Positions 1 to 64,000 of a stretch of DNA of 64,000 nucleotides are shown piece by piece. Each line of letters opens with the position of its first letter. Positions within the stretch are counted from its first letter, which is position 1. Origin of the DNA: Spirochaetota bacterium (GTDB lineage Bacteria > Spirochaetota > UBA4802 > JAKQUI01). The stretch is taken from assembly GCA_029562645.1 (NCBI GenBank), contig JAKQUI010000005.1, positions 7,961-71,960 on the forward strand, in the 5' to 3' direction. A model generated the notes under the pieces. The model had not been told where the DNA came from, searched no databases, and was given only the letters and a program-made list of their open reading frames with translations. The position numbers were made by a program, and so were the translations under genes.

Positions 1-22
1 GCTCGACGGCGCGCTCGATGAA

Positions 23-907
23 GTGCGCGCATACGCGCGGCGCGCCGTCGTCATCGCCGCCGACTCCGCCCTGCCGGTCCTTTCCGCCGCCGGCATCGAT
101 GTCCACTTCTGCGTATCCATCGATCCGCAGGGCTACACCTGGGAGCACTGCGGGCGCATGCCGGACCCTGCGCCGGTCATGGTCTGCTCGCTCACGGCCA
201 ATCCGCGCCTGATCCGCCGCGGCGACGCACTCCTGTCGCTCAACTCGCACCCGATCGCGCAGCTTATCGATCAGCTGTGTCCCGACGCCATCGGCAGCAT
301 CGATTCGACGACCGGGAACGTCGCGGGCGATGCGGTCTACTTTGCGCACCTCCTGGGATGCGCGCCCATCGGGATCGTCGGGTTCGATTCGTGCTTTTCC
401 CGGTACCGGATCTATGCGCGGGGGAGCGCCTATCAAAACCGCTTTGCGCGGTTGTTCCACGACCGCTTCCAGCCCATAGAGACGCAGAACCTTCGTTATA
501 TCCGGGTATCGTCGCGCGCCTACCGCGAGCAGGGCCGCTTCACCCGCCGCTCCTTTACGGCCTATAACGCCACGCTCGCGCGCTTCATCGCCGCGCGCCG
601 CATCGGCGGTATCGCACATGTCAACCCTGACGGATTGCCGATCGAGGGCGTCCCGGCCGCGGATCTCGCGGCGATCATGGAGCACGCCCCGCCCGTCACG
701 GACGACCTGCGCGCGCTCATCGCCGGTTGCATCGCTAGCGCGCCGTCGCTTGCCGATCTGGTCGATGTCGCGGCCATCCGCCGTGCGCTCGTGGTCCCGG
801 AGAACGCGGACGCGGTGCTGCGCGCCTCGCTGGACGATAAAACGCTTGTCAAACGAGGCCCGGCGATTACCGGGATCATGACGCGCCTGCTGGGAGGTGG
901 ACGATGA
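23..907 (+). CDS. DUF115 / MptE-like (motility-accessory-factor-like) protein; N-terminus may extend past the window edge
   Basis: ORF-track 294 aa. Central segment TGNVAGDAVYFAHLLGCAPIGIVGFD resembles the GTSV...A..LG...I.L.G.D core of the DUF115/6-hydroxymethylpterin diphosphokinase MptE-like family. The 3' end overlaps coaE by 4 nt (ATGA). Confidence 0.4.
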   Translation: MRAYARRAVVIAADSALPVLSAAGIDVHFCVSIDPQGYTWEHCGRMPDPAPVMVCSLTANPRLIRRGDALLSLNSHPIAQLIDQLCPDAIGSIDSTTGNVAGDAVYFAHLLGCAPIGIVGFDSCFSRYRIYARGSAYQNRFARLFHDRFQPIETQNLRYIRVSSRAYREQGRFTRRSFTAYNATLARFIAARRIGGIAHVNPDGLPIEGVPAADLAAIMEHAPPVTDDLRALIAGCIASAPSLADLVDVAAIRRALVVPENADAVLRASLDDKTLVKRGPAITGIMTRLLGGGR

Positions 908-1500
908 ACATCGGGGTTACCGGAATATTCGCGTCGGGCAAGGGAACGGTCTGCGAGATGTTTCGCGCGCTGGGGGCGCGCGTCATCGACACCGACATCC
1001 TCGCCCGTGAGGTGGTCGCGCCGGGCACCGAGGGGCTCAATCGCCTGGTTGCGGCCTTCGGGACCGACATCCTCACGCCGTCGGGGGAGCTCGACCGCCG
1101 GGGGCTCGCGCTGCGCGTGTTCCCGGACCCCGCGCACGTTCAGCAGGTCAACGCCATCGTCCACCCGCTGGTGCTGTCGCGCATGCTGGAGATCGTCGGG
1201 GAGGCGCCCGACTCGATCTACATGATCAACACGCCCCTCCTGTACGAGTCCGGCTTCGACCGCTACATGCACAAGAATATCGTGGTCACGGCCGACACCG
1301 AGCAGGCGATCTCCCGGGGCATGCGCCGCGACCGCCTCACCGCCGAGGAGATCGAATCGCGCCTGAAACACCAAATTCCGCTCACCCAAAAGATGCACCG
1401 TGCCGATTATGTAATCGACAACTCATCGTCGCTTGAAAACACGAGAAGGCAGGTCATCGAGATATGGAACAGTTTGACGGAAAAGCCCCGCGGGGAGTGA
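904..1500 (+). CDS. coaE: dephospho-CoA kinase
   Basis: N-terminal P-loop MNIGVTGIFASGKGT. About 198 aa. Family-typical layout. ATGA overlap with the upstream gene. Confidence 0.8.
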   Translation: MNIGVTGIFASGKGTVCEMFRALGARVIDTDILAREVVAPGTEGLNRLVAAFGTDILTPSGELDRRGLALRVFPDPAHVQQVNAIVHPLVLSRMLEIVGEAPDSIYMINTPLLYESGFDRYMHKNIVVTADTEQAISRGMRRDRLTAEEIESRLKHQIPLTQKMHRADYVIDNSSSLENTRRQVIEIWNSLTEKPRGE

Positions 1501-2330
1501 AGGAGAAGAGCGTCTACCAGCTCCACCTGGACACCCCCCGCATCATCATCATCTCGTCGGTCATCATCGGCGTCATCATTATCTCCGTGCTGGTTGGGAT
1601 GAACCTCAAGAAGGCCGACGGGACCGACGGCGATATCGCCAAAAAGGACGGCCTGGAGCTTCCGCTCTCCAATGCGGAGAAAGAGCTCTCCATGCTCGCC
1701 AACAAGGTCCCGGGGATGGGCGAGACCCCGCCGGCCGCGAAGCCGGGCGAGCTTTCCGACAAGGACAAGCTGTTCCAGAAGGACCCGGCCGGCGCGATCA
1801 TACCGGGCGGCCCGGCAAAACCGGACGGCGCCGCGCACCCGGAGAAGGAGGCCGCCCCCTCCGGCGACATCCTGACCAAGGACAACATCAAGGAAATCAT
1901 ACCGCCGGTGCGCGAGGCATCCCTCGACAAGCCGAAGAAGCACAAGCTCGCGAAGGAAGCGAAGGGCAAGAAGAAGGACGGCGAGGCCGCCCGCATGAGC
2001 GCGGGGACGAAGGAGCGCGAAAAGAAGGCGAAAAAGAACAAGGTGGTCGAGGTCGCCTCGAAGACGAAGGACGCGGATGATCCGGCGCCCCGGCGGCACG
2101 GCTTCATGATTCAGATCGGATCATACGACAACCGGACGAAGGCCGACGCGGAAAAGTCGCGCCTCGAAAAGATGAACTACGACGCCTTCGTCGACAAGAC
2201 GATGAAAAACGGCAAGCGGTACTTTCGGGTGCGCGTGGGACCGATCGCCTCGAAGCGGAACGCCATTAACACGCTCAACGACCTGCAGGACAATACGCGC
2301 TATCGGGACAGTTTCATGGTGAAGGAATAA
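1464..2330 (+). CDS. SPOR-domain membrane protein (septal peptidoglycan binding)
   Basis: N-terminal TM segment (IIIISSVIIGVIIISVLVG), a Lys/Ala/Pro-rich low-complexity linker, and a C-terminal ~80 aa segment (FMIQIGSYDNRTKADAEKSRL...YFRVRVGPIASKRNA) matching the SPOR domain pattern. Confidence 0.6.
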   Translation: MEQFDGKAPRGVKEKSVYQLHLDTPRIIIISSVIIGVIIISVLVGMNLKKADGTDGDIAKKDGLELPLSNAEKELSMLANKVPGMGETPPAAKPGELSDKDKLFQKDPAGAIIPGGPAKPDGAAHPEKEAAPSGDILTKDNIKEIIPPVREASLDKPKKHKLAKEAKGKKKDGEAARMSAGTKEREKKAKKNKVVEVASKTKDADDPAPRRHGFMIQIGSYDNRTKADAEKSRLEKMNYDAFVDKTMKNGKRYFRVRVGPIASKRNAINTLNDLQDNTRYRDSFMVKE

Positions 2331-2360
2331 TCGAAGCGAGATACACCCTCCTATGTGAGC

Positions 2361-2388
2361 GCGCCCGGATACCACCGGGCGCTTTTTT
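2361..2388 (+). terminator. rho-independent terminator after the SPOR gene
   Basis: GCGCCCGG-ATACCA-CCGGGCGC hairpin followed directly by TTTTTT. Confidence 0.6.
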
Positions 2389-2418
2389 CGCCATCCGCCG
2401 TGCACCAACGCGAATGGA

Positions 2419-3141
2419 CTACCGGTCCTCGAGGCACTTCAATACCAGCGAGCGGAGCCCGGTATCGCCGGGATGACGCGCAACGCGCGCGGAGAGATCG
2501 TCCAGCAGCCGGTTTGACTCGCCGTCGAGATCAAGGATATAGGTCGATTCCTCCTCGTCGAGGATGTTCTCCGGCGGGCAGGCCGCGGGGTCGCCCAGGT
2601 TGATATAGGCGCGGCAGGTGAGCGGCCGCAGGGCGTAGATGGCACAGCGATCGTCCTCGTCCAAGAAGGGGCAGCGGCTGTGGAGTTGATAGAAGCCGGT
2701 GAGAACGATCTCCTCGAAATCGACCTCGCCCGCGATCTCCTGGTACTCGCCGCTCTCGAGCCTCACGGCGGATGCGGCCCGGACGCGCTCGTATTCCTCC
2801 ATCGATTCACGGCAGGCCGCAATCACCGACTCCCGGCGACGATGCGACATCCGCCGCACCGCCGCGGCGATCATGTCCGCCTCGAACGAATAGACGTCAT
2901 CGACCCAGTGGCAGCAGCAGCTCACGCAGCCGGCATGGCACTTCATCGACAGGCCCGACGCGGCGATCACCCGGCCCTGGTATTCGTCGTAGAGTCGCAG
3001 CACCGCGCGATATCCCCGCGCAATCGCCGTCATATCCGCACCGTCATGCGCGCGCGCGAGCAAGGTGCGCAGGCGTCCGGTTATCGTCCGCTGGATCTCG
3101 GCCGCCTCGGGCGGCACCGGGACATTCGGTTTCGCGGTCAT
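2419..3141 (-). CDS. YkgJ-family (UPF0153) CxxCxxCC cysteine-cluster protein
   Basis: The motif CHAGCVSCCCHW plus later C...C residues is typical of the putative Fe-S/Zn YkgJ family. Start set at Met32 of the ORF (MTAKPNV). ATGA overlap with the upstream phosphoribosyltransferase gene. Confidence 0.55.
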   Translation of the reverse strand: MTAKPNVPVPPEAAEIQRTITGRLRTLLARAHDGADMTAIARGYRAVLRLYDEYQGRVIAASGLSMKCHAGCVSCCCHWVDDVYSFEADMIAAAVRRMSHRRRESVIAACRESMEEYERVRAASAVRLESGEYQEIAGEVDFEEIVLTGFYQLHSRCPFLDEDDRCAIYALRPLTCRAYINLGDPAACPPENILDEEESTYILDLDGESNRLLDDLSARVARHPGDTGLRSLVLKCLEDR

Positions 3142-3569
3142 GCGCGGCCCACCTCCCAGAAGTACTCGACCCAGACGTCCGGTTCGACGGCCATCCCGCT
3201 CCTGATGCCGACGTCGCGCTTGGTCACCAGGCACACAACATCGAACCGCGAGCCAGGATAGAGCGAGATAATCATGTTGATGGTGTTGCCGGAGTCGTAG
3301 ATATCGTCGCAGAGAAGATACGTCCCGTCCGCGAGATCGGGCCGACGGCCGAACGTGAACGATTTCCTCTCGTGCTCCACATACGATGATATCTCTATAT
3401 CATAGATCGGAAGGCCCAGGCCGCGCGCCATGGCGCGCGAGAGCCAGTACCCGCCGCGAAGCGGGCAGAGCACGCCGTCATAGCGCGTGCCGTCGGCCCG
3501 CACCTCGCCGAGCAGGCGTTGCGCGAGCGTCTCGAACAGCTCCGATGACACGTAGAAGGTCTTCATCAT
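3138..3569 (-). CDS. purine phosphoribosyltransferase (HGPRT/XGPRT-like)
   Basis: PRPP-binding motif LLCDDIYDSGNT. About 143 aa. Start at MMKTFYV. Confidence 0.65.
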   Translation of the reverse strand: MMKTFYVSSELFETLAQRLLGEVRADGTRYDGVLCPLRGGYWLSRAMARGLGLPIYDIEISSYVEHERKSFTFGRRPDLADGTYLLCDDIYDSGNTINMIISLYPGSRFDVVCLVTKRDVGIRSGMAVEPDVWVEYFWEVGRA

Positions 3570-3645
3570 ACGGCGTGCGGTCGCGACGGGCCGCCGCCGT
3601 CGATGGGGAGCGATGGAGCCGCGGATGTCCACGATATTTTTTCAG

Positions 3646-4284
3646 CTATCGGCGCACGGTGTTACCATCGACCATAAAAACGGTAAACGACTGCCTCTCG
3701 AGAAATTCGTGCCGCGCAGCTATCCTATACCCTGCCTCGCGCAGTATCGTGATGATCCGCTCCTCGGGAACGCTGTGAAAGAGCGTGCGAAGCGATCCCG
3801 GCCGGTAATCGATGATGGCGATGCGCCCGCCGGGCCTCAGGCAACCGGCGAGCCTCCGAAAATAGGCGACCGGGTGCTCGATATGGTGAAACACATTCCG
3901 CATGAAGATGAGATCCACACCGTGCGCGGGGAGCCCCGGATCATCCGGTGTCGCATGCACGGTTTTCACGTTCCGCAGCTGCTCGCTCGCCGCCGTTTGT
4001 GAAATGATGTCGAGGAACTCCCGGTTGATGTCGACCGCGAAGACGACGCCCGCCGGCCCGGTGTCCCGCGCGAAGCGAACGGTAAAATACCCGCCGCCCG
4101 CACCGATGTCCGCGATCGCCATGCCCGGTGCGATACCAAGCGCCCGAACGACCTCGTCCGGCTTGGCGCCCGGCTCGACTGCAAGCGCATTGAAGTGGTT
4201 GGCGGAACGCTCGGCCGAACAACATGAGATGGAAAACAATGACGCCAGGAGCATTCCCAATGATGATTTTCGTATTCCGTCCAT
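3646..4284 (-). CDS. class I SAM-dependent methyltransferase, probably secreted or lipid-anchored
   Basis: Motif I DIGAGGGYFT. A post-I acidic residue (VFAVD) is present. A hydrophobic N-terminus suggests a signal peptide. Confidence 0.7.
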   Translation of the reverse strand: MDGIRKSSLGMLLASLFSISCCSAERSANHFNALAVEPGAKPDEVVRALGIAPGMAIADIGAGGGYFTVRFARDTGPAGVVFAVDINREFLDIISQTAASEQLRNVKTVHATPDDPGLPAHGVDLIFMRNVFHHIEHPVAYFRRLAGCLRPGGRIAIIDYRPGSLRTLFHSVPEERIITILREAGYRIAARHEFLERQSFTVFMVDGNTVRR

Positions 4285-4378
4285 TCCGTTTCCTCCAGGG
4301 TTACTGCGCCCCCTCCGCCTGACGGCGGAAGAGGCGCATCGTGTACAAACAATGCAGTGACGCGTTCAAGGAATTCCG

Positions 4379-4831
4379 CTACCGGCACTGCATGCGATCG
4401 TGATGCTTCCGCATCTCATCGACCACCTGCGCCTTCTGGCCGTCATCGAGCATCTCGTAGAGCTCGACGAGTTTCGTGACGTACTCCTCGAACTTCTGCG
4501 GACGTTCTTTGTGCGCCGTGAGGGCGATACGCGCGATCTTTCGCGCGTCGGGGGTGCGCTCATTCAGCTCGGCGCCGATTTCCTCGTGCACCTTCTTTCG
4601 TTTTTCGGTGAACGAAGCGAAATCCCGCTTCGCGGACGCCTTGATCTCATCGTACTTCTGTCGCTGGGCCTCGTTCAGGTTGAGCTTCTCGATCCGCGCG
4701 TCGATGCGCGCGAGCGCTTTGTCCGCGAAGTCGGCCTTGCAGAACGGCGCCCGATGGCGGCAGCCCTGCAGCGACATGAACCCTACGACGGCGACGACCG
4801 CGACGATCGGCAGAATTTTTACAAATGACAT
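4379..4831 (-). CDS. CpxP/Spy-like periplasmic protein (LTXXQ family)
   Basis: Signal peptide, then a helical Lys/Glu-rich ~130 aa body with an LNLNEAQRQKY (LTXXQ-like) motif. Start chosen at the second ATG because AGGAGG lies 6 nt upstream. The gene is divergent from a two-component system, as E. coli cpxP is from cpxRA. Confidence 0.5.
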   Translation of the reverse strand: MSFVKILPIVAVVAVVGFMSLQGCRHRAPFCKADFADKALARIDARIEKLNLNEAQRQKYDEIKASAKRDFASFTEKRKKVHEEIGAELNERTPDARKIARIALTAHKERPQKFEEYVTKLVELYEMLDDGQKAQVVDEMRKHHDRMQCR

Positions 4832-4940
4832 GATACGCCTCCTCATTTTAACTTGAAATATTTGATGCGCCGGACAATACCGTTGTGCATCATCATGCTG
4901 GAAATGTACGCACCGGGTGTGAAAAAAGTTTTTCCCGGGC

Positions 4941-4996
4941 GTAAATTCCGCGGGGTATATGTAAAAAAAGTGTAAACGCCATCGGACTATTTTTAC
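4941..4996. promoter_or_regulatory. GTAAA pentamer repeats (CpxR-box-like) in the divergent intergenic region
   Basis: GTAAA at 4941, 4961 and 4972, and TTTAC at 4992. The 4961/4972 pair is GTAAA-N6-GTAAA, against the E. coli CpxR consensus GTAAA-N5-GTAAA. Confidence 0.35.
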
Positions 4997-5011
4997 AATC
5001 CGGAAAGGACC

Positions 5012-5713
5012 ATGGATCGGAAAATTCTTATCATTGATGATGATGCGAAGTTGCAGGACCTGCTCCGCGCATATCTGTCCGACAACGGATTTGCGGTCGC
5101 ATCGCTGTTCGACGGAAACGAGGCGCTATCCGCCATCGAGAAGGAGGGACCGGACGTGGTGCTGCTGGACATCATGCTGCCGGGCAGTAACGGCCTGGAC
5201 GTTCTCCGCGCCGTTCGCGCAACGAGCTCGATTCCGGTGATTATGCTCACCGCGAAGGGAGACGACACCGACCGCATCGTGGGGCTGGAGCTCGGCGCGG
5301 ACGATTATCTCCCCAAGCCCTTCAATCCGCGGGAGCTCTTGGCGCGCATTCGAGCCGTGATGCGTCGCGCGCCGGCGCCGGGCGTCACGCCCGCTCACGA
5401 CGACGTCGCGATCATCCGGGCGGGCGGGCTGGTGCTCAATCCCGCGCTCCTGGCCCTCGAACGGGGAGCGGAGCGGACGGCGCTTTCGAAAACGGAATAT
5501 CGAATCATGGAAACGCTCATGCGCAACCCGGACCGCGTGTTCTCACGCGACGACATCATGAACGCCGCGCGCGGCCGCGATTTCATCGCATTTGAGCGCA
5601 GCATCGACGTGCACATCAGCAAGCTGCGCGCCAAGGTCGAGTCGCTCACCGGCGAGCGCGACCGCATCAAGACGGTGTGGGGCACCGGCTATCTGTTCCG
5701 GGGCGACACATGA
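5012..5713 (+). CDS. OmpR-family response regulator (REC + winged helix)
   Basis: Start MDRKILIIDDD. Phospho-acceptor Asp environment VVLLDIMLPG. C-terminal VWGTGYLFR winged-helix signature. Confidence 0.9.
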   Translation: MDRKILIIDDDAKLQDLLRAYLSDNGFAVASLFDGNEALSAIEKEGPDVVLLDIMLPGSNGLDVLRAVRATSSIPVIMLTAKGDDTDRIVGLELGADDYLPKPFNPRELLARIRAVMRRAPAPGVTPAHDDVAIIRAGGLVLNPALLALERGAERTALSKTEYRIMETLMRNPDRVFSRDDIMNAARGRDFIAFERSIDVHISKLRAKVESLTGERDRIKTVWGTGYLFRGDT

Positions 5714-7083
5714 GAATCCGCCAGCTGTATGTGAAGATGTTCCTCGCCTTCATCGGGCTGTTCCTGGTGGCGCAGTTCCTCGTCTTCGGCATGTTCCGCC
5801 ACGTCACGGGGCGGCCCCTTCACCGCGAGATGGGGGGATATCTGGAATCGTCGGTCGCACTGGTCCGCGAGCTGGTCGAGCATAAAGTTCGCGAACACCC
5901 CGATGCGTTCACGCGCGAGGTTGCGGCCCTTCGCGATTTCGTGGTGCGCCTTGGCGCGGGCTTTCAGTCGCTCGTCTGGATCGAAACGGCCGCCGGCCGC
6001 GTCGTTTATCGCTCGTCGCCCGATGCGCCGCCGCCGTCGATCCCGCGCGACCTCGTCGATCGCGGGAGCTATCAGTACCATCTCTCCATGCGGCTCGGTT
6101 CGATCGTCTACCTGCGCATCCGCGTATCGCCTCCGGGATCACCGAGCGCCACCGTGCATGTCTTCCACCGGCGTCCGCGCCCGTTCATGCACGACACGCA
6201 CTTTCTCCTCGGCCTCATCGGCATCTGCGTCCTGATGGCGCTGCTCCTGTATCCGCTCACCCGCTACATCACCCGTCCGCTCAAGCGCCTCACGCACTCG
6301 GCGCACCGCATTGCGGGCGGCGACTTCGACCAGGTCGTCGCGGTGCCGTCGAATGACGAGATCGGCGAGCTCGCGGCGGCGTTCAATACGATGGCGGAAC
6401 GGATCAGCCACATGATCCGGGGGACCCGGGAGCTCACGGCGAATGTGTCTCACGAATTACGCTCGCCGCTGGCGCGGATGCGTGTCGCGCTGGAGCTGCT
6501 CGATGCGAAGGTCCGCGACGCTCGCGCCGCCGGCGCCGGTGAGCTCATCGCGTCGATCGAGGCGGAGATCGTCGACATGGACCGGCTCATCGACCGGATC
6601 CTGGAGCTTGCGAAACTCGACCTCCGGGAGGCGGACACGCCAATCGATGCGATAGACCTCGACGCGGGCCTGAACGCCATCATCGCGAAATTCATGCCCA
6701 CGATTGAGCGCCGGCGGCTCGCCCTCACGCTGACCGGCGCCGGGGGGGCGATCGTGCGCGGAGTCCCGGACGATATCGCGACCGCGCTCGGGAACCTCGT
6801 CGACAATGCCGTGAAATACTCGCCGGAGGGAGGGGCCGTCGATATCGCCGTCACGCAATCCGACGGCGTCGTTTCGATCGCCGTCGCCAATGCCAGCCCG
6901 CCCCTCGCCGACGACGAACTCGCGGGCATCTTCGAGCCATTCGTTCGCCTCCGCCCGACGGGCGCGCCCGGCCACGGTCTCGGGTTGGCCATCGCGAAAC
7001 GGATCGTCGAGCGGCATGGCGGCAGCATTCGCGCCGAGCGCTCCGTGAATGGAATACGAATTACGATCACACTCCCCGCGTAG
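5710..7083 (+). CDS. sensor histidine kinase (two TM segments, periplasmic loop, HAMP, HisKA, HATPase_c)
   Basis: H-box ANVSHELRSPLARM. N, G1 and G2 boxes are present (DNAVKYSP, GHGLGLAIAK). ATGA overlap with the response-regulator stop. Start at MRIRQLYV. Confidence 0.85.
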   Translation: MRIRQLYVKMFLAFIGLFLVAQFLVFGMFRHVTGRPLHREMGGYLESSVALVRELVEHKVREHPDAFTREVAALRDFVVRLGAGFQSLVWIETAAGRVVYRSSPDAPPPSIPRDLVDRGSYQYHLSMRLGSIVYLRIRVSPPGSPSATVHVFHRRPRPFMHDTHFLLGLIGICVLMALLLYPLTRYITRPLKRLTHSAHRIAGGDFDQVVAVPSNDEIGELAAAFNTMAERISHMIRGTRELTANVSHELRSPLARMRVALELLDAKVRDARAAGAGELIASIEAEIVDMDRLIDRILELAKLDLREADTPIDAIDLDAGLNAIIAKFMPTIERRRLALTLTGAGGAIVRGVPDDIATALGNLVDNAVKYSPEGGAVDIAVTQSDGVVSIAVANASPPLADDELAGIFEPFVRLRPTGAPGHGLGLAIAKRIVERHGGSIRAERSVNGIRITITLPA

Positions 7084-7095
7084 TCAGATAACAGA

Positions 7096-7124
7096 AATCC
7101 CCGGCTGCACCGCAACCGGGGATT
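7096..7124. terminator. bidirectional hairpin between convergent genes
   Basis: AATCCCCGG-N11-CCGGGGATT perfect 9-bp inverted repeat, located between the kinase stop (7083) and the minus-strand small gene stop (7160). Confidence 0.5.
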
Positions 7125-7159
7125 CATTCTGTGGGATGAAACGTTTCCCGTTTAGTCGA

Positions 7160-7402
7160 TTAGCACTTATTGTAGCATGCCGTATAGGAGACCTCGCACG
7201 CGGCCTTTTCCGCGGCGGTCTTCTCGACCTTCTTCGTGACCATCTTTCCCTTTTCCCGTACCTTCTTCTCCTCGGGGGCTATGCACTTGTCGCGAGCGGC
7301 CGAGCAGGCGCCACGGCATGCGAGGACTTTGGGACTTGTCGCACAGTAGAATGCGCCGCCGAAGACGGTGAGGACAAAAAGAACGACCAACATCTTTTTC
7401 AT
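7160..7402 (-). CDS. small secreted cysteine-rich protein (about 81 aa)
   Basis: Signal peptide MKKMLVVLFVLTVFGG. Eight Cys in the mature part. GGAG lies 7 nt upstream of the ATG. No recognisable family. Confidence 0.4.
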   Translation of the reverse strand: MKKMLVVLFVLTVFGGAFYCATSPKVLACRGACSAARDKCIAPEEKKVREKGKMVTKKVEKTAAEKAACEVSYTACYNKC

Positions 7403-7489
7403 GGTACAGCTCCTTACATGATAGAATTTGCGAACCCTGACATACGCCCACGGCATACGCAAGCATTATTTTTCGTCCGATCGCGCCCC

Positions 7490-7942
7490 TCACGGCGCCG
7501 CCGCGCCGAAGACCCTCGCATGCTCAATCTTGATGCATTTCGACTGCACCACCGCAATCCCGGCGGCGCGCGCCCTCTCCGCCGATTCGCGGTGCGCGAG
7601 CCCCAGCTGCATCCACACGGCGCCCGCGCGGACCGCGATCGCCTCATCGACGATGCCGGGAATCGCCTCGACCGCGCGGAAGATGTCGACGATGTCGATC
7701 GCCTCCGGAATCGACCGGAGGTCGGGATAGCATTTCTCGCCCAGGATCTCCGCCTTCACCGGATTGACGGGGATGATCCGGTACCCGCGCGCCTGCAGAT
7801 AGGCCGCGACGCGATGGCTGTCGCGGTCGGGCTTGTCAGACAGGCCCACGATGGCGATGGTCTTCGCGCGCCGCAGCAGTGCCGTGATCTCCTCTCCCGG
7901 CGGATTGGCGTCGGGCATCTCGCATCGGGTCGTGTCGTTCAT
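7490..7942 (-). CDS. CoA-binding domain protein (YccU/YneT-like)
   Basis: IAIVGLSDKPDRDSHRVAAYLQARGYRIIPVNP matches the CoA_binding_2 Rossmann-like fold pattern. About 150 aa. Confidence 0.6.
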   Translation of the reverse strand: MNDTTRCEMPDANPPGEEITALLRRAKTIAIVGLSDKPDRDSHRVAAYLQARGYRIIPVNPVKAEILGEKCYPDLRSIPEAIDIVDIFRAVEAIPGIVDEAIAVRAGAVWMQLGLAHRESAERARAAGIAVVQSKCIKIEHARVFGAAAP

Positions 7943-7992
7943 GATTATCCCCCTGATACAGTACTGGTACAACCGGCGCCAGTGCGCCGCGA

Positions 7993-9828
7993 TCAGGCCG
8001 CCTCGCCGATGCCGTACTCCCGTCCGATGCTCTCCAGGAGTTGCTTCTCCTCCGGCGAGACGTTCGCGTCGGCCTCGGCGGCCTTCTTCATGAGCGCATA
8101 GATCTTCCGGCGCTTCTTCATGTCCTCGGGCATGCGGATCACGAGGCTCCCGGAGCGCGCCATGGCGAAGAAGGGCTCCAGGCGTGTGATGTCGTATCCC
8201 CATTTCTTCGCCAGCTCCTCGGCGAAGCGGCGCTCCTCGTCGGCATAGACGCCATCGGCGGCGATCATCACCATCACATTGTTGAAGGCGAAGTCGCGCA
8301 CGTCATGGAGCGTATCGACGAGCCGCGCGCCCACCGAGTACGATACCGCGTCCCGGTTCGTCCGCAGGTACTCCTCGTACTCGGCCACGCTCATGACATC
8401 TGTGATGATCCACTCGGAGCCGGTGCTGTTCATGGGCACGCCGCAGTACTCGCACTCGATCCTGAGCGAGTTGGACACCGGCGCGCCGCACGACGGGCAG
8501 CTGTGCGCATAGAGCGAGCCCTTCGATTGCGCGGCGTTCTTGTCGCGGCTCATGAACACGACCTCCGTCCGCGAGAGCACCGACGGGTCCAGCTTCGTGA
8601 CGCGCGTCCCGTCGATCTTCACGCGCTGGGCGGACGAGACGACGGCGATGTGCAGCACGTTCCTCCCGTTCGCCTCCGAGACGCCCGCCAGATACACGTC
8701 GTTCAGGTAGATGCGGTTGTAGGCGACGATCCCGCCGCCCGTCCCCGGCGCGAACTTTTGGAAGAGCTCGTCGCTCACGAAGCGCCGCATGATGGCCGGA
8801 TCGCCCAGGGCGCGCGCGGTGACCATCTGCAGGTAGCCGTTGCTGGCCTTGTCCTCCACGAGCTGCACGGAGAAGTCGTCGTTTTCGTCGATGAGGCGCC
8901 GGACCTTCTCGGTGAGATCGGCGGACTTTCGGAGCTTCGGGTTCGCGGCCACATAGTCGTCCGCCTGCGTGATCTCGGAGAGCACCCAATCGTATTCGCC
9001 TGAGTTGGTGAGCGTCCCGCAGGCCGGGCAGGCGCTCACCTCCCCCATGTCGACCGGCAACGGCGAGCCGCAGTTGGGGCAGGTCTCGGTGAAGTAGAGG
9101 TCGGTTTTCGGCTTGCCGCGCTTCTTGATGAACGACCAGTACTCGACGAATTCCTCCGCGCCCCCTGAGTTGAGCGACGGGTCAAGTTCGCTCACGAAAC
9201 GGTCCGTGATGCTCGCATGAATCGCCGTATGGATGATGTCGAAGCGGCCGTCCGTTTCGATCCGGTCGATGTAGATATTGATCACCCGAAGGTTGTCGAT
9301 GGTGTTCTTTTGCTTGAGAAGCGCCATCATCTTGAACTGCGTCGTGAAGCGCTGATACACCCCGTCCGAGATGAACCGCCGCACGCCGGCGAGCGACTGC
9401 TTCTGCCATGCCTCCTGGATTGCGGTGAACGCGTGGCGCGCCTTCGCCGTGAATTCCTCCTGGCCGAAGTCGGGATTGTTTTTCACGAAGGCGTCGAACC
9501 CCTTCACCCGCTGCACCGGCTTTCCGCTGGGGAGACGGTTGAGGATGGTTTGGGCCTTGAATTTCTTTTTCGAGTACCGCGAGACGATGATGAACCCTGC
9601 AACAAGGATCCCTCCCACGATGACGTTGGCCGGAAAGGGCAGCTCGATGATCACCCGGATGAGCAGGTAAATGAGGACGTCGAGTCCATCGCCCCCGCCG
9701 CCGCCCCCGCCATCACCGCCGCCCGCGCCGCCGGCGCGCGCGAGAAGATCGCCCGCCGGGACCAGGAGCGCGCAGAGGATCAACGCCGCGCAGCCAATAA
9801 CTAGCACTCCCTTCATCGTCCGTTTCAT
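7993..9828 (-). CDS. membrane protein with two Tim44-like domains, each followed by a zinc ribbon, and a C-terminal TerB-like domain
   Basis: N-terminal TM segment plus Gly-rich tract. Two repeats of an NTF2/Tim44-like segment, each followed by CPNCG...CPACG or CPSCG...CEYCG. A C-terminal ~90 aa region resembles TerB/DjlA-N helical domains (YADEERRFAEELAKKWGY). Confidence 0.45.
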   Translation of the reverse strand: MKRTMKGVLVIGCAALILCALLVPAGDLLARAGGAGGGDGGGGGGGDGLDVLIYLLIRVIIELPFPANVIVGGILVAGFIIVSRYSKKKFKAQTILNRLPSGKPVQRVKGFDAFVKNNPDFGQEEFTAKARHAFTAIQEAWQKQSLAGVRRFISDGVYQRFTTQFKMMALLKQKNTIDNLRVINIYIDRIETDGRFDIIHTAIHASITDRFVSELDPSLNSGGAEEFVEYWSFIKKRGKPKTDLYFTETCPNCGSPLPVDMGEVSACPACGTLTNSGEYDWVLSEITQADDYVAANPKLRKSADLTEKVRRLIDENDDFSVQLVEDKASNGYLQMVTARALGDPAIMRRFVSDELFQKFAPGTGGGIVAYNRIYLNDVYLAGVSEANGRNVLHIAVVSSAQRVKIDGTRVTKLDPSVLSRTEVVFMSRDKNAAQSKGSLYAHSCPSCGAPVSNSLRIECEYCGVPMNSTGSEWIITDVMSVAEYEEYLRTNRDAVSYSVGARLVDTLHDVRDFAFNNVMVMIAADGVYADEERRFAEELAKKWGYDITRLEPFFAMARSGSLVIRMPEDMKKRRKIYALMKKAAEADANVSPEEKQLLESIGREYGIGEAA

Positions 9829-9870
9829 GCCATCACCCTCCCCGTGTTGATCGCCGCGGCGCCGATCCGC

Positions 9871-11349
9871 TTACCGCACCCGCCGCAGGTTCATCGACTT
9901 CAGCTTCGCATCAATGGCCCGGTTGAGGTCGCCGCGGCCCGTCTTCGCATTGATTACGGCGGCCCGCTGCAGATAGGCCGTCCCGGTCTTCCGGTCGCCC
10001 TTCGCCAGGTACACCGCGCCGATATTGCTCAACGTCATGGCGTGATCGTAGGTGTTCGTAAGCCCGGTTTTCTCCCAGATCTCTTCGGCCCGCAGGAACG
10101 AAGCCAGCGCCTTGTCGCGATCGCCCATCAGGAAATGCACCGAACCGATATTGCTCATGGCGATCGCGTGGCTCCGCGTGTTCACAAACCCGATCCGCTC
10201 GCGTATCTCCTCGGACCGGGTAAAGCGCTTCATCGCGGCCGCCTTGTCGCCCTTCTTCACGTACGCCGCCCCTATGTTGATAAGAGTGTTGATGGCGCTG
10301 CTGGAGTTCCCGAGGCCGGCCGCCTGCAGCATATCGAGGGCCCGCTCGCTGGTCCGGATTCCCTCGGCCAGCTCGTTCTTCTGGATATACGCCGCCCCGA
10401 CCCGACCGAGGATATCCGCGTACATTCCCGAATCGCGGCGCCCGATCTTCGCCAGCAGGGCGAGCGCCTTTTCATGATGAAGCCGCGCGGCGTCGGATTC
10501 GCCCATGCCCCAGTAGACGGAGCCGGTGCCGGACAGGGACTCGGCGTAGTCGACGCTCTCGCGCAGTGCGCCGCCCTCGAGGATCCCGCGCGCCCGCTCA
10601 TGACAGCGCAGCGCATCGGCGAAGGCGTTCGTCTCCGTATAGGCCTGTCCCATCTTGGTGTAGGCCTGGAAAAAATCCGCATCGATCGCGCAGGCCTTCG
10701 TATAATATCCGACCGCCTCCGCGGGCCGCGTGAAGTGGACGCGCAAGCCCTTCGCGTACCAGGCATAGGCGTCGGGCTTGGTCGTCGGTCGGATCACGAC
10801 GGCCTTCGTCTCCTCCGCGCGCACCAGCGGCGACACCTGCGCGAACGAGGGGACCTGGTTGGTCGCATCCAGCAGGCCGATCACCACCCGGTCCTGCAGC
10901 TCGAAGAGCGACTCGCGCCGCCCGTCGAGGGTGATGGCGCGCTCGACCCGCGCGCTTTCCGCATCGATGATCCGTGCGACGATCCTGACGTTCGATCCGT
11001 TCACCTGGACGCTGCCGGCGAAGATCACGCGCGCGCCCAGAATGCCGCCCACCGTGACGATGTCGCGCTCCCTGACGGCGCCGGTCATCCCGAACGCCAT
11101 CTCCTTCATCGCCTGCGCGCGGTCCGAATCGGAAAACACGTTCACCGCGCGCACCCGCGAAAAACCGCTCACAACGGCGTCGGACACCCCGGCAGCGAGC
11201 CAGGAATGCTCCGCGGGCCCCCGATACTCGAACGGCGCGACGAGCACGTTGACGGAGTTGGCGGGCGTGCTCTGCCGTTTCGACCCGGTCCCGGCGCACC
11301 CGGCAAGCGCCACAATGCCGATAAGTAGGAACGCCTTCATCCGTTTCAT
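9871..11349 (-). CDS. TPR-repeat lipoprotein with a non-TPR N-terminal alpha/beta domain
   Basis: Lipobox LAGC. N-terminal ~130 aa domain (VNVFSDSD...GARVIFAGSVQVNGSNVRIVARIID) followed by about 8 TPR-like repeats. Paralogue of the gene at 27883..29520. Confidence 0.6.
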   Translation of the reverse strand: MKRMKAFLLIGIVALAGCAGTGSKRQSTPANSVNVLVAPFEYRGPAEHSWLAAGVSDAVVSGFSRVRAVNVFSDSDRAQAMKEMAFGMTGAVRERDIVTVGGILGARVIFAGSVQVNGSNVRIVARIIDAESARVERAITLDGRRESLFELQDRVVIGLLDATNQVPSFAQVSPLVRAEETKAVVIRPTTKPDAYAWYAKGLRVHFTRPAEAVGYYTKACAIDADFFQAYTKMGQAYTETNAFADALRCHERARGILEGGALRESVDYAESLSGTGSVYWGMGESDAARLHHEKALALLAKIGRRDSGMYADILGRVGAAYIQKNELAEGIRTSERALDMLQAAGLGNSSSAINTLINIGAAYVKKGDKAAAMKRFTRSEEIRERIGFVNTRSHAIAMSNIGSVHFLMGDRDKALASFLRAEEIWEKTGLTNTYDHAMTLSNIGAVYLAKGDRKTGTAYLQRAAVINAKTGRGDLNRAIDAKLKSMNLRRVR

Positions 11350-11417
11350 AGTCTCATCCATCCTTCGTTAATATGGGATAACCTGGTTTGTCGGGATACC
11401 GCAGCACCATCGCCCGC

Positions 11418-12467
11418 TCAGCGCACCTCGATGCCAATGATGACCCGGTCGTCCCGAACGGACTGTCCGTCATGCAGGCGGTCCGCCTCGGCGACAATCA
11501 TGTCCAGCGTCTCGCCGATCGGCCGCCGCGCCGCATTCGCCGCGTCAATGATCGGCAGAAAGCCGGCAAGACCAATGGAGCTCTTCCCCTTTTGTTGTAT
11601 GTCGTACATCCCGTCCGTGATCAGAAACAACCGGTCGCCCGGATCAAGCCGCGCCGTATGGCATTCATACCGGCTGTCGCCCCCGTGGCAAATGGGGACG
11701 CCGTCGGAGAGGATCAACTCCGATGTCCCGGCCTGCCCGCGCAGTACGATGGGGTGCGGATGCGCCGCGCGCGAGAAGGTGAAGGCCGTTTCCCCGCCGT
11801 CCCGCTGGAGCACGCCATAGAGCGCGGTGAGATAGTTGTTCTCAGGGATAACCTGCATGAGCTCCCGGTTCACGAGCAGCAGAAACCGGTCGGGCTCCAG
11901 GCCGTGTTTCCGGCAGGCGCGGTCCGATACCACCTTCACGAGGGCGGTGATGAGCGAGGCCGATACGCCGTGACCGGCGACGTCGCCGACAAAGAAGCCG
12001 ACGCCCCCCTCCCGAATCTCGACAATGGACACGAGATCGCCCCCGACCGCCTTCACCGGATTATACCGGTAGTCGATGTCGGCATATGCGCACCGGGGCA
12101 GGTCCGGAAGAAACGACCGCTGCAGGATGCGCGCGTATTCGAGATCGTCGTGTAAGAGCTCGTTTTGCTTTCTCAGCCGCTGTTCGACCTCCGTACGCGC
12201 CGCGATCTCGCGGGTGAGGCGCGCATTTGTCGCATGGAGCCGGTCCTGCCGAATGCCGGCGAGCGCGGCGAACAGTCCCAGGAAGAAGGGGGCCGAGTCG
12301 ATGACCCAGAGGAGGCGGCTGTTGGCCTGCACCGCCGCGATCGTCGCGAGGCCGATCGTGCCGAATTGAAATAACGATTCCACGGCAGTGGAAATCACCG
12401 GAAATAAAAACCCGAAGGCGATCCCATAGGCCGTATACGCCGCTGTCCGTGTCTGAAACAGTATCAT
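11418..12467 (-). CDS. membrane-anchored PP2C/SpoIIE-type Ser/Thr phosphatase
   Basis: About 3-4 N-terminal TM helices, a coiled linker, then a PPM domain with GGDLV, GDVAGHG and ITDG motifs. Confidence 0.7.
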   Translation of the reverse strand: MILFQTRTAAYTAYGIAFGFLFPVISTAVESLFQFGTIGLATIAAVQANSRLLWVIDSAPFFLGLFAALAGIRQDRLHATNARLTREIAARTEVEQRLRKQNELLHDDLEYARILQRSFLPDLPRCAYADIDYRYNPVKAVGGDLVSIVEIREGGVGFFVGDVAGHGVSASLITALVKVVSDRACRKHGLEPDRFLLLVNRELMQVIPENNYLTALYGVLQRDGGETAFTFSRAAHPHPIVLRGQAGTSELILSDGVPICHGGDSRYECHTARLDPGDRLFLITDGMYDIQQKGKSSIGLAGFLPIIDAANAARRPIGETLDMIVAEADRLHDGQSVRDDRVIIGIEVR

Positions 12468-12616
12468 GTCCCGTTACGTGCTCAATAACTTCCGCGCGCC
12501 GCCCGGCGCCGCATGCGGCCCCGCATGATCAAAACATGAAAAAAAACCGGGGTCAAGACATTAATTTTACATCGTGGGTCGATCCGCTGCGCGCGCCGTC
12601 GGTCGAGTCCCTTCGC

Positions 12617-13231
12617 CTATACCGACGCGAGGTACGCCGTGAGGCCGTCCAGGACCATCTGGATGCCGATGCTGGAGACGATGAGGCCGGTGATGCGGAT
12701 GAGCGCGCCCAGGAGATGGTGTCGGTCGAGATAGGCGCTCAAGGACACGGAAAAGAACATGACGCCGTAATTGACCGCGAGGGCGCCCACGATGGCGACG
12801 AGGGTCACGGGCGTCCCGAAGGTGACGGGGAGCGTCACCGACGCGGTGATGGCGGCGGGACCGGCGATGAGCGGCGAGGCGAGGGGGACCACCGACATGT
12901 CGTCCAGACTCTGGCGCGGGTCGCTCTCGAAAAAGAAGCCCTTGTTCACGGCGAGCAGGCCGCGATAGAGCAGCACCAGCCCGCCGCAGATCTGGAAGGA
13001 ATGGATGTCCACGTGGAAGACCTTCGTGAGAAGGGCCGACCCGAAGAGGGCGAAGGGCAGCAACATGATTGCGGCGATGACCGAGGCGCGCAGCGACACG
13101 CGGCGCAGTTCCCGCACCGCATTGCGCTCGGCGAGCACGCTGAGCACCGCGATCTTGCTCACCGGATTGATCACGGCGATCACGAAGAGCGCGCAGTGGG
13201 CGATGGCTTTCAGGATCGTAGCGTCAGGCAT
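12617..13231 (-). CDS. MarC-family (UPF0056) integral membrane protein
   Basis: About 204 aa, six predicted TM helices. Family-like N-terminus AIAHCALFVIAVINPV. Confidence 0.7.
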   Translation of the reverse strand: MPDATILKAIAHCALFVIAVINPVSKIAVLSVLAERNAVRELRRVSLRASVIAAIMLLPFALFGSALLTKVFHVDIHSFQICGGLVLLYRGLLAVNKGFFFESDPRQSLDDMSVVPLASPLIAGPAAITASVTLPVTFGTPVTLVAIVGALAVNYGVMFFSVSLSAYLDRHHLLGALIRITGLIVSSIGIQMVLDGLTAYLASV

Positions 13232-13383
13232 GGCGATTCACTCCGACAACGGCACTGAGGATCATACACGTCCAATCCGCTGTCACGCACTTTTTCACGG
13301 TATGATCCGGATCGCGACGCGATCCGCGCGACCGTCGGGCCGAAGACGCCTTACACGCACTGGATATGGGATGGTCTCCGCTG

Positions 13384-13417
13384 CCGGCGGCGGTCCCCTG
13401 CAATCGGCCGCCGCCGG
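13384..13417. terminator. GC hairpin 16 nt downstream of the vWA gene stop (no U-tract)
   Basis: CCGGCGGCGG-N14-CCGCCGCCGG perfect 10-bp stem. Confidence 0.25.
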
Positions 13418-13432
13418 TATCGTTGCATCACG

Positions 13433-15112
13433 CTATCGCGCCAAGAGGCGCTTCGATTGCTTCACGAGCGAGAGAAACTCCGCCCGGTAGCCCTCGGCAT
13501 CGACGCCGATGCTTCCGCTGGCCAAACGCTGGACGTCATCGAGGCTCGCGCGTCCCTTATGCTCCGATGCCTTGAGCAACAGCCCCCATTCGGCCACCGC
13601 GGCCGAGAAGCGGAAGTTGTCAGAGGTCTTCGCGGCGGGGACCGGACGGTTCAGGACCGCATGGGTCATCAGCACGCTCTGCTCCTCCTTCGGGCGCTTG
13701 TAGCGGAACTTGATCTGCATGAGCTCGTCCGCGGTTTCCGCGCCGGGCTTCACGCTCGTGGTGAGATAGAGTAGATCGCTCCGGGGGAGCGCCGCGCCGT
13801 CGGCCAGGACCAGCTCGTAGAGCGCCGTCACGCTGTGTCCGGACCCGAGGTCGCCCGCGTCCTTCCGGTCGTTATCGAAGTCCTCCGCGGCCAGGATGCG
13901 GTTCTCGTAGCCGATGAGGCGGTACTCCTTGACCACCGCGGGGTTGAATTCGATCTGGAGCTTCACGTCCTTCGCGATGGTGAAGAGCGTCCCGCCGAGC
14001 TGCGACACCAGCACCTTCCGCGCCTCCTTGAGCGTGTCGATGTACGCGTAGTTGCCGTTCCCCTTGTCGGCGAGCTTCTCCATGCGCGAGTCCTTGTAGT
14101 TCCCCATGCCGAAGCCGAGGACCGTCAGGAACACGCCGCCCTTTCGCTTCTGTTCGATGAGGCGCTCGAGCTCGCCGGTGGACGATACGCCGACGTTGAA
14201 GTCGCCGTCGGTCGCGAGGATCACCCGGTTGTTCCCGTGCGCGATAAAATTATTCTTCGCCACCGTATAGGCGAGCTTAATGCCGTCCCCGCCCGCGGTA
14301 GAGCCGCCGGCCTCGAACGAATCGATCACGCCCATGATTCGGTCCTTCTGGCTCCCCGGCGTCGAGGGAAGCACCAGGCCGGCCGCGCCCGCATACACCA
14401 CGATGGCCACGCGATCGACCGGCCGCAGCTGCTTGACCATGAGCTTGAAGGACTCCTTCAACAGCGGCAGCTTATTGGACTGGTTCATCGATCCCGAGAC
14501 GTCGATCAGGAACACCAGGTTGTTGGGCGGCATCTGTTCGAGCGCGATAGTTTTGCCCTGCAGTCCGACCATGAGAAGCTGATGCGATGAGTTCCAAGGG
14601 CACGCCGAGAGCTCGGTGGTGAAGCTGAACGGGTGGGCGCCCGTGGGCTGCGGATAGTCGTAGGTGAAGTAGTTGATCAGCTCCTCGATGCGCACCGCGT
14701 CCTTCGGCGGGCGCCCGACCGAGTTGATGAACCGCCGCACGTTCGCATACGACGCCGCATCGACATCGATGGAAAAGGTCGATTGCGGATTCTTGAGCGT
14801 CTCGAGGAACCGGTTTTCCGCCGTCCGCTCGTACTCCTCCGTGTTGAAATCGCGCGGCACCCGCTGGAGCGGCAGCAGACGCCCGTCGCGGACGCGCTCC
14901 TCGCTCTCCCGGATCGCCATGCCGGTGGACGCGAAATCGTGCATCCCCGCCGCACCCTCGATCGCTCGCCCCCGCCGCACCTTCTCATCGGTCAGCCGCG
15001 AGTCCCCCTTGATTTGTCCGCCGAGCGTGTGTTTCCCGCCTCCGCAGGACACGAGCCAGGCGCTGGCCGCGCACAGCAAGAGCACGCTTACAATGCCAAT
15101 GATTTTACGCAT
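13433..15112 (-). CDS. von Willebrand factor A domain lipoprotein (YfbK-like)
   Basis: Signal/lipobox LVSCGGG. MIDAS motif VFLIDVSGSMN. Overall N-domain + vWA + C-terminal beta-rich extension as in the YfbK/DUF3520 architecture. Confidence 0.7.
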   Translation of the reverse strand: MRKIIGIVSVLLLCAASAWLVSCGGGKHTLGGQIKGDSRLTDEKVRRGRAIEGAAGMHDFASTGMAIRESEERVRDGRLLPLQRVPRDFNTEEYERTAENRFLETLKNPQSTFSIDVDAASYANVRRFINSVGRPPKDAVRIEELINYFTYDYPQPTGAHPFSFTTELSACPWNSSHQLLMVGLQGKTIALEQMPPNNLVFLIDVSGSMNQSNKLPLLKESFKLMVKQLRPVDRVAIVVYAGAAGLVLPSTPGSQKDRIMGVIDSFEAGGSTAGGDGIKLAYTVAKNNFIAHGNNRVILATDGDFNVGVSSTGELERLIEQKRKGGVFLTVLGFGMGNYKDSRMEKLADKGNGNYAYIDTLKEARKVLVSQLGGTLFTIAKDVKLQIEFNPAVVKEYRLIGYENRILAAEDFDNDRKDAGDLGSGHSVTALYELVLADGAALPRSDLLYLTTSVKPGAETADELMQIKFRYKRPKEEQSVLMTHAVLNRPVPAAKTSDNFRFSAAVAEWGLLLKASEHKGRASLDDVQRLASGSIGVDAEGYRAEFLSLVKQSKRLLAR

Positions 15113-15373
15113 ATCTCCCCCTCAGTTGCGTTGATTCCGGTCTGAACGACCGTTCTTATTGACGCCCGTCCCGCCGACGCCGGAAAAAAATTGTGCGGCG
15201 TGACGCTGCGTCTCGATCGAGTGACCGGCGGGGCCCCGGTTTCGTTCCCTGAATGTGACAATTTTTCCCCATTTACAGACCGTGATCGGGAAAAACCGGT
15301 ATTGCGGTATCGAACGCGCGCCGATACTAAGAACAGGCCGTACGCTTCGATTTTTTTCGGCAGGAGGACGCAC

Positions 15374-16144
15374 ATGGACGAACTACGAAACTCACTCATG
15401 CAGTTATTCGCTGATTCCGGGCTGGTGGCCCTCAAGGCGGGGACCGAGGTCGAGGACATGACCTTCGCCGAGATCGCCTTTCTCAAGGAGCTGGGTGATC
15501 CGATCCTGCCGCTCATCGTGAAGATCGGCGGTCCCGAGGCGAGAAACGACATCCGCGCCTGCCGCGAGATCGGCGTGCACGGGATCCTCGCGCCCATGAT
15601 CGAATCGGCCTACGGGCTCCGGAATTTCGTCGAGGCGACGGCGGACATCTATCGCCAGGAGCGCCGTCCGTACCTCGCCATCAACATCGAGACGGTGACG
15701 GCCTATGCCCACCTTGACGAGATCATGGGAAGCCCCTGGTTCGACTCGATCGACCAAGTGACCGTCGGCCGGAGCGATCTCTCCGCGTCCATGGACGGCG
15801 CGCCGGACGACGATGCGGTCATCGCAGCGACGCGCGCCATCGTACACAAGGCGTCGGCGCTCGGCAAGAACACCTCGGTCGGGGGTAAGATTTCGCCGGC
15901 GAACGCCGCGCTAGTGTGCGAGCGAATCGCGCCGTCCCGCATCAATACGCGCCATATGGTGTATGATCCCGTCCGGTGCGGCGATCTCGCCGATGCGGTC
16001 GCGCGGGGGCTGCAATTCGAGGAAGAGCTCTGCGAGCGCCTTGCGGAGATCGAGCCGACAAAGCGCGCGACGTACCGCGAGCGGATCAGCGCGACCCGCG
16101 CCCGCATTGCGACGACGCCGCTCCCCTGCTGCGCCGCGAACTGA
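15374..16144 (+). CDS. HpcH/HpaI aldolase / citrate-lyase-beta-like TIM-barrel protein
   Basis: Start moved to MDELRN, with CAGGAGGA 5 nt upstream. Motifs INIETVTAYAHLDEI and VGRSDLSASM resemble the HpcH family pattern. Confidence 0.45.
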   Translation: MDELRNSLMQLFADSGLVALKAGTEVEDMTFAEIAFLKELGDPILPLIVKIGGPEARNDIRACREIGVHGILAPMIESAYGLRNFVEATADIYRQERRPYLAINIETVTAYAHLDEIMGSPWFDSIDQVTVGRSDLSASMDGAPDDDAVIAATRAIVHKASALGKNTSVGGKISPANAALVCERIAPSRINTRHMVYDPVRCGDLADAVARGLQFEEELCERLAEIEPTKRATYRERISATRARIATTPLPCCAAN

Positions 16145-16186
16145 TCGCGCCGGACAGCCGCGTTCCGGGCGCGACCGGCGGCGCCG

Positions 16187-17464
16187 TCACTGCACGTCAA
16201 TTACGACGAGGGTGATATCGTCCTCGAAGAAATCGCCGCCGGAAAACTTGCGGAGGGTTTCGATAAGCCCATCGACGAATGCGCGCGGGGTCTGCGTCGC
16301 CCCGTCAGCGATCGCCGTTACGAACGCCTCCATCCCGAACATGGCGCCCTGATCGCTAAAGCCCTCAACAATCCCGTCGGTAAAAAGGACCACCCGGTCC
16401 CCGGGACACAGCCGAACCTCCGCCTGTTCGACCTCTAGGTCATCGAAGAGCCCCAGCGGGCAGCCGCGCGGCTTTACCGGCTCAACCACGCCGCTCGAGC
16501 GCCGATACACGAGAGTGGGAACGTGCCCGGCGGACGCGCATCGCATCGTCTTCGTCGCGCGATCGATCGAGCACAGGCTCGCGGTCACGAAGTTGCAGTC
16601 CACGGTCGCTCCCCGCACCGCGGCGTTCATGCCCGCAAGCACCGCGCCGGGGCCCTCTCTCGACCGCTCGTACTCGAAGGCCATCTTGGTGATGCTTGCC
16701 AGAAAGGCCCCGGGCATGCCGTGCCCGGACACGTCGGCGATGAGAATGTCGATCGTCTCGTCGGACACGCAAAAATCGTAAAAATCGCCCCCCACCAGCT
16801 CCATGGGCAGATACAGCGCATGCAGCGAGAAGCCGGGAATGTCGGGAACCTGCTGGGGCAGCAGACGCCGCTGGAGCTTCTGCGCCACCAGAAGCTCGTC
16901 CTGGATGCGCTGCCGCTCCATGCGATAATTGTCGATGATCACCTTAATGATAAAACCGGTGAACAGGAACCAGACTAGAAAGTTGATGACGAAATCGACG
17001 GTCCGCTCGTCCGTCGAATGATAGTGCCTGGGCGCCGTAATCCCGATATACTCGAGGGAAACCAGCGCAATGATGGCCGCCGGCACCAAGAGAAACAGGA
17101 GAATACGGACCCGCCGCTTAAACACGAGGAGCGAGTAGAGGATCAGGAACTGGTAAAAAAGAAATACGTACCCGATGGACCCGTAGCCGGTTATCCAGAT
17201 CACCACCAGCAGCGCAAACCCCATGACATATAGGACTGGTTCGGACCGGACCTTGCGAAATCGAGACAGGAAGTACAGATAGAAGCCCACGGAGCAGATG
17301 ACCAATACCGACGCGATGTGATAGGCACTCCACTCGAGGATGAACATGAGGGGCATCACGAACACGGTCGCCAGGGGCGTGAAGAACGTCAGGGCATTGT
17401 AGATGCGGTTCTCGAGCGTACTGCGGGACGGATGGCCGATGATGCTGGAAAGGATGGTTCTCAT
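16187..17464 (-). CDS. polytopic membrane PP2C/SpoIIE-type phosphatase
   Basis: About six N-terminal TM helices, then a PPM domain (LVGGDFYDF, SGHGMPGA, FTDGIVE). Confidence 0.7.
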   Translation of the reverse strand: MRTILSSIIGHPSRSTLENRIYNALTFFTPLATVFVMPLMFILEWSAYHIASVLVICSVGFYLYFLSRFRKVRSEPVLYVMGFALLVVIWITGYGSIGYVFLFYQFLILYSLLVFKRRVRILLFLLVPAAIIALVSLEYIGITAPRHYHSTDERTVDFVINFLVWFLFTGFIIKVIIDNYRMERQRIQDELLVAQKLQRRLLPQQVPDIPGFSLHALYLPMELVGGDFYDFCVSDETIDILIADVSGHGMPGAFLASITKMAFEYERSREGPGAVLAGMNAAVRGATVDCNFVTASLCSIDRATKTMRCASAGHVPTLVYRRSSGVVEPVKPRGCPLGLFDDLEVEQAEVRLCPGDRVVLFTDGIVEGFSDQGAMFGMEAFVTAIADGATQTPRAFVDGLIETLRKFSGGDFFEDDITLVVIDVQ

Positions 17465-17483
17465 ATGTCCACGATTCCTATCG

Positions 17484-18026
17484 TCATATGGCCGTCGGAC
17501 CTCCGTTTATTCCGCCGCCATTCTGTTTCATCCGCTCGATCTCGTCGAGGATCCGCTTCGACGACGCGGGATCGATTCCATGGCTCACCTCGATCCCGAA
17601 CCGCCGCTTGAGAAACTCCTCGATGCTGATCCACGCGCCGTCTACGTTGACCTCCTTGGTCCATGCGCTCATGGTAATCATGTTCATCGTTTCGAGCTGC
17701 TTGATCTGCCGCGAGTCGCGAACGGACCGTCGAACGAAGTGGGCGATCAGCCAGATGACAATGATGGAATACAGCCGATTCGCAATCCAAATCAACTGCG
17801 GAACCGCTGCGGCGGGAGAAACGAAGATGCCCAGGACGATGAGCGCCGTACACCATACGCTGTAGGCGATCGTGAATCGGACTGAGTGAAGGGCGAGCGT
17901 GGCGATGACCCCGGGGGCATACAGAAATCCGTCGGCGACGCCACTATGCGTGCTCATATCGACGATCAGGGCAACGCTCGACCAGAGCAACAGGCCGGCA
18001 ATCGTTAGTGGGATGCGTAACTGCAT
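17484..18026 (-). CDS. hypothetical membrane protein (4 TM helices + soluble tail)
   Basis: ORF only. Hydrophobic N-terminal half. Immediately upstream of the PP2C gene with a 19 nt gap. Confidence 0.35.
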   Translation of the reverse strand: MQLRIPLTIAGLLLWSSVALIVDMSTHSGVADGFLYAPGVIATLALHSVRFTIAYSVWCTALIVLGIFVSPAAAVPQLIWIANRLYSIIVIWLIAHFVRRSVRDSRQIKQLETMNMITMSAWTKEVNVDGAWISIEEFLKRRFGIEVSHGIDPASSKRILDEIERMKQNGGGINGGPTAI

Positions 18027-18099
18027 TATCGTATGTGTCTGTTCCGTGCGAGTATCGCACACGTGGTTGCGGATATCAAGACAAAAACGGCCGACGCGC

Positions 18100-20550
<2,451 letters not shown>

Positions 20551-20575
20551 ATCGTGTTCCTTTGCGCGTACGCGC

Positions 20576-21163
20576 TTACTTTACGGCGCCCGGCGCCGCA
20601 GCGCCCGGGGGCCGGTCAATGATGCGGATGGACCGCAAAAAATCAAAGCACTCCTTTTCCATCGCGGGAAACACGCGCTCCGGCGCATTGATGATGACCG
20701 TGAGCCCGCTGTTGGCGAACACCGCCGTCGCCAGCACCCGGGTGTAGGTCGTCCGCACCCGCTTCTCGTAGGCCGTCCCGTACAGCCCCAGCGCGGTGCG
20801 ATAGCCCCCGAAGATGTCCTCGCTCGTGAGCACCCGCGTCACCCGCGTAAAGGGAAACGCGAGCCGCTTGCTGATCAAAAACGCCTTCGGGTCCACGGGC
20901 GTTGCGAACCGCTCCACGTAGACCACCATGTTGGGCACGAGCGCCTTTCCCTTGTCGGTCGTGAGCGGCTCGCGCTTGTAGACCCGCAGCTCGCCGTTGG
21001 GAAGCTTTTTCTTCTCGACGACGTTCCAGGCCGGCGGCAGCGGTATCTTGATCTCCTGCGCCACCGGCAGATCGGGCTTCCGGGTCGGTTCCGTCGCCGC
21101 GAGGGGTCCCCCGGACAGGACGAGCAGGACCGCACCGACGACGAATGTAATTCGACCGGCCAT
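20576..21163 (-). CDS. hypothetical secreted protein between gyrB and gyrA
   Basis: Signal peptide. No recognisable motifs. Tightly packed (7 nt and 25 nt gaps). Confidence 0.4.
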   Translation of the reverse strand: MAGRITFVVGAVLLVLSGGPLAATEPTRKPDLPVAQEIKIPLPPAWNVVEKKKLPNGELRVYKREPLTTDKGKALVPNMVVYVERFATPVDPKAFLISKRLAFPFTRVTRVLTSEDIFGGYRTALGLYGTAYEKRVRTTYTRVLATAVFANSGLTVIINAPERVFPAMEKECFDFLRSIRIIDRPPGAAAPGAVK

Positions 21164-21170
21164 CGCCGCC

Positions 21171-23302
<2,132 letters not shown>

Positions 23303-23308
23303 GCCGCG

Positions 23309-23653
23309 CTACCGCTTCGCCCCATCGCCCCAGGCGATCCGCTTCACCTCGGTCTTGATTGATTTCACCATAGAACACCCCATCTCCTCGTCAAGCGACT
23401 TCACGATCGAATCGCGCATCATCATCACGTCGTTGGCGAAGGTCGAGTGGTCGACGGCGATGAAGAGCGTCCGCTTGAACACCCGATCCGGCCGGCTGTG
23501 CGCCGCGATGATGGCGCCCACCACGCGCGGCCAGGCGATGCGCAGGCGCTCCAGCGCGACCGCCTCGTCCATGCCCAGCCCCGCGATCGCGACGGCCATC
23601 AGGTCGGAGACGGGCACGGTGGCGTTGTGCCGATGGCGCGACGAACGCGTCAT
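23309..23653 (-). CDS. DUF721 protein (DciA-like putative helicase-loader/operator)
   Basis: 114 aa. LERLRIAWPRVVGAIIAAHSRPDRVFKRTLFIAVDHSTFANDV matches the DUF721 core (W..ivG...a..s.P..l..g.L.v.v.ss.w). DUF721/DciA genes are typically next to dnaN-recF-gyrB. ATGA overlap with recF. Confidence 0.5.
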   Translation of the reverse strand: MTRSSRHRHNATVPVSDLMAVAIAGLGMDEAVALERLRIAWPRVVGAIIAAHSRPDRVFKRTLFIAVDHSTFANDVMMMRDSIVKSLDEEMGCSMVKSIKTEVKRIAWGDGAKR

Positions 23654-24753
23654 AGCGCGCTCACCCGCCCGTCCTCGACGCGGAACCGGGCCGCGCCGTT
23701 CATTCCGTCCCCGCCCAGGCCGTCGCGGGCCATGGTCACGAAGGTCTGGTTCTCCCGCCGAAAGAGCTCCAGCGCGGCGGCGCGCCGTTGCGCGTCGAGC
23801 TCGGGGAAAATATCGTCGATCAGTATCACCGCGCGTTTCCCGAGCGCGCGCTCCACGAAGTCAAGCTCGGCGATCTTGAGCGCGATCGCCGCGGTGCGCT
23901 TCTGTCCTTGCGACGCCGAATCGGCGAATCGTTCGCCGCGCCGGTCATGCAGCACGAACTCGTCCCGCTGGGGCCCGATGGTGGTGCTTCCCATCTGCAG
24001 GTCGCGCCGCAGGCAGCCCTCGAGTCGTTCGACAATGTCCTGCTTTCCAGCCTCGCCGGTCGACGGCGCGTAGGAGAGCGCAGGCGCGAGCGAATCATCC
24101 GCGATGCGGCCGTACGCGTCCTGTATCACCGGTGCAAACGTTCGGGCGAACTCCGTGCGGCGCGCAACGATCGCAACGGTCAGCTCGGCAAACAGCGCGT
24201 TCCAAACCGACAACTGGTCGCCGGGAGCGCGCGCCTCGCCGCGGGCGTCTTTCAGGATGCGGTTTCGCGATGCGAGCACTTTTCGAAACGAAACGAGATC
24301 GCGAAGATATCCGCGATCGATCTTGGCGATCACCGCATCGACATAGCGGCGGCGCGCCTCAGGCGGGCCGTCCACCAGCGCGAGGTCGCCCGGCGACAGG
24401 ATCACCGACACGAACCGCCCGTAGTACTCCGCCGATCCGCGGATCTCCGCATCGTCGATCTTGTAGCGCTTGCGCGCGCGGCCGTCGTACAGCGCGCAAC
24501 CGACCTCAAAGCGCCGCTCGTCGGGCCCAACGATGTCAGCGCGGCAAAAATACGAATCGGCGTCCCACTGCATCAGCGCCCCGTCGCCGACGCCGCGAAA
24601 CGAGCGCAACTCGGAAAGGAGCGACAGCGCCTCGATCATGTTCGTCTTCCCCGACCCGTTGTGTCCGGTGATGATGTTCACGCCCGGCGCGGGCGAGAGC
24701 TCCAGGTTTGTGTAGTTCCTGAAGTGCTTCAGAACGAGCCGCTCGACAACCAT
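23650..24753 (-). CDS. recF: DNA replication and repair protein RecF
   Basis: Start moved to MVVERLVLKHFRNY (codon 166 of the long ORF). Walker A GHNGSGKTN. C-terminal signature/Walker B region. 368 aa. Confidence 0.9.
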   Translation of the reverse strand: MVVERLVLKHFRNYTNLELSPAPGVNIITGHNGSGKTNMIEALSLLSELRSFRGVGDGALMQWDADSYFCRADIVGPDERRFEVGCALYDGRARKRYKIDDAEIRGSAEYYGRFVSVILSPGDLALVDGPPEARRRYVDAVIAKIDRGYLRDLVSFRKVLASRNRILKDARGEARAPGDQLSVWNALFAELTVAIVARRTEFARTFAPVIQDAYGRIADDSLAPALSYAPSTGEAGKQDIVERLEGCLRRDLQMGSTTIGPQRDEFVLHDRRGERFADSASQGQKRTAAIALKIAELDFVERALGKRAVILIDDIFPELDAQRRAAALELFRRENQTFVTMARDGLGGDGMNGAARFRVEDGRVSAL

Positions 24754-24773
24754 AGGCGTCCCATGCCGGCGGG

Positions 24774-25898
24774 TCACTCCGACTTGACCGACAGCGGCAT
24801 GATCACCGAAATGTAGCGGTCGTCGTTTTCCGGCGCGATCGTCATCGGGCTTTTGCTGCCGGTCACGCCGACGCGAACCACATCGGTATCGATCTCCTTG
24901 AGCGCGTCGATCAGGTACAGCGCGTTCACGCCCAACTCGATGGGGTCGCCGGGGACCGTCTCGATGACGATGTTCTCCTCGGACTCGCCGAAATCCGGGG
25001 AGCGCGCCTCGATCGTGAGGCGGGACCCTTCGAACCGCAGAACGATCTTGTTCACCGGCTCGACGGTGAAGTTGACCGCGCGCCGCAACGATTCCAGGAG
25101 CGGCTCGCGCGCAATGCCGATCCGAAAGCGGTACTCGCGCGGGATCACCTGCGAATAATTCGGAAAGGTCCCCTCGATCGTGCGCGTGACGATCTCGGTG
25201 TTTCCTACGCTGAAGAAACACTGGTTCTTCCCGATGAAAAACCGGCACACCCCGTCCGTCCCGAGAACCGAGTTCACCTCGCGGACCGCCTTGAGCGGAA
25301 GAATGACCCCCTGGGCGATGTCGGACCCGCCGCTTGACGACATCGTGTTCATCGCCAGCCGACGCGAGTCGCTCGCCACGGCCGATATGGTTTTCGGCTC
25401 ATCGGTCACGAAATATACGCCGTTGAATACGGCCTTCACCGTATCGGTCGACGCGGCATAGATGACGCGGCGTATCATGCGCCTGAACGCGGCCTGCTCG
25501 ATCTCGATGACGTCCTCGTCGCCATAGCGCGGTATTTCGGGAAAGTTCTCACCGGACGTCCCGATGATGGAGTACTGGCCGCTCACCTTGCCCGACTGCG
25601 ACCTGATCTGAACCACGTGCCGATCGTCAACCGAAAGCTCAATAACGCCTTCGGGAAGGTCGCGCACGATATTGGCGAATCGCCGCCCTGAGAGCATGAA
25701 CGTCCCCTCTGTGTCGGCGCTTGCGGCGATCCTGGTGCGTATGCCGATCTCCTTGTCGGTCGCCATGATCTCGATCTCGTCGTTGAACACGTTAAACAGG
25801 CAATTCATGAGCACGGCATTGACCGCCTTGGACGATACGACGGAATCGGCGCTGCTGACGGCCTTGAGGAGCGCGTCCTTGCTTGCTTCAATCTTCAT
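24774..25898 (-). CDS. dnaN: DNA polymerase III beta sliding clamp
   Basis: MKIEASKDALLKAVS... three-domain clamp. About 375 aa. Confidence 0.9.
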   Translation of the reverse strand: MKIEASKDALLKAVSSADSVVSSKAVNAVLMNCLFNVFNDEIEIMATDKEIGIRTRIAASADTEGTFMLSGRRFANIVRDLPEGVIELSVDDRHVVQIRSQSGKVSGQYSIIGTSGENFPEIPRYGDEDVIEIEQAAFRRMIRRVIYAASTDTVKAVFNGVYFVTDEPKTISAVASDSRRLAMNTMSSSGGSDIAQGVILPLKAVREVNSVLGTDGVCRFFIGKNQCFFSVGNTEIVTRTIEGTFPNYSQVIPREYRFRIGIAREPLLESLRRAVNFTVEPVNKIVLRFEGSRLTIEARSPDFGESEENIVIETVPGDPIELGVNALYLIDALKEIDTDVVRVGVTGSKSPMTIAPENDDRYISVIMPLSVKSE

Positions 25899-26170
25899 GA
25901 TGTGCACCACACGGTATTATTACTATTATGTGAATATATAATACTATTATATAGTTGTAGTAGTAGGCACGGCGAATATGTGGATACTTCGCTAACTACT
26001 GACGCCATCAGGCATTCCGCATATCGTCCATGTGGACACGAACGAGGCGGAGGGCGAAAACTCTCAATTTAACGCCATGGGTATCAGACAACGAAAAAAT
26101 TATCAACAATAATGCGACATAATAAACAATATACTCACACGTTATCCCCACGTCAGCGCGCGGGTGTCCG
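25899..26170. promoter_or_regulatory. candidate oriC segment / DnaA-box cluster with AT-rich DUE in the dnaA-dnaN intergenic region
   Basis: 25911-25970 is about 80% AT in a ~65% GC genome. DnaA-box-like 9-mers: TGTGGATAC (25979-25987), TGTGGACAC (26031-26039), TTATCAACA (26100-26108), TTATCCCCA (26142-26150). Each is 1-2 mismatches from TTATCCACA. Confidence 0.45.
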
Positions 26171-27508
26171 TTACAGTTTTAGTTCGATGATGAGCTCGTC
26201 GATCTCTTCTTTGAGGTTGGGATCGTCCTTTATCATCTTCTCGACATTGTTCATGGCGTTCAGGACCGTGGAATGATCGCGATCGCCGAATTCCTTGCCG
26301 ATCTCCGTGGTGGTGAGGCTGGTGAGCTTCCTGACGAGGTACATGGCAATGAATCGCGGCAAGACGATCTTGCTGTGACGGCCCTTGGCGCGCAGGTCGT
26401 CCACGGTCACGTCGTATTTCTCGGAGACCTTTTTCATGATGTCGTTGATGGTAATCGCCTTGCTCACCTCGGCGTCGAAAAGATCCTTGATGTGCGTTTT
26501 CGCGTGCTGGATGCTGATGGGCTCGTTTGAAGTCTCTGAGACGTGCCGGAGCCGGTTGAGCGCCGATTCGAGGTAGCGGATGTTCGATTTGATGCGCGTG
26601 GCGATGAAGGTGATGACCTCATCGGGCACGTGGATGCTGTCGCTCTCGGCCTTGTTGCGAAGAATGGCCTCGCGCGTTTCAAGATTTGGCTGCTGGATGT
26701 CGGTGATCAGTCCCCAGGCGAAACGCGTCTTCAGCCGGTCCTCAAGCGTGGAGAGGTCCTTCGGGGGGCGGTCGCTGGATACCACTATCTGTTTTTTGCT
26801 CTGGTGCAGGGTGTTGAAGGTGTGGAAGAATTCCTCCTGGGTCTGCTCCTTGCCCTCGAGGAACTGGATGTCGTCGATGAGCAGCAGGTCCACCTCGCGG
26901 TACTTGATCTTGAAGCTCTCGAGGGTTTTGGTGCGCAGCGAGTTGATGAAATCGTTGATGAACAGCTCGCACTGCACGTAGAGCACTTTGAGAAAGGGGC
27001 GCTCCATCATCACGGAATGGCCGATGGCCTGCATGAGGTGCGTCTTGCCCAGACCGACGCCGCCGTAAAGGAACAGCGGGTTATAGGTGTTACCCGGCGA
27101 TTTCGACACCGACACCGCGGCCGCGTGCGCGAACTGGTTGTTCGGCCCCACGACGAAATTGCTGAAGGTATACCGCGGATTGAGCATCATGGTGGACGGA
27201 TTGTTGATGGTCGACAGGGCGTCCGGAACCGGGATGCCCGTCTGCGCGGCGGGCGACGGCGTGTGGCCGTTTGCAATGACGAACTCGCAGAAATACTGCT
27301 CGCCCGTCAGCTCGCGCAACAGCTCCACGATGAGCGGCTGGTAATTGTCCGCGATGTGACGTCGCGAGACATCGTCCGGGACCGTGATGCGCACCGTCTT
27401 GTCGAGGATCGATTCAACCGACGTGTTCTGAAACCACATGTCGTACGACTGCTTGTTGATCTTTGTTTGTACGCCGGATAACACCTTGTTCCACATTTCG
27501 TGTGTCAT
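26171..27508 (-). CDS. dnaA: chromosomal replication initiator DnaA
   Basis: 445 aa. AAA+ Walker A GGVGLGKTHL. C-terminal DnaA-box-binding domain (IGKEFGDRDHSTVLNA). Confidence 0.97.
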   Translation of the reverse strand: MTHEMWNKVLSGVQTKINKQSYDMWFQNTSVESILDKTVRITVPDDVSRRHIADNYQPLIVELLRELTGEQYFCEFVIANGHTPSPAAQTGIPVPDALSTINNPSTMMLNPRYTFSNFVVGPNNQFAHAAAVSVSKSPGNTYNPLFLYGGVGLGKTHLMQAIGHSVMMERPFLKVLYVQCELFINDFINSLRTKTLESFKIKYREVDLLLIDDIQFLEGKEQTQEEFFHTFNTLHQSKKQIVVSSDRPPKDLSTLEDRLKTRFAWGLITDIQQPNLETREAILRNKAESDSIHVPDEVITFIATRIKSNIRYLESALNRLRHVSETSNEPISIQHAKTHIKDLFDAEVSKAITINDIMKKVSEKYDVTVDDLRAKGRHSKIVLPRFIAMYLVRKLTSLTTTEIGKEFGDRDHSTVLNAMNNVEKMIKDDPNLKEEIDELIIELKL

Positions 27509-27882
27509 ACCTTCCTTGATGCGTTATCAACAATTGTTAATAACTTTGTTTATAAATGGCATATATTTGAGTAGTATTCACCGTGTCATGATAGAAAACG
27601 CGCGGTCCCCAGTATTGTCTCTCGATTGGGGAACCCGAAGGATTATCCTCTGCAATTATTTTCCAAAGGGCTTTTTGGCAAGGATTTTATACTGCCGCAC
27701 AAATCATAGGCATGTTTTTTTCCCGCATGCGGATAGGGTGCGGATATCCTGTGCACAGCCGCCAGATCATTGTTGATAACAGGCGCAGAGATGTTGATAT
27801 CGTGTGGGAAGCGGTGGACAGATGGAAGATGATGCCGCACGCGATCGGCCGGATCATGCCGGCCGATCGCGAACGTTGTGCG
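27509..27882. promoter_or_regulatory. dnaA promoter region with a second DnaA-box cluster and AT-rich segment
   Basis: TTATCAACA (27524-27532) and its inverse TGTTGATAA (27771-27779), TTATCCTCT (27643-27651). AT-rich 27536-27600. Confidence 0.4.
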
Positions 27883-29520
27883 CTACAGTTGATTGAAGTT
27901 CTGCTGGTATCCGGAATTGTTCGGCTCGCGCTTCAGGGCCTCGCCGTACCAGTACTTCGCCTGCGCATTGTCCTTGAGTTTGTTGCGATAGATCCACCCG
28001 AGGTGCCCCGCCGGCCAGGCCTTGTCCCGGTGCTGATTGTGGCAGTCGGTGAGATACTTCACCGCATTCTTGAAATCGCCGACCTCTCCGTAGCAATACC
28101 CGAGGTTCGAGAGCGTGAAGTAGTAGGTGGGGTTATGCTTGAGCGCGACGTGATAGTTCTTGATCGCCTCGCGGTAGTCCTTTTTCACTAGGGAGATATA
28201 GGCGATCTCGCTCCAGGTCTGGTAGTCGTCCGATTTCACCTTCACGGCCTTGCGAAACTGCGCCATCGCCTCGTCGAGACGGTTAAGACGGCGGTAGCCG
28301 ATGCCGAGGTTGCGCAGCCCCAGGATGTAGGTCGGATACTTCTTCAGGACGACCTGGTACATCTCCAGCGCCCGTTCGAGCTGGCCCTTGCGGTCGTACA
28401 CGACCCCCAGGTTCATGTATCCGGTCTTGAACTCGGGATCGATCTCAATGGTGTTCTTGAAGTACTTCTCGGCCAGATCGAGCTTCTTCTGGTCGAGGTA
28501 GATCACCGCGAGGTTGTTGTGCGCGTCGGTGAGGAACTTGTTCTTCTCGATGGAGATCAGCAGATACTTCTCCTCCTGGGCGTCGTTATAGCCGTAGATA
28601 CGGCTGAGCAGAAAGTACGCCTCGGCGTTGTTCGGGTTGATCTCGATCGCCTTGCGCGTTTCGGCCTCGCAGAGCTTCCACTTGTTAGGGACCTTCTTGT
28701 CGTCGACCTCCTGATAGTAGCGCGCCAGGGCGATGTGCGCCTCGTCGAGGTTGGGCGACAGGTCGAGCGCCCGGCGGCTGTTCTGGTACGATTTCTCAAG
28801 CAGCGAGTCGTCGATGCGGTTCTCGTAGTTCTTGAGCTCCCAGCGGCGAAGCGAGTACGCCTTGCCCAGTCCCGAGTAGGCCAGGCTGTAGTTTTTGTCC
28901 ACGCCGATCGCCTTGTCGAACCACTTGATGGCCTCGAGATAGTTGAGCTGATAGAGCAGGTTGCTCATGCCCTTCACGTAGTATTCGTAGGCCGAGATGT
29001 TCTTGGTGAAGTTCTCGGTGATGCGGTTTTTCACGTCCGCCGTGATCTTGATGTTCGTCTGGTCGATGATCTTGAGCGCGATCTCGTCTTGCAGCTCGAA
29101 GATGTTGTCCATCACGCCGGTCGATTCCACCTGCTTGAGGATCTTGTGGCTCTCCACCTCCACGAGCTTGGCGGTGATGCGGATCCGATTGCCGTATTTC
29201 TGGAAGTTGCCCACGACGATGATGTCCGCGCCGAGGGCCTTGCCGGCCTGCTTGGCCTTCTTGTCGTCCAGGACCCCGGTCTGGCCGAGCTGCACCTCGT
29301 GGATGATCTTGTCGACGTTGGTGCGCTCCACGACGATGTAGTCGCGGACATTGCGCAGCTTGTGCGAGACCGAATCGGCGATGCCGATCTCGAGCCACTG
29401 GACAGCCTTTTCGCCCGCAAGGTTCGTGAAGGCGGACACGCCGATCACGGTCTCGGCGACAAGCGCCGCCGGGACCAGCAGGAGCAGGAGCATGATGAGC
29501 GCCGTATTTTTTCGTTGCAT
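27883..29520 (-). CDS. TPR-repeat secreted protein with the same non-TPR N-terminal domain as the 9871 gene
   Basis: Signal peptide MQRKNTALIMLLLLLVPAALVA. N-terminal domain (VSAFTNLAGEK...GADIIVVGNFQKYGNRIRITAKLVEVES) followed by about 9 TPR repeats. GGAGG lies 7 nt upstream of the ATG. Confidence 0.6.
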   Translation of the reverse strand: MQRKNTALIMLLLLLVPAALVAETVIGVSAFTNLAGEKAVQWLEIGIADSVSHKLRNVRDYIVVERTNVDKIIHEVQLGQTGVLDDKKAKQAGKALGADIIVVGNFQKYGNRIRITAKLVEVESHKILKQVESTGVMDNIFELQDEIALKIIDQTNIKITADVKNRITENFTKNISAYEYYVKGMSNLLYQLNYLEAIKWFDKAIGVDKNYSLAYSGLGKAYSLRRWELKNYENRIDDSLLEKSYQNSRRALDLSPNLDEAHIALARYYQEVDDKKVPNKWKLCEAETRKAIEINPNNAEAYFLLSRIYGYNDAQEEKYLLISIEKNKFLTDAHNNLAVIYLDQKKLDLAEKYFKNTIEIDPEFKTGYMNLGVVYDRKGQLERALEMYQVVLKKYPTYILGLRNLGIGYRRLNRLDEAMAQFRKAVKVKSDDYQTWSEIAYISLVKKDYREAIKNYHVALKHNPTYYFTLSNLGYCYGEVGDFKNAVKYLTDCHNQHRDKAWPAGHLGWIYRNKLKDNAQAKYWYGEALKREPNNSGYQQNFNQL

Positions 29521-29667
29521 TGTTTCCTCCGATGAAAGATCGTTCGCCGATGCGGCCGCAGCGCAGTGTGGCACGGCGACGCGATCCTGTCAAGCCGCGA
29601 TTGCCGCGCGACATGGGTGTCGTATATTCGGGAAAAGGTACTTTTTCAAGAAAGAAATGGCATCGAC

Positions 29668-30237
29668 ATGAAAATTCTTTTACGCGGCGGCAGCATCGCC
29701 GCAGGGACCGGGGTTCGCGTCGGCTATGCCGACATCCTCGCGGAGCGGCTTCGCGAACGCGGTCTATCGCTCATCAACCGTTCGCGGGCGCGCGACAGCT
29801 CCTTCGAGGGAAACTGGACCTTCTCCGGGGACATCGATCCGGTGCGGCCGGAGGTCCTCATCATACATTTCGGGATAGACGACATCTACCGCCCCGTGTA
29901 CCGCTCGGAGTTCAAGGAGAACCTCGTGCAGCTGGTGCGACTCGCACGCGCGCGGTTCGATCCCGCGGTGCTGCTGTGCACCTCGCATACCTGGGACGAC
30001 GAGTACGAGATGCGCGCGGCGGACATCTACTATCGTACGGTGCGCGAGGTGGCGCTGGACCTGGCCTGCGAGTACGTGCCCGTGCACCTGGCGTGGATGA
30101 GCCGCCTTTTCGAGATCGGAAGGCCCCCAAAGGACTTTCTGCTTGCGGACGACCGCCTTCCGAACGAGGAGGGCCACCGGCTCTATGCAAACATACTATG
30201 GCCGCACCTGGAAAAATTCCTGGCGCCGTATTTTTAA
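29668..30237 (+). CDS. SGNH/GDSL-family hydrolase
   Basis: Block I LRGGSIAAG, block III FGIDD, block V DDRLPNEEGH (DxxH). About 189 aa. Confidence 0.6.
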   Translation: MKILLRGGSIAAGTGVRVGYADILAERLRERGLSLINRSRARDSSFEGNWTFSGDIDPVRPEVLIIHFGIDDIYRPVYRSEFKENLVQLVRLARARFDPAVLLCTSHTWDDEYEMRAADIYYRTVREVALDLACEYVPVHLAWMSRLFEIGRPPKDFLLADDRLPNEEGHRLYANILWPHLEKFLAPYF

Positions 30238-30314
30238 GTGGACAGTCCGGAGCCGCCGAACAACGATCTCCGCCGCGGGAATGGCCGCGAATCAGAAAAA
30301 ACCGGGAGCGTCAC

Positions 30315-30575
30315 ATGAGCGTCATCATCAAGGACATACGCAGAAACGATCGCGAGATCATCCGCATCGAGGTCTCGGAATTCAAGGGACGCGACCTCAT
30401 CAACCTCCGCATCTGGTACCAGGCGGTCGACGAGCGCGGGAATGTCGTGTACAAGCCCACCCAGAAGGGCGTCGCCCTCGACGTATCGAACTACGCCGAA
30501 CTCCTCGACGGGGTCGAGCGCATCGGGAACTATCTCAAGGATCGCGAGGCCGGCGTCAATCCGCTGGGTGAATGA
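30315..30575 (+). CDS. PC4/Sub1-like ssDNA-binding small protein
   Basis: 86 aa. IRIEVSEFKGRDLINLRIWY...GNVVYKPTQKGVALDVSNYAELLDGVERI matches the bacterial PC4 (YdbC-like) beta-sheet/helix pattern. Confidence 0.5.
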   Translation: MSVIIKDIRRNDREIIRIEVSEFKGRDLINLRIWYQAVDERGNVVYKPTQKGVALDVSNYAELLDGVERIGNYLKDREAGVNPLGE

Positions 30576-32028
30576 TCCCCTCCTCGACGAGGCGGGCGAT
30601 GGACGCAACGCACAGCGCCCGCGCCGCGTCAATCTGAAGCTCATCGTGCAGGATGTCCGGGTTCGCCACGCCGCGAAGCACGTCCTCGATCAGGAAGCGC
30701 GGCCCGGAGGGGAGCCCTTCGACGAGGTCCGTCGCATAGCGGGCCCGAAGCCCTTTGAGCGCGGTTGACAGGACAAACCAGCCCGCCGACACGAGGACAT
30801 GCCGGAAGTCGCCCGGACCGATGCGCCGCAGGAGATACGGAAGGCTCTCCGCTCCCAGACCGCGGCGCCGAAGGCGCTGCCGGCGGTACTCGGTCACGAG
30901 TGACGCGTGCGCGGACAGCCGCTCGAGCGGCGACGGCGCGATCGAACCGGCGCGGGAGAGCAGCGACTCGGTGCTGCGTCGGGACACATGCTGGCCGATG
31001 AGGCCCCCGTACCAGGCGGGATCGTCGGCGATGCAGCGCGCGACCGTGTCCTCGTCGCAGGCGGACAGGACCGCGTACAGCAGGCCGTCCGCGGCGATCT
31101 CGAGGAACCAGTCGCGAACGTCCCTCGTCACCGCGATCCGCAGCGATGCGAGAAGCGCCCGTTCCGCCTGAACGGCGCGCAGAAACGGCGCGAAACCGAC
31201 ATCATCCCCCCCGCGCGAAAGGAACAGGACCGCTTCTTCGATGGAGTACGCACCGGCCATGAGATCGCGCCGCGTGAGCCGCTCGAGGCCGCGGTAGCGC
31301 CGCATCAGGGCGCGCACCTCGTCGACGAGGCGCGGCGAGAGGTTTCGCCGTATCCGTCCCGCCTCATCCGGAAGCGCCATCGTCATCACCATGAGTTGGT
31401 AGGGGCCGATGAGCCGTCGGTTCATGAGGCGGTAGAGGAGCGACTGCAGGGCGCTGTCGGAAAGCGAAGCGACGAGGCCGGGCAGATGGGGCAGCAGGCG
31501 CATGGGCTCGTCGAAAAAGGCGAGGACCGCATCATTGAGCGTGTCCGGATCGATCGCCCCGGGGCCGATGAAATGGCGCATGAACGGTGCCGGGAGCGTT
31601 ATTGAACACCCGGCGTCCCCGTCGGTAGAGACCACGGAGAGATCGATGCGGACAGACGGGTCCGTGTCCCCGGTGTGCGCGGTCGGTCCGCGTGGAGCGG
31701 GATCGGCCGCAACCGTCATGCGGCGCTTGAGCAGCATGCTCAGAAGCACGGACGAGAGGCCGCAGGCGTCGGCCGTGTGGCGGGAAAGGGATTCGAAAAG
31801 CTCGCCGGGCAGATCCAGATTGCGTATCTCGATGCGATGGACGGCCGGCGCATCCGTGACGGACAGATGCATGCTCGCCGCGGCGCCGGGCTCGGCGCGA
31901 TCGGACTGGAGGCGCAGGGGAGAGAGCGCCATGGTGCAGCCCGGACGCGCGCGGCGGAAAAAGTCGTCGGTGTCGGGCAGGAGCAGGGCGATGATGAGTC
32001 GGGAGGCGGCGGTTCCCGGCAGGGTCAA
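30556..32028 (-). CDS. hypothetical protein with a C-terminal FliG-C / MgtE-N-like helical domain (tentative); start uncertain
   Basis: The C-terminus ALKGLRARYATDLVEGLPSGPRFLIEDVLRGV...ARLVEEGII resembles the FliG C-terminal torque helix region (ALKG...GPVR...RLEEAGEI) but with shorter spacing. The listed start at 32028 is a TTG giving a TTGA overlap with the upstream RR-PP2C gene. ATG alternatives are at 31932 and 31872. Confidence 0.3.
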   Translation of the reverse strand: MTLPGTAASRLIIALLLPDTDDFFRRARPGCTMALSPLRLQSDRAEPGAAASMHLSVTDAPAVHRIEIRNLDLPGELFESLSRHTADACGLSSVLLSMLLKRRMTVAADPAPRGPTAHTGDTDPSVRIDLSVVSTDGDAGCSITLPAPFMRHFIGPGAIDPDTLNDAVLAFFDEPMRLLPHLPGLVASLSDSALQSLLYRLMNRRLIGPYQLMVMTMALPDEAGRIRRNLSPRLVDEVRALMRRYRGLERLTRRDLMAGAYSIEEAVLFLSRGGDDVGFAPFLRAVQAERALLASLRIAVTRDVRDWFLEIAADGLLYAVLSACDEDTVARCIADDPAWYGGLIGQHVSRRSTESLLSRAGSIAPSPLERLSAHASLVTEYRRQRLRRRGLGAESLPYLLRRIGPGDFRHVLVSAGWFVLSTALKGLRARYATDLVEGLPSGPRFLIEDVLRGVANPDILHDELQIDAARALCVASIARLVEEGIIHPAD

Positions 32029-33188
32029 AACTCGATGCTCAGAAAGGCGATGTCGTCCTTTCGGCGGTCCAGCGACGTGAACGATTGCAATTCTGCGAGC
32101 AGCCCCTCGCAGAAGTCGTCGCCGTGCAGGTCGCCGCGCGCCTTCATGAAGGCGCCGATGCGTCCCTCGCCGAACTCCTCGTTCTCGGCGTTTCGCACCT
32201 CGGAGATCCCGTCGGTGTATAGGAAGAGGCGGTCGCCCGGTTCCACGCGCAACGCCTTCTCGCCGTAGTTCGCGTCGTCGGCGATGCCCACGAAGAGGCC
32301 GTCGGTGTCCAACAGGAGCACGGCGTTCTTGCTCTTTCGGAAGTACAGCGCGCGGGTGTGGCCGGCATTGGTGAAGTGGATCGTGTTCTCGGCGGGATGA
32401 TAGATCACGTAAAACGCCGTGATGTACTGGTTGTCGAGCAGGAGGCCCTTCATCTCGCGGTTCACGGCGGCCAGAAGCTCGCTCGTTGAGCCGATGTTCG
32501 CGGCGTAGATGCTGAAGATCATCTTGGACATGGACATGACCAGGGCCGCCGGGATGCCGTGGCCGGTCACGTCGGCGATGAGCATGCCGACCGAGCCGTC
32601 GGGGAGCGTGTAGCAGTCGAAGTAGTCGCCGCCGATGTCCTCGATCGGGAGATACCGTCCGCTGATGGTCGGATAGGAGATCTGCGCAAAGCTTTTCGGG
32701 ATGATGAACTGCTGGACCTTCTTGGCGATCTCCAGCTCTTTTTTGATCTGCAGGTTTTTCGCGAAGAGCTCGTCGTGGGCGCGCTTGAGCTTGAGCAGCG
32801 AATTGACCCGGGCGACCAGCTCCTTCTCGTTGAGCGGCTTGAGCAGGAAGTCGTCGGCGCCGATGGACAGCCCCTTGATCTTCGAGTTGAGATCGTCCGA
32901 GCCGGTCATCAGGATCACCGGGATGAACTCATCGCGCACGTGGTCCTTGAAGCGCTCCAAGAACCCGAACCCGTCAAGGTTGGGCATGATGATGTCGACC
33001 AGGATGAGATCGAACCGCCGCCGCGCGAGGATGTCGAGCCCCTCCTGGCCGTCGGCCGCCTCGGTCACGGCGATGTTCATGCGGTCGAGCGTTTTGCGGA
33101 CGATGGCGCGGTTCAGACGGGTATCGTCGATAACGAGGATTTCCCAGGGGGTCTCTTTCTGGAGATAATCGTTGATGAGCATGGCCAT
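32025..33188 (-). CDS. response-regulator receiver fused to a PP2C/SpoIIE phosphatase (RsbU-like)
   Basis: Start at MAMLINDY. REC domain with ILVIDD...DLILVDIIMPNLDG. PPM domain with GGDYFD, DVTGHG, YTDGISE. Confidence 0.8.
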   Translation of the reverse strand: MAMLINDYLQKETPWEILVIDDTRLNRAIVRKTLDRMNIAVTEAADGQEGLDILARRRFDLILVDIIMPNLDGFGFLERFKDHVRDEFIPVILMTGSDDLNSKIKGLSIGADDFLLKPLNEKELVARVNSLLKLKRAHDELFAKNLQIKKELEIAKKVQQFIIPKSFAQISYPTISGRYLPIEDIGGDYFDCYTLPDGSVGMLIADVTGHGIPAALVMSMSKMIFSIYAANIGSTSELLAAVNREMKGLLLDNQYITAFYVIYHPAENTIHFTNAGHTRALYFRKSKNAVLLLDTDGLFVGIADDANYGEKALRVEPGDRLFLYTDGISEVRNAENEEFGEGRIGAFMKARGDLHGDDFCEGLLAELQSFTSLDRRKDDIAFLSIEF

Positions 33189-33485
33189 GCGTGGTACCGT
33201 TGTGCTCCCGCGTCGTGACGGTGCAACCGTAGTCGCGTAAAACGAAAGTTCAATTAAAATATTGCGCCGGGGGAAAAAAACGAACAGCCCCCTGGGGATT
33301 GTAATTGACAAAGACCGCCCCTGCCGAGGCATGCTGTCCCGTCGCACAAATGATTGAATCGAGGGGTGCACCGTGAGCAAACAGTACAACCCCGGCGAAA
33401 AGCGCAAGCGCGCGAAGCGCCGGCTCAAGCGGAAAAAGCAGAAACAACACGAGCAGCGCAAGCAGGGAAAATAGCGACCGCCGCA

Positions 33486-36400
33486 TCAGCGCCGGATAAT
33501 GATGCTGTGCCGCTCCGCCGTTTTCAACGCAACGCAGAATTTTACGAAATCTTGATACTCGCCCGGCTCGATACGGGCGCGCGAAAAGCGAACGGATTTC
33601 ACGACCCGCAGGGTGCGTGAACCCTTCGCTTTTTTTATGTCGATGCGGGCGTGCCCGTGGCGGGCCGTGAGCCGCACCTCGCGCTCGACGACGGCGTCGG
33701 CAAATCGATCGGGCAGGGTGAACTCGTAAGCGTCGTCCTCGCTGATGGCGTGCCGGATGACCAGGGGCGTCTCGCGCCGTTCGTAGTGGAGATAGTCGAG
33801 CACGCGGCTCGACTGCGACATCGGCTGCAGGATGATGCGGTCGTGGCCGACCGTCGCGAACGAGTCGCAGCGGCCGCGCGCCGCAATCACGAACGGACGT
33901 GAGTATTCGCGAAGGTTCGACAGGCGGAACTCGTCGATGCTCATCGAGGGGAACATCCCGCCCAGGACGGCGTTGACGCGATCCTCGCGGTAGGTCGCAT
34001 TCATGAAATCGCGCCGCATCGACCCGGTACGGCCCTCGTAGGCCACCTCGGCGTCGATGGCGGCGTCTCCCGCATCCGAGATCGTAATGCGATACCTGCC
34101 CGCAATCCCGCCGGGCGTCGTGTCGCGGACGGTCCGATGCTCGAACCCGTTTTTCAAAAGCACCAGGGCCTCGACGCCCGCCAGCTCCTCGGGGACCGCC
34201 CCGCAGGGGGCATGGCGGCCGGTGAAATCGAGCCACAACGACTCGCGCCCGTCCAGCGGGACGTAGAGGAGCGCGTGGGTGAACGCGTCCGGGGACATGA
34301 AGGCGCCCGTCGGCGGCAGGTGCGCATCGCGCGCGACGGCGATGAAGGACCGAATCCCCAGTCCCGCCAGGAGCGATTTCGCGAGTACCGCCTTGTCCTC
34401 CGGCGTGCCGCGCATCCGCATGAGGGTGTTTTCCGCCGGCTCCGGGTGGTACAGAACATTGCGCAGCGTGTCCATCTCTCGCGCCGTGAATTCGTACACG
34501 CGATCGACCGTTTCGCGCAGCGTGGGGGCCGCAAAACGACGCGCCGCCGCGGGGTCGATTCGCTCCGCGTTCGCTATGATGCCTCCGTACCAGGTGACGA
34601 AGTCGGAGGCGTCGCGCATGCTCGAAAAAGCGTAGTGCGGAAGTCGCCCGATGCCGGGGCCGCTGTCGTATTCGCGCCGGACCGCCGGGAGGTCGGTGAG
34701 CGTGATCGCGTGGCGGACGCCGCCGGCGACCGCGGTGCGCTCCCGCACGCCCTCGCGGTTGCATACGAGCGTGATCTCCTGTCCTGCGGGGGACGTGACG
34801 CTGATATCGCAGCGGTCCACCGGCTCATCGAACCCCGACAGCGCCGTCAGGGGGATGGAGAAGAAGCTCGAATTGCGCGGCTCGGTCACCGGAAAATCGA
34901 CCACATAGGCGATATGCACCACCGAGCCGATCGAGAGCGACGAAAGATTGAGATAATTGGTCCCGTTGATCTTCTCGATGCGATGGGAATCGCTGAAGCT
35001 CCCATCGGCGTGGTACACCCGCGCCCGCACCGGGTGGAGCGTTCCCGCGAAGGCGATCTCGTACTCGCCCCAGCGTTCGAGCTGCTTCCGGTCTTTCACC
35101 AGATACACGTCCTCGCACAAGACGCGGCTTCCCCCGTCGGCCATGAGGTGGAAAAACCGGCCGCGGTATAGGATGCGCGAGGGGCGCGATTCGGTGTCGG
35201 CGGATACGCCGCGCAGGATCGCGTCCTCGGCGCCGCCGATCCCGTTTCGAGCGAACGGGCTCTCGATCCGCTGGCGCGCCAGGTACGACATGAGCTCGGT
35301 CATGGTGAACAGGGACGGCTTGAGCGCGAGCATCTTGTCCCAGTGCGCCGACGGGTCGGCGCCGCGCCGGTAGTAGAGCTCGCCGAGCTTCAGGAGCAGA
35401 TACGGGTCCTCGCGGCGCGACAGGGCGTCGATGATGGCCGCGCGGGCGCCGGGCTCGTCGCCCTTCGCGATATACGCGTCGATGAGCTCGGCGATCAGCT
35501 CGCCCTCGGGATCGCGCGATCGAAGGAGGCTCACGATCTCCTGGTGCGCGCCGCGGTTTTTGTACAGGCGGACGAGCGCGGTGAGGTCGCTGCGGTCGTT
35601 CCGAGCCGCGAGCGCGACGCGCAGAGCGTCTTCGGCGGCGCGTGGATTTTTCGCGCGGACATGGGACGCGAACAGGCGGTGCGGCGCGGGCGACGACGGA
35701 AAGGCCAGGCGAAACGAGCGAAGCGCATCGTCGAATTCTGTATCATATCCGAGCTCGGAGAGGAAGCGCGCATGGGCGACCCGGGCCGGCAGATAGCGGG
35801 GCGCATCGGCGATGAGGTCGCGTCCCGTGCGGAACGCACCGCGATAATCGCGGCGCTCACGCTCCCGCTGGAAGCGCCTGAAGCGCGCCGGCGCGAAGTC
35901 GGGATGCTCGCGATTGAGCGATTCGTACAGGGTCCACCCCTCGCTGGCGAGGGCGCTCGCGGCGTTCTCCCCGTAGGCGATCAGCGCCGCGGCGAGGGTG
36001 AAGCGATATACGGGGTCGGGACGCCGGGCGATGGCGGCGCGATAGTGCGCGATCGATTCACGGCTGTTCAGCTCGTCATAGTAGGTGCCGAGCGCGAAGT
36101 GGGACTCGGCGGTGTCGGACCGGAGGCGCTCGACGAGTGCGGGAAACGGGACGTCGGGCTCCTCGATGCAGGCGGCCTCGTCAGTGCTCGTCTCGTCGGG
36201 ACGGGCCGTCGTCGGAACGATCGCGTCGTTCGCATCGGTCACCAGGACGCGAAAGCGCCAGTCGCCCTTTTTCATCACTTTGAGGAGCAGCGAGATGCGG
36301 CGCGGGCCCTCGACGCGGAGGACGCGCAGGTTTCGCGAGGTCCCGGACGGGTGATTGCGGACCGCCTCGCGGCCGTTCACGAAGAGCGTGTACGGGCCCT

Positions 36401-37082
36401 CGGCGTAGACGCGGACCTTCACCGGACCCGGCGCGACGATGGTGGTCGCCGCGTAGGCGACGCCGTCATCGGGATAGAGGTAGCGCGAGAGGTCCACCGC
36501 CCCCGAGGCGGCATCGACACGGACGATCTTTCGATGCACCGATGCGTCGCTGAGTTTGATGGAGAGCTCGGGCGGGAAGGGGTGGCGAAGGTCGGCGTCG
36601 CCAAACCGGTAGTAGGGGCCGATGAGCGTCCAGGTGCGCACGGGAGACAGGCGGGCCGACACCGCGGCGGCACGCGTGCGATCGAACTGATAGAGCGCCC
36701 GCTCCAGTTCAACCATGAGCGTGAGGCGCGCGATGTTCCGGTGCGGCCCCCCACCGCGCTCGACCGCCGCGATCAGTTTCTCCAGCGTCGCTGCGACGCG
36801 CGCGGGCCCGTGCACATCGGCAAGGCGCGCCAGATCATAATAATATAGGAACGATTCGAAACGGTCGGGAAACGCCGTGAGCAGGCGCTCGATCGCATCG
36901 TACAGCGCGACGTAATCGCCCGAGGAAAACGCCGCGTTAACGGCGCGCTCGAGCTCGGAAAAGGCGTGCGGCGCATCGGGAGCGGCCGTTGCGGCGCGGG
37001 CCGGCGATATCGTGACGAGCGCGATGAGGAAGAACGTAGCGAGCGCGAGAAGGAAGTGGCGCGCGCGACGATGTATGTTCAT
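33486..37082 (-). CDS. large secreted TPR / DUF3857 / transglutaminase-like protein, catalytic Cys replaced by Thr (probable pseudoenzyme)
   Basis: Signal peptide. The core reads RGTPEDKAVLAKSLLAGLGIRSFIA instead of GDC.D. His (FTHALLYV) and Asp (LWLDFTG) are still present. Same overall architecture as 38056..41736. Start at MNIHRR (ATG) 5 nt after the ADH stop. Confidence 0.55.
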   Translation of the reverse strand: MNIHRRARHFLLALATFFLIALVTISPARAATAAPDAPHAFSELERAVNAAFSSGDYVALYDAIERLLTAFPDRFESFLYYYDLARLADVHGPARVAATLEKLIAAVERGGGPHRNIARLTLMVELERALYQFDRTRAAAVSARLSPVRTWTLIGPYYRFGDADLRHPFPPELSIKLSDASVHRKIVRVDAASGAVDLSRYLYPDDGVAYAATTIVAPGPVKVRVYAEGPYTLFVNGREAVRNHPSGTSRNLRVLRVEGPRRISLLLKVMKKGDWRFRVLVTDANDAIVPTTARPDETSTDEAACIEEPDVPFPALVERLRSDTAESHFALGTYYDELNSRESIAHYRAAIARRPDPVYRFTLAAALIAYGENAASALASEGWTLYESLNREHPDFAPARFRRFQRERERRDYRGAFRTGRDLIADAPRYLPARVAHARFLSELGYDTEFDDALRSFRLAFPSSPAPHRLFASHVRAKNPRAAEDALRVALAARNDRSDLTALVRLYKNRGAHQEIVSLLRSRDPEGELIAELIDAYIAKGDEPGARAAIIDALSRREDPYLLLKLGELYYRRGADPSAHWDKMLALKPSLFTMTELMSYLARQRIESPFARNGIGGAEDAILRGVSADTESRPSRILYRGRFFHLMADGGSRVLCEDVYLVKDRKQLERWGEYEIAFAGTLHPVRARVYHADGSFSDSHRIEKINGTNYLNLSSLSIGSVVHIAYVVDFPVTEPRNSSFFSIPLTALSGFDEPVDRCDISVTSPAGQEITLVCNREGVRERTAVAGGVRHAITLTDLPAVRREYDSGPGIGRLPHYAFSSMRDASDFVTWYGGIIANAERIDPAAARRFAAPTLRETVDRVYEFTAREMDTLRNVLYHPEPAENTLMRMRGTPEDKAVLAKSLLAGLGIRSFIAVARDAHLPPTGAFMSPDAFTHALLYVPLDGRESLWLDFTGRHAPCGAVPEELAGVEALVLLKNGFEHRTVRDTTPGGIAGRYRITISDAGDAAIDAEVAYEGRTGSMRRDFMNATYREDRVNAVLGGMFPSMSIDEFRLSNLREYSRPFVIAARGRCDSFATVGHDRIILQPMSQSSRVLDYLHYERRETPLVIRHAISEDDAYEFTLPDRFADAVVEREVRLTARHGHARIDIKKAKGSRTLRVVKSVRFSRARIEPGEYQDFVKFCVALKTAERHSIIIRR

Positions 37083-37087
37083 GCGAT

Positions 37088-38059
37088 TCACCGGGTGCAC
37101 TCCACGACATATTTTTTATACGTACCGGACAGGTCCGACAGGACGCGCGCCGCCTCCTCGAGGGAGATCACGGCCTCGACGAAGGGGAGCGGATCGACGA
37201 GCCCCTGCGCGAGAAGCTCGATCGCCGGCGCGAACGGGCCGCAACGGGTGCCGATCACGGTGATCTCGTCCACCACGACGCGGTTGAAGTCGACCGTGAG
37301 CGCCCCGGCGAAGGTGCTCTTGGCGAACAGCGTCCCGAGCGGTTCGATATGGTCGAGCGCCAGCGAAAACCCGCCCGGCGTGCCCGATGCCTCCACGACC
37401 ACCGGAAAGCGCGACCGGTCATCGCCGACGCCGTCGCGATGCGAGCGCAGCGAGATCCTCGGATAGCGCTCGCCGAAGATGCGCATCTTGTCGTCGTGCT
37501 TTCCGATCAGCGTGACGGCGTTCCCGCGCAGCGAGAGAACCCCGACGATGAGGTACGAGAGGATGCCGTCGCCGATCACCAGGACCGAAAGCTCGGGGGC
37601 GAACGGGCGCACCGAGACGATCTCGAGCGCGGCGGCCAGCGGTTCGATAAAGGCGCCATGCACCGGGGAGAGCCCTTCGGGAAGGACGTATAGATTGCGC
37701 GCCGGGAGCGTGGCGTATTCGGCCATCACGCCGTCCTTGCGGAAGATGCCCAGCGTCGTTCGAGTGGGGCAGTGATGATACCGACCCTGCGCGCACGTCG
37801 GACAGTCGTGGCAGGCGAGGTTGATGTCGCCGGTGACGCTCGCGCCGACGAGCGACGGATCGTCGGTCTCGACGACCGTGCCGATGAACTCATGTCCCGG
37901 AATGCCGGTAAATCGCATGTAGCCGCGGGCGATCTCGCGATCGGTCCGGCACACCCCGGCGTAGCGGACCCGGATGAGGGCCTCCCCGGCGGTGCGGACG
38001 GGCTCCGGGAGATCGGTGCGGTATCGCATCGTCGTTCCATCGAAGTGGATCCCCTTCAT
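37088..38059 (-). CDS. zinc-dependent alcohol dehydrogenase (medium-chain dehydrogenase/reductase family)
   Basis: GVCRTD and GHEFIG catalytic-zinc motifs. Structural-zinc Cys cluster CHDCPTC. Rossmann VIGDGILS. ATGA overlap with the upstream gene. Confidence 0.8.
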   Translation of the reverse strand: MKGIHFDGTTMRYRTDLPEPVRTAGEALIRVRYAGVCRTDREIARGYMRFTGIPGHEFIGTVVETDDPSLVGASVTGDINLACHDCPTCAQGRYHHCPTRTTLGIFRKDGVMAEYATLPARNLYVLPEGLSPVHGAFIEPLAAALEIVSVRPFAPELSVLVIGDGILSYLIVGVLSLRGNAVTLIGKHDDKMRIFGERYPRISLRSHRDGVGDDRSRFPVVVEASGTPGGFSLALDHIEPLGTLFAKSTFAGALTVDFNRVVVDEITVIGTRCGPFAPAIELLAQGLVDPLPFVEAVISLEEAARVLSDLSGTYKKYVVECTR

Positions 38060-41000
38060 GGGCCGTTCCTCCGGATGATGATCTTTTCGTTCTCCTTCCG
38101 GTTCACGAAACGGGTGAAATCGCGAAACCGCGCATAGGACCCGATGGGAATCCGATGGGCCTTGAAGGCGATGTGCGATACAACCTCGATCACGCCCTCG
38201 CGCGCGACGAACCGGAATCGCGCCTCGCAGTCGTCGGTAACGAATTGCTCGCTTTTCGGGACCGAGACCGGGGAAAACCCCTGCGGCAGATGATACCGGA
38301 TGACGGTGTCGCTGGAGAAGGTCGTGGTGAACACGACGGGGTGCGTCCGCGAGCGAAGCATGGCGTACGTGCTGTAGTAGTTCGATGCGGAGAAAAACGG
38401 GCCAAAGACCATCTCGGCGCCGTCGGTCTCCAGGAAGGAGGGGACCGTAATGGTGTACCGGTACACCATCGGCTCATCGGGTTCGGCGGCGCCGTACTCC
38501 GGGGGCGAAATCGTCGCGCCCGGAAAGCGCTCGTTCCAGTAGGCCGAGATCGACGCGCGCTTCTTCTCGCGGTCCTGGAGCTCGGACCGGGACCCCACCG
38601 CGTATGATCCGCGCTTCGAGAGCGTGCGGACGATGCGCGCATCGCCGGCGGGCGTCAGGTACACGTCGTTTGTCACATCGTCGCGGTTCTCGGCGTAGCG
38701 GCGGTGCGCGGTGTCGATGAACCGGTATCGCCGATCGCCCACGACGAATGCGGTGATTGCGCGGTCGGTCGACGGCAGCTCGCTCATGCCGGCGAGCTTC
38801 GCGGTCCCGTCGAGGAACAGGGGGCCGTTCGCATCGACGTGGCATATCGCGTGGTTGAAATCGCCCAGGTAGGGGACCGCGAGGTTGGCCGGGCCGTTGT
38901 CCCGGGTGCGGACCAGCGCCAGGTTCGCGTCGATTCCAGCGGCGCGCAGGAAGGCCGCGAGCACCAGGGAGATGTCCTTACAGTCGCCCATGCGGGTGTG
39001 ATAGGTCTGGTCGGCATGGCGCGGTCGGATGCCACCGATGCCCAGCTCGAAGCCCACGTAGCGGATATGCGCGTTCACGTGGTTGTAGATGCGGCGGATC
39101 GTATCGTCGCGACCGGACGCGCCGGCCACCGCTGTTCGCAGCGCATCGCGCATCTCGGCGCTCATCGTCATGCGGTCCTTCACCAGCGAACGGTACCAGC
39201 CGTGCGCCTCCGTCCAGTTTCGGAAGGTCGTAAAATAGAGCATCGGGACCAGCTGGCTGCGGTGGGGCATCAGCGACTCCTTCTTGTACGGGGCGCGGTC
39301 GCGAAGATGGAGCCGATGGACGGTATCGGCGGGACCGACCGTTGTGGCAATCGGCGATCCGTCGATCCCGCGCAGGTGCGGATAGACCGATTTGTCGCGC
39401 GGATGCGCAAGGACGCAGTTGAACACCAGGGTCCGGTGCTCGCCGCCGACGGGAATGCGCTCGCCGAAATAGCCCTTGTATATCTCCCCCACGCGACTGA
39501 TGCGGGTATAGCGCAGATCGATGATGCTCCCCGGCCCCAGCGAGGGCAGGGGGATCACCTTCGCCTTCACGTCATAGAAGAGCCGGCTCTCGGGATCGGA
39601 AAGGGAGCGGTCGTAGAAGGCGGTCACGGCGGTGCGGGTCCCGTCGTTGATCACCCCACAGTCGATGTCCTCGATGGAATCCGTCTCCGGTGAATACACG
39701 ATGTACTGACGCGTAAACTCGTCGAGGGCGCTCCGGTCGTTGATGAGAACGGCCTTCCGGACCCGGTGCTCGTAGGACCCGTCGGGGAGGACCCGTATCA
39801 TCGTCTCGTCGATGAGGATTACGGCGGCCTCGTCTCGGTGCCGCGCGGCGGCGCGCGCAAGGTCGCGGATATCGTCGCGGACCGCATGGCCGTCAAGCGG
39901 ATCGGGCCGGTTTTCGATGATGGTCAGATAGCGCTTGAGCGCAACGTTTCCCTGGTCGTGACGAAGGGCGCGCGCAAGATAGTGACGCGCGAGGGCGTCG
40001 TTTCCCAGCCGGTGGTACACCAGCCCAAGGCGCATGAGGGCGCCTGCGTGCTGCGGCGCGCGCTGGAGGAGCGCGCCGAGATAGGGAACCGCCGCACCCG
40101 GACCCTGGGTCTGCTCGATGATGTCGATCAGGCGAATCAGCGTGTTCGGATCGTCAGGATACAGGACCAGCGAGTGGGTGAGGACCGACGTGGCGCGGTC
40201 CAGGTCGCCGGTCGCGGTGAGGCAGCGCACGAGCCGGTCGATCACGACGGGATTGCCCCGCTCCCGATTGTAGTGCCATTCGATGCTCGGCAGCGCCGCG
40301 GCGTTGTCGCCGCGCGAGAGGTGCATGATGCCCTCAATGGCGCGTCCCGTCGAGGGATACCGGGAGCGCTGCGCCTCGCGCGCCAGCCGCAGGCCCTCGG
40401 TGTGCCAGCCCAGCGCCTCGAAAAGCCGCGCCGAAACGATCGGGTATTTGAATGACGCCCGGTTCTCGCGACCGATCGCCTCAATCAGCGGCGCGGCTTC
40501 GTAGAGAAAGCCGGTGCGGATCTTGCCGTGCGCAAGCTCCGTGAGCGCCTCGATGTGGTCCTTGTGCGCGCGCAGGCATTCGTGAAGATGCGCCTCGCGT
40601 TGTTCCGCGGTCTTTTCGATCATCGCCAGATACCAGCGCGCGGGAACCGGCACTGCGAGCGAGCGCTGGAAGAGCGCGCGCACCTCCTCGATGGACTTCC
40701 CGGCAAGCCCGGTGGCCTGGAGCAGGTACCCGAGGCGAAAGGCGGCCATTGGATCTTGCGCCGCGAAATTGGAGAGCCCGGCGGCGGAGGGAAACAGCGA
40801 CGAGGATACCGCCGCAGGAGCGCTTCCGCGCTCGATCGCGGTGTGCGGCGATACGGGTGCGGGTACCGCTCGGCCGTCAGCGTCGGTCAGCCGAAGGGAA
40901 ACCCGGATGCCGTCTCCATCGGCGGCGCCGATCTTGACCAGAATCGCGTGCGCGCCTTTCGTGAGACGGGCAGAGATCCGGTACTGGTCGTGAAAGAAGG

Positions 41001-41736
41001 AATGCTCGCGCCGGTTCGAAAAGACCCGCGTCCCGTCGATCCAGATATCGCAATAGCCCGTCTTTCCCACGAAGAGCTGATAGGCGCCGTCGGCCGGGAC
41101 GGAGCGGACGGTCCGCAGCAGCACAAAGGTATTGTCGATGTCCTTGAAATAGTTGTTGATGGTGAACACGCCGGTGAGTCCCGTGCGGGCGGGAAACCAG
41201 CGCGCCTCCCCGGAGCGCCCCCGCGATGCTGGCGGATCGAACGGGCGCTGCGCGTTGACCGGCATGGCATTGAAGTCGGCGCCGCCCCGATTATGGAAGG
41301 GACCAATAACGTCGCACGAGGTCAGGAAGCCGAGGCCGTCGATCGCACTCGTCACGGCGGAGCCTGATCCGCGGCGAAGCTCGAGCTGCGCGCGGAGCGT
41401 GGCGGCGCGCGCCCGGAGAACGGCGCTGGCGAGGAGCGCGGGAGCGGCCGACTCGGCGCGCGCGAGGGCGGCGATGGCGGAATCGACGAGCTCGACGGTC
41501 TCGGCAAGCTCGAAGAGGCGCACAAGCTCGATTTCGGCCCGGATGGGATCGTCGTGCCGCATGATGCGATCGCTCGCGATCTCGAGCGCGCGATCGTAAT
41601 TCCCCAGGCGCTTCTGGCGGAAGTATTCGGACTCGTCGTCGGGTTGGGCGTGGGCCACAGCGCCGTGCGCGAGCGCGATCGCGCAGAGAAGGACGACGAT
41701 GCAGGCACGGGCGATGTGTCGTGGCGGTCGCGGCAT
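38056..41736 (-). CDS. large secreted TPR / DUF3857 / transglutaminase-like protein with an intact Cys-His-Asp triad
   Basis: Signal peptide MPRPPRHIARACIVVLLCAIALAHG. N-terminal TPR-like helical repeats. Core MGDCKDISLVLAAFLRAAGI with NHAICHV and LFLDGT. C-terminal beta-rich region. Confidence 0.6.
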   Translation of the reverse strand: MPRPPRHIARACIVVLLCAIALAHGAVAHAQPDDESEYFRQKRLGNYDRALEIASDRIMRHDDPIRAEIELVRLFELAETVELVDSAIAALARAESAAPALLASAVLRARAATLRAQLELRRGSGSAVTSAIDGLGFLTSCDVIGPFHNRGGADFNAMPVNAQRPFDPPASRGRSGEARWFPARTGLTGVFTINNYFKDIDNTFVLLRTVRSVPADGAYQLFVGKTGYCDIWIDGTRVFSNRREHSFFHDQYRISARLTKGAHAILVKIGAADGDGIRVSLRLTDADGRAVPAPVSPHTAIERGSAPAAVSSSLFPSAAGLSNFAAQDPMAAFRLGYLLQATGLAGKSIEEVRALFQRSLAVPVPARWYLAMIEKTAEQREAHLHECLRAHKDHIEALTELAHGKIRTGFLYEAAPLIEAIGRENRASFKYPIVSARLFEALGWHTEGLRLAREAQRSRYPSTGRAIEGIMHLSRGDNAAALPSIEWHYNRERGNPVVIDRLVRCLTATGDLDRATSVLTHSLVLYPDDPNTLIRLIDIIEQTQGPGAAVPYLGALLQRAPQHAGALMRLGLVYHRLGNDALARHYLARALRHDQGNVALKRYLTIIENRPDPLDGHAVRDDIRDLARAAARHRDEAAVILIDETMIRVLPDGSYEHRVRKAVLINDRSALDEFTRQYIVYSPETDSIEDIDCGVINDGTRTAVTAFYDRSLSDPESRLFYDVKAKVIPLPSLGPGSIIDLRYTRISRVGEIYKGYFGERIPVGGEHRTLVFNCVLAHPRDKSVYPHLRGIDGSPIATTVGPADTVHRLHLRDRAPYKKESLMPHRSQLVPMLYFTTFRNWTEAHGWYRSLVKDRMTMSAEMRDALRTAVAGASGRDDTIRRIYNHVNAHIRYVGFELGIGGIRPRHADQTYHTRMGDCKDISLVLAAFLRAAGIDANLALVRTRDNGPANLAVPYLGDFNHAICHVDANGPLFLDGTAKLAGMSELPSTDRAITAFVVGDRRYRFIDTAHRRYAENRDDVTNDVYLTPAGDARIVRTLSKRGSYAVGSRSELQDREKKRASISAYWNERFPGATISPPEYGAAEPDEPMVYRYTITVPSFLETDGAEMVFGPFFSASNYYSTYAMLRSRTHPVVFTTTFSSDTVIRYHLPQGFSPVSVPKSEQFVTDDCEARFRFVAREGVIEVVSHIAFKAHRIPIGSYARFRDFTRFVNRKENEKIIIRRNGP

Positions 41737-41844
41737 GATAGAGCGGTGCGTTCGAACGCGTCTCCCCGGGAAAAAATTATGTTTGAATAGAGCGGCCGGG
41801 CGGATAATATTCAACCATAATTTCTTTACGATCATCATCGAGCC

Positions 41845-42804
41845 ATGATTACTCCGCGAACAGTTCGAATCGTCCTTCTTGTGGCGCTCATTCTCGCGCT
41901 CCTTGCGGTCATCGGACGCACTGTGTTCGACGGCGACCGGGAATCGCGCGGTGCGCTCGGCAACCCGTTTTACGATATCTTCTACCGGTACTATTCAGGG
42001 AGGGAGGATGTCGCGAAGCGGGACCTGCGCGCGCTTTTCGGAAGCACGCGTCATGGGGCGCATGCGCTCATCAATGACGGCGTGCTGCGCGCACGGGAGG
42101 GGGATGCCGATGGCGCGGCGCGGTCGTTCGGACATGCGTTCGATCGCGGCGCGTCACTCGCGCTATCGTATCTATCCTCGCTTCGGGCGCGGACTGGTGC
42201 GGGCTACCGGGAATTTCTCGCCGAGAATCCGCTGGTGCGCGAAACGCAGTGGGCCGAGTACGAACTGGCGGTCGCCGCCGCGTCGGAGCGGCGCGATCCC
42301 GACGCTCGCTCTCATCTCGCGCGCGCGATCGCACGGGGTTTTGCATCCACGGAGCTCATGGACCAGGAGCCGGCCTTCGTTCGGATGCGGAATGATGATG
42401 CATACAAACGGTTGCGCGAAGCTGCGGACGCGAATCGAGCGTCACGAATTTCGCTCTCACGGCTCATGCGTGCGGAGCGTGCGAGAACGGGCGGCGGGAA
42501 GGCGTCGTATGTTCCCGAGGCGATTGAAACGGCGAATGCGCTCGAGCGCGTCGGCAGGCGCGCCGAGGCGGAGCAGGCGCTCCTGCCCCTGACCGCATCG
42601 AGTGCGCCGTTTCGGGACCGCGCCATGGCGACCTATCGGCTTGCGCGTATCCGCGCGACAATGGGCGATCGCGCGGGCTCCCACGCCTATCTGGAACGCT
42701 TTCGATCAATGATCGCCTCGGGCGAATCCGATCCAACTGGCTTCAAGGATTGTGCCGCGCGCTTCCAAGATGACATAATCAGGAATGATCCGCTCCTCCG
42801 ATAA
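41845..42804 (+). CDS. hypothetical membrane-anchored helical-repeat (TPR-like) protein
   Basis: N-terminal TM segment. Arg/Ala-rich helical body. Divergent from the transglutaminase operon. Confidence 0.4.
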   Translation: MITPRTVRIVLLVALILALLAVIGRTVFDGDRESRGALGNPFYDIFYRYYSGREDVAKRDLRALFGSTRHGAHALINDGVLRAREGDADGAARSFGHAFDRGASLALSYLSSLRARTGAGYREFLAENPLVRETQWAEYELAVAAASERRDPDARSHLARAIARGFASTELMDQEPAFVRMRNDDAYKRLREAADANRASRISLSRLMRAERARTGGGKASYVPEAIETANALERVGRRAEAEQALLPLTASSAPFRDRAMATYRLARIRATMGDRAGSHAYLERFRSMIASGESDPTGFKDCAARFQDDIIRNDPLLR

Positions 42805-42899
42805 TTTTTCCGTTTGTTTAAAAAATCCTTGAAATATTTCAAATTCGCCGTGAGCCTACGAAACGGACCGCTTAACCTTTCGCCTTCAGGAGAATTGCC

Positions 42900-44378
42900 A
42901 TGAAGACCGCACAAACCGCATTCATGCTATTGATGATAACCGTTCTCGCCGGGGCCGTATCGTGCCGGCTCAAGGTGCCGCTCAAGGAGATGTCTCTAGC
43001 GAAGAGCGCCATCACCCGCGCGGGCGAGGTCAAGGCGGACAAGTACGCGCCGGACGACCTGAAGCGCGCCAAGGAGTTCCTCTCCCTCTCGCACGCCGAT
43101 ATCAAGAAAGAAGACACCTCGAAGGCGGAGGAGAACGCGAAGAAATCGCTCGCCTACGGCACCGACGCCATCAACAAATCGCTGCCGCTCCTTTCGAAGG
43201 ACACGCTCGACGAAGCGAAAAAGCTCATCGCCGACGCCGAGCGCATGAACGCCGAGCGCTATGCGTCCTCCGATTTTTCGGACGCCCGGAGCAAGGCGGG
43301 CGAGGCGGAAAAGCTTCATGGTGATAAATCGTTCTGGGAATCGTATCTCGTATCGAAGAAGGCGATCGCCGCCGCGACCGCAGCGCGCGACAAGGCCGAG
43401 GCGCGCATCCCCGAATTGCAAAACCGCATCGCGTCCATCCGCGGTGAAGCCGACAACCTGAAGTCGGCGCGCGGATCGGAGTTCGCATCATCCGAACTCG
43501 CGCAGGTGTCGTCGCGGCTCGATGCGGCCACCGCCGGCATCGGCCAGAAGAACCTGAAGGACGCCTCCCGCGCCATCGACGATGCCGAGAGCGCCCTTAA
43601 CCGCGCGAAGGGCAACACCAAGCGCGGCATCGCCGCCGAGAAGATCCGGAACGCCGAAAAGGAGCTCGATATCGCAAACTCCTCGAAGATGAAGGACCAG
43701 TTCGCGGCGGACATTCAGCGCGCCTCGACGCTGATCACGAATGCGAAGAGCGACCTGTCCAGCGGCTCGTTCGACGCCGCCGCGACCAAGGCCGATGAGG
43801 CGACCGCACTCCTGAAATCGGCGAATTCCAACATGACCGTAAAGGCGCAGGAGCTCAAGAAGACCGCCCAGGAGAAGCTCGAGGCGGCGGAAAACGCGCT
43901 CAAGAAGATCAAGGAATCGCCGCTGGCAAGCCACATGCAGGCCGATATCGACGCGGTGCAGCCGCTCATCGACCAGAGCCGCGGATTCCTGAACAACGAC
44001 GCCTATCAGGACTCCATCGCGAAATCCGACGAGGCGCTCGCGCGCATCAATCAAATCAACATCGCCATGGAAAAAAAGGCCGAGGAGCTGCGCCTCAAGG
44101 GCGATACGTCGAAAGAGGCGAAAGAGGAGCAGGTGTACGTGGTCAAGTACAACCCCAAAAAGCGAGACTGCCTCTGGCGCATCGCCTATTATGTATACAA
44201 GGACGCCAAGCTCTGGCCGGTGATCTATACGGCGAACAAGGACAAGATCAAGGACCCGGACCTCATCTTCCCCGGACAGAAGTTCAGCATCCCCTCCATG
44301 GACAAGAAGTCGGATGATGCAGGCAAAAAGGAGAAGGGAAAGCCGCCCGTCGAGGGTACGGTCGACAAGCGGGACTGA
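42900..44378 (+). CDS. lipoprotein with a long coiled-coil/helical region and C-terminal LysM domain
   Basis: Lipobox LAGAVSC. C-terminal YVVKYNPKKRDCLWRIAYYVYKDAKLWPVIYTANKDKI...PGQKFSIP is a LysM pattern. Confidence 0.6.
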   Translation: MKTAQTAFMLLMITVLAGAVSCRLKVPLKEMSLAKSAITRAGEVKADKYAPDDLKRAKEFLSLSHADIKKEDTSKAEENAKKSLAYGTDAINKSLPLLSKDTLDEAKKLIADAERMNAERYASSDFSDARSKAGEAEKLHGDKSFWESYLVSKKAIAAATAARDKAEARIPELQNRIASIRGEADNLKSARGSEFASSELAQVSSRLDAATAGIGQKNLKDASRAIDDAESALNRAKGNTKRGIAAEKIRNAEKELDIANSSKMKDQFAADIQRASTLITNAKSDLSSGSFDAAATKADEATALLKSANSNMTVKAQELKKTAQEKLEAAENALKKIKESPLASHMQADIDAVQPLIDQSRGFLNNDAYQDSIAKSDEALARINQINIAMEKKAEELRLKGDTSKEAKEEQVYVVKYNPKKRDCLWRIAYYVYKDAKLWPVIYTANKDKIKDPDLIFPGQKFSIPSMDKKSDDAGKKEKGKPPVEGTVDKRD

Positions 44379-44396
44379 TCGCACCGATAGCGACCG

Positions 44397-45602
44397 GTGA
44401 ACCGTTCGGCCCTTTTCTGGGGCGCACTCGTTCTCATGGCGGCGGTCCCGTGGCGGGCCGTCGCCCGAGACATTAACCTCGACGAGATCTATCTGCGCAA
44501 GTCGTCGCCGGCGCTCAAGAAACTCATCCTTTATAAGCTCGACGCCTACGAGCGCGTCAACGCGCACTTCGTCGATCGCGACGCCATCTTCTCCGCGTGG
44601 ACGTCCGGCGACCAGATCGTCTACATCAAAGAACTCCCGGGCGGGAGCAATGTCGTCTACCGTTACAATCCGCATCGGCGTCGGCTCTCCGAGGCCGGTC
44701 GGTTTTCGGGCGTGGTCACCTATGCGCGCCTGAGCGGGCGCGGCCGGTACGTGTACCTCAAGCGGTTCGTGTCCGATCGCGGCATTATACCGCGACCCGG
44801 CATGGTCATTATCGATATCGCCGCCGGCCGCGTCATCGAGCGGAAATCGAACTTCCCCTTTCTCGATTTTTCTGTCGCGGCGGGATCGGACGCCCTCTAT
44901 TACGAAACGAAGCGCGGGATCGTCGAATACCATCCGGGCGGCGGCGAGGGGCGGATGATGATACCCCGCGCCGAGTACGGGGACATCGCCGTGTCGGACA
45001 ATCCGTCCGTCGGCTATCTCTCGCCCAATCTCCAGCGGGCGCTTGTCGTCAATGGCGGCGGCGGGAGCTATCGGGCGAAGCTGGTGCGGACCGCGAATCC
45101 CGTCGTCATAAAGGGCATCACCTCCGGTTCGGAGATTCACTGGCTCGACAACAACCGGGTGGCGTACCGAAAGGGCTGGACCGGGAACTTCTCGGCGGTC
45201 CTGTATGCGATCAATACCGGGAAAAGCTATCCGCTGGTCAGGCAGTCGTTTAATACGAACCTGTCGTATTCGAACAACGGGAAGAACCTCGCCATCCTCA
45301 AGGACCAGGTAATCATGCTGCACGATCTCGCGACCGGCATGACGACGAGCACGGGGCTCGAGGGCGAGGATCTTTCATTTGATCCGCATGGCAGGTACTT
45401 CACGTCGCTTCTGTTCAAAAAGCTGTTCGTTGTGGGGATTGGGACGGTGCACAACCGACGGATCGAGTTGCAGCGGGCCTGGAAAACGATCGCGCAGGTC
45501 TATGAGTCCATCAGAAACGATTCTTCTGCATTCGAAAACGAGTATTCATCGGAGTACGTAAAAAGAAAGATCGCCCTGTACCGCTCGCTCCTGAGGGATT
45601 GA
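44397..45602 (+). CDS. hypothetical secreted protein (beta-rich)
   Basis: GTG start. Signal peptide. No assignable family. Confidence 0.4.
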   Translation: MNRSALFWGALVLMAAVPWRAVARDINLDEIYLRKSSPALKKLILYKLDAYERVNAHFVDRDAIFSAWTSGDQIVYIKELPGGSNVVYRYNPHRRRLSEAGRFSGVVTYARLSGRGRYVYLKRFVSDRGIIPRPGMVIIDIAAGRVIERKSNFPFLDFSVAAGSDALYYETKRGIVEYHPGGGEGRMMIPRAEYGDIAVSDNPSVGYLSPNLQRALVVNGGGGSYRAKLVRTANPVVIKGITSGSEIHWLDNNRVAYRKGWTGNFSAVLYAINTGKSYPLVRQSFNTNLSYSNNGKNLAILKDQVIMLHDLATGMTTSTGLEGEDLSFDPHGRYFTSLLFKKLFVVGIGTVHNRRIELQRAWKTIAQVYESIRNDSSAFENEYSSEYVKRKIALYRSLLRD

Positions 45603-46124
45603 TTACTTTTTGAGTCGCGCGGTGATGGTACCCGCCATTTTTTGAATATGATGGAAGTTTGCCTCCTCATCGACGAACAGAAACACCGCGCAGTTGTCGC
45701 GGGTGACCATGACCGTTCGCGTCTTGTTGGCGCCCACGAGGGCAGAGAGTTTTTCGATCTCGTGCTTGGCTGATTTCATATCCTTGTATACGATGATATA
45801 GCAGACGATGTCATCATCGTGCGGGTTTTTCTTGTGCGCGATGACGGCGGCGTGCATGGCCAGCACCGTGGTGTGATCGCCCCCCGGATACAATTCCATG
45901 TCTTTGATTACTTTTCTGATGGCCGCGCGGTCCAACTGGGCCGGGTTGCCTTTCAGAACCCGCTTTACGCGATCGGGAAGCACACCGTAGGCAAAGTCCG
46001 CGGGGATATCGGCGTCCGTCAGCTTGATTTTGTCGATGATATCGGCGCCCACCTCGGCCGATGAATTTGCGAAGAGCAAAAAAATCGACATCAGCGCCAA
46101 AGTCCCGAAGATAGCGTATTTCAT
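45603..46124 (-). CDS. hypothetical secreted protein
   Basis: Signal peptide MKYAIFGTLALMSIFLLFANSSA. Its stop abuts the convergent gene's stop (45602/45603). Confidence 0.4.
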   Translation of the reverse strand: MKYAIFGTLALMSIFLLFANSSAEVGADIIDKIKLTDADIPADFAYGVLPDRVKRVLKGNPAQLDRAAIRKVIKDMELYPGGDHTTVLAMHAAVIAHKKNPHDDDIVCYIIVYKDMKSAKHEIEKLSALVGANKTRTVMVTRDNCAVFLFVDEEANFHHIQKMAGTITARLKK

Positions 46125-46263
46125 GGATTAGCCCCCGATAGATGAAAATGCGGAACGACGCCGCCGGCACGGGCGGAAGAAATTATGCTTGAATGAATAC
46201 ACGATATATATCGGAGTATGCGCCGCTGGCCGTGAATTTTTTTTAAGAGACATAATATTTTAA

Positions 46264-46292
46264 TTGACGGCAAGCGCGCGTACCGGTAGTAT
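46264..46292 (+). promoter_or_regulatory. sigma70-like promoter candidate for nrdD (TTGACG-N17-TAGTAT)
   Basis: Read directly from the sequence. It would give a ~200 nt leader before the ATP-cone Met. Confidence 0.3.
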
Positions 46293-46508
46293 TTTTAACA
46301 CACAGAACGCACTCCACGCATCATGTCGCGTCTTCGCTTGTCCACAGAGCGGAGTGGTTGTCGTGTTTTCGAATATTCGTCTCGGGTGGCCGTCGGTCAT
46401 CGTTCCCCGGATATTCGCGATCTCGCGACGATGCGTACGCTGCTCCGGCGGGTTTCTTTCGCCGCGTTTCGGTTCGGTCCAAGAGTTTATCGGTCGGGAG
46501 TATCCTTC

Positions 46509-48566
46509 ATGGGCGCACAGAAGAAAAAGGTACAATTCATCCGGAAGCGCGATGGGCGGATTGTTCCTTTCGACCTCGAGAAAATCGTCGATGCGATCTT
46601 CAATGCGGCGCGGGCCGTCGGCGGCGACAACCGCGACATCGCCCAGGGCGTGGCGCAGTCCGTGCGCGACATCGTCGAGATCGCTTATTGCAACGAGCGC
46701 ATTCCCACCGTCGAAAACATCCAGGACCTCGTCGAGAAGATGCTCATCGAGAAGGGCCACGCAAAGGTCGCGAAGGCCTACATTCTCTACCGCGAACAGC
46801 ACCGGAAGATCCGCGACGGCAAGGACCTCCTAAACGAGGGGATCGCACTCATAGAAAAGTATCTCGACCGATCCGACTGGCGCGTGAACGAAAACAGCAA
46901 CATGAGCTATTCGCTCCAGGGGCTCAATAATCATATCGCCTCGGCGGTCACCGCGAAGTACTGGCTCGAGCGCATCTACCCCCCGGAGATACGGGACGCG
47001 CACATCAACTGCGACGTGCATCTGCACGACCTGGGGCTCCTCTCGGCCTACTGCGTCGGGTGGGACCTCAAGGACCTTCTCCGGCGCGGATTTGGCGGCG
47101 TGCCCGGGAAGGTCGAGAGCCGCCCGGCGAAGCACTTCCGGAGCGCGCTGGGCCAGGTGGTCAATTTCTTCTACACCCTGCAAGGGGAATCGGCCGGCGC
47201 GCAGGCCTTCGCGAACTTCGATACCTATCTCGCGCCCTTCATCCGCTACGACGGGCTCACCTATGCCGAGGTGAAGCAATGCCTGCAGGAGTTCATCTTC
47301 AACATGAACATCCCCACGCGGGTGGGCTTCCAGACGCCGTTCACCAATGTTACGCTCGACCTCAAAGTGCCCAAGAACATCGGCGAGGAGTACGTCGTCA
47401 TCGGCGGCGAGGTGCGCGACCGGCAGTACAAGGAATTCCAGGAAGAGATGAACATCTTCAACCGCGCCTTCGCCGAGAGCCTGCTCGAGGGTGATGCGCG
47501 GCACCGCATCTTCACCTTTCCCATACCGACCTACAATATCGGCGCGGACTTCGACTGGAACAATCCGGCGCTCACGACCCTGTGGGAGATCACGGCGAAG
47601 TACGGCATACCCTATTTCGCGAATTTCGTAAACTCCGACATGGACCCGGAGGACGCGCGCTCGATGTGCTGCCGCCTGCGCCTGGATAATCGCGAGCTTC
47701 GAAGCCGCGGCGGCGGGCTCTTTGGCGCGAACCCGCTCACCGGCAGCATCGGCGTGGTCACGATCAACATGCCGCGCCTTGGATTCAAGGCGGCGAGCGA
47801 GGACGAGTTCCTCGAGTCGCTGGGGCGCCTCATGGACATGGCGAAGTCGTCCCTGGAGATAAAGCGCAAGGTGCTGGAAAACTTCACGCAGAGCAATCTC
47901 TACCCGTACACCCGGTATTATCTGGCCGATGTGTACAACCGCACCGGAAAGTTCTGGGTGAACCATTTCTCGACCATCGGCCTGGTGGGAATGAACGAGG
48001 CCTGCATCAACCTCATCGGGAAGGACATCTCGACGGAGGAGGGCAAGGCCTTCACGGTGCGCGTTCTCGATATGATGCGCGACCGCATCGCGTCCTATCA
48101 GGAGGAATCCGGGAACCTGTACAACCTCGAAGCGACACCGGCCGAGGGCGTGAGTTACCGGTTCGCGAAACACGACCGCGACACGTTCCCCGATATCGTC
48201 ACCGCGGGGGCCGGAGAGCCGTATTATACCAATTCGATCCATCTGCCGGTCGGGTATTCGGACGACGTCTTCGAGGTCCTGGACCACCAAAACGAGCTCC
48301 AGGCCAGGTTTACGGGCGGGACGGTGGTGCACTGCTTCATCGGCGAGAAAATCGACGATCCGAACATCGTAAAGCTGTTGATCCGCAAAATCACCGAAAA
48401 CTACTCGATACCGTATTTCACCATCACCCCGACCTTCAGCGTGTGCCCCGTGCACGGGTACATACCCGGATCGCACAAGTTTTGCCCCTACGATCACACG
48501 GACGAGGAGCTGGAGCGGTTCGGCATCGAGGCGCCCGCGGCGGGCGATAAAAAAGTGGCGATGTAG
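46509..48566 (+). CDS. nrdD: anaerobic (class III) ribonucleoside-triphosphate reductase, large body without the glycyl-radical segment
   Basis: N-terminal ATP-cone (KRDGRIVPFDLEKIVDAI). Class III core. C-terminal Cys/His pair CPVHGY...CPYDH, then an in-frame TAG. Start moved to Met63 of the track ORF, at the ATP-cone. Confidence 0.85.
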   Translation: MGAQKKKVQFIRKRDGRIVPFDLEKIVDAIFNAARAVGGDNRDIAQGVAQSVRDIVEIAYCNERIPTVENIQDLVEKMLIEKGHAKVAKAYILYREQHRKIRDGKDLLNEGIALIEKYLDRSDWRVNENSNMSYSLQGLNNHIASAVTAKYWLERIYPPEIRDAHINCDVHLHDLGLLSAYCVGWDLKDLLRRGFGGVPGKVESRPAKHFRSALGQVVNFFYTLQGESAGAQAFANFDTYLAPFIRYDGLTYAEVKQCLQEFIFNMNIPTRVGFQTPFTNVTLDLKVPKNIGEEYVVIGGEVRDRQYKEFQEEMNIFNRAFAESLLEGDARHRIFTFPIPTYNIGADFDWNNPALTTLWEITAKYGIPYFANFVNSDMDPEDARSMCCRLRLDNRELRSRGGGLFGANPLTGSIGVVTINMPRLGFKAASEDEFLESLGRLMDMAKSSLEIKRKVLENFTQSNLYPYTRYYLADVYNRTGKFWVNHFSTIGLVGMNEACINLIGKDISTEEGKAFTVRVLDMMRDRIASYQEESGNLYNLEATPAEGVSYRFAKHDRDTFPDIVTAGAGEPYYTNSIHLPVGYSDDVFEVLDHQNELQARFTGGTVVHCFIGEKIDDPNIVKLLIRKITENYSIPYFTITPTFSVCPVHGYIPGSHKFCPYDHTDEELERFGIEAPAAGDKKVAM

Positions 48567-48611
48567 CGCTTCATTGAATCGATAATATATAAAATGGGAA
48601 AGGAGAGGCAT

Positions 48612-48797
48612 ATGAAACAGAAAAAGCAGGTTCCCGTAGAGGTCTACTCCCGCGTGGTGGGATACTTTCGCCCGGTCAACCAGTGGAACAAGGGGAAACG
48701 GGAAGAGTTCAACGACAGGAAGGAATACGCATTACACAGCATCATGCGGGCGACGAGCAATGAATTTCAAGGGCATACACAAAACGTCGCTCATTGA
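48612..48797 (+). CDS. glycyl-radical segment of NrdD as a separate small ORF (or read-through extension)
   Basis: SRVVGYFRPVNQWNKGKREEFNDRKEY matches the NrdD radical-glycine motif (RVCGY...N.GKQ.E...R). AGGAGAGG lies 4 nt upstream of ATG 48612. It is in the same frame as nrdD, separated from it by one TAG. Confidence 0.5.
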   Translation: MKQKKQVPVEVYSRVVGYFRPVNQWNKGKREEFNDRKEYALHSIMRATSNEFQGHTQNVAH

Positions 48798-49458
48798 TTA
48801 TCCCGGCAAGATTTGCTCGATACTGTTCACCGGCGGCTGCAATCTGCGGTGCCGGTACTGTTACAATCCGGACCTGGCGTGCAATAACTGCGCGCTCGAG
48901 ACGCTGACGAACGAGGAGACCTTCTCGTTCGTCGAGCGCCGCAGGCATTTCATCGACGGGGTGTCAATCAGCGGCGGTGAGCCCACCCTGGCGAAAAACC
49001 TCGACAGCTTCATCAAGTCCGTGAAGGATATCTCGCTTTCCGTAAAGCTCGATACCAATGGATCGAACCCGGAGGTCATCAAGCGGCTCATTGAAAAAGG
49101 CCTGCTCGACTACGTCGCCATCGACGTGAAGACCTCTCCGTCGAAATATGATTTTCTCACCGGAACAACGTTTCGATTCGCAGACATCGTGAAAACCATC
49201 TCGATCGTGCGAGACGCCGGCATCGATTATGAGATCCGGACCACCTGCATCCCGTTTTTCGTCACGCTGGACGATTTCGTAGCGATCAAGCGCGAGATCG
49301 GGCGCGTGAAACAGTATTATTTACAGCAGTTCGTGAACAGCAAAACGCTCGATGACGATGTGGCGAATTATCAACCCTACCCCGCCGAGGAGCTCCATCG
49401 CTTCCGTGAGTTCGTATTGAGCTTTGCGGACCTGTGCGAGATTCGCGGACTGTCGTAA
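48760..49458 (+). CDS. nrdG: anaerobic ribonucleotide reductase activating protein (radical SAM)
   Basis: GCNLRCRYCYNP CxxxCxxC motif near the N-terminus. About 232 aa. Confidence 0.85.
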   Translation: MNFKGIHKTSLIDYPGKICSILFTGGCNLRCRYCYNPDLACNNCALETLTNEETFSFVERRRHFIDGVSISGGEPTLAKNLDSFIKSVKDISLSVKLDTNGSNPEVIKRLIEKGLLDYVAIDVKTSPSKYDFLTGTTFRFADIVKTISIVRDAGIDYEIRTTCIPFFVTLDDFVAIKREIGRVKQYYLQQFVNSKTLDDDVANYQPYPAEELHRFREFVLSFADLCEIRGLS

Positions 49459-49476
49459 CCGCACACACCACGATTA

Positions 49477-49761
49477 TCACCGGCGCTTCGGTTGCGAATA
49501 CAGCCGGCACCGTCCCATGCAATTCGTGAACATCGTGTCGCAGATGGCGATCGCGCGATCACCGCGCTTGCCCTCGTAGTTGAACGCGCGCTCGCGGCAC
49601 GTCCAAAATTTCTGCGTGCAGCGGTCTTCGCACAACCGTCCCCGATCGACGCTGGAGAAGAGGGCGGCGCCGGACAGGGGAAGGAGGATCGCGACCGTCG
49701 CGATGGCGATCGTCAGCGCGGACGAACGCGCCGGTGATCTGTGTGAACTGGTTTCCATCAT
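49477..49761 (-). CDS. small secreted cysteine-rich protein
   Basis: Hydrophobic N-terminus (ALTIAIATVAILLPLSGAALFSS), then a 55 aa region with 7 Cys. No family assignment. Confidence 0.35.
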   Translation of the reverse strand: MMETSSHRSPARSSALTIAIATVAILLPLSGAALFSSVDRGRLCEDRCTQKFWTCRERAFNYEGKRGDRAIAICDTMFTNCMGRCRLYSQPKRR

Positions 49762-49905
49762 GCTTCACTCGGGTAGATCTTACCGAGCCGTTGCGATGCA
49801 TTCAATAAAAAATTGGTCCAACCGCAGTAATAATTTTCCAGATGTTGTTTCCAGGAATTGATCAGGGTACTGTGCGAACGGGATGCAACTGTTATCACAC
49901 AAATC

Positions 49906-50922
49906 TCATTTCTTGATTAGCTTCGCCTTGCGGTCCGACAGTGTGATTGTGGCGATTTTCCCCGAGTTAAACTCGATGAAGTCGCTTTCCGTCCCGTCGC
50001 TAAAGATGATGCCGTTGCGCCCCATCAGGGACGTTACCACCAGGGGATCCCCCGTCGTGATTTTACCGAATGTGATGTCCGTCTTCGAGGTTTTGCTCTC
50101 GAAGGGCTCTCGCACGCTGAAAAAGAGATGGTTCGCATCCCAGGGAAATCTGCTCTGCTCCTTCGCGGGCTTCGCGTTGTCGAATCCGGAGGATATCCTC
50201 CGCGCACCCTCGACTATCGAACGGAACCATCCGGTGGAGCCACACCCCGTAGAGACGATGATACCGCTCGACGATTGGTATTCCTCCCTGCCCATGAAGC
50301 TCACATTGCACCTGAATGAGGTGTGGGTCCGCGGGCCGATGAAGATGTCGTTCACGCCGTGGATTGTCTGCCCGTCGTTGAGCGAGGCTTTTGCGATGGT
50401 GATGGCAGACACGCCGAACTCCCCGCTCACGATGCGTCTGAAATGATGATTGAAATCCCCCACCGTGAAGGGAAGGAGCACGCCGTCGTAGCGTGCGGGA
50501 TCTGGATTGACGGCTACGATCGGCTGTTCGCTCAGGTACTTGGCGATATTGATTACCAGACCGTCCTGCCTCAGGGCGATCACCAGGTCCTTTTCGCCGA
50601 AAAGAAAAGTGGGGAGGTAACTCCAATCGATATGCTGAACATTGATTCCCGCGGGGATGGCCGACTGAAGGTTCTTCAATGCTTCCTTGTACGCACTGTC
50701 CGCCAGGCTGATCTCGTCGAACTCCGATTTAACTTGATGCGCCTGGATGTTTTTTGCGCTTCCTGCTTTTTTCTGCGTCGATTGCGCGTTGACGGGAGCC
50801 GCGGCCTGCGCCGCCTGCGCCAGGTAGAATTTCGCCTGCGACTTCGTCGCGAAGGCGCGGACCAGCTGGTCCATCTGCGTCTCCTTCGTGACGATGACGA
50901 TCTTGTCGAAGGCGCTCGTCAT
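49906..50922 (-). CDS. atypical NAD-kinase-like protein (GGDGT replaced)
   Basis: C-terminal IIVSTGCGSTGWFRS matches the NAD kinase motif DGlivSTptGSTAYslSAgGP. The N-terminal DLVIALRQDGL occupies the GGDGT position. ATGA overlap with the upstream SPFH gene. Confidence 0.45.
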   Translation of the reverse strand: MTSAFDKIVIVTKETQMDQLVRAFATKSQAKFYLAQAAQAAAPVNAQSTQKKAGSAKNIQAHQVKSEFDEISLADSAYKEALKNLQSAIPAGINVQHIDWSYLPTFLFGEKDLVIALRQDGLVINIAKYLSEQPIVAVNPDPARYDGVLLPFTVGDFNHHFRRIVSGEFGVSAITIAKASLNDGQTIHGVNDIFIGPRTHTSFRCNVSFMGREEYQSSSGIIVSTGCGSTGWFRSIVEGARRISSGFDNAKPAKEQSRFPWDANHLFFSVREPFESKTSKTDITFGKITTGDPLVVTSLMGRNGIIFSDGTESDFIEFNSGKIATITLSDRKAKLIKK

Positions 50923-51791
50923 TTCTTGTCGAGGCCCAGTAAGAGGGTGATAAGGTCCGGGTTCAGGTTGAGGTTGCCGATCTTCGCGCCGCTCTCACCG
51001 AGGGACTTCATTCCCAGGGCGACGAGGAGCTTCGGATCGAGATTGCGATACGGCGACCACTCGAGTTCCATGGCCTTTGATTTGTACTCGGCCTCCTTTA
51101 TCCTGTTGGCCCCGCTCTGCTCCACGAGTTCCTGGCGCCGTTTCTCCAGCTCGATCTCCGAGTTGAGCTCGTTCTGCTTGATGATGCGTTCCTGTTCCAC
51201 CGCTGAGGCGCGTCGGGAGTAGATCGCCTCGTCGGCCTTCTTCTGGAGCATCTCGCGGTATTCCGCCTCCAGGGCCTTGGCGATTTCCGGGATCGGAGTC
51301 ACCGCCGTGAAATAGATGCTCTCGACGGAGACCCCCATGGCGTTGATACGCGCATCGGTTTTAAGCTTTTCCATTACACCGTGCGCCATGGCCTGGGAGC
51401 TTCCGAGAGCGTCCTCGAGGGCCAGCCCCTGGATCTGTTCACGCGTGAGCATCTGCACTGCGTTGATGATCCGCTGGGCGAGCTTATCCGGGTCTTCGGA
51501 CCGATAGGCGCGGGTGACGGGATTGATGGAAAAATCGAGATTCGCGAATATTTTACCCTTGTCCTGGATGCGATAGGTGATCTGTCCCTGTATGGACACG
51601 GCCTGGAAGGTTTTCGTCACCTCGTTGAAGATGAAATCCACATCCCGTGTCGTGGCGGGAATTGACACGATGGTGTTTCTTTTCGCCCAGTAAAAAAAAC
51701 TGATACCCTGCCCTTCCTTGCGTATGCGTCCCCTTCCGAACTTGATGATGTACTCGCTCGGCTGTCCCGTGAAATACTTAATGAAAAACAT
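50919..51791 (-). CDS. SPFH/band-7 domain protein
   Basis: Start at MFFIKYF. SPFH core followed by a long coiled-coil (EAEYREMLQKKADEAIYSRRASAVEQERIIKQNELNSEIELEKRRQ). Confidence 0.7.
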   Translation of the reverse strand: MFFIKYFTGQPSEYIIKFGRGRIRKEGQGISFFYWAKRNTIVSIPATTRDVDFIFNEVTKTFQAVSIQGQITYRIQDKGKIFANLDFSINPVTRAYRSEDPDKLAQRIINAVQMLTREQIQGLALEDALGSSQAMAHGVMEKLKTDARINAMGVSVESIYFTAVTPIPEIAKALEAEYREMLQKKADEAIYSRRASAVEQERIIKQNELNSEIELEKRRQELVEQSGANRIKEAEYKSKAMELEWSPYRNLDPKLLVALGMKSLGESGAKIGNLNLNPDLITLLLGLDKK

Positions 51792-51887
51792 AGGGCCTCC
51801 CGTTGATGGATCTGATCCGACCCTACCGTAAAGATCCACGAGTGTCACGTACAATTTGCCATGCTCGAAATACTTAGAATCAACGGC

Positions 51888-53264
51888 TCACTTTTTGACT
51901 CGTCCACGAAGCGTCCGGTACTTCTTCCCCCGCAGCTTCGACAGCAGGTGCAGCAGATCGGTCTTGATGCGCGTCCAGTATTCCACATAGCCGAGCCAGG
52001 GTGTTCTTCCCAGCGACGTGCGAATCGGGAAGGTAATGAGCGCATTGATGTAATCCGGCGGACAGCCGCGATAGAACACGCCGTACTTCCGATAGCGCTC
52101 AACGCAATCGCCGTACACGAGCGTTTTCCGCTTTTTCAGCTTTTTTAGCGTCGCTTCCGGGATATCGAGGTTCTTTCCCATGATGATGGTGTATTCTCCC
52201 AGCGATTCCCAGCCGCGGTTGAGCCCGTACCCGTCAAGGAGGGCGCGCACGAAGGGCAGGCAGCCGGACGCGCAGCACTCGCCTTGATGGCAGGTGATGT
52301 TCGATGAGAGATGCGCAAGCTCCATGCTTGGCCGCGTGAAGACGTGCCGTCGCTCATTGAGGAGCTTGGCGTTCTCAACACGAACCGTTTTAAGATCGAT
52401 GGGGCCAAAGCCGCGCTCATGCAGCAGCATGAGGTGCTTCACCTCGCGCGGATCGTACCCCATGAGGTTGCAGCAGACCGTGTCCACCGACGGACCATTG
52501 TTCCCGAAGAGAATCAGGTTCATCGGATAGGGCGTGGCCTCCATGGGGCCTTGCGCCTCGCCGGCGAACACGGCATCGGTGATCACGTAGTCGGGCGGCC
52601 GCACCTGGAAGATGTCGGCGATCATCGCGTGGAGGTTCTCGTTGTGATACCGCAGGCGCGTCTCCTTGGTGATGAGGCCCATGCCGTTCTTCACCGAGAG
52701 GGTGATGTCGGCGAAGATGTTCACCTTGAGCTTCGGCAGCGAGATGTACACGTCCACGTCACGGACGATCTTCGGGTAGTCGAGCCTGATCTCAGGGCAG
52801 AAGGGATCGTCAGGCGTGATCCATTCCTTGTAAACCTCATCGAGATAGCAACACACGACGTTCTTCCGAATAGATTCGGGTAGGGCTTTTAGCGCTTTCT
52901 GCATATCGACGATATCGAACGAATAGCGCGCCGTGGCGAAGGTCTCGGCGTCGCCGATATACACGACCGAGGCGCCCCGCTCCACCAGCGCCTGCGCGAC
53001 GCCCGCAATGAAGGCGGGGTTCGTGATGATGTGCTTCACCCGCTCGGGATCGCGCACCGGAAAGACGAACGACACCTTCAGGAACACGGACTTGCCGGCG
53101 ACCGAAACCGATTCGCGGTCCATCACCGCTTTGATCTTCGCGGCGATCGCGAAGGTATCGTATCCGTCCTGCGCGATGAGGTGAACCCAATGCGGCAACC
53201 GTTTCGATGCGGCCGATGACCGGTTTCGCTTCTTCGGTTTTAATGGCGCTTTGGTTTTCATCAT
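51888..53264 (-). CDS. DUF362 domain protein
   Basis: ISLPKLKVNIFADITLSVKNGMG matches the DUF362 hallmark (i.lPklKtH...g.T.alKN..G). A basic N-terminal tail. Several Cys pairs (CHQGECCASGC). Confidence 0.5.
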   Translation of the reverse strand: MMKTKAPLKPKKRNRSSAASKRLPHWVHLIAQDGYDTFAIAAKIKAVMDRESVSVAGKSVFLKVSFVFPVRDPERVKHIITNPAFIAGVAQALVERGASVVYIGDAETFATARYSFDIVDMQKALKALPESIRKNVVCCYLDEVYKEWITPDDPFCPEIRLDYPKIVRDVDVYISLPKLKVNIFADITLSVKNGMGLITKETRLRYHNENLHAMIADIFQVRPPDYVITDAVFAGEAQGPMEATPYPMNLILFGNNGPSVDTVCCNLMGYDPREVKHLMLLHERGFGPIDLKTVRVENAKLLNERRHVFTRPSMELAHLSSNITCHQGECCASGCLPFVRALLDGYGLNRGWESLGEYTIIMGKNLDIPEATLKKLKKRKTLVYGDCVERYRKYGVFYRGCPPDYINALITFPIRTSLGRTPWLGYVEYWTRIKTDLLHLLSKLRGKKYRTLRGRVKK

Positions 53265-53450
53265 CCCTCTTAATAATCAATTGAATGATGCGCAATTGTG
53301 TACATCAACATCCACAGAACGTTCCGATGTGCACGAAACGGTTTTCGTCGCATATCGGAAGAATCGGGATTGCCAGATGCGCATACGCGTGGTACCTGTT
53401 TGATGAACCCAATGCCGGGGAAACGTTTTTGTCAACCGCAATGCGCCATC

Positions 53451-53954
53451 ATGAAAACGGCCCTCTGTGACGCCTCGTCGCTCATCATCCTGTACAAGGC
53501 CGGGCTAGTGCGCGCATTCGTCGTGCGCTATCGCGTCGTCGTCCCGGCATCGGTTTTCGAGGAACTGGTCATCAAAGGGAAAACCGGCGCGGAGCGATTC
53601 CGGGCATACTGCGCAGAGGGCAGCATCACCGTCGAGGACGGCCTGTCGTTTGCGGATGTGCAGATCCCGCTTCGCGGCGGCGAGGCCGAATGCGTGCGGC
53701 TCTACCGCGCCGGCCGGGGCGATTTCATTCTCACGGACGACGGCAAAGCGGCAGATTACTGCCGGGCGAGCGGCATTCCCTTCATCAACGCGCTGCTGGT
53801 GCCAAAGCTGCTGCTCCATGCCGGAATTCTTACAGAGGTGACGTGCGCGGACGCGATGCAGCGGGTGCGACGATTCGGACGATATGCGCGCTGGGTGGTC
53901 GACTATGCGGAGCGTGCCGGGTTGGACGAGTTGTGTGCCTTCATGACGGAGTAG
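53451..53954 (+). CDS. PIN-like (DUF3368-like) putative nucleic-acid-binding protein
   Basis: MKTALCDASSLIIL...VVPASVFEEL resembles the DUF3368 pattern (ilDtS.li.L...l..l....ViP..V..El). No upstream partner ORF was found. Confidence 0.35.
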   Translation: MKTALCDASSLIILYKAGLVRAFVVRYRVVVPASVFEELVIKGKTGAERFRAYCAEGSITVEDGLSFADVQIPLRGGEAECVRLYRAGRGDFILTDDGKAADYCRASGIPFINALLVPKLLLHAGILTEVTCADAMQRVRRFGRYARWVVDYAERAGLDELCAFMTE

Positions 53955-54161
53955 AAAAAATTGGAACTTTTACATCAATAGATAGAAGCTTGCGGTGGTA
54001 TACAAATAGTATTCAACGCACACGAGAATACATAGGATATCACAGAATTTGACGTCATGGGATGATTGGCGTCGCTTCCACTGGAGAGACCGTGGGGGCA
54101 TTCGCTGGTTGCGTTCATCAATGCAATGGGTGTACGCGAATCCGAGAAGCGCGTCTCGATG

Positions 54162-55052
54162 CTATGCGAGTAGGTGTTTCGCGAGAAAATTCGCCTCGAT
54201 GGCGACGACCTTCTCGAAGAGATCGCCCACGTAGACCTCGAAGTGACCGGCATCCAACTCGACGGATTGCGCGTTCGAAACCCGCGCGACTGTTGTGCGG
54301 ACGGCTTTCGCAGGGATGAGCGAATCGCGTTCGGCAATGATGAACAGGGCCGGGCAGGGAATTTTTTTAGCGTACCGTATCGGCCGGTACTGTACCAGGG
54401 TGAGGCAGATCCGGGCCGGACATTCATTGGTAAACGGAGCGCCCTCTGGAACGATGGCCAGGACCCCTTCCCGGCAATCGGGCGCGTTGAGGGCCCCGAA
54501 AACGCCGAGCGTCGCGTCGCCGACGATCGGAATCAGGTGCGGCCTCCGGAATGTGATCATACGAACAAGATCCCGCAGACCGTGGATGAAGCCGGCGATG
54601 ACCGAGCGCAGCGGGATCAGCGAGATGCTCGCAATGCCGTCGACGAATGGAACCTGTGACACGATCGCCCGGATTCCGGGAACCCGGGCCGCGGTCACGA
54701 TGACGTGTCCGCCGCTGAAAGAGGTCCCCCAAAGGGCCATACGTCCCCCGTCAACATTTGGGAGAGTACGCACATGCGCAATCGCGGCACGCCAGTCCTG
54801 GAGATGGCGCCGTGGGCTGATCCAGTTGCGCGGCTCCCCTTCGCTGTCGCCAAAATTTCGGTACTCGAACAGGTAAACCGCAAGCCCCTGCTGCACAAAA
54901 CGCTCCGCGAAGGCCGGGAGTCGGTAATTACGCAGACCTCCAAAACCGTGCGCCATGACGACTACCGGCGGTTTCTTTGCGGTATCGGGGAGGAAAAGCC
55001 ATCCCTCACAGCGAAGACCGCGGTTCATAAAAGGTGAATCAGTCACTATCAT
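54162..55052 (-). CDS. alpha/beta-fold hydrolase
   Basis: HGFGG oxyanion region. Nucleophile elbow GTSFSGG. About 296 aa. Confidence 0.7.
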   Translation of the reverse strand: MIVTDSPFMNRGLRCEGWLFLPDTAKKPPVVVMAHGFGGLRNYRLPAFAERFVQQGLAVYLFEYRNFGDSEGEPRNWISPRRHLQDWRAAIAHVRTLPNVDGGRMALWGTSFSGGHVIVTAARVPGIRAIVSQVPFVDGIASISLIPLRSVIAGFIHGLRDLVRMITFRRPHLIPIVGDATLGVFGALNAPDCREGVLAIVPEGAPFTNECPARICLTLVQYRPIRYAKKIPCPALFIIAERDSLIPAKAVRTTVARVSNAQSVELDAGHFEVYVGDLFEKVVAIEANFLAKHLLA

Positions 55053-55130
55053 GGGGATTGGGTTCCCTTCGGCACGAGGCCGTCCTCACTGGAATCACCG
55101 AAGCGATCACGACACGCCGACCGCGCGATC

Positions 55131-57383
55131 CTACACGTATGTCAGCGTTTTCCCGTTGATCTTGCGGACCACGTCGCTGGTGATGTCGCTGATGCCGTTG
55201 CAGCCGGTCAGGATCATCGCCTGCTCGAGATCGCGGCGCAGGCCGTTCAGGTAGTACGACACCGCGGCCGCGCCCATGCCGACGGCCGCGATGGCGATCG
55301 GACGGCCGATGAGGACCGCGTCGGCCCCGAGCGCGAGCGCCTTGAGGATGTCCACGCCGGTGCGAAATCCGCCGTCGATGATGATCTTGATGTGTCCCTT
55401 CACCGCCGCCGCGATCTCCTCGAGCACGTCCATGGAGCCCACCATCTCGTCGAGCACGCGCCCGCCGTGGTTGGAGATCACGATACCGTGCGCGCCCACC
55501 TCGACCGCCATCACCGCGTCGCGGACGTTCATGATGCCCTTGAGAATGAACGGGTATTCGGTCATGCTGATGAGCGCCTTGAGGTCGTCGAAGCTCTTGG
55601 GGCCCACGGGTTGGTTCTTCAGCGCCATGGTCTTGAAGACCACCGCGTCGATGTCCATGCCCATCGCCACCGAGTGGACTTTTTCGGCCGCACGGAGCCG
55701 CTTGATGAGCTCGCGGTTGTCGCTGCGCGGCTTGAAGATGGGCACGCCCATCCCGTCGGCCTCGCCGATCGCCTGCAGCCCGATCTTGTACTTGTTCGGC
55801 GTGGCCCCGTCGCCCACGAAGGCGATGGTGCCCGCCTGCAGGCAGCCGTCGATCACGGCGCGGTTATAGTCGAGCTCGTCCATCGCGCCGCCCATGTTGG
55901 TCATGGTGCCGGTGATAGGCGCCGCCATGACGGGAAACGAGAGATTGATCCCGAAAAAGCTCGTCGAGGTGTCCGGCGCGGTCACGCCGTGGATAAGGCG
56001 CGTGTTGATCTTGTAGTTGCGCAGCGACTCGACATTGCGGCGGAACGAGGCGCCCGTCCCCGCGCCGCCCATGCCGGGAACACCGGAGGGGCAGTCCTTG
56101 CCGTCGCAATTCTTGCACACATAGCAGGTTTTTTTAAGCTTTTCGCGCGCGGCGATGTTGATCGTCTCCTGCGAGAGCTCGGTCGCCTCGAAGAGCTCGA
56201 TGGAAAGCACCTCCCGGCAGCGCGCGACGGCCGCCTCGGCCTCGGCGAGCGTGTTCCCCACGGCGATGATGTGCCCCGCCTTCTCCACGTTCGAGCGCGG
56301 GATGACGATCTTGTCGCCCGGCTGCACGTTCATGAAGATTTCTTCGATCCCCGGAATTTGCAGCGCCTCCTCGAGGCCCGTGATGCTCTTCACGATCCCC
56401 GGCGTGGTGATGATGGCGCGCTCGATTGACACGCGGTTCATCACCGGATCGAGGTTCCCGGGCTCCTGCCCGAGGGCGATCTCCACGGCCGCGCGCATGA
56501 GGTCCACGCCCGTGGCCAGCGGATAGGTGTATGCCGACATGAAGCCGCCCGAGAGGCGCGCCGCGAGCTCGCCGATCTTGGGACCGCATTTGGTGATCTT
56601 GATATCGCCCTTCGCAAAGCCGTGCGTGATCCCCAGCGCCCGGATGCCCTTGCGCATGGCCTCGCAGGCATTCTCCTGGATCTCCGCCGGCAGGTGCGAC
56701 GGCATGGTGTGTCCGGTCTCGACGAAGTACGGCGGGTACTCGATGATCCGGTCGGCGACGCCCGTGATGGTGATCTCGCCGTTGAAGACGACCGCGTCGA
56801 TCGAAAGCTCCGGGCCCTCCATGTATTCCTCGATGAGGAGTTCGCCGCTGGGCGAGGCGCTCTTGGCGAACTGGAAGGCGTCGGCGATTTCGTTCTTGGT
56901 GCCGATCCGCGTCACGCCGCGCGCGCCCATGTTGTCCGACGGCTTGATGACGACCGGAAATCCGAGCTTATTGCAGGCCTTCTTCGCGTCGGCGATCGAC
57001 CACACCGGGTAGAAGCGCGGGCAGAGCACCCCGTGCTCGTGGAAGCGCTTGCGCATCTTGATCTTGTTGGTCGCCGCCTCGGCGTCCTCGAACTTGATGC
57101 CGGGCAGATTGAGCGCGTTCGCCACCGCAGCGACGGTCATGGAGGCGTCGGTGCCCACGGTCAGTACGCCGTGTATGGGGGTGATGTTGTTCTGCGCCTT
57201 TGCCACGCGCACCGAGCCCTCGATGTCGCGGGTGCTCATCACGATTGGAATGTCGGCGTGCCGCATGCCGATGGCGTTCGGGTTGTAGTCGGTCACGATG
57301 ACCTGCAGGCCCATCTTCTTGGCGGTCTGGATGACCGGGTCCTGCAGGAGGCCCCCGCCGATGATCATGATCGTTTTTTTCAT
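55131..57383 (-). CDS. fusion protein: N-terminal ATP-grasp ligase domain, ferredoxin-like Cys motif, C-terminal FMN-dependent alpha-hydroxy-acid oxidase/dehydrogenase domain
   Basis: ATP-grasp over 1-400 (IIGGG...VVIKPSDNMGARGV...EEYMEGPELSIDAV). Linker CYVCKNCDGKDCP. C-terminal HAOx signatures RRNVESL, SNHGGRVLD, IDGGFRTGVDILKALALGADAVLIGRP. Confidence 0.7.
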   Translation of the reverse strand: MKKTIMIIGGGLLQDPVIQTAKKMGLQVIVTDYNPNAIGMRHADIPIVMSTRDIEGSVRVAKAQNNITPIHGVLTVGTDASMTVAAVANALNLPGIKFEDAEAATNKIKMRKRFHEHGVLCPRFYPVWSIADAKKACNKLGFPVVIKPSDNMGARGVTRIGTKNEIADAFQFAKSASPSGELLIEEYMEGPELSIDAVVFNGEITITGVADRIIEYPPYFVETGHTMPSHLPAEIQENACEAMRKGIRALGITHGFAKGDIKITKCGPKIGELAARLSGGFMSAYTYPLATGVDLMRAAVEIALGQEPGNLDPVMNRVSIERAIITTPGIVKSITGLEEALQIPGIEEIFMNVQPGDKIVIPRSNVEKAGHIIAVGNTLAEAEAAVARCREVLSIELFEATELSQETINIAAREKLKKTCYVCKNCDGKDCPSGVPGMGGAGTGASFRRNVESLRNYKINTRLIHGVTAPDTSTSFFGINLSFPVMAAPITGTMTNMGGAMDELDYNRAVIDGCLQAGTIAFVGDGATPNKYKIGLQAIGEADGMGVPIFKPRSDNRELIKRLRAAEKVHSVAMGMDIDAVVFKTMALKNQPVGPKSFDDLKALISMTEYPFILKGIMNVRDAVMAVEVGAHGIVISNHGGRVLDEMVGSMDVLEEIAAAVKGHIKIIIDGGFRTGVDILKALALGADAVLIGRPIAIAAVGMGAAAVSYYLNGLRRDLEQAMILTGCNGISDITSDVVRKINGKTLTYV

Positions 57384-57523
57384 GGAAGCGTCCCCCGTCC
57401 GTGTCGAGAATGATACCGATGCGTGGTACTTACACTATCGACATGAAAGTGCATGATTATGTCTCATTAATGCAAATATTTTATCCGTTGACGAAAAAAA
57501 TAATCCCCCATCACCTTTCCGCC

Positions 57524-58585
57524 ATGGGACGGATGTGGGGCACACTTATCGGCCTAACGCTCGCGATGTCCGCGCTGGGCGCGCCGCTGCACGCGGAACG
57601 CACGCCTACGCTCAACGAAAAGGGCATCGAGCTGGGAAACCAGAAAAAGTACGATCAGGCGATCGAGCTCTTCGAGCAATCATTGCAGGGCCAGAACGCC
57701 GCATCGGCCATCGTGATGCACAATCTCGGATGGGTCTACGAGATGAAGGGCGACGTGAAAAACGCGATCCGCAGCTATCGCGGCGCGACGGAGCGAAATC
57801 CCCGCCAGGTCGCCTCGTGGGAGCGACTCGGGTTTCTGCTCTACAAGACGGGCGACTACCTGGCGTCAGTTCGCGCCGGCGAGGCCGCCCTCAAAATCGA
57901 GCCCGACAACCGGAACGTGATCGGCTGGCTCACCGAGGCGCGCAAGCAGATCCGCACGATGTACGAAGAGGGCACCGTGGGCCGCTTCGTCCAGGAGAAG
58001 GAGGCGCAGGAGGAACAGACGCGCCCCGGGTTCCTGTCGCGCGACATCTTTCTCAAGGCCGGGTATGTCCCCATCTACGAGGTGATGAGCGACGAACTCG
58101 AGCGCAAGAGCTTCGCCATGCGCGGCTTTGCGACCATGCTGGAAACGAACATCTTCCTCAAGTGGGTGTGGGTGGGCATCGATTTCGAATGGCAGCGCAC
58201 CGTCATCTCCGACGAGATCGGCTATTACCAGTACGACTTCCTCAATCCCGGCATCTCCATCAAGCACGTGCTCGACCGCGGCTTCTTCATGGGGATCGGC
58301 TTCTCCGGCAAGTCGCTCATCGCGGTGAACAATCCGTCGGCCAACCCCGTCAAGGCGCGCCTCGCGAGCGACCTGTGGGGGTATATAATCATGGGCTACT
58401 ACCTCCCCATCAGCACGAGCTTTGCGCTCATGTTCGAAAACCGCTTCGGGTGCAATCTCACCAACAACACCTTCCGCGAATACACGGGCACCGCCGAGCA
58501 TGTGGCCATCGGCTTTTCATACGACATGACCTTCTACCTCGGGATCGGCTGGCGCTTCTACACCGCCGACCAGCGGAAGGATTGA
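57524..58585 (+). CDS. secreted protein: N-terminal TPR repeats plus C-terminal beta-strand-rich domain
   Basis: Signal peptide MGRMWGTLIGLTLAMSALGAPLHA. 3-4 TPR repeats. The C-terminal half is rich in alternating aromatic residues and ends in ...WRFYTADQRKD. Confidence 0.5.
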   Translation: MGRMWGTLIGLTLAMSALGAPLHAERTPTLNEKGIELGNQKKYDQAIELFEQSLQGQNAASAIVMHNLGWVYEMKGDVKNAIRSYRGATERNPRQVASWERLGFLLYKTGDYLASVRAGEAALKIEPDNRNVIGWLTEARKQIRTMYEEGTVGRFVQEKEAQEEQTRPGFLSRDIFLKAGYVPIYEVMSDELERKSFAMRGFATMLETNIFLKWVWVGIDFEWQRTVISDEIGYYQYDFLNPGISIKHVLDRGFFMGIGFSGKSLIAVNNPSANPVKARLASDLWGYIIMGYYLPISTSFALMFENRFGCNLTNNTFREYTGTAEHVAIGFSYDMTFYLGIGWRFYTADQRKD

Positions 58586-58587
58586 CC

Positions 58588-59370
58588 ATGCTGTCGCACA
58601 TCGACGCCTTCGCCCGCGGGATCATCCGCGATGCCGGCGCGGTCCTCCTGCGCGGCTTCCGGGCGCCGGACCTGGTGGTGGAGTACAAGAGCCGCACCGA
58701 CCTGGTCACGAACATCGACCGCGAATCGGAGCGTCTTATCTTCGATGCGCTCCGGCGCGAGTTTCCCGGCCATGTGATCATCGCCGAGGAGGGGAGCCGG
58801 GCGGAGGAGGGCGACGACTACGTCTGGTACGTCGATCCGCTCGACGGCACCAATAATTTCGCGCACGGTATCGCCTGCTTCTGCGTGTCCATCGGCGTTT
58901 ATTCCCGTCGCGAGGGCCGCATGGCGGCCGGTTTCGTGTATGATCCCTTTCACGACGAGCTCTTTCACGCCCTGCACGGGTCGGGCTCATTTCTGAACGG
59001 CGCGCCGATCAGGGTATCGACGACCGACGCCGTCGATATCTCGATCGTCGCGACGGGATTCCCGTACAACAAGAAAGAGACGGAGAACAACAATTCCCGC
59101 GAGTTCTGTTCGGTGATGCCGGAGGTGCAGGGGGTCCGGCGCTTCGGCTCGGCGGCGCTGGACCTGTGCAGCGTGGCCTGCGGGCGCATCGACGGCTACT
59201 GGGAGCGGCAGCTCAAGCCCTGGGACTGCGCCGCGGGCGCCATCATCGCCGAGGAGGCGGGCGGACGCGTCACCCGCTATGACGGATCAAACTTCGATCC
59301 CGAATACCCCGAGGTCCTCGCCACCAACGGCCGCATCCACGAGCGGATGATGGCGCTGCTGAGAGTATAG
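58588..59370 (+). CDS. inositol monophosphatase family protein (SuhB-like)
   Basis: WYVDPLDGTNNF metal-binding motif. FPYN and WDCAAG motifs. About 260 aa. Confidence 0.8.
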   Translation: MLSHIDAFARGIIRDAGAVLLRGFRAPDLVVEYKSRTDLVTNIDRESERLIFDALRREFPGHVIIAEEGSRAEEGDDYVWYVDPLDGTNNFAHGIACFCVSIGVYSRREGRMAAGFVYDPFHDELFHALHGSGSFLNGAPIRVSTTDAVDISIVATGFPYNKKETENNNSREFCSVMPEVQGVRRFGSAALDLCSVACGRIDGYWERQLKPWDCAAGAIIAEEAGGRVTRYDGSNFDPEYPEVLATNGRIHERMMALLRV

Positions 59371-59384
59371 CCGTTCACGGTACG

Positions 59385-60227
59385 TTACAGCAATCCGTTG
59401 ATCTCCGCATTCAGCCTTTCGAGCTCGTTTACCGCCGCCTCGGCGAAGTGCATGCCGGGATGCTTCTTGTAGGCGAAGTTGATGGCGCTGGATGAATTGA
59501 TGCGGTGGATGCGCACAGACGGGCTCTTCTTGAGCGCGGCGATCACCTCGGCGACATCGCCTCCCTGTGAGCCGACGCCCGGGATCAGAAGCGGCACCTC
59601 CTTGCCGGCATGCGCGTATATGCCAAGGATCTCCGAGAGCTGGGACGGGTAGGTCGCGCCGACCACCGCGCCGATACCCGGCTGGTACCAGTCGATGATC
59701 TTCTTCGATACGAGTGCGTACACGGTGTCCTCCCCAACCCTGACGTCCTGCAGCTCGGCCGAGCTCTTGTTCGAGGTCTTGTTGAGGACATAGTACCCCT
59801 TGCCCGGAAAGCGCTTCATGAACGGCTCAATTGAATCGTAGCCGAGGAAGGGCGAAAGGGTCACCGCGTCGGCCTTGAAGAATTCGAACGATTCGCGTGC
59901 ATAGGCCTCGGCCGTCTTGCCGATGTCCCCGCGCTTGACGTCCAGAATCACCGGGAGGCCAACGGCGCGGCTGCGCTCGCACACGGAAACCAGCGCCTCG
60001 ATGCCCTCGAGGCCGTATTGCGCATAGAAGGCGTAGTTGGGCTTCACCGCGGCGGGATAGACCTTCCTCTTCTCGATGGCGTCGAGCATTTCTGCGTAGA
60101 AGGCGACAATCCGCTCCTTCACGCTCCCGGTGGTGATGGGAATGTCCTCGATGACGGGATCCATCCCGAGGCAGACGATGCTGTTGAATCGTTTCGCGGT
60201 TTCCTTGAGCAGTTCGAGATAGTTCAT
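59385..60227 (-). CDS. pyrF: orotidine 5'-phosphate decarboxylase (long form)
   Basis: ILDVKRGDIGKT (DxKxxDIxxT) active-site motif. About 280 aa. Confidence 0.8.
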   Translation of the reverse strand: MNYLELLKETAKRFNSIVCLGMDPVIEDIPITTGSVKERIVAFYAEMLDAIEKRKVYPAAVKPNYAFYAQYGLEGIEALVSVCERSRAVGLPVILDVKRGDIGKTAEAYARESFEFFKADAVTLSPFLGYDSIEPFMKRFPGKGYYVLNKTSNKSSAELQDVRVGEDTVYALVSKKIIDWYQPGIGAVVGATYPSQLSEILGIYAHAGKEVPLLIPGVGSQGGDVAEVIAALKKSPSVRIHRINSSSAINFAYKKHPGMHFAEAAVNELERLNAEINGLL

Positions 60228-60760
60228 TTTCCTAATCCATCAATATAGTTTTTATATATAGTATAATTTTCATTATCATATTGTATAAAATAAATGTCAA
60301 TGTGATAGTCGTGCGTTGCCATAAAATCGAGCACGGCGTCCACGGCAATGCGACAAGCCTCCTCACGGGGATAACCGTACACGCCGGTGGAGATTGCGGG
60401 AAAGGCGATCGACGATAGGGCGTGTTCATGTGCGAGGCGCATTGAGTTTTCATACGAATTTCGCAATACCTGCGCCTCACCGCTGGAGCCGCCGTGATAG
60501 ATCGGTCCCGGCGTGTGGATCACAAAGGGAGCCTTCAGGTTGTATCCCTTTGTGATGCGCGCCTCGCCGTGGCGGCAGCCGCCGAGCGTGCGGCACGCTT
60601 CCAGAAGCTCTGGCCCCGCGGCCCGGTGGATCGCTCCGTCGACGCCGCCGCCGCCAAGCAGGCTCGGGTTCGCGGCGTTGACGATCGCGTCGACGCTTTC
60701 TTTCGTGATGTCGCCCTTCTTGACGTGAAGGCGCGAAATGTATTTACTCCTATCGTTCAT
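60224..60760 (-). CDS. macro domain protein (ADP-ribose / O-acetyl-ADP-ribose processing, YmdB-like)
   Basis: GDITKESVDAIVNAANPSLLGGGGVDGAIHRAAG macro signature. ATGA overlap with pyrF. Confidence 0.8.
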   Translation of the reverse strand: MNDRSKYISRLHVKKGDITKESVDAIVNAANPSLLGGGGVDGAIHRAAGPELLEACRTLGGCRHGEARITKGYNLKAPFVIHTPGPIYHGGSSGEAQVLRNSYENSMRLAHEHALSSIAFPAISTGVYGYPREEACRIAVDAVLDFMATHDYHIDIYFIQYDNENYTIYKNYIDGLGK

Positions 60761-61066
60761 ACCATTTCCCGGTTATGAAAATCGCACTGCGCTAAAGCTG
60801 CAATCACAATTAGCAATGGTTCATTAAACCCCTATCCCCCGTCCCCTTTTCCCCTTCGTAAAGGGAAAGGGGGCAGGAATGACTATTGACACACCTCCCC
60901 CGAACGAAGGGGAAGGTCGGGAGGGGGTCATTGCCAACTGCAAGCACAACGCCAATCATTGGACCTTGCAATAAATATTTCTTGCCGTCAGTGAATAGGA
61001 TGAAAAAAGAGCGATCAGGTGTGTGTGCTCGGTGTTACCTGAACGTACAGTCGGAGCGTGAGTCGC

Positions 61067-63001
61067 ATGATTCGAACATATGACATCATCGTCGTGGGTG
61101 CGGGGCACGCGGGCGCGGAGGCGGCGCTTGCCGCTGCGCGCATGGGCATGAATACGCTCATGCTCACCGGAAACCTCGACACCATATGCCAGATGAGCTG
61201 CAACCCGGCGATCGGCGGACTAGCGAAGGGGCACCTCGTCCGCGAGATTGACGCGCTGGGCGGTGAGATGGCGCGCGCCATCGACGAGACGGGTATTCAC
61301 TATAAGATGCTCAACCGCAGCAAGGGACCGGCCGTCTGGGCCCCGCGCGCGCAGGCGGACAAGAAGGCGTACCAATTGCGAATGAAGCTCGCGCTGGAGC
61401 GGCAGCAGAACCTTTCCGTTATCCAGGATATCGCGGACCGAATAATCGCTGAGAGCGGACGGGTGACGGGGATTGTAACGGTGCGCGGGCAGGAACACCG
61501 AGCGCGGGCCGTGATTCTGTGCACCGGCACCTTTCTTAAGGGCCTCATTCATATCGGCGAGTACAATGAGCGTGCGGGACGGCTTGCGGATTTTTCCTCG
61601 GAAGGGATCTCCGATTCGCTCCGCGAGCTCGGCTTTCCGGTCATGCGTCTCAAGACGGGAACCCCGCCGCGCGTGAACGGCGATTCGATCGACTTTTCGC
61701 GATGCGAACCCCAATATCCGGACGAGCGCCCAACGCCATTCTCCTATGCGACGACGACGATCGAGCGCGAGCAGGTCCCCTGTTGGATCACCTACACCGA
61801 CGAGCGGACGCATGCCTTCATCCGAAACAATATACACCGCTCGCCGCTCTATGGCGGAAAGATCAAGGGCATCGGGCCGCGCTACTGTCCGTCGATCGAG
61901 GACAAGGTGATGCGCTTCGCGGACAAGATCCGCCATCAGCTTTTCCTCGAGCCCGAAGGGATCAACACGAACGAGTATTACATCAATGGCTTCTCCAGCT
62001 CGCTTCCCGAGGACGTTCAGCTCGAGATGATACGCACCATCCCGGGGCTCGAAGAGGTCCGGGTGATGCGCCCGGCCTATGCGGTGGAGTATGATTTCGT
62101 CCCGCCCTCCGAGATCCGTCCCTCGCTCGAGACCAAGCGCATTGCGGGGCTCTATCATGCGGGACAGATAAACGGGACCTCCGGCTACGAGGAGGCCGCC
62201 GCGCAGGGCCTGATGGCCGCCATCAATGCGGTGCGGCAGATTCGCGGATCGGAGCCCATCGTCCTTCGGCGCTCGGAGGCCTATATCGGGGTTCTGGTGG
62301 ACGATCTGGTCACCAAAGAGATCACCGAGCCGTATCGGTTGTTCACCTCGCGCGCCGAGCACCGGCTTCTGTTGCGGCAGGACAATGCCGATTCGCGCCT
62401 CATGCGCTATGGCTACGAGAACGGCCTGGTCGACGAGGCGCGGTACGAGGCCATGCGCGAGAAATACGCGCGCATCCAGTCCCGCATTGAGGATTTCGCG
62501 CGACGGACGGTCCTTGTCGACGAGAAGGCGGCGCAGGCCCTCGCCGGGCGCGGCAAGGCGATCAACCCCTGCGGCCGTATCCCAATAGAAAAGCTGCTCA
62601 AGCGGCCGGAGATTGGCATCGACGACGTGCTTTCCCTCATCGGAGAATCGATGGACCCTGAGCTGGCCCCGATCGTCGAGATGGAGATCAAGTATGCCGG
62701 GTATATCCAAAAAGACCGGGAGTTGATCGCGCGGCTTAACCGGATGGAGGAGCGCATCATTCCCGATGATGTCGACTACCGCGCCATCGCCGGGCTCAAG
62801 AACGAGGCGCGCGAGAAGCTCGTTCGCGTGCAGCCGCGCACGATCGGGCAGGCCATGCGGATATCCGGCGTGGACCCGTCGGACGCCTCGATCCTGCTGG
62901 TGCATCTGGAAGCGCGCGAACGGGCGGCGAAGAAGGAAAAAAGAAAGGAAAACGCGGACAATGCGCGGACCAACCGCGGGGATGTTCCACGTGGAACATG
63001 A
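61067..63001 (+). CDS. mnmG: tRNA uridine-5-carboxymethylaminomethyl modification enzyme MnmG (GidA)
   Basis: FAD-binding [15 protein letters not shown]. About 645 aa. Start moved from the GTG at 61058 to ATG 61067. Confidence 0.95.
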
Positions 63002-63707
63002 GTTTCGGCGTTTCATCGAGGAATCCGGCCTCGCCGCGATGGTCGATGACCGGAAACTGGAGAAATATTCCGCATTTACCGCACTCGTCGTCGAGGCCTC
63101 GACGCGCTTCAACCTGACCGGTCACAAGACTCCGGGGGATGTGTTTGTCGATCTCGTAATCGGGAGCATCGCGCCCCTTGCCCGATTGAATGTTCCACGT
63201 AGAACATTCGTCGATATCGGCACCGGAGCGGGGGTCCCCGGCATCCCGCTGGCGATCCAGTATCCCGACTGGACGGGGACCCTGATCGATTCTAATGCGA
63301 AAAAGGCGGCCTTTGTCCGTGACGTGATCCAGCAGCTGGAGCTGCCCAACCTCACGGCGATATGCGGTCGTGTCGAGGAAATCGCGCACGATCGTGCGCA
63401 TCGCGGGCGCTACGACTGGGTGCTGTCGCGCGCCTTTAACGCGCTCTACGTGACGTTGGAGCTGGGAGCGGCGCTCGCCGGGCCGCAGGGGCGGTGTTAT
63501 GTGTATTCACGCGAGACTGTCGGCTCACTGCCGCAGGAGATTCTCGCTCATGCGCATGCGCTGGGCCTGGTCCCATCGACATCGGATGACTATGAGCACG
63601 TCCTGGGATGCTCCGACGGTCTGCTCTTCCGGAAGGCTGCTCGCACGCCGGACCGATATCCTCGGCGATATACCATCATCAAACGGGATGCGCAGCGGAT
63701 TGGATAG
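62982..63707 (+). CDS. rsmG: 16S rRNA (guanine527-N7)-methyltransferase RsmG (GidB)
   Basis: NLTG motif. SAM motif [16 protein letters not shown]. About 241 aa. The start ATG lies inside an 18-bp palindrome that also contains the mnmG stop (20 nt overlap). Confidence 0.8.
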
Positions 63708-63730
63708 GGTGTATTCCTGTAGGCGTATAA

Positions 63731-63958
63731 GAGCCTTTTCCAGTAGAATCATTGGCAATAGCACCGAGTGAGACGGCAGTATGTCACGCTCACCCCGCCG
63801 CGAACAATGCGTCCATGTATTCGCGGCTCCGGCAGCCAATTCGGGTTGATGCGCTTCACAGGATGTGAAGCATGTCGCGAGGGCATGGATGCCTGTGAGC
63901 GACCTCGCTGTGACATACTGCCGTCTCACCCGACTCCCTGCTGAAAAGGTTCTAATTA
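63731..63958. repeat. structured inverted-repeat element (MITE-like or long hairpin) downstream of rsmG
   Basis: Inner arms GTGAGACGGCAGTATGTCACGCTCAC (63768-63793) and GTGAGCG[ACCTCGC]TGTGACATACTGCCGTCTCAC (63895-63929). Central hairpin GCTTCACA-GGA-TGTGAAGC (~63853-63871). Weaker outer inverted repeat at about 63731-63750 / 63939-63958. Confidence 0.3.
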
Positions 63959-64000
63959 TCCGCGCCCCATTCGCCCGACTGGCGCTTCCCCTTGTGCAGG

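Follow-up and report, generated by a model that had tools for sequence, protein, structure and literature searches.

The window analysed here is a 64-kb stretch of contig JAKQUI010000005.1 from a Spirochaetota bacterium (assembly GCA_029562645.1). A two-gene unit lies on its minus strand, ~3 kb from dnaA. The upstream gene (32025..33188, minus strand) encodes a response regulator of 387 aa, in which Pfam places a receiver (REC) domain at aa 17-129 (32802..33140; Response_reg, 9.5e-28) and a PP2C catalytic domain at aa 196-386 (32031..32603; SpoIIE, 1.1e-45), in agreement with an earlier, sequence-only reading that had described an RsbU-like REC-PP2C gene. A putative sigma-70-like promoter, recognised by a consensus match only, is located 5′ of this gene (33298..33327, minus strand). 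The downstream gene (30556..32028, minus strand) encodes a protein of 490 aa, referred to as the hybrid, for which homologues, an AF2 model and Foldseek searches point to a FliM-middle/CheC fold joined to FliG-like domains. The two genes meet in a TTGA overlap (32025..32028), which had also been proposed previously and is evident on reading the junction (...GAG TTT TGA / TTG ACC...), where the TTG start of the hybrid gene at 32028 overlaps the TGA stop of the REC-PP2C gene by 4 nt. Convergent to the hybrid gene is a plus-strand gene of 86 aa (30315..30575) with a PC4-like, ssDNA-binding fold (Pfam PC4, 1.1e-11); the 3′ ends of the two genes overlap by 20 nt. This separate transcription unit is the most constant neighbour, being found in all origin-proximal loci whether the hybrid gene is present or absent, and the whole block of Macro, OMPdecase, radical SAM, PC4 and dnaA genes is kept in synteny across the clade.

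The REC-PP2C product could be aligned with 13 orthologues from its MAMLIN start. In the receiver, D21/D22, D65, T95 and K117 are invariant, so that the acidic pocket, the phospho-acceptor, the Thr and the Lys are all present. Likewise, the PP2C metal motifs IGGDYFD, ADVTGHG, YTDG and DDIAF do not vary among these proteins, nor do the metal-binding Asp residues D188, D206 (DVTGHG), D326 (YTDG) and D378/D379. The protein is thus a canonical receiver fused to an apparently active Ser/Thr phosphatase of the SpoIIE/RsbU-type PP2C class. The closest NCBIfam model is Pseudomonas RssB (REC+PP2C), but the score of 112 bits is far under the 700-bit cut-off and the protein is therefore not an RssB equivalog.

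The hybrid ORF has 25 homologues at E<=1e-47, and its GC content by codon position (0.73/0.50/0.83) is like that of other genes in the window; judged on sequence, it is a real, conserved gene. The TTG start at 32028 is correct, because homologues of 480-492 aa span 98-100% of the 490-aa product and because their N-termini (MLLNISSRIIINLLLNDIDEFF) align to hybrid residues 1-25. An ATG at residue 33 was ruled out as the start, since residues 1-30 can be aligned with the N-termini of homologues and supply the opening helices of the fold. The family comprises about 55 strong matches among 50%-identity cluster representatives, all labelled 'hypothetical protein' at present, and all 25 genome loci are from Spirochaetota MAGs. 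No Pfam or NCBIfam model exists for it and a full-text literature search returned nothing on it. A protein in which a FliM-middle-type domain is joined with a complete helical body of FliG type therefore seems not to have been described before, and a new family, seen only in Spirochaetota, can be defined as a gain in annotation. Conservation is uneven along the chain: identity to the window protein is 19% in the N-terminal domain and 50% in the C-terminal domain, where the family is best conserved (GWFVLSTALKG...LIEDVL.G..NPNILHDE.Q). A Pfam search of the window protein gave nothing at E<=1 and, together with the search of its family, bears out the previous statement that it lacks STAS and HATPase features.

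The full-length AF2 model of the hybrid is of good quality by its scores (pLDDT 88.3, pTM 0.86). When searched against the PDB with Foldseek, its best 41 matches were all FliM_M, FliY, CheC, CheX or FliG, i.e. every significant match was a flagellar switch protein. The N-terminal alpha/beta domain (aa 1-160, 31549..32028, minus strand; domain model and Foldseek) gave a comparable model alone (pLDDT 86.8, pTM 0.83), and its top 33 matches were all FliM_M, FliY, CheC or CheX (TMq 0.35-0.60, E 1e-5 to 8e-3). After these 33 matches to the CheC/FliM superfamily there was a sharp fall to a probability of <0.2, and the domain is accordingly modelled with a CheC-like alpha/beta fold. At the sequence level, Pfam gave no FliM, CheC, CheX or FliMN_C match in the hybrid or its family. 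The CheC phosphatase motif (D/S-x3-E-x2-N-x22-P) was found in 0/68 family members and is missing from the window protein also, which rules out a CheC-type phosphatase activity for this domain; the catalytic motif appears to have been lost.

The remaining residues, aa ~160-490, align to full-length FliG over about 330 columns (3hjl over 328 columns at E 3.6e-3, 8umx_B over 336 columns, and 1lkv and 3usy, all at a probability of >=0.97). The RMSD to solved FliG is high because the domain orientations differ; nevertheless, the model shows a three-domain helical fold superposable on solved FliG. The first helical domain, D1 (aa 161-278, 31195..31548, minus strand), is an armadillo-like module of FliG type by AF2 secondary structure and Foldseek and ends in a long linker helix. 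D2 (aa 279-392, 30853..31194, minus strand) is a FliG-type module by the AF2 model and Foldseek, and the equivalent domain in remote homologues matches Pfam FliG_C at 25.9-33.2 bits, above the 23.3-bit gathering score; in one family member, P0009, the FliG_C match also falls in D2 (aa 319-363). D3 (aa 393-490, 30559..30852, minus strand) is the FliG_C-like C-terminus, with 14 of 26 family members matching FliG_C (PF01706) over their C-terminal ~90 residues. The best of these is P0013 (9.4e-6, 26.3 bits against the 23.3-bit cut-off), the other members being weak, and the window protein itself falls below the gathering score, having no match at E<=1. The best PDB sequence match of the family profile was FliG-C (1qc7), over ALKG...LIEDVL...EdGiI. 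Pfam FliG_N and FliG_M gave no match at E<=1 in any of the 26 members. Alignment of D1, D2 and D3 with each other by hhalign was in register but weak (E 0.014-0.45; D1 against D2 or D3, 0.014-0.057), so that an internal repeat among them is suggestive only. Taken together, these models indicate a predicted cytoplasmic protein in which every part has a flagellar-switch fold, first a FliM-middle/CheC fold and then three FliG-type helical domains. The protein thus resembles a relative of the flagellar switch made as one chain.

The sequence-only reading had proposed that the C-terminus resembles FliG-C or the MgtE N-terminal domain. The first half of this proposal holds more strongly than had been suggested, on the evidence of the 14/26 FliG_C matches, 1qc7 and the fold model. 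The second half does not: there was no Pfam MgtE_N match at E<=1 and no MgtE structure in the 50 best Foldseek matches, which rules out an MgtE-N reading, even though MgtE_N shares a Pfam clan with FliG. Similarly, the ALKG portion of the motif put forward (ALKG...GP[RV]...) stands, whereas its GP[RV] portion is not positionally the GPVR of FliG, the equivalent being the invariant N456-P457. Ten of the 26 members also matched Pfam 7TMR-HDED, but these matches were below the cut-off and overlapped the FliG_C-like region, and were taken as cross-matches.

A closer inspection of diagnostic motifs separates the hybrid from the canonical switch proteins. The FliM-binding EHPQ (EHPQR) motif of FliG occurs in 0/69 family members and the MFxF hinge motif in 2/69, both being present in the E. 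coli FliG control. FliM GGxG occurs in 2/69 and the N-terminal CheY-binding peptide of FliM (LSQxEIDxLL) in 0/69, both being present in the E. coli FliM control. The hybrid is therefore not a canonical FliG or FliM. Alignment of the family by hhalign to E. coli FliG alone (E=0.063) or FliM alone (E=0.34) placed both at the expected positions; an enterobacterial FliG alignment gave E=0.05 (among the matches listed it is all enterobacterial, all but one at a minimum of 87% identity). An exhaustive search with the family profile gave no canonical FliG among the matches checked, and two matches of ~345 aa had FliG_C only in mid-protein.

These missing interface motifs leave room for a non-flagellar role, in which the FliG/MgtE-N-type helices would provide a general-purpose scaffold or sense ions, or in which the protein would act at the chromosome origin. 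Such a role would fit with the lack of any flagellar gene in the window or near the core-family loci examined, and with type-A loci being constantly origin-proximal, beside dnaA and the PC4-like gene for an ssDNA-binding fold. However, types B and C lie away from the origin, so the gene functions there too, and PC4 persists at loci without the hybrid gene. Moreover, the top structural matches include no MgtE, and without flagellar ancestry it is difficult to account for a single chain that carries two independent switch-complex folds; we therefore regard a non-flagellar role as improbable. Among remote homologues, P0081 (hhalign 98.2%, E 3.5e-14) is encoded directly upstream of fliF and has a FapA gene close by, and P0084 is encoded at a distance of 1-2.4 kb from genes for an MCP and a single-domain receiver. 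A link of the hybrid to the motor is thus plausible from fold ancestry and these two anecdotal contexts, four other remote contexts being uninformative.

The REC-PP2C and hybrid genes are very probably co-transcribed, because of their 4-nt overlap, the spacing of 1-4 nt in ten related loci and the lack of a promoter- or terminator-like site between them in the window. In most loci with both genes the spacing is -4 to about 70 nt. Through the TTGA overlap, the hybrid gene is also translationally coupled to the REC-PP2C gene. In the family tree the REC-adjacent state appears in most clades, basal ones included, and the pairing is probably ancestral for the hybrid family. Nevertheless, the two are not obligate partners. 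In 15 of 29 species-level loci the hybrid gene has no REC-PP2C gene within 1.5-6 kb upstream, a state seen in types B and C as well as in five loci of type A; conversely, in 16 of the 27 loci with readable downstream sequence the PC4 gene directly follows a REC-PP2C orthologue, the hybrid gene being absent there. Since each gene can occur at the site without the other, the coupling is facultative.

With this in mind, the sequence-only reading's central model was reconsidered, namely that the PP2C dephosphorylates the FliG-like protein, a switch or scaffold phosphoprotein having replaced STAS in a partner-switching module. Co-occurrence of the pair in relatives, which had been offered beforehand as a test, breaks both ways (15/29 and 16/27 loci) and lends no support to the idea that the PP2C acts on the hybrid instead of STAS. 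Some of its premises are sound. Three PP2C genes are indeed found in the window by Pfam (11418..12467, 16187..17464 and 32025..33188), and no STAS or HATPase_c_2 gene was found there among all called genes and 32 intergenic small ORFs, nor STAS by tblastn with a spirochaetal STAS protein, as had been stated for STAS and anti-sigma genes; nor was a STAS or HATPase_c_2 gene found beside the REC-PP2C orthologues examined. The model would also fit with the operon coupling, a PP2C that looks catalytically competent and invariant Ser/Thr residues in the hybrid (S231, S262, S421 and T422). However, the other two PP2C genes of the window likewise have no STAS neighbours; the absence of an adjacent STAS gene is therefore normal for this genome and no mark of a replaced partner. 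The invariant residues lie in helix-core motifs (LSTALKG, YSIEEA) and are more likely structural, none of the loci examined has a Ser/Thr kinase or HATPase_c_2 gene alongside the pair, and the two genes separate freely. A phospho-substrate role for the hybrid is consequently unlikely.

Another account, and one that has a real though lesser than even chance of being right, is that the genes are neighbours by descent only. The hybrid would then serve the flagellum or some other aspect of cell-pole biology and need no REC-PP2C, while the substrate of the phosphatase would, as is usual, be a STAS-type protein or another phosphoprotein whose gene lies elsewhere in the genome. All three configurations (both genes, REC-PP2C only, hybrid only) occur at the same chromosomal site, and the two proteins evolve at strongly unequal rates, with identities across genomes of 61-66% for REC-PP2C and only 26-35% for the hybrid. 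The conserved adjacency could reflect inheritance rather than selection, because the whole surrounding block is syntenic. Furthermore, both remaining PP2C genes of the window are orphans as well, and at one locus (L085) a paralogous REC-PP2C gene has a STAS gene directly upstream. Set against this are the shared strand and the overlap or 1-4 nt spacing in most loci with both genes, the apparently ancestral REC-adjacent state, and the fold of the N-terminal domain, whose known members all bind receiver domains.

Our preferred reading, advanced tentatively and with a little less than even confidence, is that the hybrid is an adaptor without catalytic activity that descends from the switch complex and is plausibly associated with the motor; its FliM-like domain may dock the neighbouring receiver in a facultative coupling. 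Such an adaptor would bind a fixed partner through its conserved FliG_C-like end, most plausibly a component of the flagellar motor. The fast-evolving FliM/CheC-like end would offer the receiver-docking surface, a role suggested because, to our knowledge, every characterised member of the CheC/FliM-middle fold family binds CheY~P. Where the ancestral operon is kept, the likeliest ligand would be the receiver of the co-translated REC-PP2C, and its phosphorylation may tether the phosphatase to the adaptor or release it, perhaps at the motor.

A bolder and unlikely extension is a single-chain 'mini switch complex': its FliM-like domain would dock receivers, its FliG-like module, permanently attached in the same chain, would bind the motor, and the protein would in this way bring a receiver-controlled Ser/Thr phosphatase to the periplasmic-flagellar motor of the spirochaete, or would serve as a receiver sink. 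If true, this would be a two-component input to the motor that bypasses CheY/FliM by way of protein dephosphorylation, and could bear on the differing behaviour of the motors at the two cell ends of a spirochaete. More generally, the finding shows that one spirochaete lineage has reused parts of the switch complex in a new cytoplasmic protein, with a receiver-phosphatase as the probable ancestral operon partner. In this family the interface motifs canonical for FliG-FliM have been lost, and so has the catalytic motif of CheC. Should the hybrid contact the motor or a CheY-like receiver, it would provide a handle on accessory control of periplasmic flagella; should it make no such contact, it would be a clean case of flagellar-fold exaptation.

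FliG and FliM usually occur as distinct proteins, each a stoichiometric subunit of the ring. The N-terminal domain of the hybrid has the same predicted alpha/beta fold as the FliM middle domain, CheC, CheX and FliY (PDB 4gc8, 4hyn, 1xko, 3hzh), whose structures are its sole significant matches, with the best scores for the FliM middle domain (TMq 0.56-0.60); unlike FliM, the hybrid lacks a C-terminal FliN/SpoA domain. As in FliG, three tandem FliG-type modules are linked by long helices, and D3 shares with FliG-C the pattern ALKG...(torque-helix-like) ED...EEG-I. However, the hybrid has an extra FliM-like N-terminal domain of 160 aa and its gene is outside any flagellar operon. The general FliG/MgtE-N helical repeat is also shared with the MgtE N-terminal domain, but the CBS and membrane domains of MgtE are lacking. 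REC-PP2C response regulators are known from partner-switching systems of the RsbU/SpoIIE type and from Pseudomonas RssB-RssC and HsbR-HsbA. The gene in the window shares their REC and PP2C architecture with catalytic motifs intact, but differs in having no adjacent STAS or anti-sigma kinase gene and in that its conserved 3′ gene, where present, encodes the FliM/FliG hybrid.

Two closely spaced genes lie on the minus strand, one for a receiver and PP2C phosphatase (REC-PP2C, 32025..33188, 387 aa), followed by one for a 490-aa protein (30556..32028), hereafter the hybrid protein. The first carries Pfam Response_reg (9.5e-28, aa 17-129) and SpoIIE/PP2C (1.1e-45, aa 196-386) domains and is, by sequence, an ordinary REC-PP2C gene whose phosphatase is apparently receiver-controlled and predicted to be active. 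Its closest named model is Pseudomonas RssB, but the score is far under the cut-off. The stop codon of REC-PP2C and the TTG start of the hybrid gene overlap within TTTTGA. A search of 5.8 billion proteins returned 26 relatives of the hybrid protein at E≤1e-47, most being 477-492 aa long and most covering at least 98% of the query, with N-termini that align to residues 1-25 of the TTG-initiated product. GC content by codon position (0.73/0.50/0.83) follows the pattern of the other genes in the window. Taken together, the length, coverage and N-terminal alignment of the relatives and the coding GC pattern show that this ORF is a real gene, and the TTG start and TTGA overlap put forward in the sequence-only reading are correct.

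By itself the hybrid protein has no Pfam or NCBIfam match. FliG_C matches were found in the last ~90 residues of 14/26 family members, one above the gathering score, and the top match of the family profile to PDB sequences was the FliG C-terminal domain 1qc7, aligned across LSTALKG...LIEDVL.G..NP...A....I..L.E.G.I of the profile. The FliG-C resemblance that had been noticed earlier is therefore borne out at the family level; MgtE, the alternative offered with it, is absent from both the structural and the sequence matches. The AlphaFold2 model obtained with the family alignment was confident (mean pLDDT 88.3, pTM 0.86), with an alpha/beta domain from aa 1 to ~155 and an all-helical body at aa 164-482. 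In Foldseek searches of the PDB, the whole model matched proteins of the flagellar switch complex in two groups: the FliM middle domain, FliY, CheC and CheX over ~160-200 columns, and full-length FliG or FliG-MC (3hjl, 8umx_B, 1lkv, 3usy) over ~300-340 columns. When the N-domain was modelled separately (pLDDT 86.8, pTM 0.83), the top 33 matches all belonged to the FliM_M/FliY/CheC/CheX superfamily (E 1e-5 to 8e-3; TM-scores up to 0.60, highest to FliM), with later matches at probability <0.2. The modelled helical body consists of three modules, D1 (aa 161-278), D2 (aa 279-392) and D3 (aa 393-490), separated by long linker helices in an arrangement like the N/M/C of FliG; internal repeat signals among them are weak, though in register. 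These models leave little doubt that the protein combines FliM-middle-like and FliG-like folds.

Family members are conserved very unevenly along their length, with 19% identity to the window protein in the N-domain, 33% in D1, 23% in D2 and 50% in the FliG_C-like D3, where most invariant residues fall (W417, F418, S421, T422, A423, L424, K425, P440, D449, N456, P457, D462, Q465). We propose that the hybrid protein would be a non-enzymatic adaptor of switch-complex descent, whose conserved C-terminal module may bind a fixed partner, with a component of the motor as the most plausible one. We read the divergent FliM/CheC-like module as a putative receiver-docking surface because, to our knowledge, all characterised members of this fold (CheC, CheX, FliY, FliM) bind CheY~P; the obvious candidate ligand would be the receiver of the co-translated REC-PP2C. 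This docking mechanism is tentative, with somewhat less than an even chance of being right.

Second-tier matches (340-560 aa, E 1e-19 to 1e-4) are homologous to the hybrid protein across the helical body, and in these remote homologues the middle module has a FliG_C match above the gathering score. One of them, P0081 (479 aa, L119 6001-9214), aligned to the family in hhalign with 98.2% probability (E 3.5e-14) and is encoded immediately before a complete fliF. A HEAT-repeat gene directly precedes P0081 and a FapA gene is 4 kb upstream; fliF is not followed by a fliG on that strand. Another, P0084 (563 aa, L122 4062-8516), is followed on its own strand, at 1-2.4 kb, by an MCP gene and a single-domain receiver of 120 aa; a REC-REC protein and a HATPase_c_2 kinase are encoded upstream on the opposite strand. 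Four other contexts were uninformative. Anecdotally, the P0081 and P0084 contexts fit a flagellar or chemotaxis theme. A non-flagellar role for the hybrid protein seems unlikely.

Loci encoding the hybrid protein sort into three context types. Type A is origin-proximal, in the order Macro, OMP decarboxylase, (radical SAM), [REC-PP2C], hybrid, PC4 (convergent), (GDSL, NUDIX, methyltransferase), dnaA; type B reads DnaJ, PCI, LysM, hybrid, and type C reads 3HCDH, SDR, hybrid. The window locus is of type A, with ~26 kb of extra genes between REC-PP2C and the Macro/OMP decarboxylase pair. At the type C loci L008/L023, L025 and L027 the hybrid gene is followed at 2.5-3 kb by a STAS gene, and in L008 genes for a PAS-rich protein and flagellin come directly after that. 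REC-PP2C is directly upstream of the hybrid gene in ~14 type-A species, and is absent at five type-A loci (L012, L013, L015, L016, L031) and at every type B and type C locus. A metagenome scan found 39 REC-PP2C orthologue loci (identity at least 52%), all in the type-A block; the hybrid gene is immediately downstream in 11, while 16 lead directly to PC4 without it. The hybrid gene is missing from all 41 paralogous REC-PP2C loci (identity at most 36%), one of which has a STAS gene immediately upstream. Co-occurrence was suggested earlier as a check on the pair; as neighbours, the two separate both ways, and neither gene is absolutely dependent on having the other beside it.

Where both genes are present they are very probably co-transcribed: stop and start are -4 nt apart in the window, 1-4 nt apart at ten loci and up to ~70 nt apart at most others, and in the window the stretch between them has no promoter- or terminator-like match. 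A neighbour-joining tree, crude and rooted with a remote homologue, puts the REC-adjacent state in most clades, basal ones included; types B and C, and the type-A loci that lack REC-PP2C, branch from within it. The operon is probably ancestral. Over the same genome set REC-PP2C retains 61-66% identity, against 26-35% for the hybrid protein. The main rival to docking, that adjacency reflects descent and the two functions are independent, is almost as likely. The sequence-only reading had instead made the hybrid protein the PP2C substrate in a phospho-switch. Adjacency is the sole positive evidence for this improbable model, and the link to the phosphatase is weaker than was supposed.

The window itself, with genes called by codon-position GC and scanned with Pfam, holds exactly the three SpoIIE genes counted earlier (11418..12467, 16187..17464, 32025..33188). 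The reported lack of STAS and anti-sigma genes was confirmed: neither STAS nor HATPase_c_2 anti-sigma kinase domains were found in the called genes or in 32 small ORFs between them, and tblastn of the window, using a related spirochaete MAG's STAS protein as query, was negative. The other two PP2C genes, both on the minus strand, show no recognised domain in their N-terminal regions; they bear a weak resemblance to SiaA and RssB-type phosphatases and have no STAS or kinase neighbours. The window is a chromosomal replication origin region, with gyrA, an unknown 195-aa gene, gyrB, a RemA-like gene, dciA, recF, dnaN and dnaA all on the minus strand (~18.1-27.5 kb; 18100-27900), a cumulative GC-skew minimum at ~24-26 kb, and five of ten near-consensus DnaA boxes in two AT-richer intergenic regions flanking dnaA (25979-26150, 27524-27779).

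Several other genes deserve mention. A PC4-like gene (30315-30575, plus strand, 86 aa; eukaryotic transcriptional coactivator p15 / ssDNA-binding fold) is convergent with the hybrid gene, with a 20-nt overlap at the 3' end of the latter; no neighbour is more constant in the clade, and the PC4-like gene is kept where the hybrid gene is missing. Two giant paralogues of 1204 and 1260 aa (33486-41838, minus strand; TPR, DUF3857, transglutaminase core, DUF3858) flank a Zn-dependent alcohol dehydrogenase and, with ~20 kb more genes, form an insertion between REC-PP2C and the Macro/OMP-decarboxylase pair, which in related genomes adjoins REC-PP2C or sits one or two genes off. In an unusual 750-aa fusion (55131-57383, minus strand), an ATP-grasp L-amino-acid-ligase-like module (ATP-grasp_4, LAL_C2) is combined with an FMN-dependent alpha-hydroxyacid dehydrogenase domain. 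A probable lipoprotein of 563 aa (27883-29574, minus strand), CsgG/FlgO-like in its N-terminal region and rich in TPR repeats, is encoded between dnaA and the GDSL lipase gene, as in L010, L016 and L028. In a 611-aa protein (7993-9828, minus strand), a signal-like segment is followed by a glycine-rich N-terminal stretch; the protein also has a double zinc ribbon and a Tim44-like domain.

The hybrid family is small: when 1.84 billion cluster representatives were searched exhaustively with HMMER, only 95 proteins matched at E≤1e-3, and 55 at E≤1e-30. All 25 loci from one-genome-per-species collections come from Spirochaetota MAGs (labelled Spirochaetota, Leptospirales or Leptospiraceae). Motifs were counted in 68-69 members, E. 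coli FliG and FliM serving as positive controls: the CheC phosphatase motif D/S-x3-E-x2-N-x22-P was found in 0/68, FliG EHPQ and the FliM N-terminal CheY-binding peptide in 0/69, and FliG MFxF and FliM GGxG each in 2/69. The family has thus lost the catalytic motif and the canonical interface motifs. We found no family model for a natural FliM_M-FliG-type fusion and no paper on one in open-access text. The architecture would surprise a flagellar specialist, but the function is a proposal. Since tests of membership by sequence and motif failed for both FliG and FliM, the hybrid protein is assigned to neither, although it is like both in fold.

Follow-up and report, generated by a model that had tools for sequence, protein, structure and literature searches.

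Three closely packed genes on the minus strand

The window, a 64,000-nucleotide stretch of DNA from a Spirochaetota bacterium, carries three closely packed open reading frames, all on the minus strand and in the order up, ADH and dn. The upstream and downstream genes (up and dn) encode very large paralogous proteins, and the gene between them encodes a zinc-dependent dehydrogenase (ADH). The features are as follows.

38056–41736, minus strand: up gene, 1226 aa counted from the ATG ahead of a signal-peptide-like N-terminus, from the ORF and its translation
41647–41736, minus strand: predicted Sec signal peptide of up, MPRPPRHIARACIVVLLCAIALAHGAVAHA followed by QPDD, read by eye from the sequence
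40837–41334, minus strand: jelly-roll of up (aa ~135–300), resembling the GH2 N-terminal sugar-binding domain and PA14
38809–38982, minus strand: catalytic triad region of up (Cys919, His962, Asp976)
37088–38059, minus strand: ADH gene, 323 aa, medium-chain Zn-dependent dehydrogenase (MDR) without a signal peptide
33486–37082, minus strand: dn gene, 1198 aa, predicted secreted full-length paralogue without the nucleophile
34227–34409, minus strand: degenerate active-site region of dn (GTPED, His936, Asp952)
33489–35285, minus strand: C-terminal DUF3857-TGc-DUF3858 module of dn (aa 600–1198), from the AF2 model

The junction of up with ADH reads GGC CCA TGA AGG, a 4-nt ATGA overlap, while ADH and dn are 5 nt apart if dn starts at the ATG at 37082. 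Other annotators have used two alternative GTG starts for dn, at 37091 (giving a 4-nt GTGA overlap) and at 37100, and the coupling of ADH to dn is tight under any of these starts. An earlier note on this DNA had taken the same overlap and gap to suggest a single transcription unit, and both spacings hold. The exact dn protein is present on seven contigs from several sources, and the up-ADH-dn triad appears as consecutive accessions in at least four Spirochaetota MAG assemblies, which rules out an assembly error as the source of the Thr-bearing dn variant. The PADLOC models of known anti-phage defence systems gave no match for up, ADH or dn.

From its N-terminus, up consists of a signal peptide, helices, a jelly-roll, a TPR solenoid, DUF3857, a transglutaminase-like (TGc) core and a C-terminal beta domain. 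Pfam detects TPR_19/TPR_14, DUF3857 (PF12969, 52.5 bits) and Transglut_core (PF01841, 33.9 bits, cutoff 23, aa 870–949 of 1226), and an HMM of the up family built without up itself scores the protein at 742 bits. The papain-type triad, recognised earlier from the motifs GDCKD, NHAICHV and LFLDGT, is intact, comprising Cys919 (codon 38980–38982), His962 (38851–38853) and Asp976 (38809–38811). These three residues are invariant in 76/76 up-type proteins, a set chosen partly on GDCKD, and are complete in all 31 Cys-bearing relatives that were collected without this bias. The C-terminal region of up has no Pfam DUF3858 match, but its alignment with dn extends as far as the C-terminus. Judged from its sequence, up is a member of the TGc cysteine protease superfamily, and we predict that it is a hydrolase or transamidase.

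The N-terminus of dn, MNIHRRARHFLLALATFFLIALVTISPARA, is predicted, again by eye, to be a signal peptide. Its sole Pfam match is to DUF3858 (PF12970; 27.6 bits, cutoff 27), with no direct match to TGc. BLASTP between up and dn gives 22% identity over the C-terminal 400 aa (E 8e-11), and dn aligns with the up-family HMM collinearly over its full length (positions 13–1218, E 1.5e-91). Structure prediction, which the earlier note had proposed as a check on the TGc architecture, yielded an AF2 model of the C-terminal half of dn with a pLDDT of 88.3 and a pTM of 0.85, whose top Foldseek match is 3KD4_A (E 1.5e-27, target-normalised TM 0.77, ~500 residues), a match that takes in the DUF3857 and DUF3858 regions of dn. 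In both up and dn a GH2/PA14-like jelly-roll followed by TPRs lies N-terminal; the carbohydrate-binding-like class of this domain is assigned by fold similarity, and sugar binding is putative. The HMM alignment, the Pfam matches and the 3KD4 match thus uphold the common architecture that had been proposed for the two giants, and the collinear alignment together with the AF2 model predicts a papain-like TGc fold for dn.

We also confirm that dn lacks the nucleophile while keeping His936 (in FTHAL, 34275–34277) and Asp952 (in LWLDF, 34227–34229). The change itself had been described as Cys to Thr with an inserted Pro, which is incorrect: the dead and active loops are equally long, with Cys aligned to Pro and the preceding Asp aligned to Thr (GDCKD against GTPED). 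GTPED spans aa 892–896 (34395–34409), and Pro894 occupies the Cys position. Helix 295–308 of the model starts at this Pro, the nucleophile's place in the TGc fold. By descent and fold dn is a TGc member without a Cys nucleophile, and is not an active TGc-type enzyme.

Conservation of the pair and loss of the nucleophile

The up-dn tandem is found in Myxococcota, Acidobacteriota, Planctomycetota and Spirochaetota. Our survey of family loci (Myxococcota, Acidobacteriota, Planctomycetota and unclassified MAGs) contained 63 in which the sequence extends 4 kb or more downstream, and 42 of these have a full-length paralogue downstream of up; 11 more truncated family loci show the start of dn. Within the window's own clade, up and dn are directly adjacent in L089, L090, L095, L097 and L098, and lie 400 nt apart in L104. 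Gene order is fixed, up preceding dn in all paired loci, and at 39/48 junctions a start codon of dn shares 4 nt, or less often 1 nt, with the stop codon of up. No functional partner conserved across phyla was found beside the pair. A search of the literature found no description of it either, and this tandem of an enzyme and its dead paralogue, recurring across several phyla, appears to be undescribed.

Pairing is not universal. No dead copy lies within 10 kb of up in 21/63 genome loci, mainly those of Myxococcaceae, plus the Coatesbacteria locus L007, and the same holds for roughly half the loci of the window's own clade (L096/L105/L106, L099, L101, L102 and L103); thus, either the catalytic copy is able to stand on its own or these genomes carry its partner at another place. 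Conversely, a distant dead-type protein (L093) adjoins an HtrA-like protease, and the 1.7 kb of sequence available upstream of it contains no up gene. That each copy occurs alone in some genomes would fit a reading in which up and dn are both functional but act independently, dn serving, for example, as a receptor or as a protein that binds glycans or peptides by itself, and adjacency reflecting co-regulation only. We consider this unlikely, because the frequent overlap and fixed order are what is usually seen for subunits produced in a set ratio, an argument that is suggestive rather than proof.

Loss of the nucleophile is general among the downstream copies. Cys is found in 0/40 of them, a set not chosen on this feature, and in 0/60 representatives of the window-type dead clade, where the column is occupied by Val (19), Ala (17), Pro (13) and others. 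In this clade the Asp is kept in 56/56 aligned sequences, the His in only 14 of ~57 members, and a G[TS]xED motif is conserved, with Thr or Ser (57/60) one residue before the Cys position. Most Myxococcota copies have a 3-residue deletion that takes out the nucleophile loop. The near-constant Thr or Ser and invariant Asp, together with the His that the window's dn also retains, might suggest that window-type dn proteins are still catalytic by way of a shifted nucleophile, the Thr or Ser acting with the Asp and with or without the His. Such activity is extremely improbable, given that most clade members lack the His, that the Thr or Ser lies ahead of the point, the N-terminus of the helix, by which the TGc fold positions its nucleophile, and that the Myxococcota-type copies have lost the loop altogether.

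Could dn instead be a functionless, decaying duplicate, and the pairing a relic of tandem duplication? It evolves faster than up (mean pairwise identity of 24% against 32%, dn falling below up in 99.5% of locus pairs), it has lost the His in most lineages and the loop in most Myxococcota copies, and it is missing from many genomes. However, dn is an unbroken ORF of ~1200 aa wherever it occurs, which means more than 50 loci in at least four phyla. At E≤1e-30 its relatives amount to 92 cluster representatives, both the Asp and the G[TS]xED motif have been conserved, the predicted fold has high confidence, and translational coupling is kept. Furthermore, the window's dn and up are each 38% identical to their counterparts in L089, and so are equally diverged within the window clade. 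We therefore regard decay as very improbable. The full length, the fold and the conserved G[TS]xED loop have all been kept, and thus dn is a pseudoenzyme under selection, its catalytic residue lost and its fold conserved across lineages.

A crude regular expression finds a lipobox-like motif in 21/41 dn proteins against 2/76 up proteins. The dn of the window has no lipobox, so that an anchoring role does not apply here.

As to its origin, the pair probably arose from one ancient duplication, which the sequences favour over repeated local duplications. In neighbour-joining trees the dn proteins fall into one clade in 68/100 bootstraps, with saturated distances, and the up and dn of the window clade group together in 0/100. 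The window's dn scores alike on the up and dn HMMs (295 and 290 bits). With a bootstrap value of 68%, saturated distances and these equal scores, the backing for a single duplication is modest.

The dehydrogenase gene between the paralogues

In the product of the middle gene Pfam recognises ADH_N (77.5 bits), while ADH_zinc_N, the Rossmann cofactor domain, whose typical motif is GxGxxG, stays under its cutoff (20.6 against 31.8 bits). The Zn ligands C37, H56 and E57 and the structural-Zn cysteines C83/C86/C89/C97 are invariant in the homologue alignment. By sequence this is an MDR-type protein, with a GroES-like catalytic domain and the ligands for catalytic and structural Zn. It is 45–51% identical to hundreds of ~317-aa 'alcohol dehydrogenase catalytic domain-containing proteins', with which it shares both sets of ligands; it differs from that family in its sub-threshold cofactor-domain score and in a nucleotide-binding motif that reads GDGILS rather than GDGKLG, a change also present in its 70% identical relative P0042. 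It carries no signal peptide and is predicted, as the earlier note had it, to be cytoplasmic; both giants carry predicted signal peptides.

That note had proposed an undescribed module consisting of an enzyme/pseudoenzyme pair with an oxidoreductase embedded in it. The pair is indeed conserved, and we found no description of it, but the oxidoreductase does not belong to the conserved unit. ADH is present in 0/80 of the family's genome loci. The nearest orthologous loci, L089 and L090 (38% identity, with a syntenic flanking gene), do not have it, nor do the remaining loci of the window's clade; it is missing from ~100 related loci in all, and L086 and L094 are the only ones that have it. It is confined to this species and one relative, L086, so that the expected conservation of the triad across genomes is not borne out. 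In L086 the triad recurs with the same ATGA overlap, with ADH 70% and the up C-terminus 67.5% identical to those of the window. Only two species-level clusters of this ADH exist (98–100% and 70% identity), the next homologues being at most 51% identical. Homologues at ~50% identity occur in unrelated contexts and never adjoin TGc genes, leaving this ADH the only member of its MDR family seen between TGc-like genes. In other lineages the same junction has received an MFS transporter with a Ser/Thr kinase, or a uracil-DNA glycosylase. Our conclusion is that ADH is a recent, lineage-specific insertion, and not a general or ancestral component of the pair.

It might still be argued that the three genes form one functional module, in which ADH works with the active and dead TGc proteins, for instance by introducing a carbonyl or alcohol into a shared substrate or taking one away. 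The tight packing (a 4-nt overlap followed by a gap of at most 5 nt), the repetition of triad and overlap in a second species, a GC and GC3 equal to those of the neighbouring genes, and the retention of the Zn ligands all point that way. We nevertheless think such a module very unlikely, in view of the missing ADH in the related loci, the predicted export of the giants but not of ADH, the contexts of its homologues and the unrelated genes found at the same junction elsewhere. A narrower, lineage-specific functional link may exist, since ADH is translationally coupled, has been kept in two species and evolves at about the pace of up.

A proposed exported enzyme–pseudoenzyme pair

The reading that we prefer, to which we assign a probability of roughly 60% as a whole, is that of an ancient enzyme–pseudoenzyme pair acting together in the envelope, with ADH a later insertion. 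An ancient duplication would have produced two exported paralogues of ~1200 aa with the same domain order. The catalytic subunit would be up, a TGc-type cysteine hydrolase or transamidase with a papain-type triad. Because the genes are usually translationally coupled, we infer that up and dn are partners made in fixed proportion, whose joint site of action would be the periplasm or cell envelope. As the non-catalytic partner, dn would bind substrate, scaffold, or anchor the complex, the last perhaps in the roughly half of lineages with a lipoprotein-like lipobox, while the jelly-roll and TPR domains might recognise a glycan-associated protein or peptide substrate. The most likely function would thus be that of a periplasmic or envelope complex acting on such a protein or peptide. 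In the Spirochaetota lineage of the window, the ADH gene would have been inserted between the paralogues with tight coupling kept, and would be co-expressed with them.

More tentatively, the pair may be pictured as a phylum-spanning two-subunit envelope machine, in which a giant TGc enzyme is obligatorily paired with a pseudoenzyme for substrate recognition or anchoring. The substrate, a protein or peptide linked to glycan in the cell wall, outer-membrane surface or matrix, would be targeted by TPR arms and by jelly-rolls of glycan-binding-like type, and the operon described here would also have captured a dehydrogenase. We offer this fuller picture as possible but doubtful.

The C-terminal three-domain module common to up and dn is that of the DUF3857/TGc/DUF3858 'putative protease' family (PF12969, PF01841 and PF12970), represented by PDB 3KD4 (BDI_1141 of Parabacteroides distasonis); up contributes the DUF3857 and Transglut_core matches and the triad, and dn the DUF3858 match. 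Proteins of the 3KD4 type are single proteins of ~500–650 aa, and we found no functional literature on the family. In up and dn, by contrast, ~620 further residues (helices, GH2/PA14-like jelly-roll and TPR solenoid) stand ahead of the module, and an active copy stands in conserved tandem with one that lacks the nucleophile.

Catalytically inactive proteins of the transglutaminase fold are known in erythrocyte band 4.2 and in Rad4/XPC, the latter as against PNGase. In these, as in dn, the catalytic Cys has been lost but the fold kept, and the protein has been retained under selection, presumably for binding or scaffolding. However, they are eukaryotic, are not known to stand in tandem with an active paralogue and are related to up and dn by the TGc fold only, whereas the up-dn pair is bacterial, predicted to be exported, operon-coupled and present in several phyla. 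Among bacterial proteins, LapG (BTLCP, DUF920) is a periplasmic transglutaminase-like cysteine proteinase of ~25 kDa that is partnered by LapD. It shares with up the TGc fold, a Cys-His-Asp triad and, as predicted for up, export and action in the envelope, and so makes a proteolytic role plausible by analogy. Unlike up and dn, it is small, is not known to carry DUF3857, DUF3858, TPRs or the jelly-roll, and has LapD rather than a dead paralogue as its partner; neither Pfam nor NCBIfam matched our proteins to the LapG family.

As ADH is a recent insertion, a search across genomes for all three genes together would have turned up next to nothing, and ADH is removed as a misleading lead to the function of the module. 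The DUF3857/TGc/DUF3858 family is large and has had a crystal structure since 2009, yet still has no assigned function. One branch of it now emerges as a conserved, coupled pair of active and dead proteins in four phyla, each protein with a carbohydrate-binding-like domain. The model that follows can be tested: up and dn would form a heteromer, the pseudoenzyme being its binding or anchoring subunit, and the cultured Myxococcota offer genetically tractable hosts. If true, the model would add a bacterial, operon-encoded case to the theme of enzyme and pseudoenzyme partnership, which has so far been mostly eukaryotic.

Active and Cys-less sites in two giant paralogues

Three open reading frames make up the putative operon of this uncultured Spirochaetota bacterium:

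38056..41736, minus strand: up, the upstream giant transglutaminase-like (TGc) protein, 1226 aa
37088..38059, minus strand: ADH, an MDR-type dehydrogenase, 323 aa
33486..37082, minus strand: dn, the downstream paralogue, 1198 aa

The close packing described in the earlier note holds: an ATGA overlap (GGC CCA TGA AGG) joins up and ADH, and dn follows after a gap of 5 nt if it starts at ATG 37082, or in a GTGA overlap with ADH if it starts at the alternative GTG 37091. A promoter and terminator scan gave no signal above shuffled expectation and is uninformative either way on internal signals. Nothing relevant turned up when the window was scanned for Rfam families, tRNAs and tandem repeats, and PADLOC found no defence-system match. 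Judged by eye, up and dn both begin with a signal-peptide-like segment (basic-hydrophobic-AxA), and the N-terminus of ADH has none.

Pfam matches in up are TPRs, DUF3857 (52.5 bits) and Transglut_core (33.9 bits, cutoff 23), while the sole match in dn is DUF3858 (27.6 bits, cutoff 27). An up-type HMM built without the window sequences is nevertheless collinear with dn over positions 13-1218 (E 1.5e-91); the two giants are full-length paralogues. A model of dn residues 600-1198, made from an alignment of 32 homologues (mean pLDDT 88.3, pTM 0.85), has as its top PDB match 3KD4 (BDI_1141; E 1.5e-27, TM 0.77), a DUF3857/TGc/DUF3858 'putative protease'. Thus both proteins share the order signal peptide, helices, glycan-binding-like jelly-roll, TPR solenoid, DUF3857, TGc and DUF3858, which bears out the C-terminal architecture proposed from the sequence alone.

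The triad of up is C919 (in GDCKD), H962 and D976, and the counterparts in dn are GTPED, H936 and D952, so that the contrast between an active and a Cys-less site stands as first described. In the dn model, helix 295-308 begins at the Pro of GTPED, the nucleophile site of the TGc fold, and His and Asp lie on the strands that follow. The only descriptive error in the earlier note was to read the change as Cys to Thr with an inserted Pro: BLASTP and HMM alignments place Pro in the Cys column, with no insertion. That the variant is an assembly error is ruled out, given that the exact dn protein is present on 7 contigs and that several independently assembled MAGs list the three genes under consecutive accessions.

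Conservation and origin of the up-dn pair

A word-index search with the up sequence alone gave just 12 matches; in a search with a mixed up/dn alignment, generic TPR proteins crowded the results, though the key relatives P0171 and P0175 were recovered. An up-family alignment searched against one genome per species gave at least 587 relatives. The best 80 of these loci, which we examined, are mostly from Myxococcota, with some from Acidobacteriota, Planctomycetota and Coatesbacteria. Since phmmer with the window's dn alone overlooked most downstream paralogues, family HMMs were required; with these, 63 loci whose sequence extends 4 kb or more past up were assessed, and 42 of them have a paralogue of ~1200 aa downstream, nearly always directly adjoining up; its start is visible in 11 truncated loci. 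The remaining 21 of the 63, mainly Myxococcaceae, have no such paralogue within 10 kb. At 39 of 48 junctions the up stop codon and a dn start codon share 4 or 1 nt.

The closest relatives of the window's dn are P0171 and P0175 (each 38% identity), which sit in loci L089 and L090. In both, dn directly adjoins up, with a small TPR lipoprotein gene ahead of the pair, and the divergent flanking gene is homologous to the window's (32% identity). Metagenome contigs scanned with aligned up sequences of the window's clade gave 18 loci. In L095, L097, L098 and L104 dn comes after up; in seven others the flank that is available has no dn. Solitary up genes and solitary dn genes exist, so the partnership may be facultative. 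One distant dead-type protein, 25% identical to the window's dn, lies directly after an HtrA-like Trypsin-PDZ protease gene (L093, 1694-5245 and 313-1629, respectively); the contig reaches 1.7 kb further upstream, and that stretch holds no active copy. In the Planctomycetia locus L080 (13374-15293) a third, smaller TGc protein of 639 aa (DUF3108 and Transglut_core, 69.7 bits) stands between the active and dead giants.

Cys, His and Asp are kept in all 76 up-type proteins, a partly biased set, as GDCKD was part of the search pattern. The Cys is missing from all 40 downstream proteins, a set not chosen on that feature, and most carry a 3-residue loop deletion. Searched exhaustively with phmmer, 1.84 billion cluster representatives yielded 1250 matches to the window's dn, 92 of them at E<=1e-30. 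Within the clade of dn the Cys is found in 0 of 60 proteins (the column holds V in 19, A in 17, P in 13, and others), His is kept in 14 and Asp in all 56 aligned sequences, and the loop consensus is G[TS]xED. Among the remoter matches that do have the Cys, His and Asp are also present in 31 of 31, an unbiased confirmation of a sharp divide between active and dead types.

An independent local duplication in the window's lineage is disfavoured, as up and dn of the window's clade never group together (0/100 bootstraps) in a neighbour-joining (NJ) tree of 1146 aligned columns. All dead copies, including those of the window's clade, group in 68/100 bootstraps; the two results together favour one ancient duplication, a reading limited by saturated tree distances and by the equal scores of the window's dn against the up and dn HMMs. 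Dead copies evolve faster overall (mean pairwise identity 24% versus 32% for active ones). Within the window's clade, up and dn are equally diverged (both 38%), which argues for purifying selection on dn.

The dehydrogenase as an insertion

The three-gene arrangement put forward in the earlier note survives in part: the pair recurs across genomes, but an ADH homologue is present in none of the 80 loci, the best of at least 587 relatives. The adjacent up and dn of L089 and L090, together with their flanking gene, mark these as orthologues of the window's locus that do not contain ADH. Among the 18 metagenome loci of the window's clade, only L094, from the window's own species, carries ADH, and 5.8 billion proteins hold two species-level ADH clusters, its own and P0042 (70% identity), with further homologues at 51% identity or less. 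The contig of P0042, L086, repeats the arrangement (up C-terminus at 67.5% identity, ATGA overlap, a signal-peptide-bearing gene 5 nt downstream of ADH). With ADH absent from every related locus except L094 and L086, an embedded oxidoreductase as part of the module is not borne out. Three ADH homologues of ~50% identity lie in unrelated contexts. Elsewhere the pair is interrupted by unrelated genes: L046 has an MFS transporter and a Ser/Thr kinase there, and L059 a uracil-DNA glycosylase. Thus we conclude that the two-gene unit is old and that ADH was inserted into it recently. Recent horizontal transfer of ADH was considered and rejected, its GC (66.6%) and GC3 (86%) being equal to those of its neighbours.

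ADH keeps its Zn ligands and matches ADH_N (77.5 bits), with its cofactor domain below the Pfam threshold (20.6 bits versus 31.8), as it is in the 70% relative. Both have the nucleotide-binding motif GDGILS, where the wider family has GDGKLG, and cofactor use may be altered. ADH is probably a functional cytoplasmic enzyme, co-expressed as a passenger.

Neighbouring genes and a proposed role

A crude search found a lipobox-like motif in 21 of 41 dn proteins versus 2 of 76 up proteins, and none in the window's dn. The lipoprotein in the window's clade is the small TPR protein (~270-300 aa), whose gene overlaps or abuts up; that of L090 has a lipobox (…LSALAIVAGC…). The gene is missing at the window's locus, where a divergent 319-aa gene directly precedes up.

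Small TPR protein genes immediately upstream of up
L089:5401-6219
L090:4870-5739
L095:7021-7887
L097:9-959
L098:7074-7943
L100:601-1494

Clustering of neighbouring genes revealed no partner conserved across phyla; all that emerged was synteny within Myxococcota, many sigma-54 activators and an upstream ECF sigma gene. The latter, of ECF sigma-70 type, immediately precedes the pair in about 11 Myxococcota loci, among them L023, L030, L040, L041, L052, L069, L077, L078 and L085 (at about 9000-9900 in each), a hint of envelope-stress regulation in that lineage. Peptidoglycan-related neighbours are a DUF4398 gene with a weak LysM match in the window and a LysM + Peptidase_M23 gene ~1.3-1.6 kb downstream of the pair in each of L089 (15124-16110) and L090 (14340-15206). 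Among the other window genes, the class III ribonucleotide reductase looks split.

Further genes in the window
42900..44378, plus strand, divergent side: DUF4398 protein, weak LysM match
32025..33461, minus strand: response-regulator/PP2C (SpoIIE) phosphatase, about 300 nt downstream of dn
30556..32028, minus strand, as dn: 490-aa gene, no Pfam match, overlaps the phosphatase gene
46323..48566, plus strand: ATP-cone/NRDD ORF of class III (anaerobic) ribonucleotide reductase, ends at TAG
48612..48797, plus strand: separate 61-aa ORF with glycyl-radical motif (…YSRVVGYFRP…) and its own Shine-Dalgarno-like aaaggagagg
48760..49458, plus strand: radical-SAM activase, after the 61-aa ORF

Proteins with a dead transglutaminase fold are a known concept, as are enzyme/pseudoenzyme pairs, and the C-terminal module of both giants falls within the known, uncharacterised DUF3857/TGc/DUF3858 family of 3KD4. 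Full-text literature on DUF3857, DUF3858, or transglutaminase-like with Myxococcus or pseudoenzyme, yielded no functional study. The ~1200-aa form with jelly-roll and TPRs appears undescribed, as does a conserved, coupled tandem of active and dead copies across phyla. The original observation is thus confirmed, and its interpretation partly supported. We propose that up would be exported to the periplasm or cell surface and act there as a cysteine hydrolase or transamidase of the TGc type, and that dn would be its non-catalytic partner, made in fixed proportion to it. The jelly-roll and TPR domains of dn, together with the conserved G[TS]xED/Asp pocket, would add substrate binding, and in many lineages dn would be a membrane anchor as well. 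The jelly-rolls suggest that the substrate may be a protein or peptide of the cell wall, surface or matrix that is associated with glycans.

Follow-up and report, generated by a model that had tools for sequence, protein, structure and literature searches.

A class III ribonucleotide reductase very probably encoded in two pieces, with the radical glycine on a separate 61-amino acid protein, in a Spirochaetota bacterium

Separate glycyl-radical proteins and divided ribonucleotide reductases

In glycyl radical enzymes, the radical is thought to sit on the C-terminus of the catalytic chain. GrcA/YfiD, the spare part of pyruvate formate-lyase (PFL), is the only known exception, and whether equivalents exist in other systems is an explicit question of the field (PMC8683613; PMC13450708). 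It has been shown experimentally that this small glycyl-radical protein restores the PFL core in trans; its loop is activated by PFL's own activase, and the radical is supplied in trans to the loop-less core (PMC8683613). A 2026 review lists the formate lyases as the sole class of glycyl radical enzymes with known spare-part proteins (PMC13450708).

Ribonucleotide reductases (RNRs) with divided genes have been described as well. The chain of the B12-dependent class II enzyme NrdJa/NrdJb from Pseudomonas aeruginosa and other Proteobacteria, called the sole divided RNR found outside viruses, is distributed over two consecutive genes of an operon, with a C-terminal functional module on the second polypeptide; NrdJb (229 aa) bears the redox-active C-terminus, not a radical (PMC4520616). 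The nrdD genes of several phages (T4, phiAS4, 949, c-st) are annotated as two or more coding pieces; their breaks stem from mobile elements (group I introns, inteins and homing endonucleases), occur at various positions, and are either mended by splicing or without a known function (PMC3653736).

The locus reported here lies within a 64-kb stretch of DNA from a Spirochaetota bacterium (the window), and very probably encodes a class III (anaerobic) RNR as two polypeptides, a body of 685 amino acids and a radical protein of 61 amino acids. With the single-chain class III enzymes of T4, E. coli, T. maritima and P. copri it shares the ATP-cone, the NRDD barrel, the Cys finger loop, a zinc-ribbon-like element, the radical-glycine motif RVxGY with NxGK after it, and a neighbouring gene for a radical-SAM activase. 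It differs from these enzymes in that their last ~35 residues, including the radical glycine, are here a separate polypeptide with its own start codon, in that the last putative zinc ligand site reads C-x3-H instead of C-x2-C, and in that the small open reading frame (ORF) overlaps nrdG. While the interrupted phage genes are broken at different places, the break is here a single and conserved one just 5' of the glycine loop; there is no intervening element, and the second piece has an independent ribosome-binding site.

GrcA/YfiD of pyruvate formate-lyase is the closest analogue. Like this protein, and like T4 Y06I, the 61-amino acid polypeptide is a small stand-alone protein with a glycyl-radical loop. 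However, GrcA is homologous to the C-terminus of PFL (Pfam Gly_radical), whereas the protein studied here matches only the C-terminus of NrdD; furthermore, GrcA serves as a spare part for an enzyme whose radical domain is normally fused, whereas the body encoded next to the small ORF lacks the loop in 78 of 78 loci compared. Since the body never possesses a glycine loop of its own, the small protein would be obligatory. A full-text literature search, with most subscription journals beyond its reach, yielded no paper in which NrdD is split and its glycyl-radical part is a protein of its own.

The nrdD body, the small ORF and nrdG

The nrdD body extends from position 46509 to 48566 on the + strand, as do all features described below, and comprises 685 codons and a TAG stop codon. 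It encodes a catalytic subunit that begins with an ATP-cone allosteric domain (residues 10-99; 46536-46805; PF03477, E = 1.6e-23). In profile searches, the body covers positions 1-528 of the 562 positions of Pfam NRDD (PF13597; 594.9 bits) and positions 3-652 of the 684 positions of NCBIfam NF006126 (1028 bits, cut-off 548); it also scores 511 bits against TIGR02487 (cut-off 326) and matches residues 100-626 of the T. maritima NrdD (4coi). The chain terminates with ...GDKKVAM at the TAG (48564-48566) and is devoid of a glycyl-radical motif; the RVxGY sequence does not share a polypeptide with the barrel but sits on the separate 61-amino acid ORF. A preliminary description of this DNA had claimed that the body ends before the radical-glycine motif, and both the sequence and the ends of the profile matches bear this out.

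Two adjacent cysteine residues (Cys387-Cys388; 47667-47672) within the segment SMCCRLRLD are invariant (SMCCRL) in an alignment of split and fused homologues and, by homology with published NrdD structures, are the presumed thiyl-radical site of the finger loop; the confidence of an AF2 model is low in this region (pLDDT 51-63). Closer to the C-terminus, the body contains a zinc-ribbon-like element that can be read as C646-x2-H649 ... C659-x3-H663 (48444-48497). The corresponding pattern CP[VI]HGY...CPxxH is conserved in the Spirochaetota loci, and fused relatives have CPxHGY...CPxC (C/H/C/C). Hence, the Cys/His/Cys/His arrangement previously taken as a reduction of the usual four-cysteine ribbon is real, but a His as the second ligand is common in fused relatives and only the last ligand is unusual. 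An alignment of the tails across loci shows that, in the remainder of the body (48498-48563), a conserved helix (T-x-EEL-x-x-F/Y-G-I/V-E) gives way to a variable end; a PDB search with the last 100 residues of the body returned chance matches only.

The TAG is followed by an AT-rich spacer of 45 nt (48567-48611), in which nine sense codons in the frame of the body (RFIESIIYK) precede an ATG at 48594; a second ATG is present at 48612. The latter is most likely the start of the small ORF (48612-48797; 61 aa; TGA stop codon at 48795-48797), because the starts of its homologues, the position of the Shine-Dalgarno sequence, and independent gene calls (P0001, 61 aa) agree on it. The Shine-Dalgarno sequence itself, AGGAGAGG, had been recognized before and is indeed found in the spacer (48601-48608), although the gap to the ATG measures 3 nt and not 4 nt.

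The small ORF carries SRVVGYFRPVNQWNKGK; its glycyl-radical segment reads SRVVGYFRPVNQWNKGKREEFNDRKEY, and the radical glycine loop is SRVVG17Y, with Gly17 encoded at 48660-48662. Its sole Pfam match at E <= 0.1 is PF13597 NRDD (40.1 bits, cut-off 26.2), of which it covers positions 531-562 of 562, while the PFL-type Gly_radical profile is not matched. Likewise, it covers positions 649-683 of the 684 positions of NF006126, and its residues 8-39 align to residues 612-643 of the T. maritima NrdD. The profile matches and the T. maritima matches of the two products complement each other and establish that the body and the small ORF are two parts of one NrdD. Homologues of the small ORF fall into 896 clusters, and the best 120 of these 896 are all between 49 and 84 amino acids long. 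Across 76 loci, the identities at the first, second and third codon positions of the small ORF are 0.876, 0.926 and 0.452, respectively, and the low value at the third position reveals purifying selection.

The 3' end of the small ORF overlaps the start of nrdG by 38 nt (48760-48797), with nrdG in the +1 frame, a refinement of the earlier observation that the two genes overlap in different frames. The nrdG gene (48760-49458) codes for a radical-SAM activase of 232 amino acids (TIGR02495 NrdG2, 203 bits, cut-off 131; PF04055; PF13353). In 62 of the 65 loci scored for this feature, the two genes share 23, 38 or 50 nt, and nrdG is in the +1 frame in every case; the small protein's conserved tail (..EYQGN..) is what the codons for the nrdG N-terminus MN(I/F)(K/R)G give when read in the alternative frame. 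No terminators were found between the body, the small ORF and nrdG, terminator-like matches being confined to the leader, and an Rfam scan of positions 45500-50000 gave no match. A suspected NrdR box upstream of the body (ACACGATATATATCG, at ~46198) was rejected as it fails the consensus even at <=3 mismatches.

Conservation of the split and the nature of the stop codon

For comparison, 78 related loci with protein identities of 60-82% were drawn from no fewer than five phyla (Spirochaetota, WOR-3, Thermodesulfobacteriota, TA06, Bacteroidales). In each of them, the body ends in a stop codon without a glycine motif, and this motif is found in an ORF of its own of 48-65 amino acids that begins at its own ATG; a Shine-Dalgarno-like 4-mer lies 5' of this ATG in 71 of the 78 loci. 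At the level of sequence, the split is a conserved arrangement in which the small ORF comes with a ribosome-binding site and a start codon of its own, is under purifying selection, and overlaps nrdG. The alignment of related nrdD loci that had been proposed as a check therefore finds the separate start kept throughout, but it does not find the TAG conserved: the body ends with TAA in 57 loci, with TAG in 13, and with TGA in 8. The small ORFs are distributed over the three frames relative to the body (26/29/23), and their distance to the body ranges from -46 to +369 nt. Because the small ORF of the relatives occurs in any frame and at variable spacing, the in-frame position of the TAG in the Spirochaetota bacterium is a coincidence; the single in-frame TAG featured in the title of the preliminary description is present, but it is incidental and common to only three of the 78 loci.

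This conservation bears directly on the explanations offered earlier for the stop codon. It strongly supports the first of them, namely that the class III RNR is truly split and includes a radical-bearing mini-subunit that is translated separately. UAG read-through or recoding, by pyrrolysine or a suppressor tRNA, would instead join the body and the glycyl-radical segment into a chain of ~762 residues. At this particular locus, the body and the small ORF do share a reading frame, with one TAG and no further stop codon between them, and some low-level spontaneous read-through of UAG may occur; as a designed mechanism, however, read-through is refuted by the identities of the stop codons (TAA or TGA in 65 relatives), by the 52 of 78 loci in which the small ORF is out of frame, and by the two to six in-frame stops present in 14 of the 26 in-frame loci. 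Furthermore, TAG terminates 12 of the 46 long ORFs in the window, no tRNA gene was found within these 64 kb, and the AT-rich spacer is non-conserved and contains a Shine-Dalgarno motif. We consider the read-through explanation highly improbable.

A bare stop codon at 48564-48566, inside a gene that is usually single, might also stem from a recent nonsense mutation, from decay into a pseudogene, or from an error in assembly or sequencing. Yet, ~40 extra codons part the last profile-matched residue of the body (667) from the first matched residue of the small ORF (13), so that a point change does not account for the interruption. Four independent assemblies, which differ by 0-42 substitutions over 8.2 kb, agree exactly in the TAG and the spacer, and the gene callers report the same 685-amino acid product in all four. 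Together with the retention of the split in all 78 loci, whose proteins are 60-82% identical, and the purifying selection on both parts, these data refute a mutation or an error, to which we assign a negligible probability.

Members of this NrdD family very often contain inteins, and many relatives are 1000-1879 amino acids long with two to four matched stretches; one could thus envision that the two pieces are joined post-translationally by split-intein trans-splicing, or that the ribosome crosses the gap by bypass or frameshift. However, neither the tail of the body nor the small ORF matches an intein or Hint domain, and the stretches left unmatched, 18 aa at the tail and ~7 aa at the head, are of insufficient length and vary too much. 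Either route is also at odds with the span of spacer lengths given above and with the presence of a separate ATG in each small ORF, in most cases preceded by a Shine-Dalgarno-like motif. The genes of the phage-like locus L085 are arranged as body, DUF7487, nrdG and the 61-amino acid glycyl-radical ORF; the small gene is an independent cistron that does not adjoin the body, from which it is separated by two other genes. Any such joining has next to no likelihood in our view.

Among the nearest 150 cluster representatives (50% identity), 61 are body-only and 55 are fused, and a stand-alone glycyl-radical ORF is present in 71 of the 74 classifiable viral loci. Judged from these genomes, the split is widespread in uncultured bacteria and phages. 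In a distant body-only locus (L088), no glycyl-radical ORF was found within 2.5 kb. Split and fused forms are interleaved in a crude and poorly resolved NJ tree, whose 20 changes are to be read only as a sign that the split is not one clean clade. Fusions of NrdD with glutaredoxin and with NrdG were also seen among the relatives. A tblastn search against annotated phage genomes gave three matches, and the two inspected were PhiF1, with a fused form, and the archaeal virus ANMV-1, which encodes a stand-alone zinc-ribbon and glycyl-radical protein of 144 amino acids with no NrdD body nearby.

The ANMV-1 protein, and the fact that stand-alone glycyl-radical proteins do serve PFL in this manner, could be taken to mean that the small protein, in the manner of GrcA, is a spare part for a complete single-chain NrdD encoded elsewhere, the adjacent body being inactive or otherwise employed. 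The body, however, scores fully as an NrdD in every other hallmark, the invariant Cys-Cys loop among them, and is conserved like any functional enzyme (60-82% identity across phyla). It always shares an operon, in which genes overlap, with the small ORF and nrdG, and since a body without a radical source would be useless, the adjacent gene is its simplest partner. On the evidence of the window and the related loci, we view the spare-part explanation as improbable.

A model for the two-piece enzyme and its implications

For the two-piece class III RNR, an AF2 model of the body and the small protein calculated with an MSA reached a pLDDT of 91.7 and a pTM of 0.88; as it is an artificial fusion and the MSA consisted of fused, body-only and small-protein rows, it largely restates homology and is not independent evidence for docking. 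In this model, the segment with the glycine loop reaches 92-96, residues 665-670 are helical, and the junction is disordered; the pLDDT declines to 58-73 at residues 671-690. The closest structural matches of the model are class III RNRs. AF2 with the single concatenated sequence of body and small protein was useless (pLDDT 35.7).

We suggest that the body contributes the ATP-cone, the catalytic barrel with its Cys-Cys finger loop and the zinc-ribbon-like element, and that the 61-amino acid protein would contribute only a β-strand, the radical glycine loop and a short C-terminal helix. The small protein would dock non-covalently in the barrel, at the place taken by the C-terminus in fused enzymes. 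NrdG, presumably co-translated with it via the gene overlap, would abstract the α-hydrogen of Gly17, probably after the peptide has bound to the body, by analogy with YfiD and cleaved PFL; the glycyl radical would then generate a thiyl radical on the finger loop, as it does in the single-chain enzyme. Such an arrangement could plausibly pay off when oxygen cleaves the chain at the radical glycine, since a replaceable 7-kDa peptide would be lost and not a 78-kDa enzyme; a free loop may also be more reachable for the activase. In analogy to the PFL system, the small protein is most likely an obligate and replaceable radical subunit that docks in the barrel and is activated by NrdG.

A more far-reaching proposal, which we put forward tentatively and hold to be rather unlikely, is that the 61-amino acid protein is an exchangeable radical "cartridge", so that this class III RNR would have a true separate radical subunit, akin to the α/β logic of the class I enzymes. 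NrdG would then load the radical, perhaps ahead of docking or in the course of it, and peptides that are spent or cleaved by oxygen would be exchanged, providing oxygen resilience to these organisms and phages. The interleaving of split and fused forms and the NrdD-glutaredoxin and NrdD-NrdG fusions would in this case mark the glycyl-radical loop as an evolutionarily mobile module, and body-less copies such as that of ANMV-1 could be spare parts for the NrdD of the host, the first outside the formate lyases.

A natural two-piece class III RNR would answer the question as to whether equivalents of GrcA/YfiD exist in other glycyl radical enzymes. It would also make tractable the study of how the activase gains access to a loop that ordinarily lies buried in the barrel, and it may represent a route by which the chemistry of strict anaerobes tolerates transient oxygen. 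As predicted from the conserved gene arrangement, body-only NrdDs would not be pseudogenes, and ORFs of 50-65 amino acids labelled as "hypothetical" or as NrdD fragments would be functional subunits. RNR surveys that filter on length or demand a C-terminal glycine motif would consequently misclassify a large share of the family.

Division of nrdD ahead of the glycine loop

The nrdD body gene runs on the forward strand from an ATG at 46509 to a TAG at 48564-48566 and encodes 685 residues ending in ...GDKKVAM. Beyond the TAG, its frame continues with RFIESIIYK and reaches two ATG codons, at 48594 and 48612, the second of which lies 3 nt downstream of the Shine-Dalgarno motif AGGAGAGG (48601-48608, forward strand). 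The small ORF starting at 48612 (or at the earlier ATG 48594) ends on the same strand with a TGA at 48795-48797, encodes the 61-aa carrier of the radical glycine (Gly17), and overlaps by 38 nt, in a different frame, nrdG (48760-49458, forward strand), a TIGR02495 (NrdG2) activase gene by profile search. Direct reading of the window thus bears out the preliminary description of the locus. Upstream of nrdD, a non-coding leader of ~380 nt (46125-46508) is AT-rich over part of its length and contains a promoter-like site (46264-46292) and, near 46198, the palindrome-like sequence ACACGATATATATCG; neither an NrdR box within 3 mismatches nor an Rfam match was found in it.

In profile searches, the body covers positions 1-528 of the 562 of Pfam NRDD, plus the ATP-cone, and positions 3-652 of the 684 of NCBIfam NF006126 (1028 bits; cut-off 548), and the small ORF matches positions 531-562 and 649-683, respectively. 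At the sequence level, these matches show the two ORFs to be complementary parts of one NrdD. Pfam and NCBIfam hold no dedicated model for a stand-alone glycyl-radical protein. On the solved structure of Thermotoga maritima NrdD, the body aligns to residues 100-626 and small-protein residues 8-39 to residues 612-643. The split point lies C-terminal to both knuckles of the zinc-ribbon-like element C646-x2-H649 ... C659-x3-H663 and to the short conserved helix T-x-EEL-x-x-F-G-I-E, but N-terminal to PVEVYS, the β-strand running into the glycine loop, leaving the small protein with only this strand, the loop with Gly17 and the following helix. Some 40 codons, including an AT-rich spacer with the Shine-Dalgarno motif, separate the last matched body residue from the first matched residue of the small ORF, which argues against a simple point mutation. 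The Cys/His/Cys/His ribbon, initially described as a reduction of the usual four-cysteine form, is present, but a histidine as second ligand is common in the family, since fused relatives read CPxHGY...CPxC-x3-5-EVYSRVVGY; only the last position (C-x3-H) is particular to the lineage of the window.

Conservation of the split and its alternatives

A body search over one genome per species gave 80 loci, 78 of which retain the region and were scored, with body identities of 73-82% in Spirochaetota/Leptospirales MAGs and 60-66% in WOR-3, Thermodesulfobacteriota, TA06 and Bacteroidales MAGs. In all 78, a stop codon closes the body and SR(V/I)xGY lies in its own ORF of 48-65 aa with an ATG start, preceded in 71 loci by a Shine-Dalgarno-like 4-mer, which supports the earlier suggestion of a separately translated radical mini-subunit. 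While the separate start is kept throughout, the TAG is not: a single in-frame TAG occurs in only three loci, the window among them, and we regard it as a coincidence of the lineage. A search with the small ORF returned 896 protein clusters, the best 120 of which contain exclusively stand-alone proteins, 49-84 aa long, with a PF13597 match, many from Spirochaetota MAGs.

Read-through or recoding of the UAG would join the two parts in the window, where they share a frame. Among the 78 loci, however, the body ends in TAA (57), TAG (13) or TGA (8), the small ORF lies in frame 0 (26), +1 (29) or +2 (23) relative to the body, body stop and small-ORF start are -46 to +369 nt apart, and 14 of the 26 loci with an in-frame small ORF have two to six in-frame stops. 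Within the 64-kb window, TAG terminates 12 of 46 long ORFs and no tRNA gene was found. A recent nonsense mutation or sequencing error is contradicted by many independent assemblies in which an identical 61-aa protein recurs together with its locus; four of these, compared over 8.2 kb, show 0-42 substitutions relative to the window and have an identical TAG and spacer. Moreover, the first, second and third codon positions of the 26-codon small-ORF core have mean pairwise identities of 0.876, 0.926 and 0.452, a pattern that marks the frame as translated and under constraint. Together, these data lead us to reject read-through, pseudogenisation and sequencing error.

In five loci from Thermodesulfobacteriota and related MAGs (L069, L071, L074, L077, L078), body and small ORF overlap by 31-46 nt, and the body tail (..QQKKRELEE..) and the small-protein N-terminus (..LEIAKIEEELKQV..) resemble charged heptad helices that might clamp the subunits together as a coiled coil; similar tails occur in several body-only representatives. 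Directly behind the Cys-Cys finger-loop motif, following DNRELK, the outgroup bodies of WOR-3/TA06 loci (L068, L070, L072 and similar) have a charged insertion of ~20-30 residues (for example RRSEKIQLNLLSNKDSFQEHKQEKHPKRS), which the protein of the window lacks.

C-terminal forms across the NrdD family

Sorted by C-terminal form, the 150 closest cluster representatives (clustering at 50% identity) comprise 61 body-only proteins (ending after the zinc-ribbon region without a glycine motif), 55 fused proteins, five that end inside the zinc-ribbon region, and 29 fragments or others. A neighbour-joining tree of a 235-residue barrel segment, crude and poorly resolved, places split and fused forms among one another (at least 20 changes by the Fitch count); our sole conclusion from it is that the split does not form one clean clade. 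In 71 of 74 classifiable IMG/VR loci matching the small protein, the motif lies in an ORF that spans <160 codons from stop to stop. A phage-like locus with MazG and DnaB nearby (L085:2501-6523; ENA ERZ28581318 scaffold_212) encodes, in order, a distant body-only NrdD, a DUF7487 protein (353 aa), nrdG and a 61-aa glycyl-radical ORF, placing the radical-subunit gene after the activase gene and not next to the body. At another locus (L087), a 50-aa glycyl-radical ORF directly follows a distant body-only gene. At a third (L088; ENA ERZ28593092 scaffold_15224), a 655-aa body-only NrdD (P0194) is followed by ~780 nt without a called gene (L088:4468-5253), and the 2.5 kb to either side contain no glycyl-radical ORF; a radical subunit for this body, if one exists, would thus be encoded elsewhere.

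The archaeal ANMV-1 virus (KP703175.1) encodes a stand-alone 144-aa protein (AJP62049.1; L090:3177-3611) with a CxxC...CPKC zinc ribbon and the NrdD-type glycine loop EMYSRIVGYLRPVNQWNKGK; there is no NrdD body within 3.5 kb of its gene, and the protein may serve the host NrdD as a genuine spare part. Further relatives with altered C-terminal ends (P0160, P0166, P0173, P0183, P0217, P0218, P0209, P0221; P0181, P0212) include some with a glutaredoxin/thioredoxin-like domain (..TCPNCK..) past the glycine loop and others in direct fusion with NrdG. The family is modular at its C-terminus, which may be fused, split or extended. Many of the nearest relatives (within P0121-P0270) are 1000-1879 aa long and match in two to four separate stretches, which implies one to three putative inteins per gene.

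A probable two-subunit enzyme

An AlphaFold2 model of body plus small protein, built from an alignment of fused, body-only and small proteins, has an overall pLDDT of 91.7 and a pTM of 0.88, and the structures that it matches best are class III RNRs. The glycine-loop segment reaches pLDDT values of 92-96, and the junction (body tail and small-protein N-terminus) 58-73. The model, though homology-dependent, fits docking in the canonical position. In 62 of the 65 loci scored, the small ORF and nrdG share 23, 38 or 50 nt, with nrdG always in the +1 frame, and the conserved small-protein tail is consequently an alternative-frame reading of MN(I/F)(K/R)G; this overlap suggests translational coupling of radical carrier and activase.

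Of the features of single-chain NrdD, the profile match above cut-off, the presumed finger-loop cysteines and the adjacent activase gene are present here, and a Cys/His/Cys/His pattern stands in the place of the zinc ribbon; the decisive exception is the glycine motif, which lies off the catalytic chain. GrcA/YfiD, the small stand-alone glycyl-radical protein of pyruvate formate-lyase (PFL), is proposed to work alike by analogy but is not homologous, because the only Pfam match of the small protein is NRDD; and whereas GrcA/YfiD is a spare part, the small protein is not, because the body has no glycine loop of its own. Among RNRs, the split class II enzyme NrdJa/NrdJb is the nearest precedent. 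The published phage nrdD 'splits' lie at other positions and involve introns, inteins or gene fragments, in a report that never mentions the glycyl radical (PMC3653736). As far as the literature could be searched, no class III RNR with a separate radical-glycine protein was found, and an NrdD body with such a partner appears to be undescribed.

We consider it very probable that the locus encodes a two-polypeptide class III RNR whose radical glycine resides on a separate mini-subunit, an arrangement that, from the comparisons made here, we take to be widespread and under selection. The favoured reading is an enzyme for which both subunits are obligate. The small peptide would bind the body, and NrdG would generate the Gly17 radical, probably on the complex, as for YfiD, whose activation requires it to be bound to cleaved PFL (PMC8683613); catalysis would then follow the course known from the single-chain enzyme. 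The cheap replacement of the peptide after cleavage by oxygen is a plausible benefit, offered with much lower confidence than the two-polypeptide explanation itself.

What the first reader, a model, noticed from the sequence alone, without database searches (positions are those of the whole stretch)
55131..57383. Unusual tri-partite enzyme: ATP-grasp ligase + CxxCxxCx4CP motif + FMN alpha-hydroxy-acid oxidase domain
Residues 1-400 are a canonical ATP-grasp (carboxylate-amine/thiol ligase) domain. The C-terminal ~350 residues carry all hallmarks of the glycolate/lactate oxidase family (RRN..., SNHGGR, GADAVLIGRP). The linker holds CYVCKNCDGKDCP, one residue off the classic 4Fe-4S ferredoxin motif CxxCxxCxxxCP. 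Coupling an alpha-hydroxy-acid oxidation (making a 2-oxo acid) to an ATP-dependent ligation in one polypeptide suggests a dedicated small-molecule or peptide-modification pathway. No such fusion is described to my knowledge. The neighbouring genes (alpha/beta hydrolase, DUF362, PIN-like) may belong to it.
Basis: partly seen in the sequence, partly recalled or inferred. Interest (0 to 1): 0.6.

Follow-up and report, generated by a model that had tools for sequence, protein, structure and literature searches.

The report
ATP-grasp ligase fused to Cys-motif flavoenzyme
This is a real, widely conserved but uncharacterised two-domain enzyme of Leptospira-like spirochaetes and Nitrospinota: an ATP-dependent ligase joined to an unusual flavin dehydrogenase with a four-cysteine motif that probably holds an iron-sulfur cluster.

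Summary
The 750-aa ORF (55131-57383, minus strand) is real. It has an L-amino-acid-ligase-type ATP-grasp half (residues 1-400) and an FMN_dh (alpha-hydroxy-acid oxidase family) half. It is not an assembly artefact. The same fusion occurs in hundreds of independent assemblies of Leptospirales, Leptospira isolates, Nitrospinota and Coatesbacteria, down to about 37% identity.

The "linker" motif is not a linker. C-x2-C-x2-C-(D/N)-G-x2-C is the N-terminal signature of a large FMN_dh subfamily that also exists as standalone ~340-aa proteins in strict anaerobes such as Clostridium botulinum and C. sporogenes. It is the most conserved stretch of the fusion. The ferredoxin-like "CP" is clade-specific.

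The flavin domain keeps the catalytic Lys, Asp-His and Arg257 equivalents. It lacks equivalents of the family's Tyr24, Tyr129 and Arg164, so it is not a standard lactate or glycolate oxidase.

Most likely it is a bifunctional ligase/oxidoreductase whose flavin exchanges electrons through a Cys4-bound Fe-S cluster rather than with O2. The substrates are unknown. No functional study was found. The architecture is a new variant of known kinds and is moderately interesting.

The parts
55131..57383 (-). Whole gene: 750-aa ATP-grasp + Cys4-FMN_dh fusion protein. The stop codon is at 55131-55133.
   Evidence: ORF list, Pfam, full-length homologues, AF2 pLDDT 89.3.
56184..57383 (-). Residues 1-400: ATP-grasp ligase domain of the L-amino-acid-ligase (LAL) type, including the LAL_C2 subdomain (residues 325-396). 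Invariant residues are K147 (VIKP), E185/E192, K258/D260 and E272-x3-R276-x-S-G-G.
   Evidence: Pfam ATP-grasp_4 55.5 bits, LAL_C2 66.2 bits. Foldseek 3VOT TM 0.87. Invariant columns.
56133..56183 (-). Residues 401-417: short helical connector between the two halves (helix 405-416).
   Evidence: AF2 secondary structure. Matches to standalone FMN_dh proteins begin at residue ~406.
56091..56126 (-). Residues 420-431: CYVCKNCDGKDC, the C-x2-C-x2-C-(D/N)-G-x2-C motif. It is a putative Fe-S (or metal) site.
   Evidence: Present in 120/120, 87/87 and 121/121 sequences. It lies in the most conserved segment of the fusion, residues 418-445. The AF2 model shows low-confidence coil here, as expected for a cofactor loop.
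55152..56132 (-). Residues 418-744: FMN-dependent dehydrogenase (beta/alpha)8 barrel of the Cys-motif subfamily.
   Evidence: Pfam FMN_dh 227 bits. Profile against PDB: LOX 1e-93, GOX 9e-59. Foldseek mandelate oxidase TM ~0.79.
55458..55475 (-). Residues 637-642: SNHGGR, holding the catalytic His639 and the carboxylate-binding Arg642 (GOX His254/Arg257).
   Evidence: Invariant in A2. Alignment to GOX and LOX.
55356..55376 (-). Residues 670-676: DGGFRTG, the FMN phosphate-binding motif. GRP at residues 693-695 (nt 55299-55307) completes it.
   Evidence: Invariant columns. Coordinates.
54162..55052 (-). Downstream same-strand alpha/beta hydrolase (296 aa, 78-nt gap). It is a possible local accessory, not a conserved partner.
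   Evidence: Pfam Hydrolase_4, and NCBIfam UilS-like at 156.7 bits against a cutoff of 400. It is adjacent only in the window and its 99% twin L001. Nine loci of another clade carry a different, only distantly related alpha/beta hydrolase.

Best explanation
The gene encodes a bifunctional enzyme.

**N-terminal half.** It is an L-amino-acid-ligase-type ATP-grasp. It should activate a carboxylate as an acyl-phosphate and join it to an amine (or hydroxyl) nucleophile.

**C-terminal half.** It is an FMN (beta/alpha)8 dehydrogenase from a distinct branch of the (S)-2-hydroxy-acid oxidase family.
- It keeps the hydride-transfer machinery: the His639-Asp579 pair, Lys615 and Arg642.
- It has a remodelled substrate pocket.
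- It carries an N-terminal C-x2-C-x2-C-x4-C motif that most likely binds an Fe-S cluster next to the flavin.

**Proposed mechanism.** The flavin interconverts a 2-hydroxy (or 2-amino) centre and a 2-oxo centre on the ligase's substrate or product. Electrons enter or leave one at a time through the cluster to a soluble carrier rather than to O2.

**Shown:** the domain identities, intact catalytic motifs, conservation of the fusion and of the Cys motif, and its occurrence in strict anaerobes.

**Inferred:** Fe-S binding, coupling of the two reactions on one metabolite, the direction of the redox step, and the substrates, which remain unknown.
For: **Domain assignment**
- Pfam and NCBIfam hits and PDB sequence hits.
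- Foldseek: 3VOT L-amino-acid ligase TM 0.87 and mandelate oxidase TM 0.79.

**Fusion conserved across phyla**
- Fusions reach down to ~37% identity.
- 583 genome loci include Leptospirales, Leptospira ognonensis, Nitrospinota and Coatesbacteria.
- 48 of 80 metagenome loci are complete fusion ORFs of about 734-766 aa that include the FMN_dh domain, and a few more are cut by contig ends.

**Motifs**
- ATP-grasp motifs are invariant: K147, E185, E272, R276-S-G-G.
- FMN_dh K615, D579, H639, R642 and the FMN-phosphate motifs are invariant.

**Cys motif**
- It is 100% conserved in fusions and standalone members.
- It lies in the most conserved segment, at 56% against 38-39% mean pairwise identity.
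- The standalone subfamily is abundant in obligate anaerobes (Clostridium botulinum, C. sporogenes, Romboutsia, Caloramator), where an O2-dependent oxidase makes little sense.
- One member carries a Tat-type SRREFL signal.
- The motif ends 5-6 residues before the position of GOX Tyr24 / flavocytochrome b2 Tyr143. That residue is an active-site residue at the face where the b2 heme domain docks (alignment, plus established knowledge of FCB2).
Against: - No metal or cofactor data exist. Four clustered Cys could instead bind Zn.
- No conserved partner gene, riboswitch or pathway context identifies a substrate.
- No split-adjacent ATP-grasp/FMN_dh gene pair was found.
- Some lineages keep the ATP-grasp with a decayed FMN_dh-like domain, or with His->Arg at the catalytic base. 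Standalone ATP-grasp relatives also exist. The ligase can therefore work without canonical flavin chemistry.
- The relative orientation of the two domains is uncertain (pTM 0.66).
Confidence: 0.5

Rival explanations
1. The flavin half is an ordinary L-lactate/glycolate-type dehydrogenase or oxidase. The four Cys form a structural Zn (or disulfide) site with no redox role.
For: - The best PDB and NCBIfam matches are LOX, LldD and GOX.
- The catalytic His, Lys and Arg are intact.
- No Fer4 family hit was found, and the spacing is atypical for ferredoxins.
Against: - NCBIfam scores are far below the equivalog cutoffs: LldD 135.7 against 550, LOX 110 against 645.
- Tyr24, Tyr129 and Arg164 equivalents are missing.
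- The subfamily is concentrated in strict anaerobes.
- The motif is more conserved than the catalytic domains.
Confidence: 0.2
2. The FMN/Cys domain is mainly a regulatory or scaffolding module, for example a redox sensor that gates the ligase, rather than a catalyst acting on the ligase's metabolite.
For: - Some lineages have a decayed FMN_dh-like domain: no Cys motif, SNNNKY in place of SNHGGR, and no FMN-phosphate motif. They nevertheless retain an ATP-grasp 57-59% identical to the window's. Another clade has a His->Arg variant.
- Non-fused ATP-grasp relatives function in other operons.
Against: - In the window's protein and in most fusions every catalytic and FMN-binding residue is invariant.
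- The flavin domain evolves as slowly as the ligase domain.
- The same domain exists as an autonomous enzyme-like protein in thousands of anaerobes.
Confidence: 0.12
3. The two domains catalyse unrelated reactions and are fused only for co-expression. Alternatively, the gene is one part of a local operon with the alpha/beta hydrolase, DUF362 and PIN-like genes.
For: - A same-strand alpha/beta hydrolase lies 78 nt downstream.
- Serine hydrolases or MBL-fold hydrolases follow the gene in three clades.
- A DUF3368 PIN-like gene is adjacent in several Leptospirales genomes.
Against: - The fusion has been maintained across phyla for a long time.
- Neighbours differ by clade: glpX; HpcH/HpaI-like plus ATP-citrate lyase in Nitrospinota; mnmA, PilZ and rluA in Leptospira.
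- The two alpha/beta hydrolases are only 24% identical over 118 aa.
- DUF362 is near the gene in only 3 of 87 loci.
Confidence: 0.1
4. The fusion is an assembly or gene-calling artefact that joins two genes.
For: None was found.
Against: - The same uninterrupted ORF appears in hundreds of independent assemblies from many projects, including isolate genomes and megabase contigs.
- The junction helix and the Cys segment are conserved.
Confidence: 0.01

Closest known systems
L-amino-acid ligases of the ATP-grasp superfamily (BL00235 PDB 3VOT, RizA 4WD3, BacD/YwfE 3VMM)
   Same: - Same three-subdomain ATP-grasp fold with the LAL_C2 subdomain.
- Foldseek TM 0.87 to 3VOT.
- Conserved ATP/Mg and acyl-phosphate residues.
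   Different: - Only 17-24% identity.
- Fused to a redox domain.
- The substrates are unknown and need not be two amino acids.
- The closest non-fused relatives sit in a spirochaete spiro-SPASM / cytidylyltransferase / amidase operon rather than in dipeptide-antibiotic clusters.
FMN-dependent (S)-2-hydroxy-acid oxidases/dehydrogenases (glycolate oxidase, L-lactate oxidase, LldD, mandelate dehydrogenase, Hmo, MftD)
   Same: - PF01070 (beta/alpha)8 FMN barrel.
- Lys230, Asp157, His254 and Arg257 equivalents, and the FMN-phosphate motifs.
   Different: - An N-terminal Cys4 motif that is absent from every solved member.
- Tyr24, Tyr129 and Arg164 equivalents are absent.
- An invariant K-P insert motif.
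- Scores far below all NCBIfam equivalog cutoffs.
- The subfamily is typical of strict anaerobes.
Flavocytochrome b2 (yeast L-lactate:cytochrome c oxidoreductase)
   Same: The same FMN_dh barrel carries an N-terminal one-electron carrier module that takes electrons from the flavin. This is the proposed role of the Cys4 site, and it is in the same N-terminal position (PDB 1FCB among the hits; mechanism from established knowledge).
   Different: The carrier there is a ~100-residue heme b5 domain. Here it is a 12-residue Cys motif. FCB2 has no ligase domain.
Fe-S flavoenzymes built on FMN barrels (trimethylamine dehydrogenase / 2,4-dienoyl-CoA reductase class, glutamate synthase, DPD, DHODH-1B)
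   Same: They share the design logic. An FMN barrel does two-electron chemistry, and a nearby Fe-S cluster relays single electrons (review PMC8097209).
   Different: The barrel families, cluster motifs and cluster positions are all unrelated. That review lists no member of the 2-hydroxy-acid oxidase family.
VanH-VanA pair (2-oxo-acid reductase plus ATP-grasp depsipeptide ligase)
   Same: It pairs an enzyme interconverting 2-oxo and 2-hydroxy acids with an ATP-grasp ligase that uses the hydroxy acid (established knowledge; an analogy only).
   Different: The two are separate proteins. VanH is an NAD-dependent D-specific dehydrogenase of another fold. There is no evidence that the present enzyme makes depsipeptides.

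Membership tests
ATP-grasp superfamily, L-amino-acid-ligase (LAL) branch | Sequence-profile membership (ATP-grasp_4 / LAL_C2 above the gathering score) | tested here: met
   ATP-grasp_4 scores 55.5 bits against a cutoff of 27, and LAL_C2 scores 66.2 against 29.4.
ATP-grasp superfamily, L-amino-acid-ligase (LAL) branch | ATP-grasp fold with the LAL C-terminal subdomain | tested here: met
   The AF2 model against 3VOT gives TM 0.87 and rmsd 3.0. It also matches 4DIM, RizA and BacD.
ATP-grasp superfamily, L-amino-acid-ligase (LAL) branch | Conserved nucleotide/Mg2+/acyl-phosphate residues (Lys on the central strand, hinge Glu, Glu-x3-Arg) | tested here: met
   K147, E185/E192, K258/D260, E272 and R276-x-S-G-G are invariant in 18 diverse fusions. 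Assigning roles to these residues rests on general ATP-grasp knowledge.
ATP-grasp superfamily, L-amino-acid-ligase (LAL) branch | ATP-dependent formation of an alpha-dipeptide from two L-amino acids | not testable with these tools
   This needs enzyme assays.
FMN-dependent (S)-2-hydroxy-acid oxidase/dehydrogenase family (PF01070) | Profile membership and the (beta/alpha)8 FMN barrel | tested here: met
   FMN_dh scores 227 bits against a cutoff of 24.9. The profile against LOX gives 1e-93. Foldseek against mandelate oxidase gives TM ~0.79.
FMN-dependent (S)-2-hydroxy-acid oxidase/dehydrogenase family (PF01070) | Catalytic His-Asp pair, flavin N1 Lys and carboxylate Arg (GOX His254, Asp157, Lys230, Arg257) | tested here: met
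   H639, D579, K615 and R642 are invariant.
FMN-dependent (S)-2-hydroxy-acid oxidase/dehydrogenase family (PF01070) | Substrate-binding Tyr24, Tyr129 and Arg164 (GOX numbering) | tested here: not met
   - The Tyr24 position is occupied by the invariant P436/G437.
- The Tyr129 position is variable (Pro548 in the window).
- No Arg aligns with Arg164, and the region is not alignable.

Two of the three assignments rest on ungapped extension of the HMM alignment.
Specific enzymes LldD / L-lactate oxidase / MftD / IDI-2 (NCBIfam equivalogs) | Score at or above the curated equivalog cutoff | tested here: not met
   - LldD: 135.7 against 550.
- LOX: 110.2 against 645.5.
- MftD: 113.8 against 470.85.
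- IDI-2: 45.9 against 281.3.

All.
Ferredoxin-type [4Fe-4S] domain (CxxCxxCxxxCP) | Canonical spacing with a conserved Pro after the fourth Cys, and Fer4 profile membership | tested here: not met
   - The spacing is x2, x2, x4.
- Pro follows the fourth Cys in 99/120 close fusions but in only 1/121 standalone members.
- No Fer4 family appears among the Pfam hits.
Fe-S flavoenzyme (any class) | Bound iron-sulfur cluster in electron-transfer distance of the flavin | not testable with these tools
   Only indirect evidence is available. The four Cys are invariant, and the distribution is in anaerobes. The motif also lies next to the active-site N-terminal segment.

The most novel reading that the evidence does not exclude
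The C-x2-C-x2-C-x4-C motif binds a [4Fe-4S] (or [3Fe-4S]) cluster beside the FMN. This would define an unrecognised Fe-S branch of the 2-hydroxy-acid oxidase superfamily that lets anaerobes run this chemistry without O2. In Leptospirales and Nitrospinota the module is hard-wired to an ATP-grasp ligase to make or remodel a still-unknown conserved metabolite or cell-envelope/glycan substituent, for example an N-(2-oxoacyl) or N-(2-hydroxyacyl) group. The likely orthologue in pathogenic Leptospira interrogans is LA2659, which was reported induced on macrophage contact.
Probability: 0.35. Interest if true: 0.65.

Novelty: new variant of a known kind. Interest (0 to 1): 0.45.

Why it matters
- **A missing class of Fe-S flavoenzyme.** If the Cys4 site is an Fe-S cluster, thousands of proteins now auto-annotated "L-lactate oxidase" or "alpha-hydroxy-acid oxidizing protein" in strict anaerobes are mislabelled. 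These include Clostridium botulinum and C. sporogenes. They would represent a class of Fe-S flavoenzyme absent from current reviews.
- **An unidentified conserved metabolite.** The fusion with an ATP-grasp ligase is kept across Leptospira, including probably pathogenic L. interrogans, and the marine nitrite oxidiser lineage Nitrospinota. This points to a conserved two-step reaction on a metabolite that nobody has identified.
- **Experimentally tractable.** A single soluble protein can be tested for FMN, iron and substrates.

Tried and rejected
- **Assembly artefact:** rejected by recurrence in independent assemblies.
- **Operon with alpha/beta hydrolase, DUF362 and PIN-like genes:** I clustered neighbours across 87 loci and found no family shared across clades.
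- **Split-adjacent gene pairs:** seven standalone ~400-aa ATP-grasp loci and five standalone Cys-FMN_dh contexts show no partner within the flanks.
- **Riboswitch or leader RNA upstream:** no Rfam match in the window at E<=1 or in eight related loci.
- **Promoter and terminator scan:** counts were at shuffle expectation and uninformative.
- **Single or multiple origin of the fusion:** an NJ tree of the C-domains groups the sampled standalone proteins together among the fusions. It has no outgroup or support values, so I drew no conclusion.
- **AFDB fold search:** the library was unavailable.
- **Foldseek hits to pyruvate carboxylase:** these only reflect co-linear ATP-grasp plus TIM barrel, with rmsd ~25 A. 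They are not homology of the architecture.
- **Literature:** six searches found no characterisation of the fusion, the Cys-motif subfamily or the spiro-SPASM cluster. The only mention is LA2659 in a microarray table.
- **Partners of the non-fused relatives:** none occurs in the window.
Full report
**1. Observation**

The window holds a single 750-aa ORF at 55131-57383 on the minus strand.
- Pfam places ATP-grasp_4, ATP-grasp_3 and LAL_C2 on residues ~1-396 and FMN_dh on ~440-740. FMN_dh scores 227 bits against a cutoff of 24.9.
- NCBIfam gives only sub-threshold matches to LldD, lactate oxidase, MftD and various ATP-grasp ligases.
- An AlphaFold2 model built on 18 diverse homologues has mean pLDDT 89.3 and pTM 0.66. 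The lowest confidence is in the Cys-motif coil, residues ~421-445.
- Foldseek matches the N-terminal half to L-amino-acid ligases (3VOT TM 0.87, 4DIM, RizA, BacD). It matches the C-terminal half to mandelate oxidase (TM ~0.79).

**2. The fusion is not an artefact and is widespread**
- A word-indexed search returned 1666 homologues with E<=1e-10. The best 120 are all 728-771-aa full-length fusions at 70-99% identity. Most come from Spirochaetota MAGs and are named "alpha-hydroxy-acid oxidizing protein" or "ATP-grasp domain-containing protein".
- The exhaustive search of 50%-identity representatives found about 25 further fusion clusters, down to 36-38% identity.
- A scan of one genome per species found 583 loci. 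The best 80 include uncultured Leptospirales, Leptospira (including the isolate L. ognonensis at 52%), Nitrospinota at ~54% and a Coatesbacteria MAG.
- 48 of 80 metagenome loci are again complete single ORFs of about 734-766 aa that include the FMN_dh domain, and a few more are cut by contig ends.
[quoted passage not shown] It was up 2.8-3.6-fold in some macrophage co-culture conditions (PMC2964297). I infer LA2659 is an orthologue from that annotation only.

**3. The Cys motif is not a linker**

The representative search also returned standalone FMN_dh proteins of ~340 aa. Their match to the query begins at residue ~406, so it includes the motif. Their sequences carry it near the N-terminus, for example CRVCPVCDGRSCPGGVPGMGG and CKVCKVCNGVACAGEVPGMGG.

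A profile of five such proteins retrieved more than 5,600 relatives. The best hits are from Clostridium botulinum, C. sporogenes, C. carboxidivorans, Romboutsia, Peptacetobacter hiranonis and Caloramator. They are annotated generically as alpha-hydroxy-acid oxidizing protein or L-lactate oxidase.

Counting C..C..C....C gives the following:

| Sample | Sequences with the motif |
|---|---|
| Close fusions | 120/120 |
| Genome-locus copies | 87/87 |
| Distant FMN_dh fusions | 20/21 |
| Standalone proteins | 121/121 |

- The residue after the fourth Cys is Pro in 99/120 close fusions but in only 1/121 standalone proteins. The resemblance to the ferredoxin "CP" is therefore clade-specific.
- No Fer4 family hits.
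- Residues 418-445 are the most conserved stretch of the fusion. Mean pairwise identity is 56%, against 38% for the ATP-grasp half and 39% for the rest of the flavin domain.
- One standalone member has a Tat-type SRREFL signal peptide.
- No solved structure carries the motif. All PDB alignments start after it.

**4. Active sites**

In 18 diverse fusions the ATP-grasp residues are invariant: K147, E185/E192, K258/D260, E272 and R276-x-S-G-G. This is consistent with an active ligase of the PurK/LAL type.

In the flavin half, the GOX equivalents fare as follows:

| GOX residue | Equivalent here | Status |
|---|---|---|
| Lys230 | K615 | invariant |
| Asp157 | D579 | invariant |
| His254 | H639 | invariant |
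| Arg257 | R642 | invariant |
| Tyr24 | P436/G437 | absent |
| Tyr129 | variable (Pro548 in the window) | absent |
| Arg164 | none | not alignable |

- The FMN-phosphate motifs DGGxRxG and GRP are also invariant.
- The Tyr129 position lies next to an invariant K551-P552 that is specific to the subfamily.
- Two of the three "absent" assignments rest on ungapped extension of the HMM alignment.

The domain therefore keeps the hydride-transfer core and one carboxylate ligand but has a remodelled substrate pocket. Filing it as a lactate or glycolate oxidase is not justified. The NCBIfam equivalog scores agree.

The motif ends five to six residues upstream of the Tyr24 position. In flavocytochrome b2 that residue (Tyr143) lies at the interface with the N-terminal heme domain that accepts electrons from FMN (established knowledge). 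A cluster bound by the motif would therefore occupy an analogous position.

**5. Genomic context**

I called ORFs in 87 loci and clustered them. No neighbour is shared across clades.
- **Largest Leptospirales clade:** glpX is the divergent upstream neighbour (19 loci). LexA and a DUF3368 PIN-like gene with a CHAT/TPR gene lie downstream.
- **Second clade:** the gene is followed by a 150-aa protein and a 259-aa alpha/beta hydrolase (9 loci).
- **The window and its 99% twin:** the gene is followed by a different alpha/beta hydrolase, only 24% identical over 118 aa.
- **Three loci:** an MBL-fold hydrolase follows.
- **True Leptospira:** the order is GGDEF, aspartyl-protease-like, mnmA, the fusion, PilZ, rluA and a methylase, with 3-12-nt gaps.
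- **Nitrospinota:** the fusion's stop abuts or overlaps an HpcH/HpaI-like protein (13 loci), which is usually followed by the ATP-citrate lyase beta and alpha subunits.
- **DUF362:** it is near the gene in only 3 loci.
- **Standalone Cys-FMN_dh genes in clostridia:** these are likewise solitary among housekeeping genes.

No riboswitch was found, and the promoter/terminator scan was at background.

**6. Relatives of the ligase half**

The closest non-fused relatives are ~400-aa standalone ATP-grasps and a large class of ~540-aa proteins with an unannotated 140-aa tail, at 42-63% identity.
- The 540-aa class sits in a translationally coupled operon. The order is spiro-SPASM radical-SAM protein (TIGR04321, 529 bits against a cutoff of 250), GT2, cytidylyltransferase (CTP_transf_3), a 590-aa PseG-like/methyltransferase protein, the ATP-grasp, an Amidase_3 MurNAc-L-Ala amidase, and GerMN.
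- The cytidylyltransferase-to-amidase core of this arrangement recurs in nine loci of different base composition. The spiro-SPASM and GT2 genes were confirmed only in L087, and GerMN was detected in six. One locus has flaA nearby.
- Three of the seven ~400-aa standalone loci keep the cytidylyltransferase upstream.
- None of these partners is in the window.

This suggests, but does not show, that this ATP-grasp clade acylates an amine on a cell-envelope or glycan precursor.

**7. Variants that constrain the model**

Metagenome loci revealed two variant clades.
- One clade (six loci) keeps the Cys motif and the FMN motifs but has Arg in place of the catalytic His (SNRGGR) and FFNP in place of KPR.
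- A second clade (four loci plus P0129) has an ATP-grasp 57-59% identical to the window's. Its FMN_dh-like domain has decayed: no Cys motif, SNNNKY, and no FMN-phosphate motif.
- Seven standalone ATP-grasp loci have no FMN_dh within 5 kb, so no split-adjacent form was found.

The ligase is thus the indispensable core, and the redox module has been modified or lost in some lineages. This keeps a regulatory or scaffolding reading alive. However, the window's protein has every catalytic residue.

**8. Interpretation**

The best-supported reading (confidence ~0.5) is a bifunctional enzyme.
- A LAL-type ATP-grasp forms an amide or ester bond through an acyl-phosphate.
- An FMN domain of a Cys4-bearing branch of the 2-hydroxy-acid oxidase family interconverts a 2-hydroxy (or 2-amino) centre and a 2-oxo centre on the same metabolite.
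- The flavin exchanges electrons through a probable Fe-S cluster instead of with O2.

Known design parallels:
- Flavocytochrome b2, where the same barrel carries an N-terminal one-electron carrier.
- FMN-barrel Fe-S flavoenzymes such as TMADH, GltS, DPD and DHODH-1B. A 2021 review of that class does not mention any 2-hydroxy-acid oxidase relative.
- The VanH-VanA logic of pairing an oxo/hydroxy-acid oxidoreductase with an ATP-grasp ligase.

Rival readings:
- The Cys form a Zn-binding structural site on an otherwise ordinary dehydrogenase (0.2).
- The redox domain is a regulatory or scaffold module (0.12).
- The domains are independent, or the gene belongs to a local operon (0.1).
- The fusion is an artefact (~0).

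**9. Novelty and score**

Both domain families are well known, and the fusion is visible, generically annotated, in hundreds of public genomes. I found no functional study of the fusion or of the Cys-motif subfamily.

I rate it a new variant of known kinds, with interest 0.45. It is a solid, testable, uncharacterised enzyme architecture. The more interesting part is the Cys-motif flavoenzyme subfamily, which reaches well beyond this window. It is not, however, a categorically new system, and its substrate remains unknown.

Noticed in passing
L087:1098-9152; also L088, L158, L162, L166, L167, L170: The closest non-fused ATP-grasp relatives (~540 aa with an unannotated ~140-aa C-terminal tail) lie in a recurring, translationally coupled spirochaete operon. 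In L087 the order is spiro-SPASM radical-SAM (TIGR04321), GT2, cytidylyltransferase, PseG-like/methyltransferase (590 aa), ATP-grasp, Amidase_3, GerMN. The other loci share the cytidylyltransferase-to-amidase core. flaA is nearby on the contig that encodes P0153. No literature was found on this cluster.
   Followed up: partly
L058:8001-15317 (and 12 other Nitrospinota loci, e.g. L062, L067, L071, L077): In Nitrospinota the fusion gene's stop abuts or overlaps the start of a 263-aa HpcH/HpaI-like aldolase/lyase. In most of these loci that gene is followed by the ATP-citrate lyase beta and alpha subunits. This is a possible link to 2-oxo-acid or rTCA metabolism.
   Followed up: partly
L115, L126, L140, L142, L145, L154 (metagenome loci): This clade of full-length fusions keeps the Cys motif and the FMN-binding motifs. 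It has Arg instead of the catalytic His (SNRGGR) and FFNP instead of KPR. That implies altered flavin chemistry.
   Followed up: partly
L117, L119, L122, L169 and protein P0129: These AT-rich lineages (one from a human gut metagenome) keep the ATP-grasp half at 57-59% identity. It is fused to a decayed FMN_dh-like domain with no Cys motif, no catalytic His (SNNNKY) and no FMN-phosphate motif, so the domain is an apparent pseudo-enzyme.
   Followed up: partly
protein P0226 (407 aa): This standalone Cys-motif FMN_dh carries an N-terminal twin-arginine (SRREFL) signal. That suggests some members are exported in a cofactor-loaded state.
   Followed up: no
window 53298-53954 (+); L002:12193-15640, L003:10251-13669, L005:10270-13723: A DUF3368 (PIN-like) gene lies convergent to the fusion in several Leptospirales genomes. 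There it is paired with a ~970-aa TPR/CHAT protein, possibly a toxin or defence module. The window's 218-aa ORF gave no Pfam hit in my scan, although the gene call in the 99% twin (L001) lists PF11848.
   Followed up: partly
proteins P0212, P0213, P0236 (~800-830 aa): These proteins join two ATP-grasp modules (a LAL-type and a PylC-like N-terminal type). This is another fusion architecture of the same ligase clade.
   Followed up: no
window 54162-55052 (-); L014:11038-11817; L004:10329-11288: Three different hydrolases follow the fusion on the same strand in three clades. Two are only distantly related alpha/beta hydrolases and one is MBL-fold. This is a weak hint of a hydrolytic follow-up step.
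   Followed up: partly
window 26001-28000: A local drop in G+C to 0.54 stands against 0.58-0.68 in the flanking ~25 kb on each side.
   Followed up: no
window 51888-53264 (-): This is a 458-aa DUF362 protein with a weak match to the Npun_F2552 family. It lies near the fusion in only 3 of 87 loci, and its function is unknown.
   Followed up: partly
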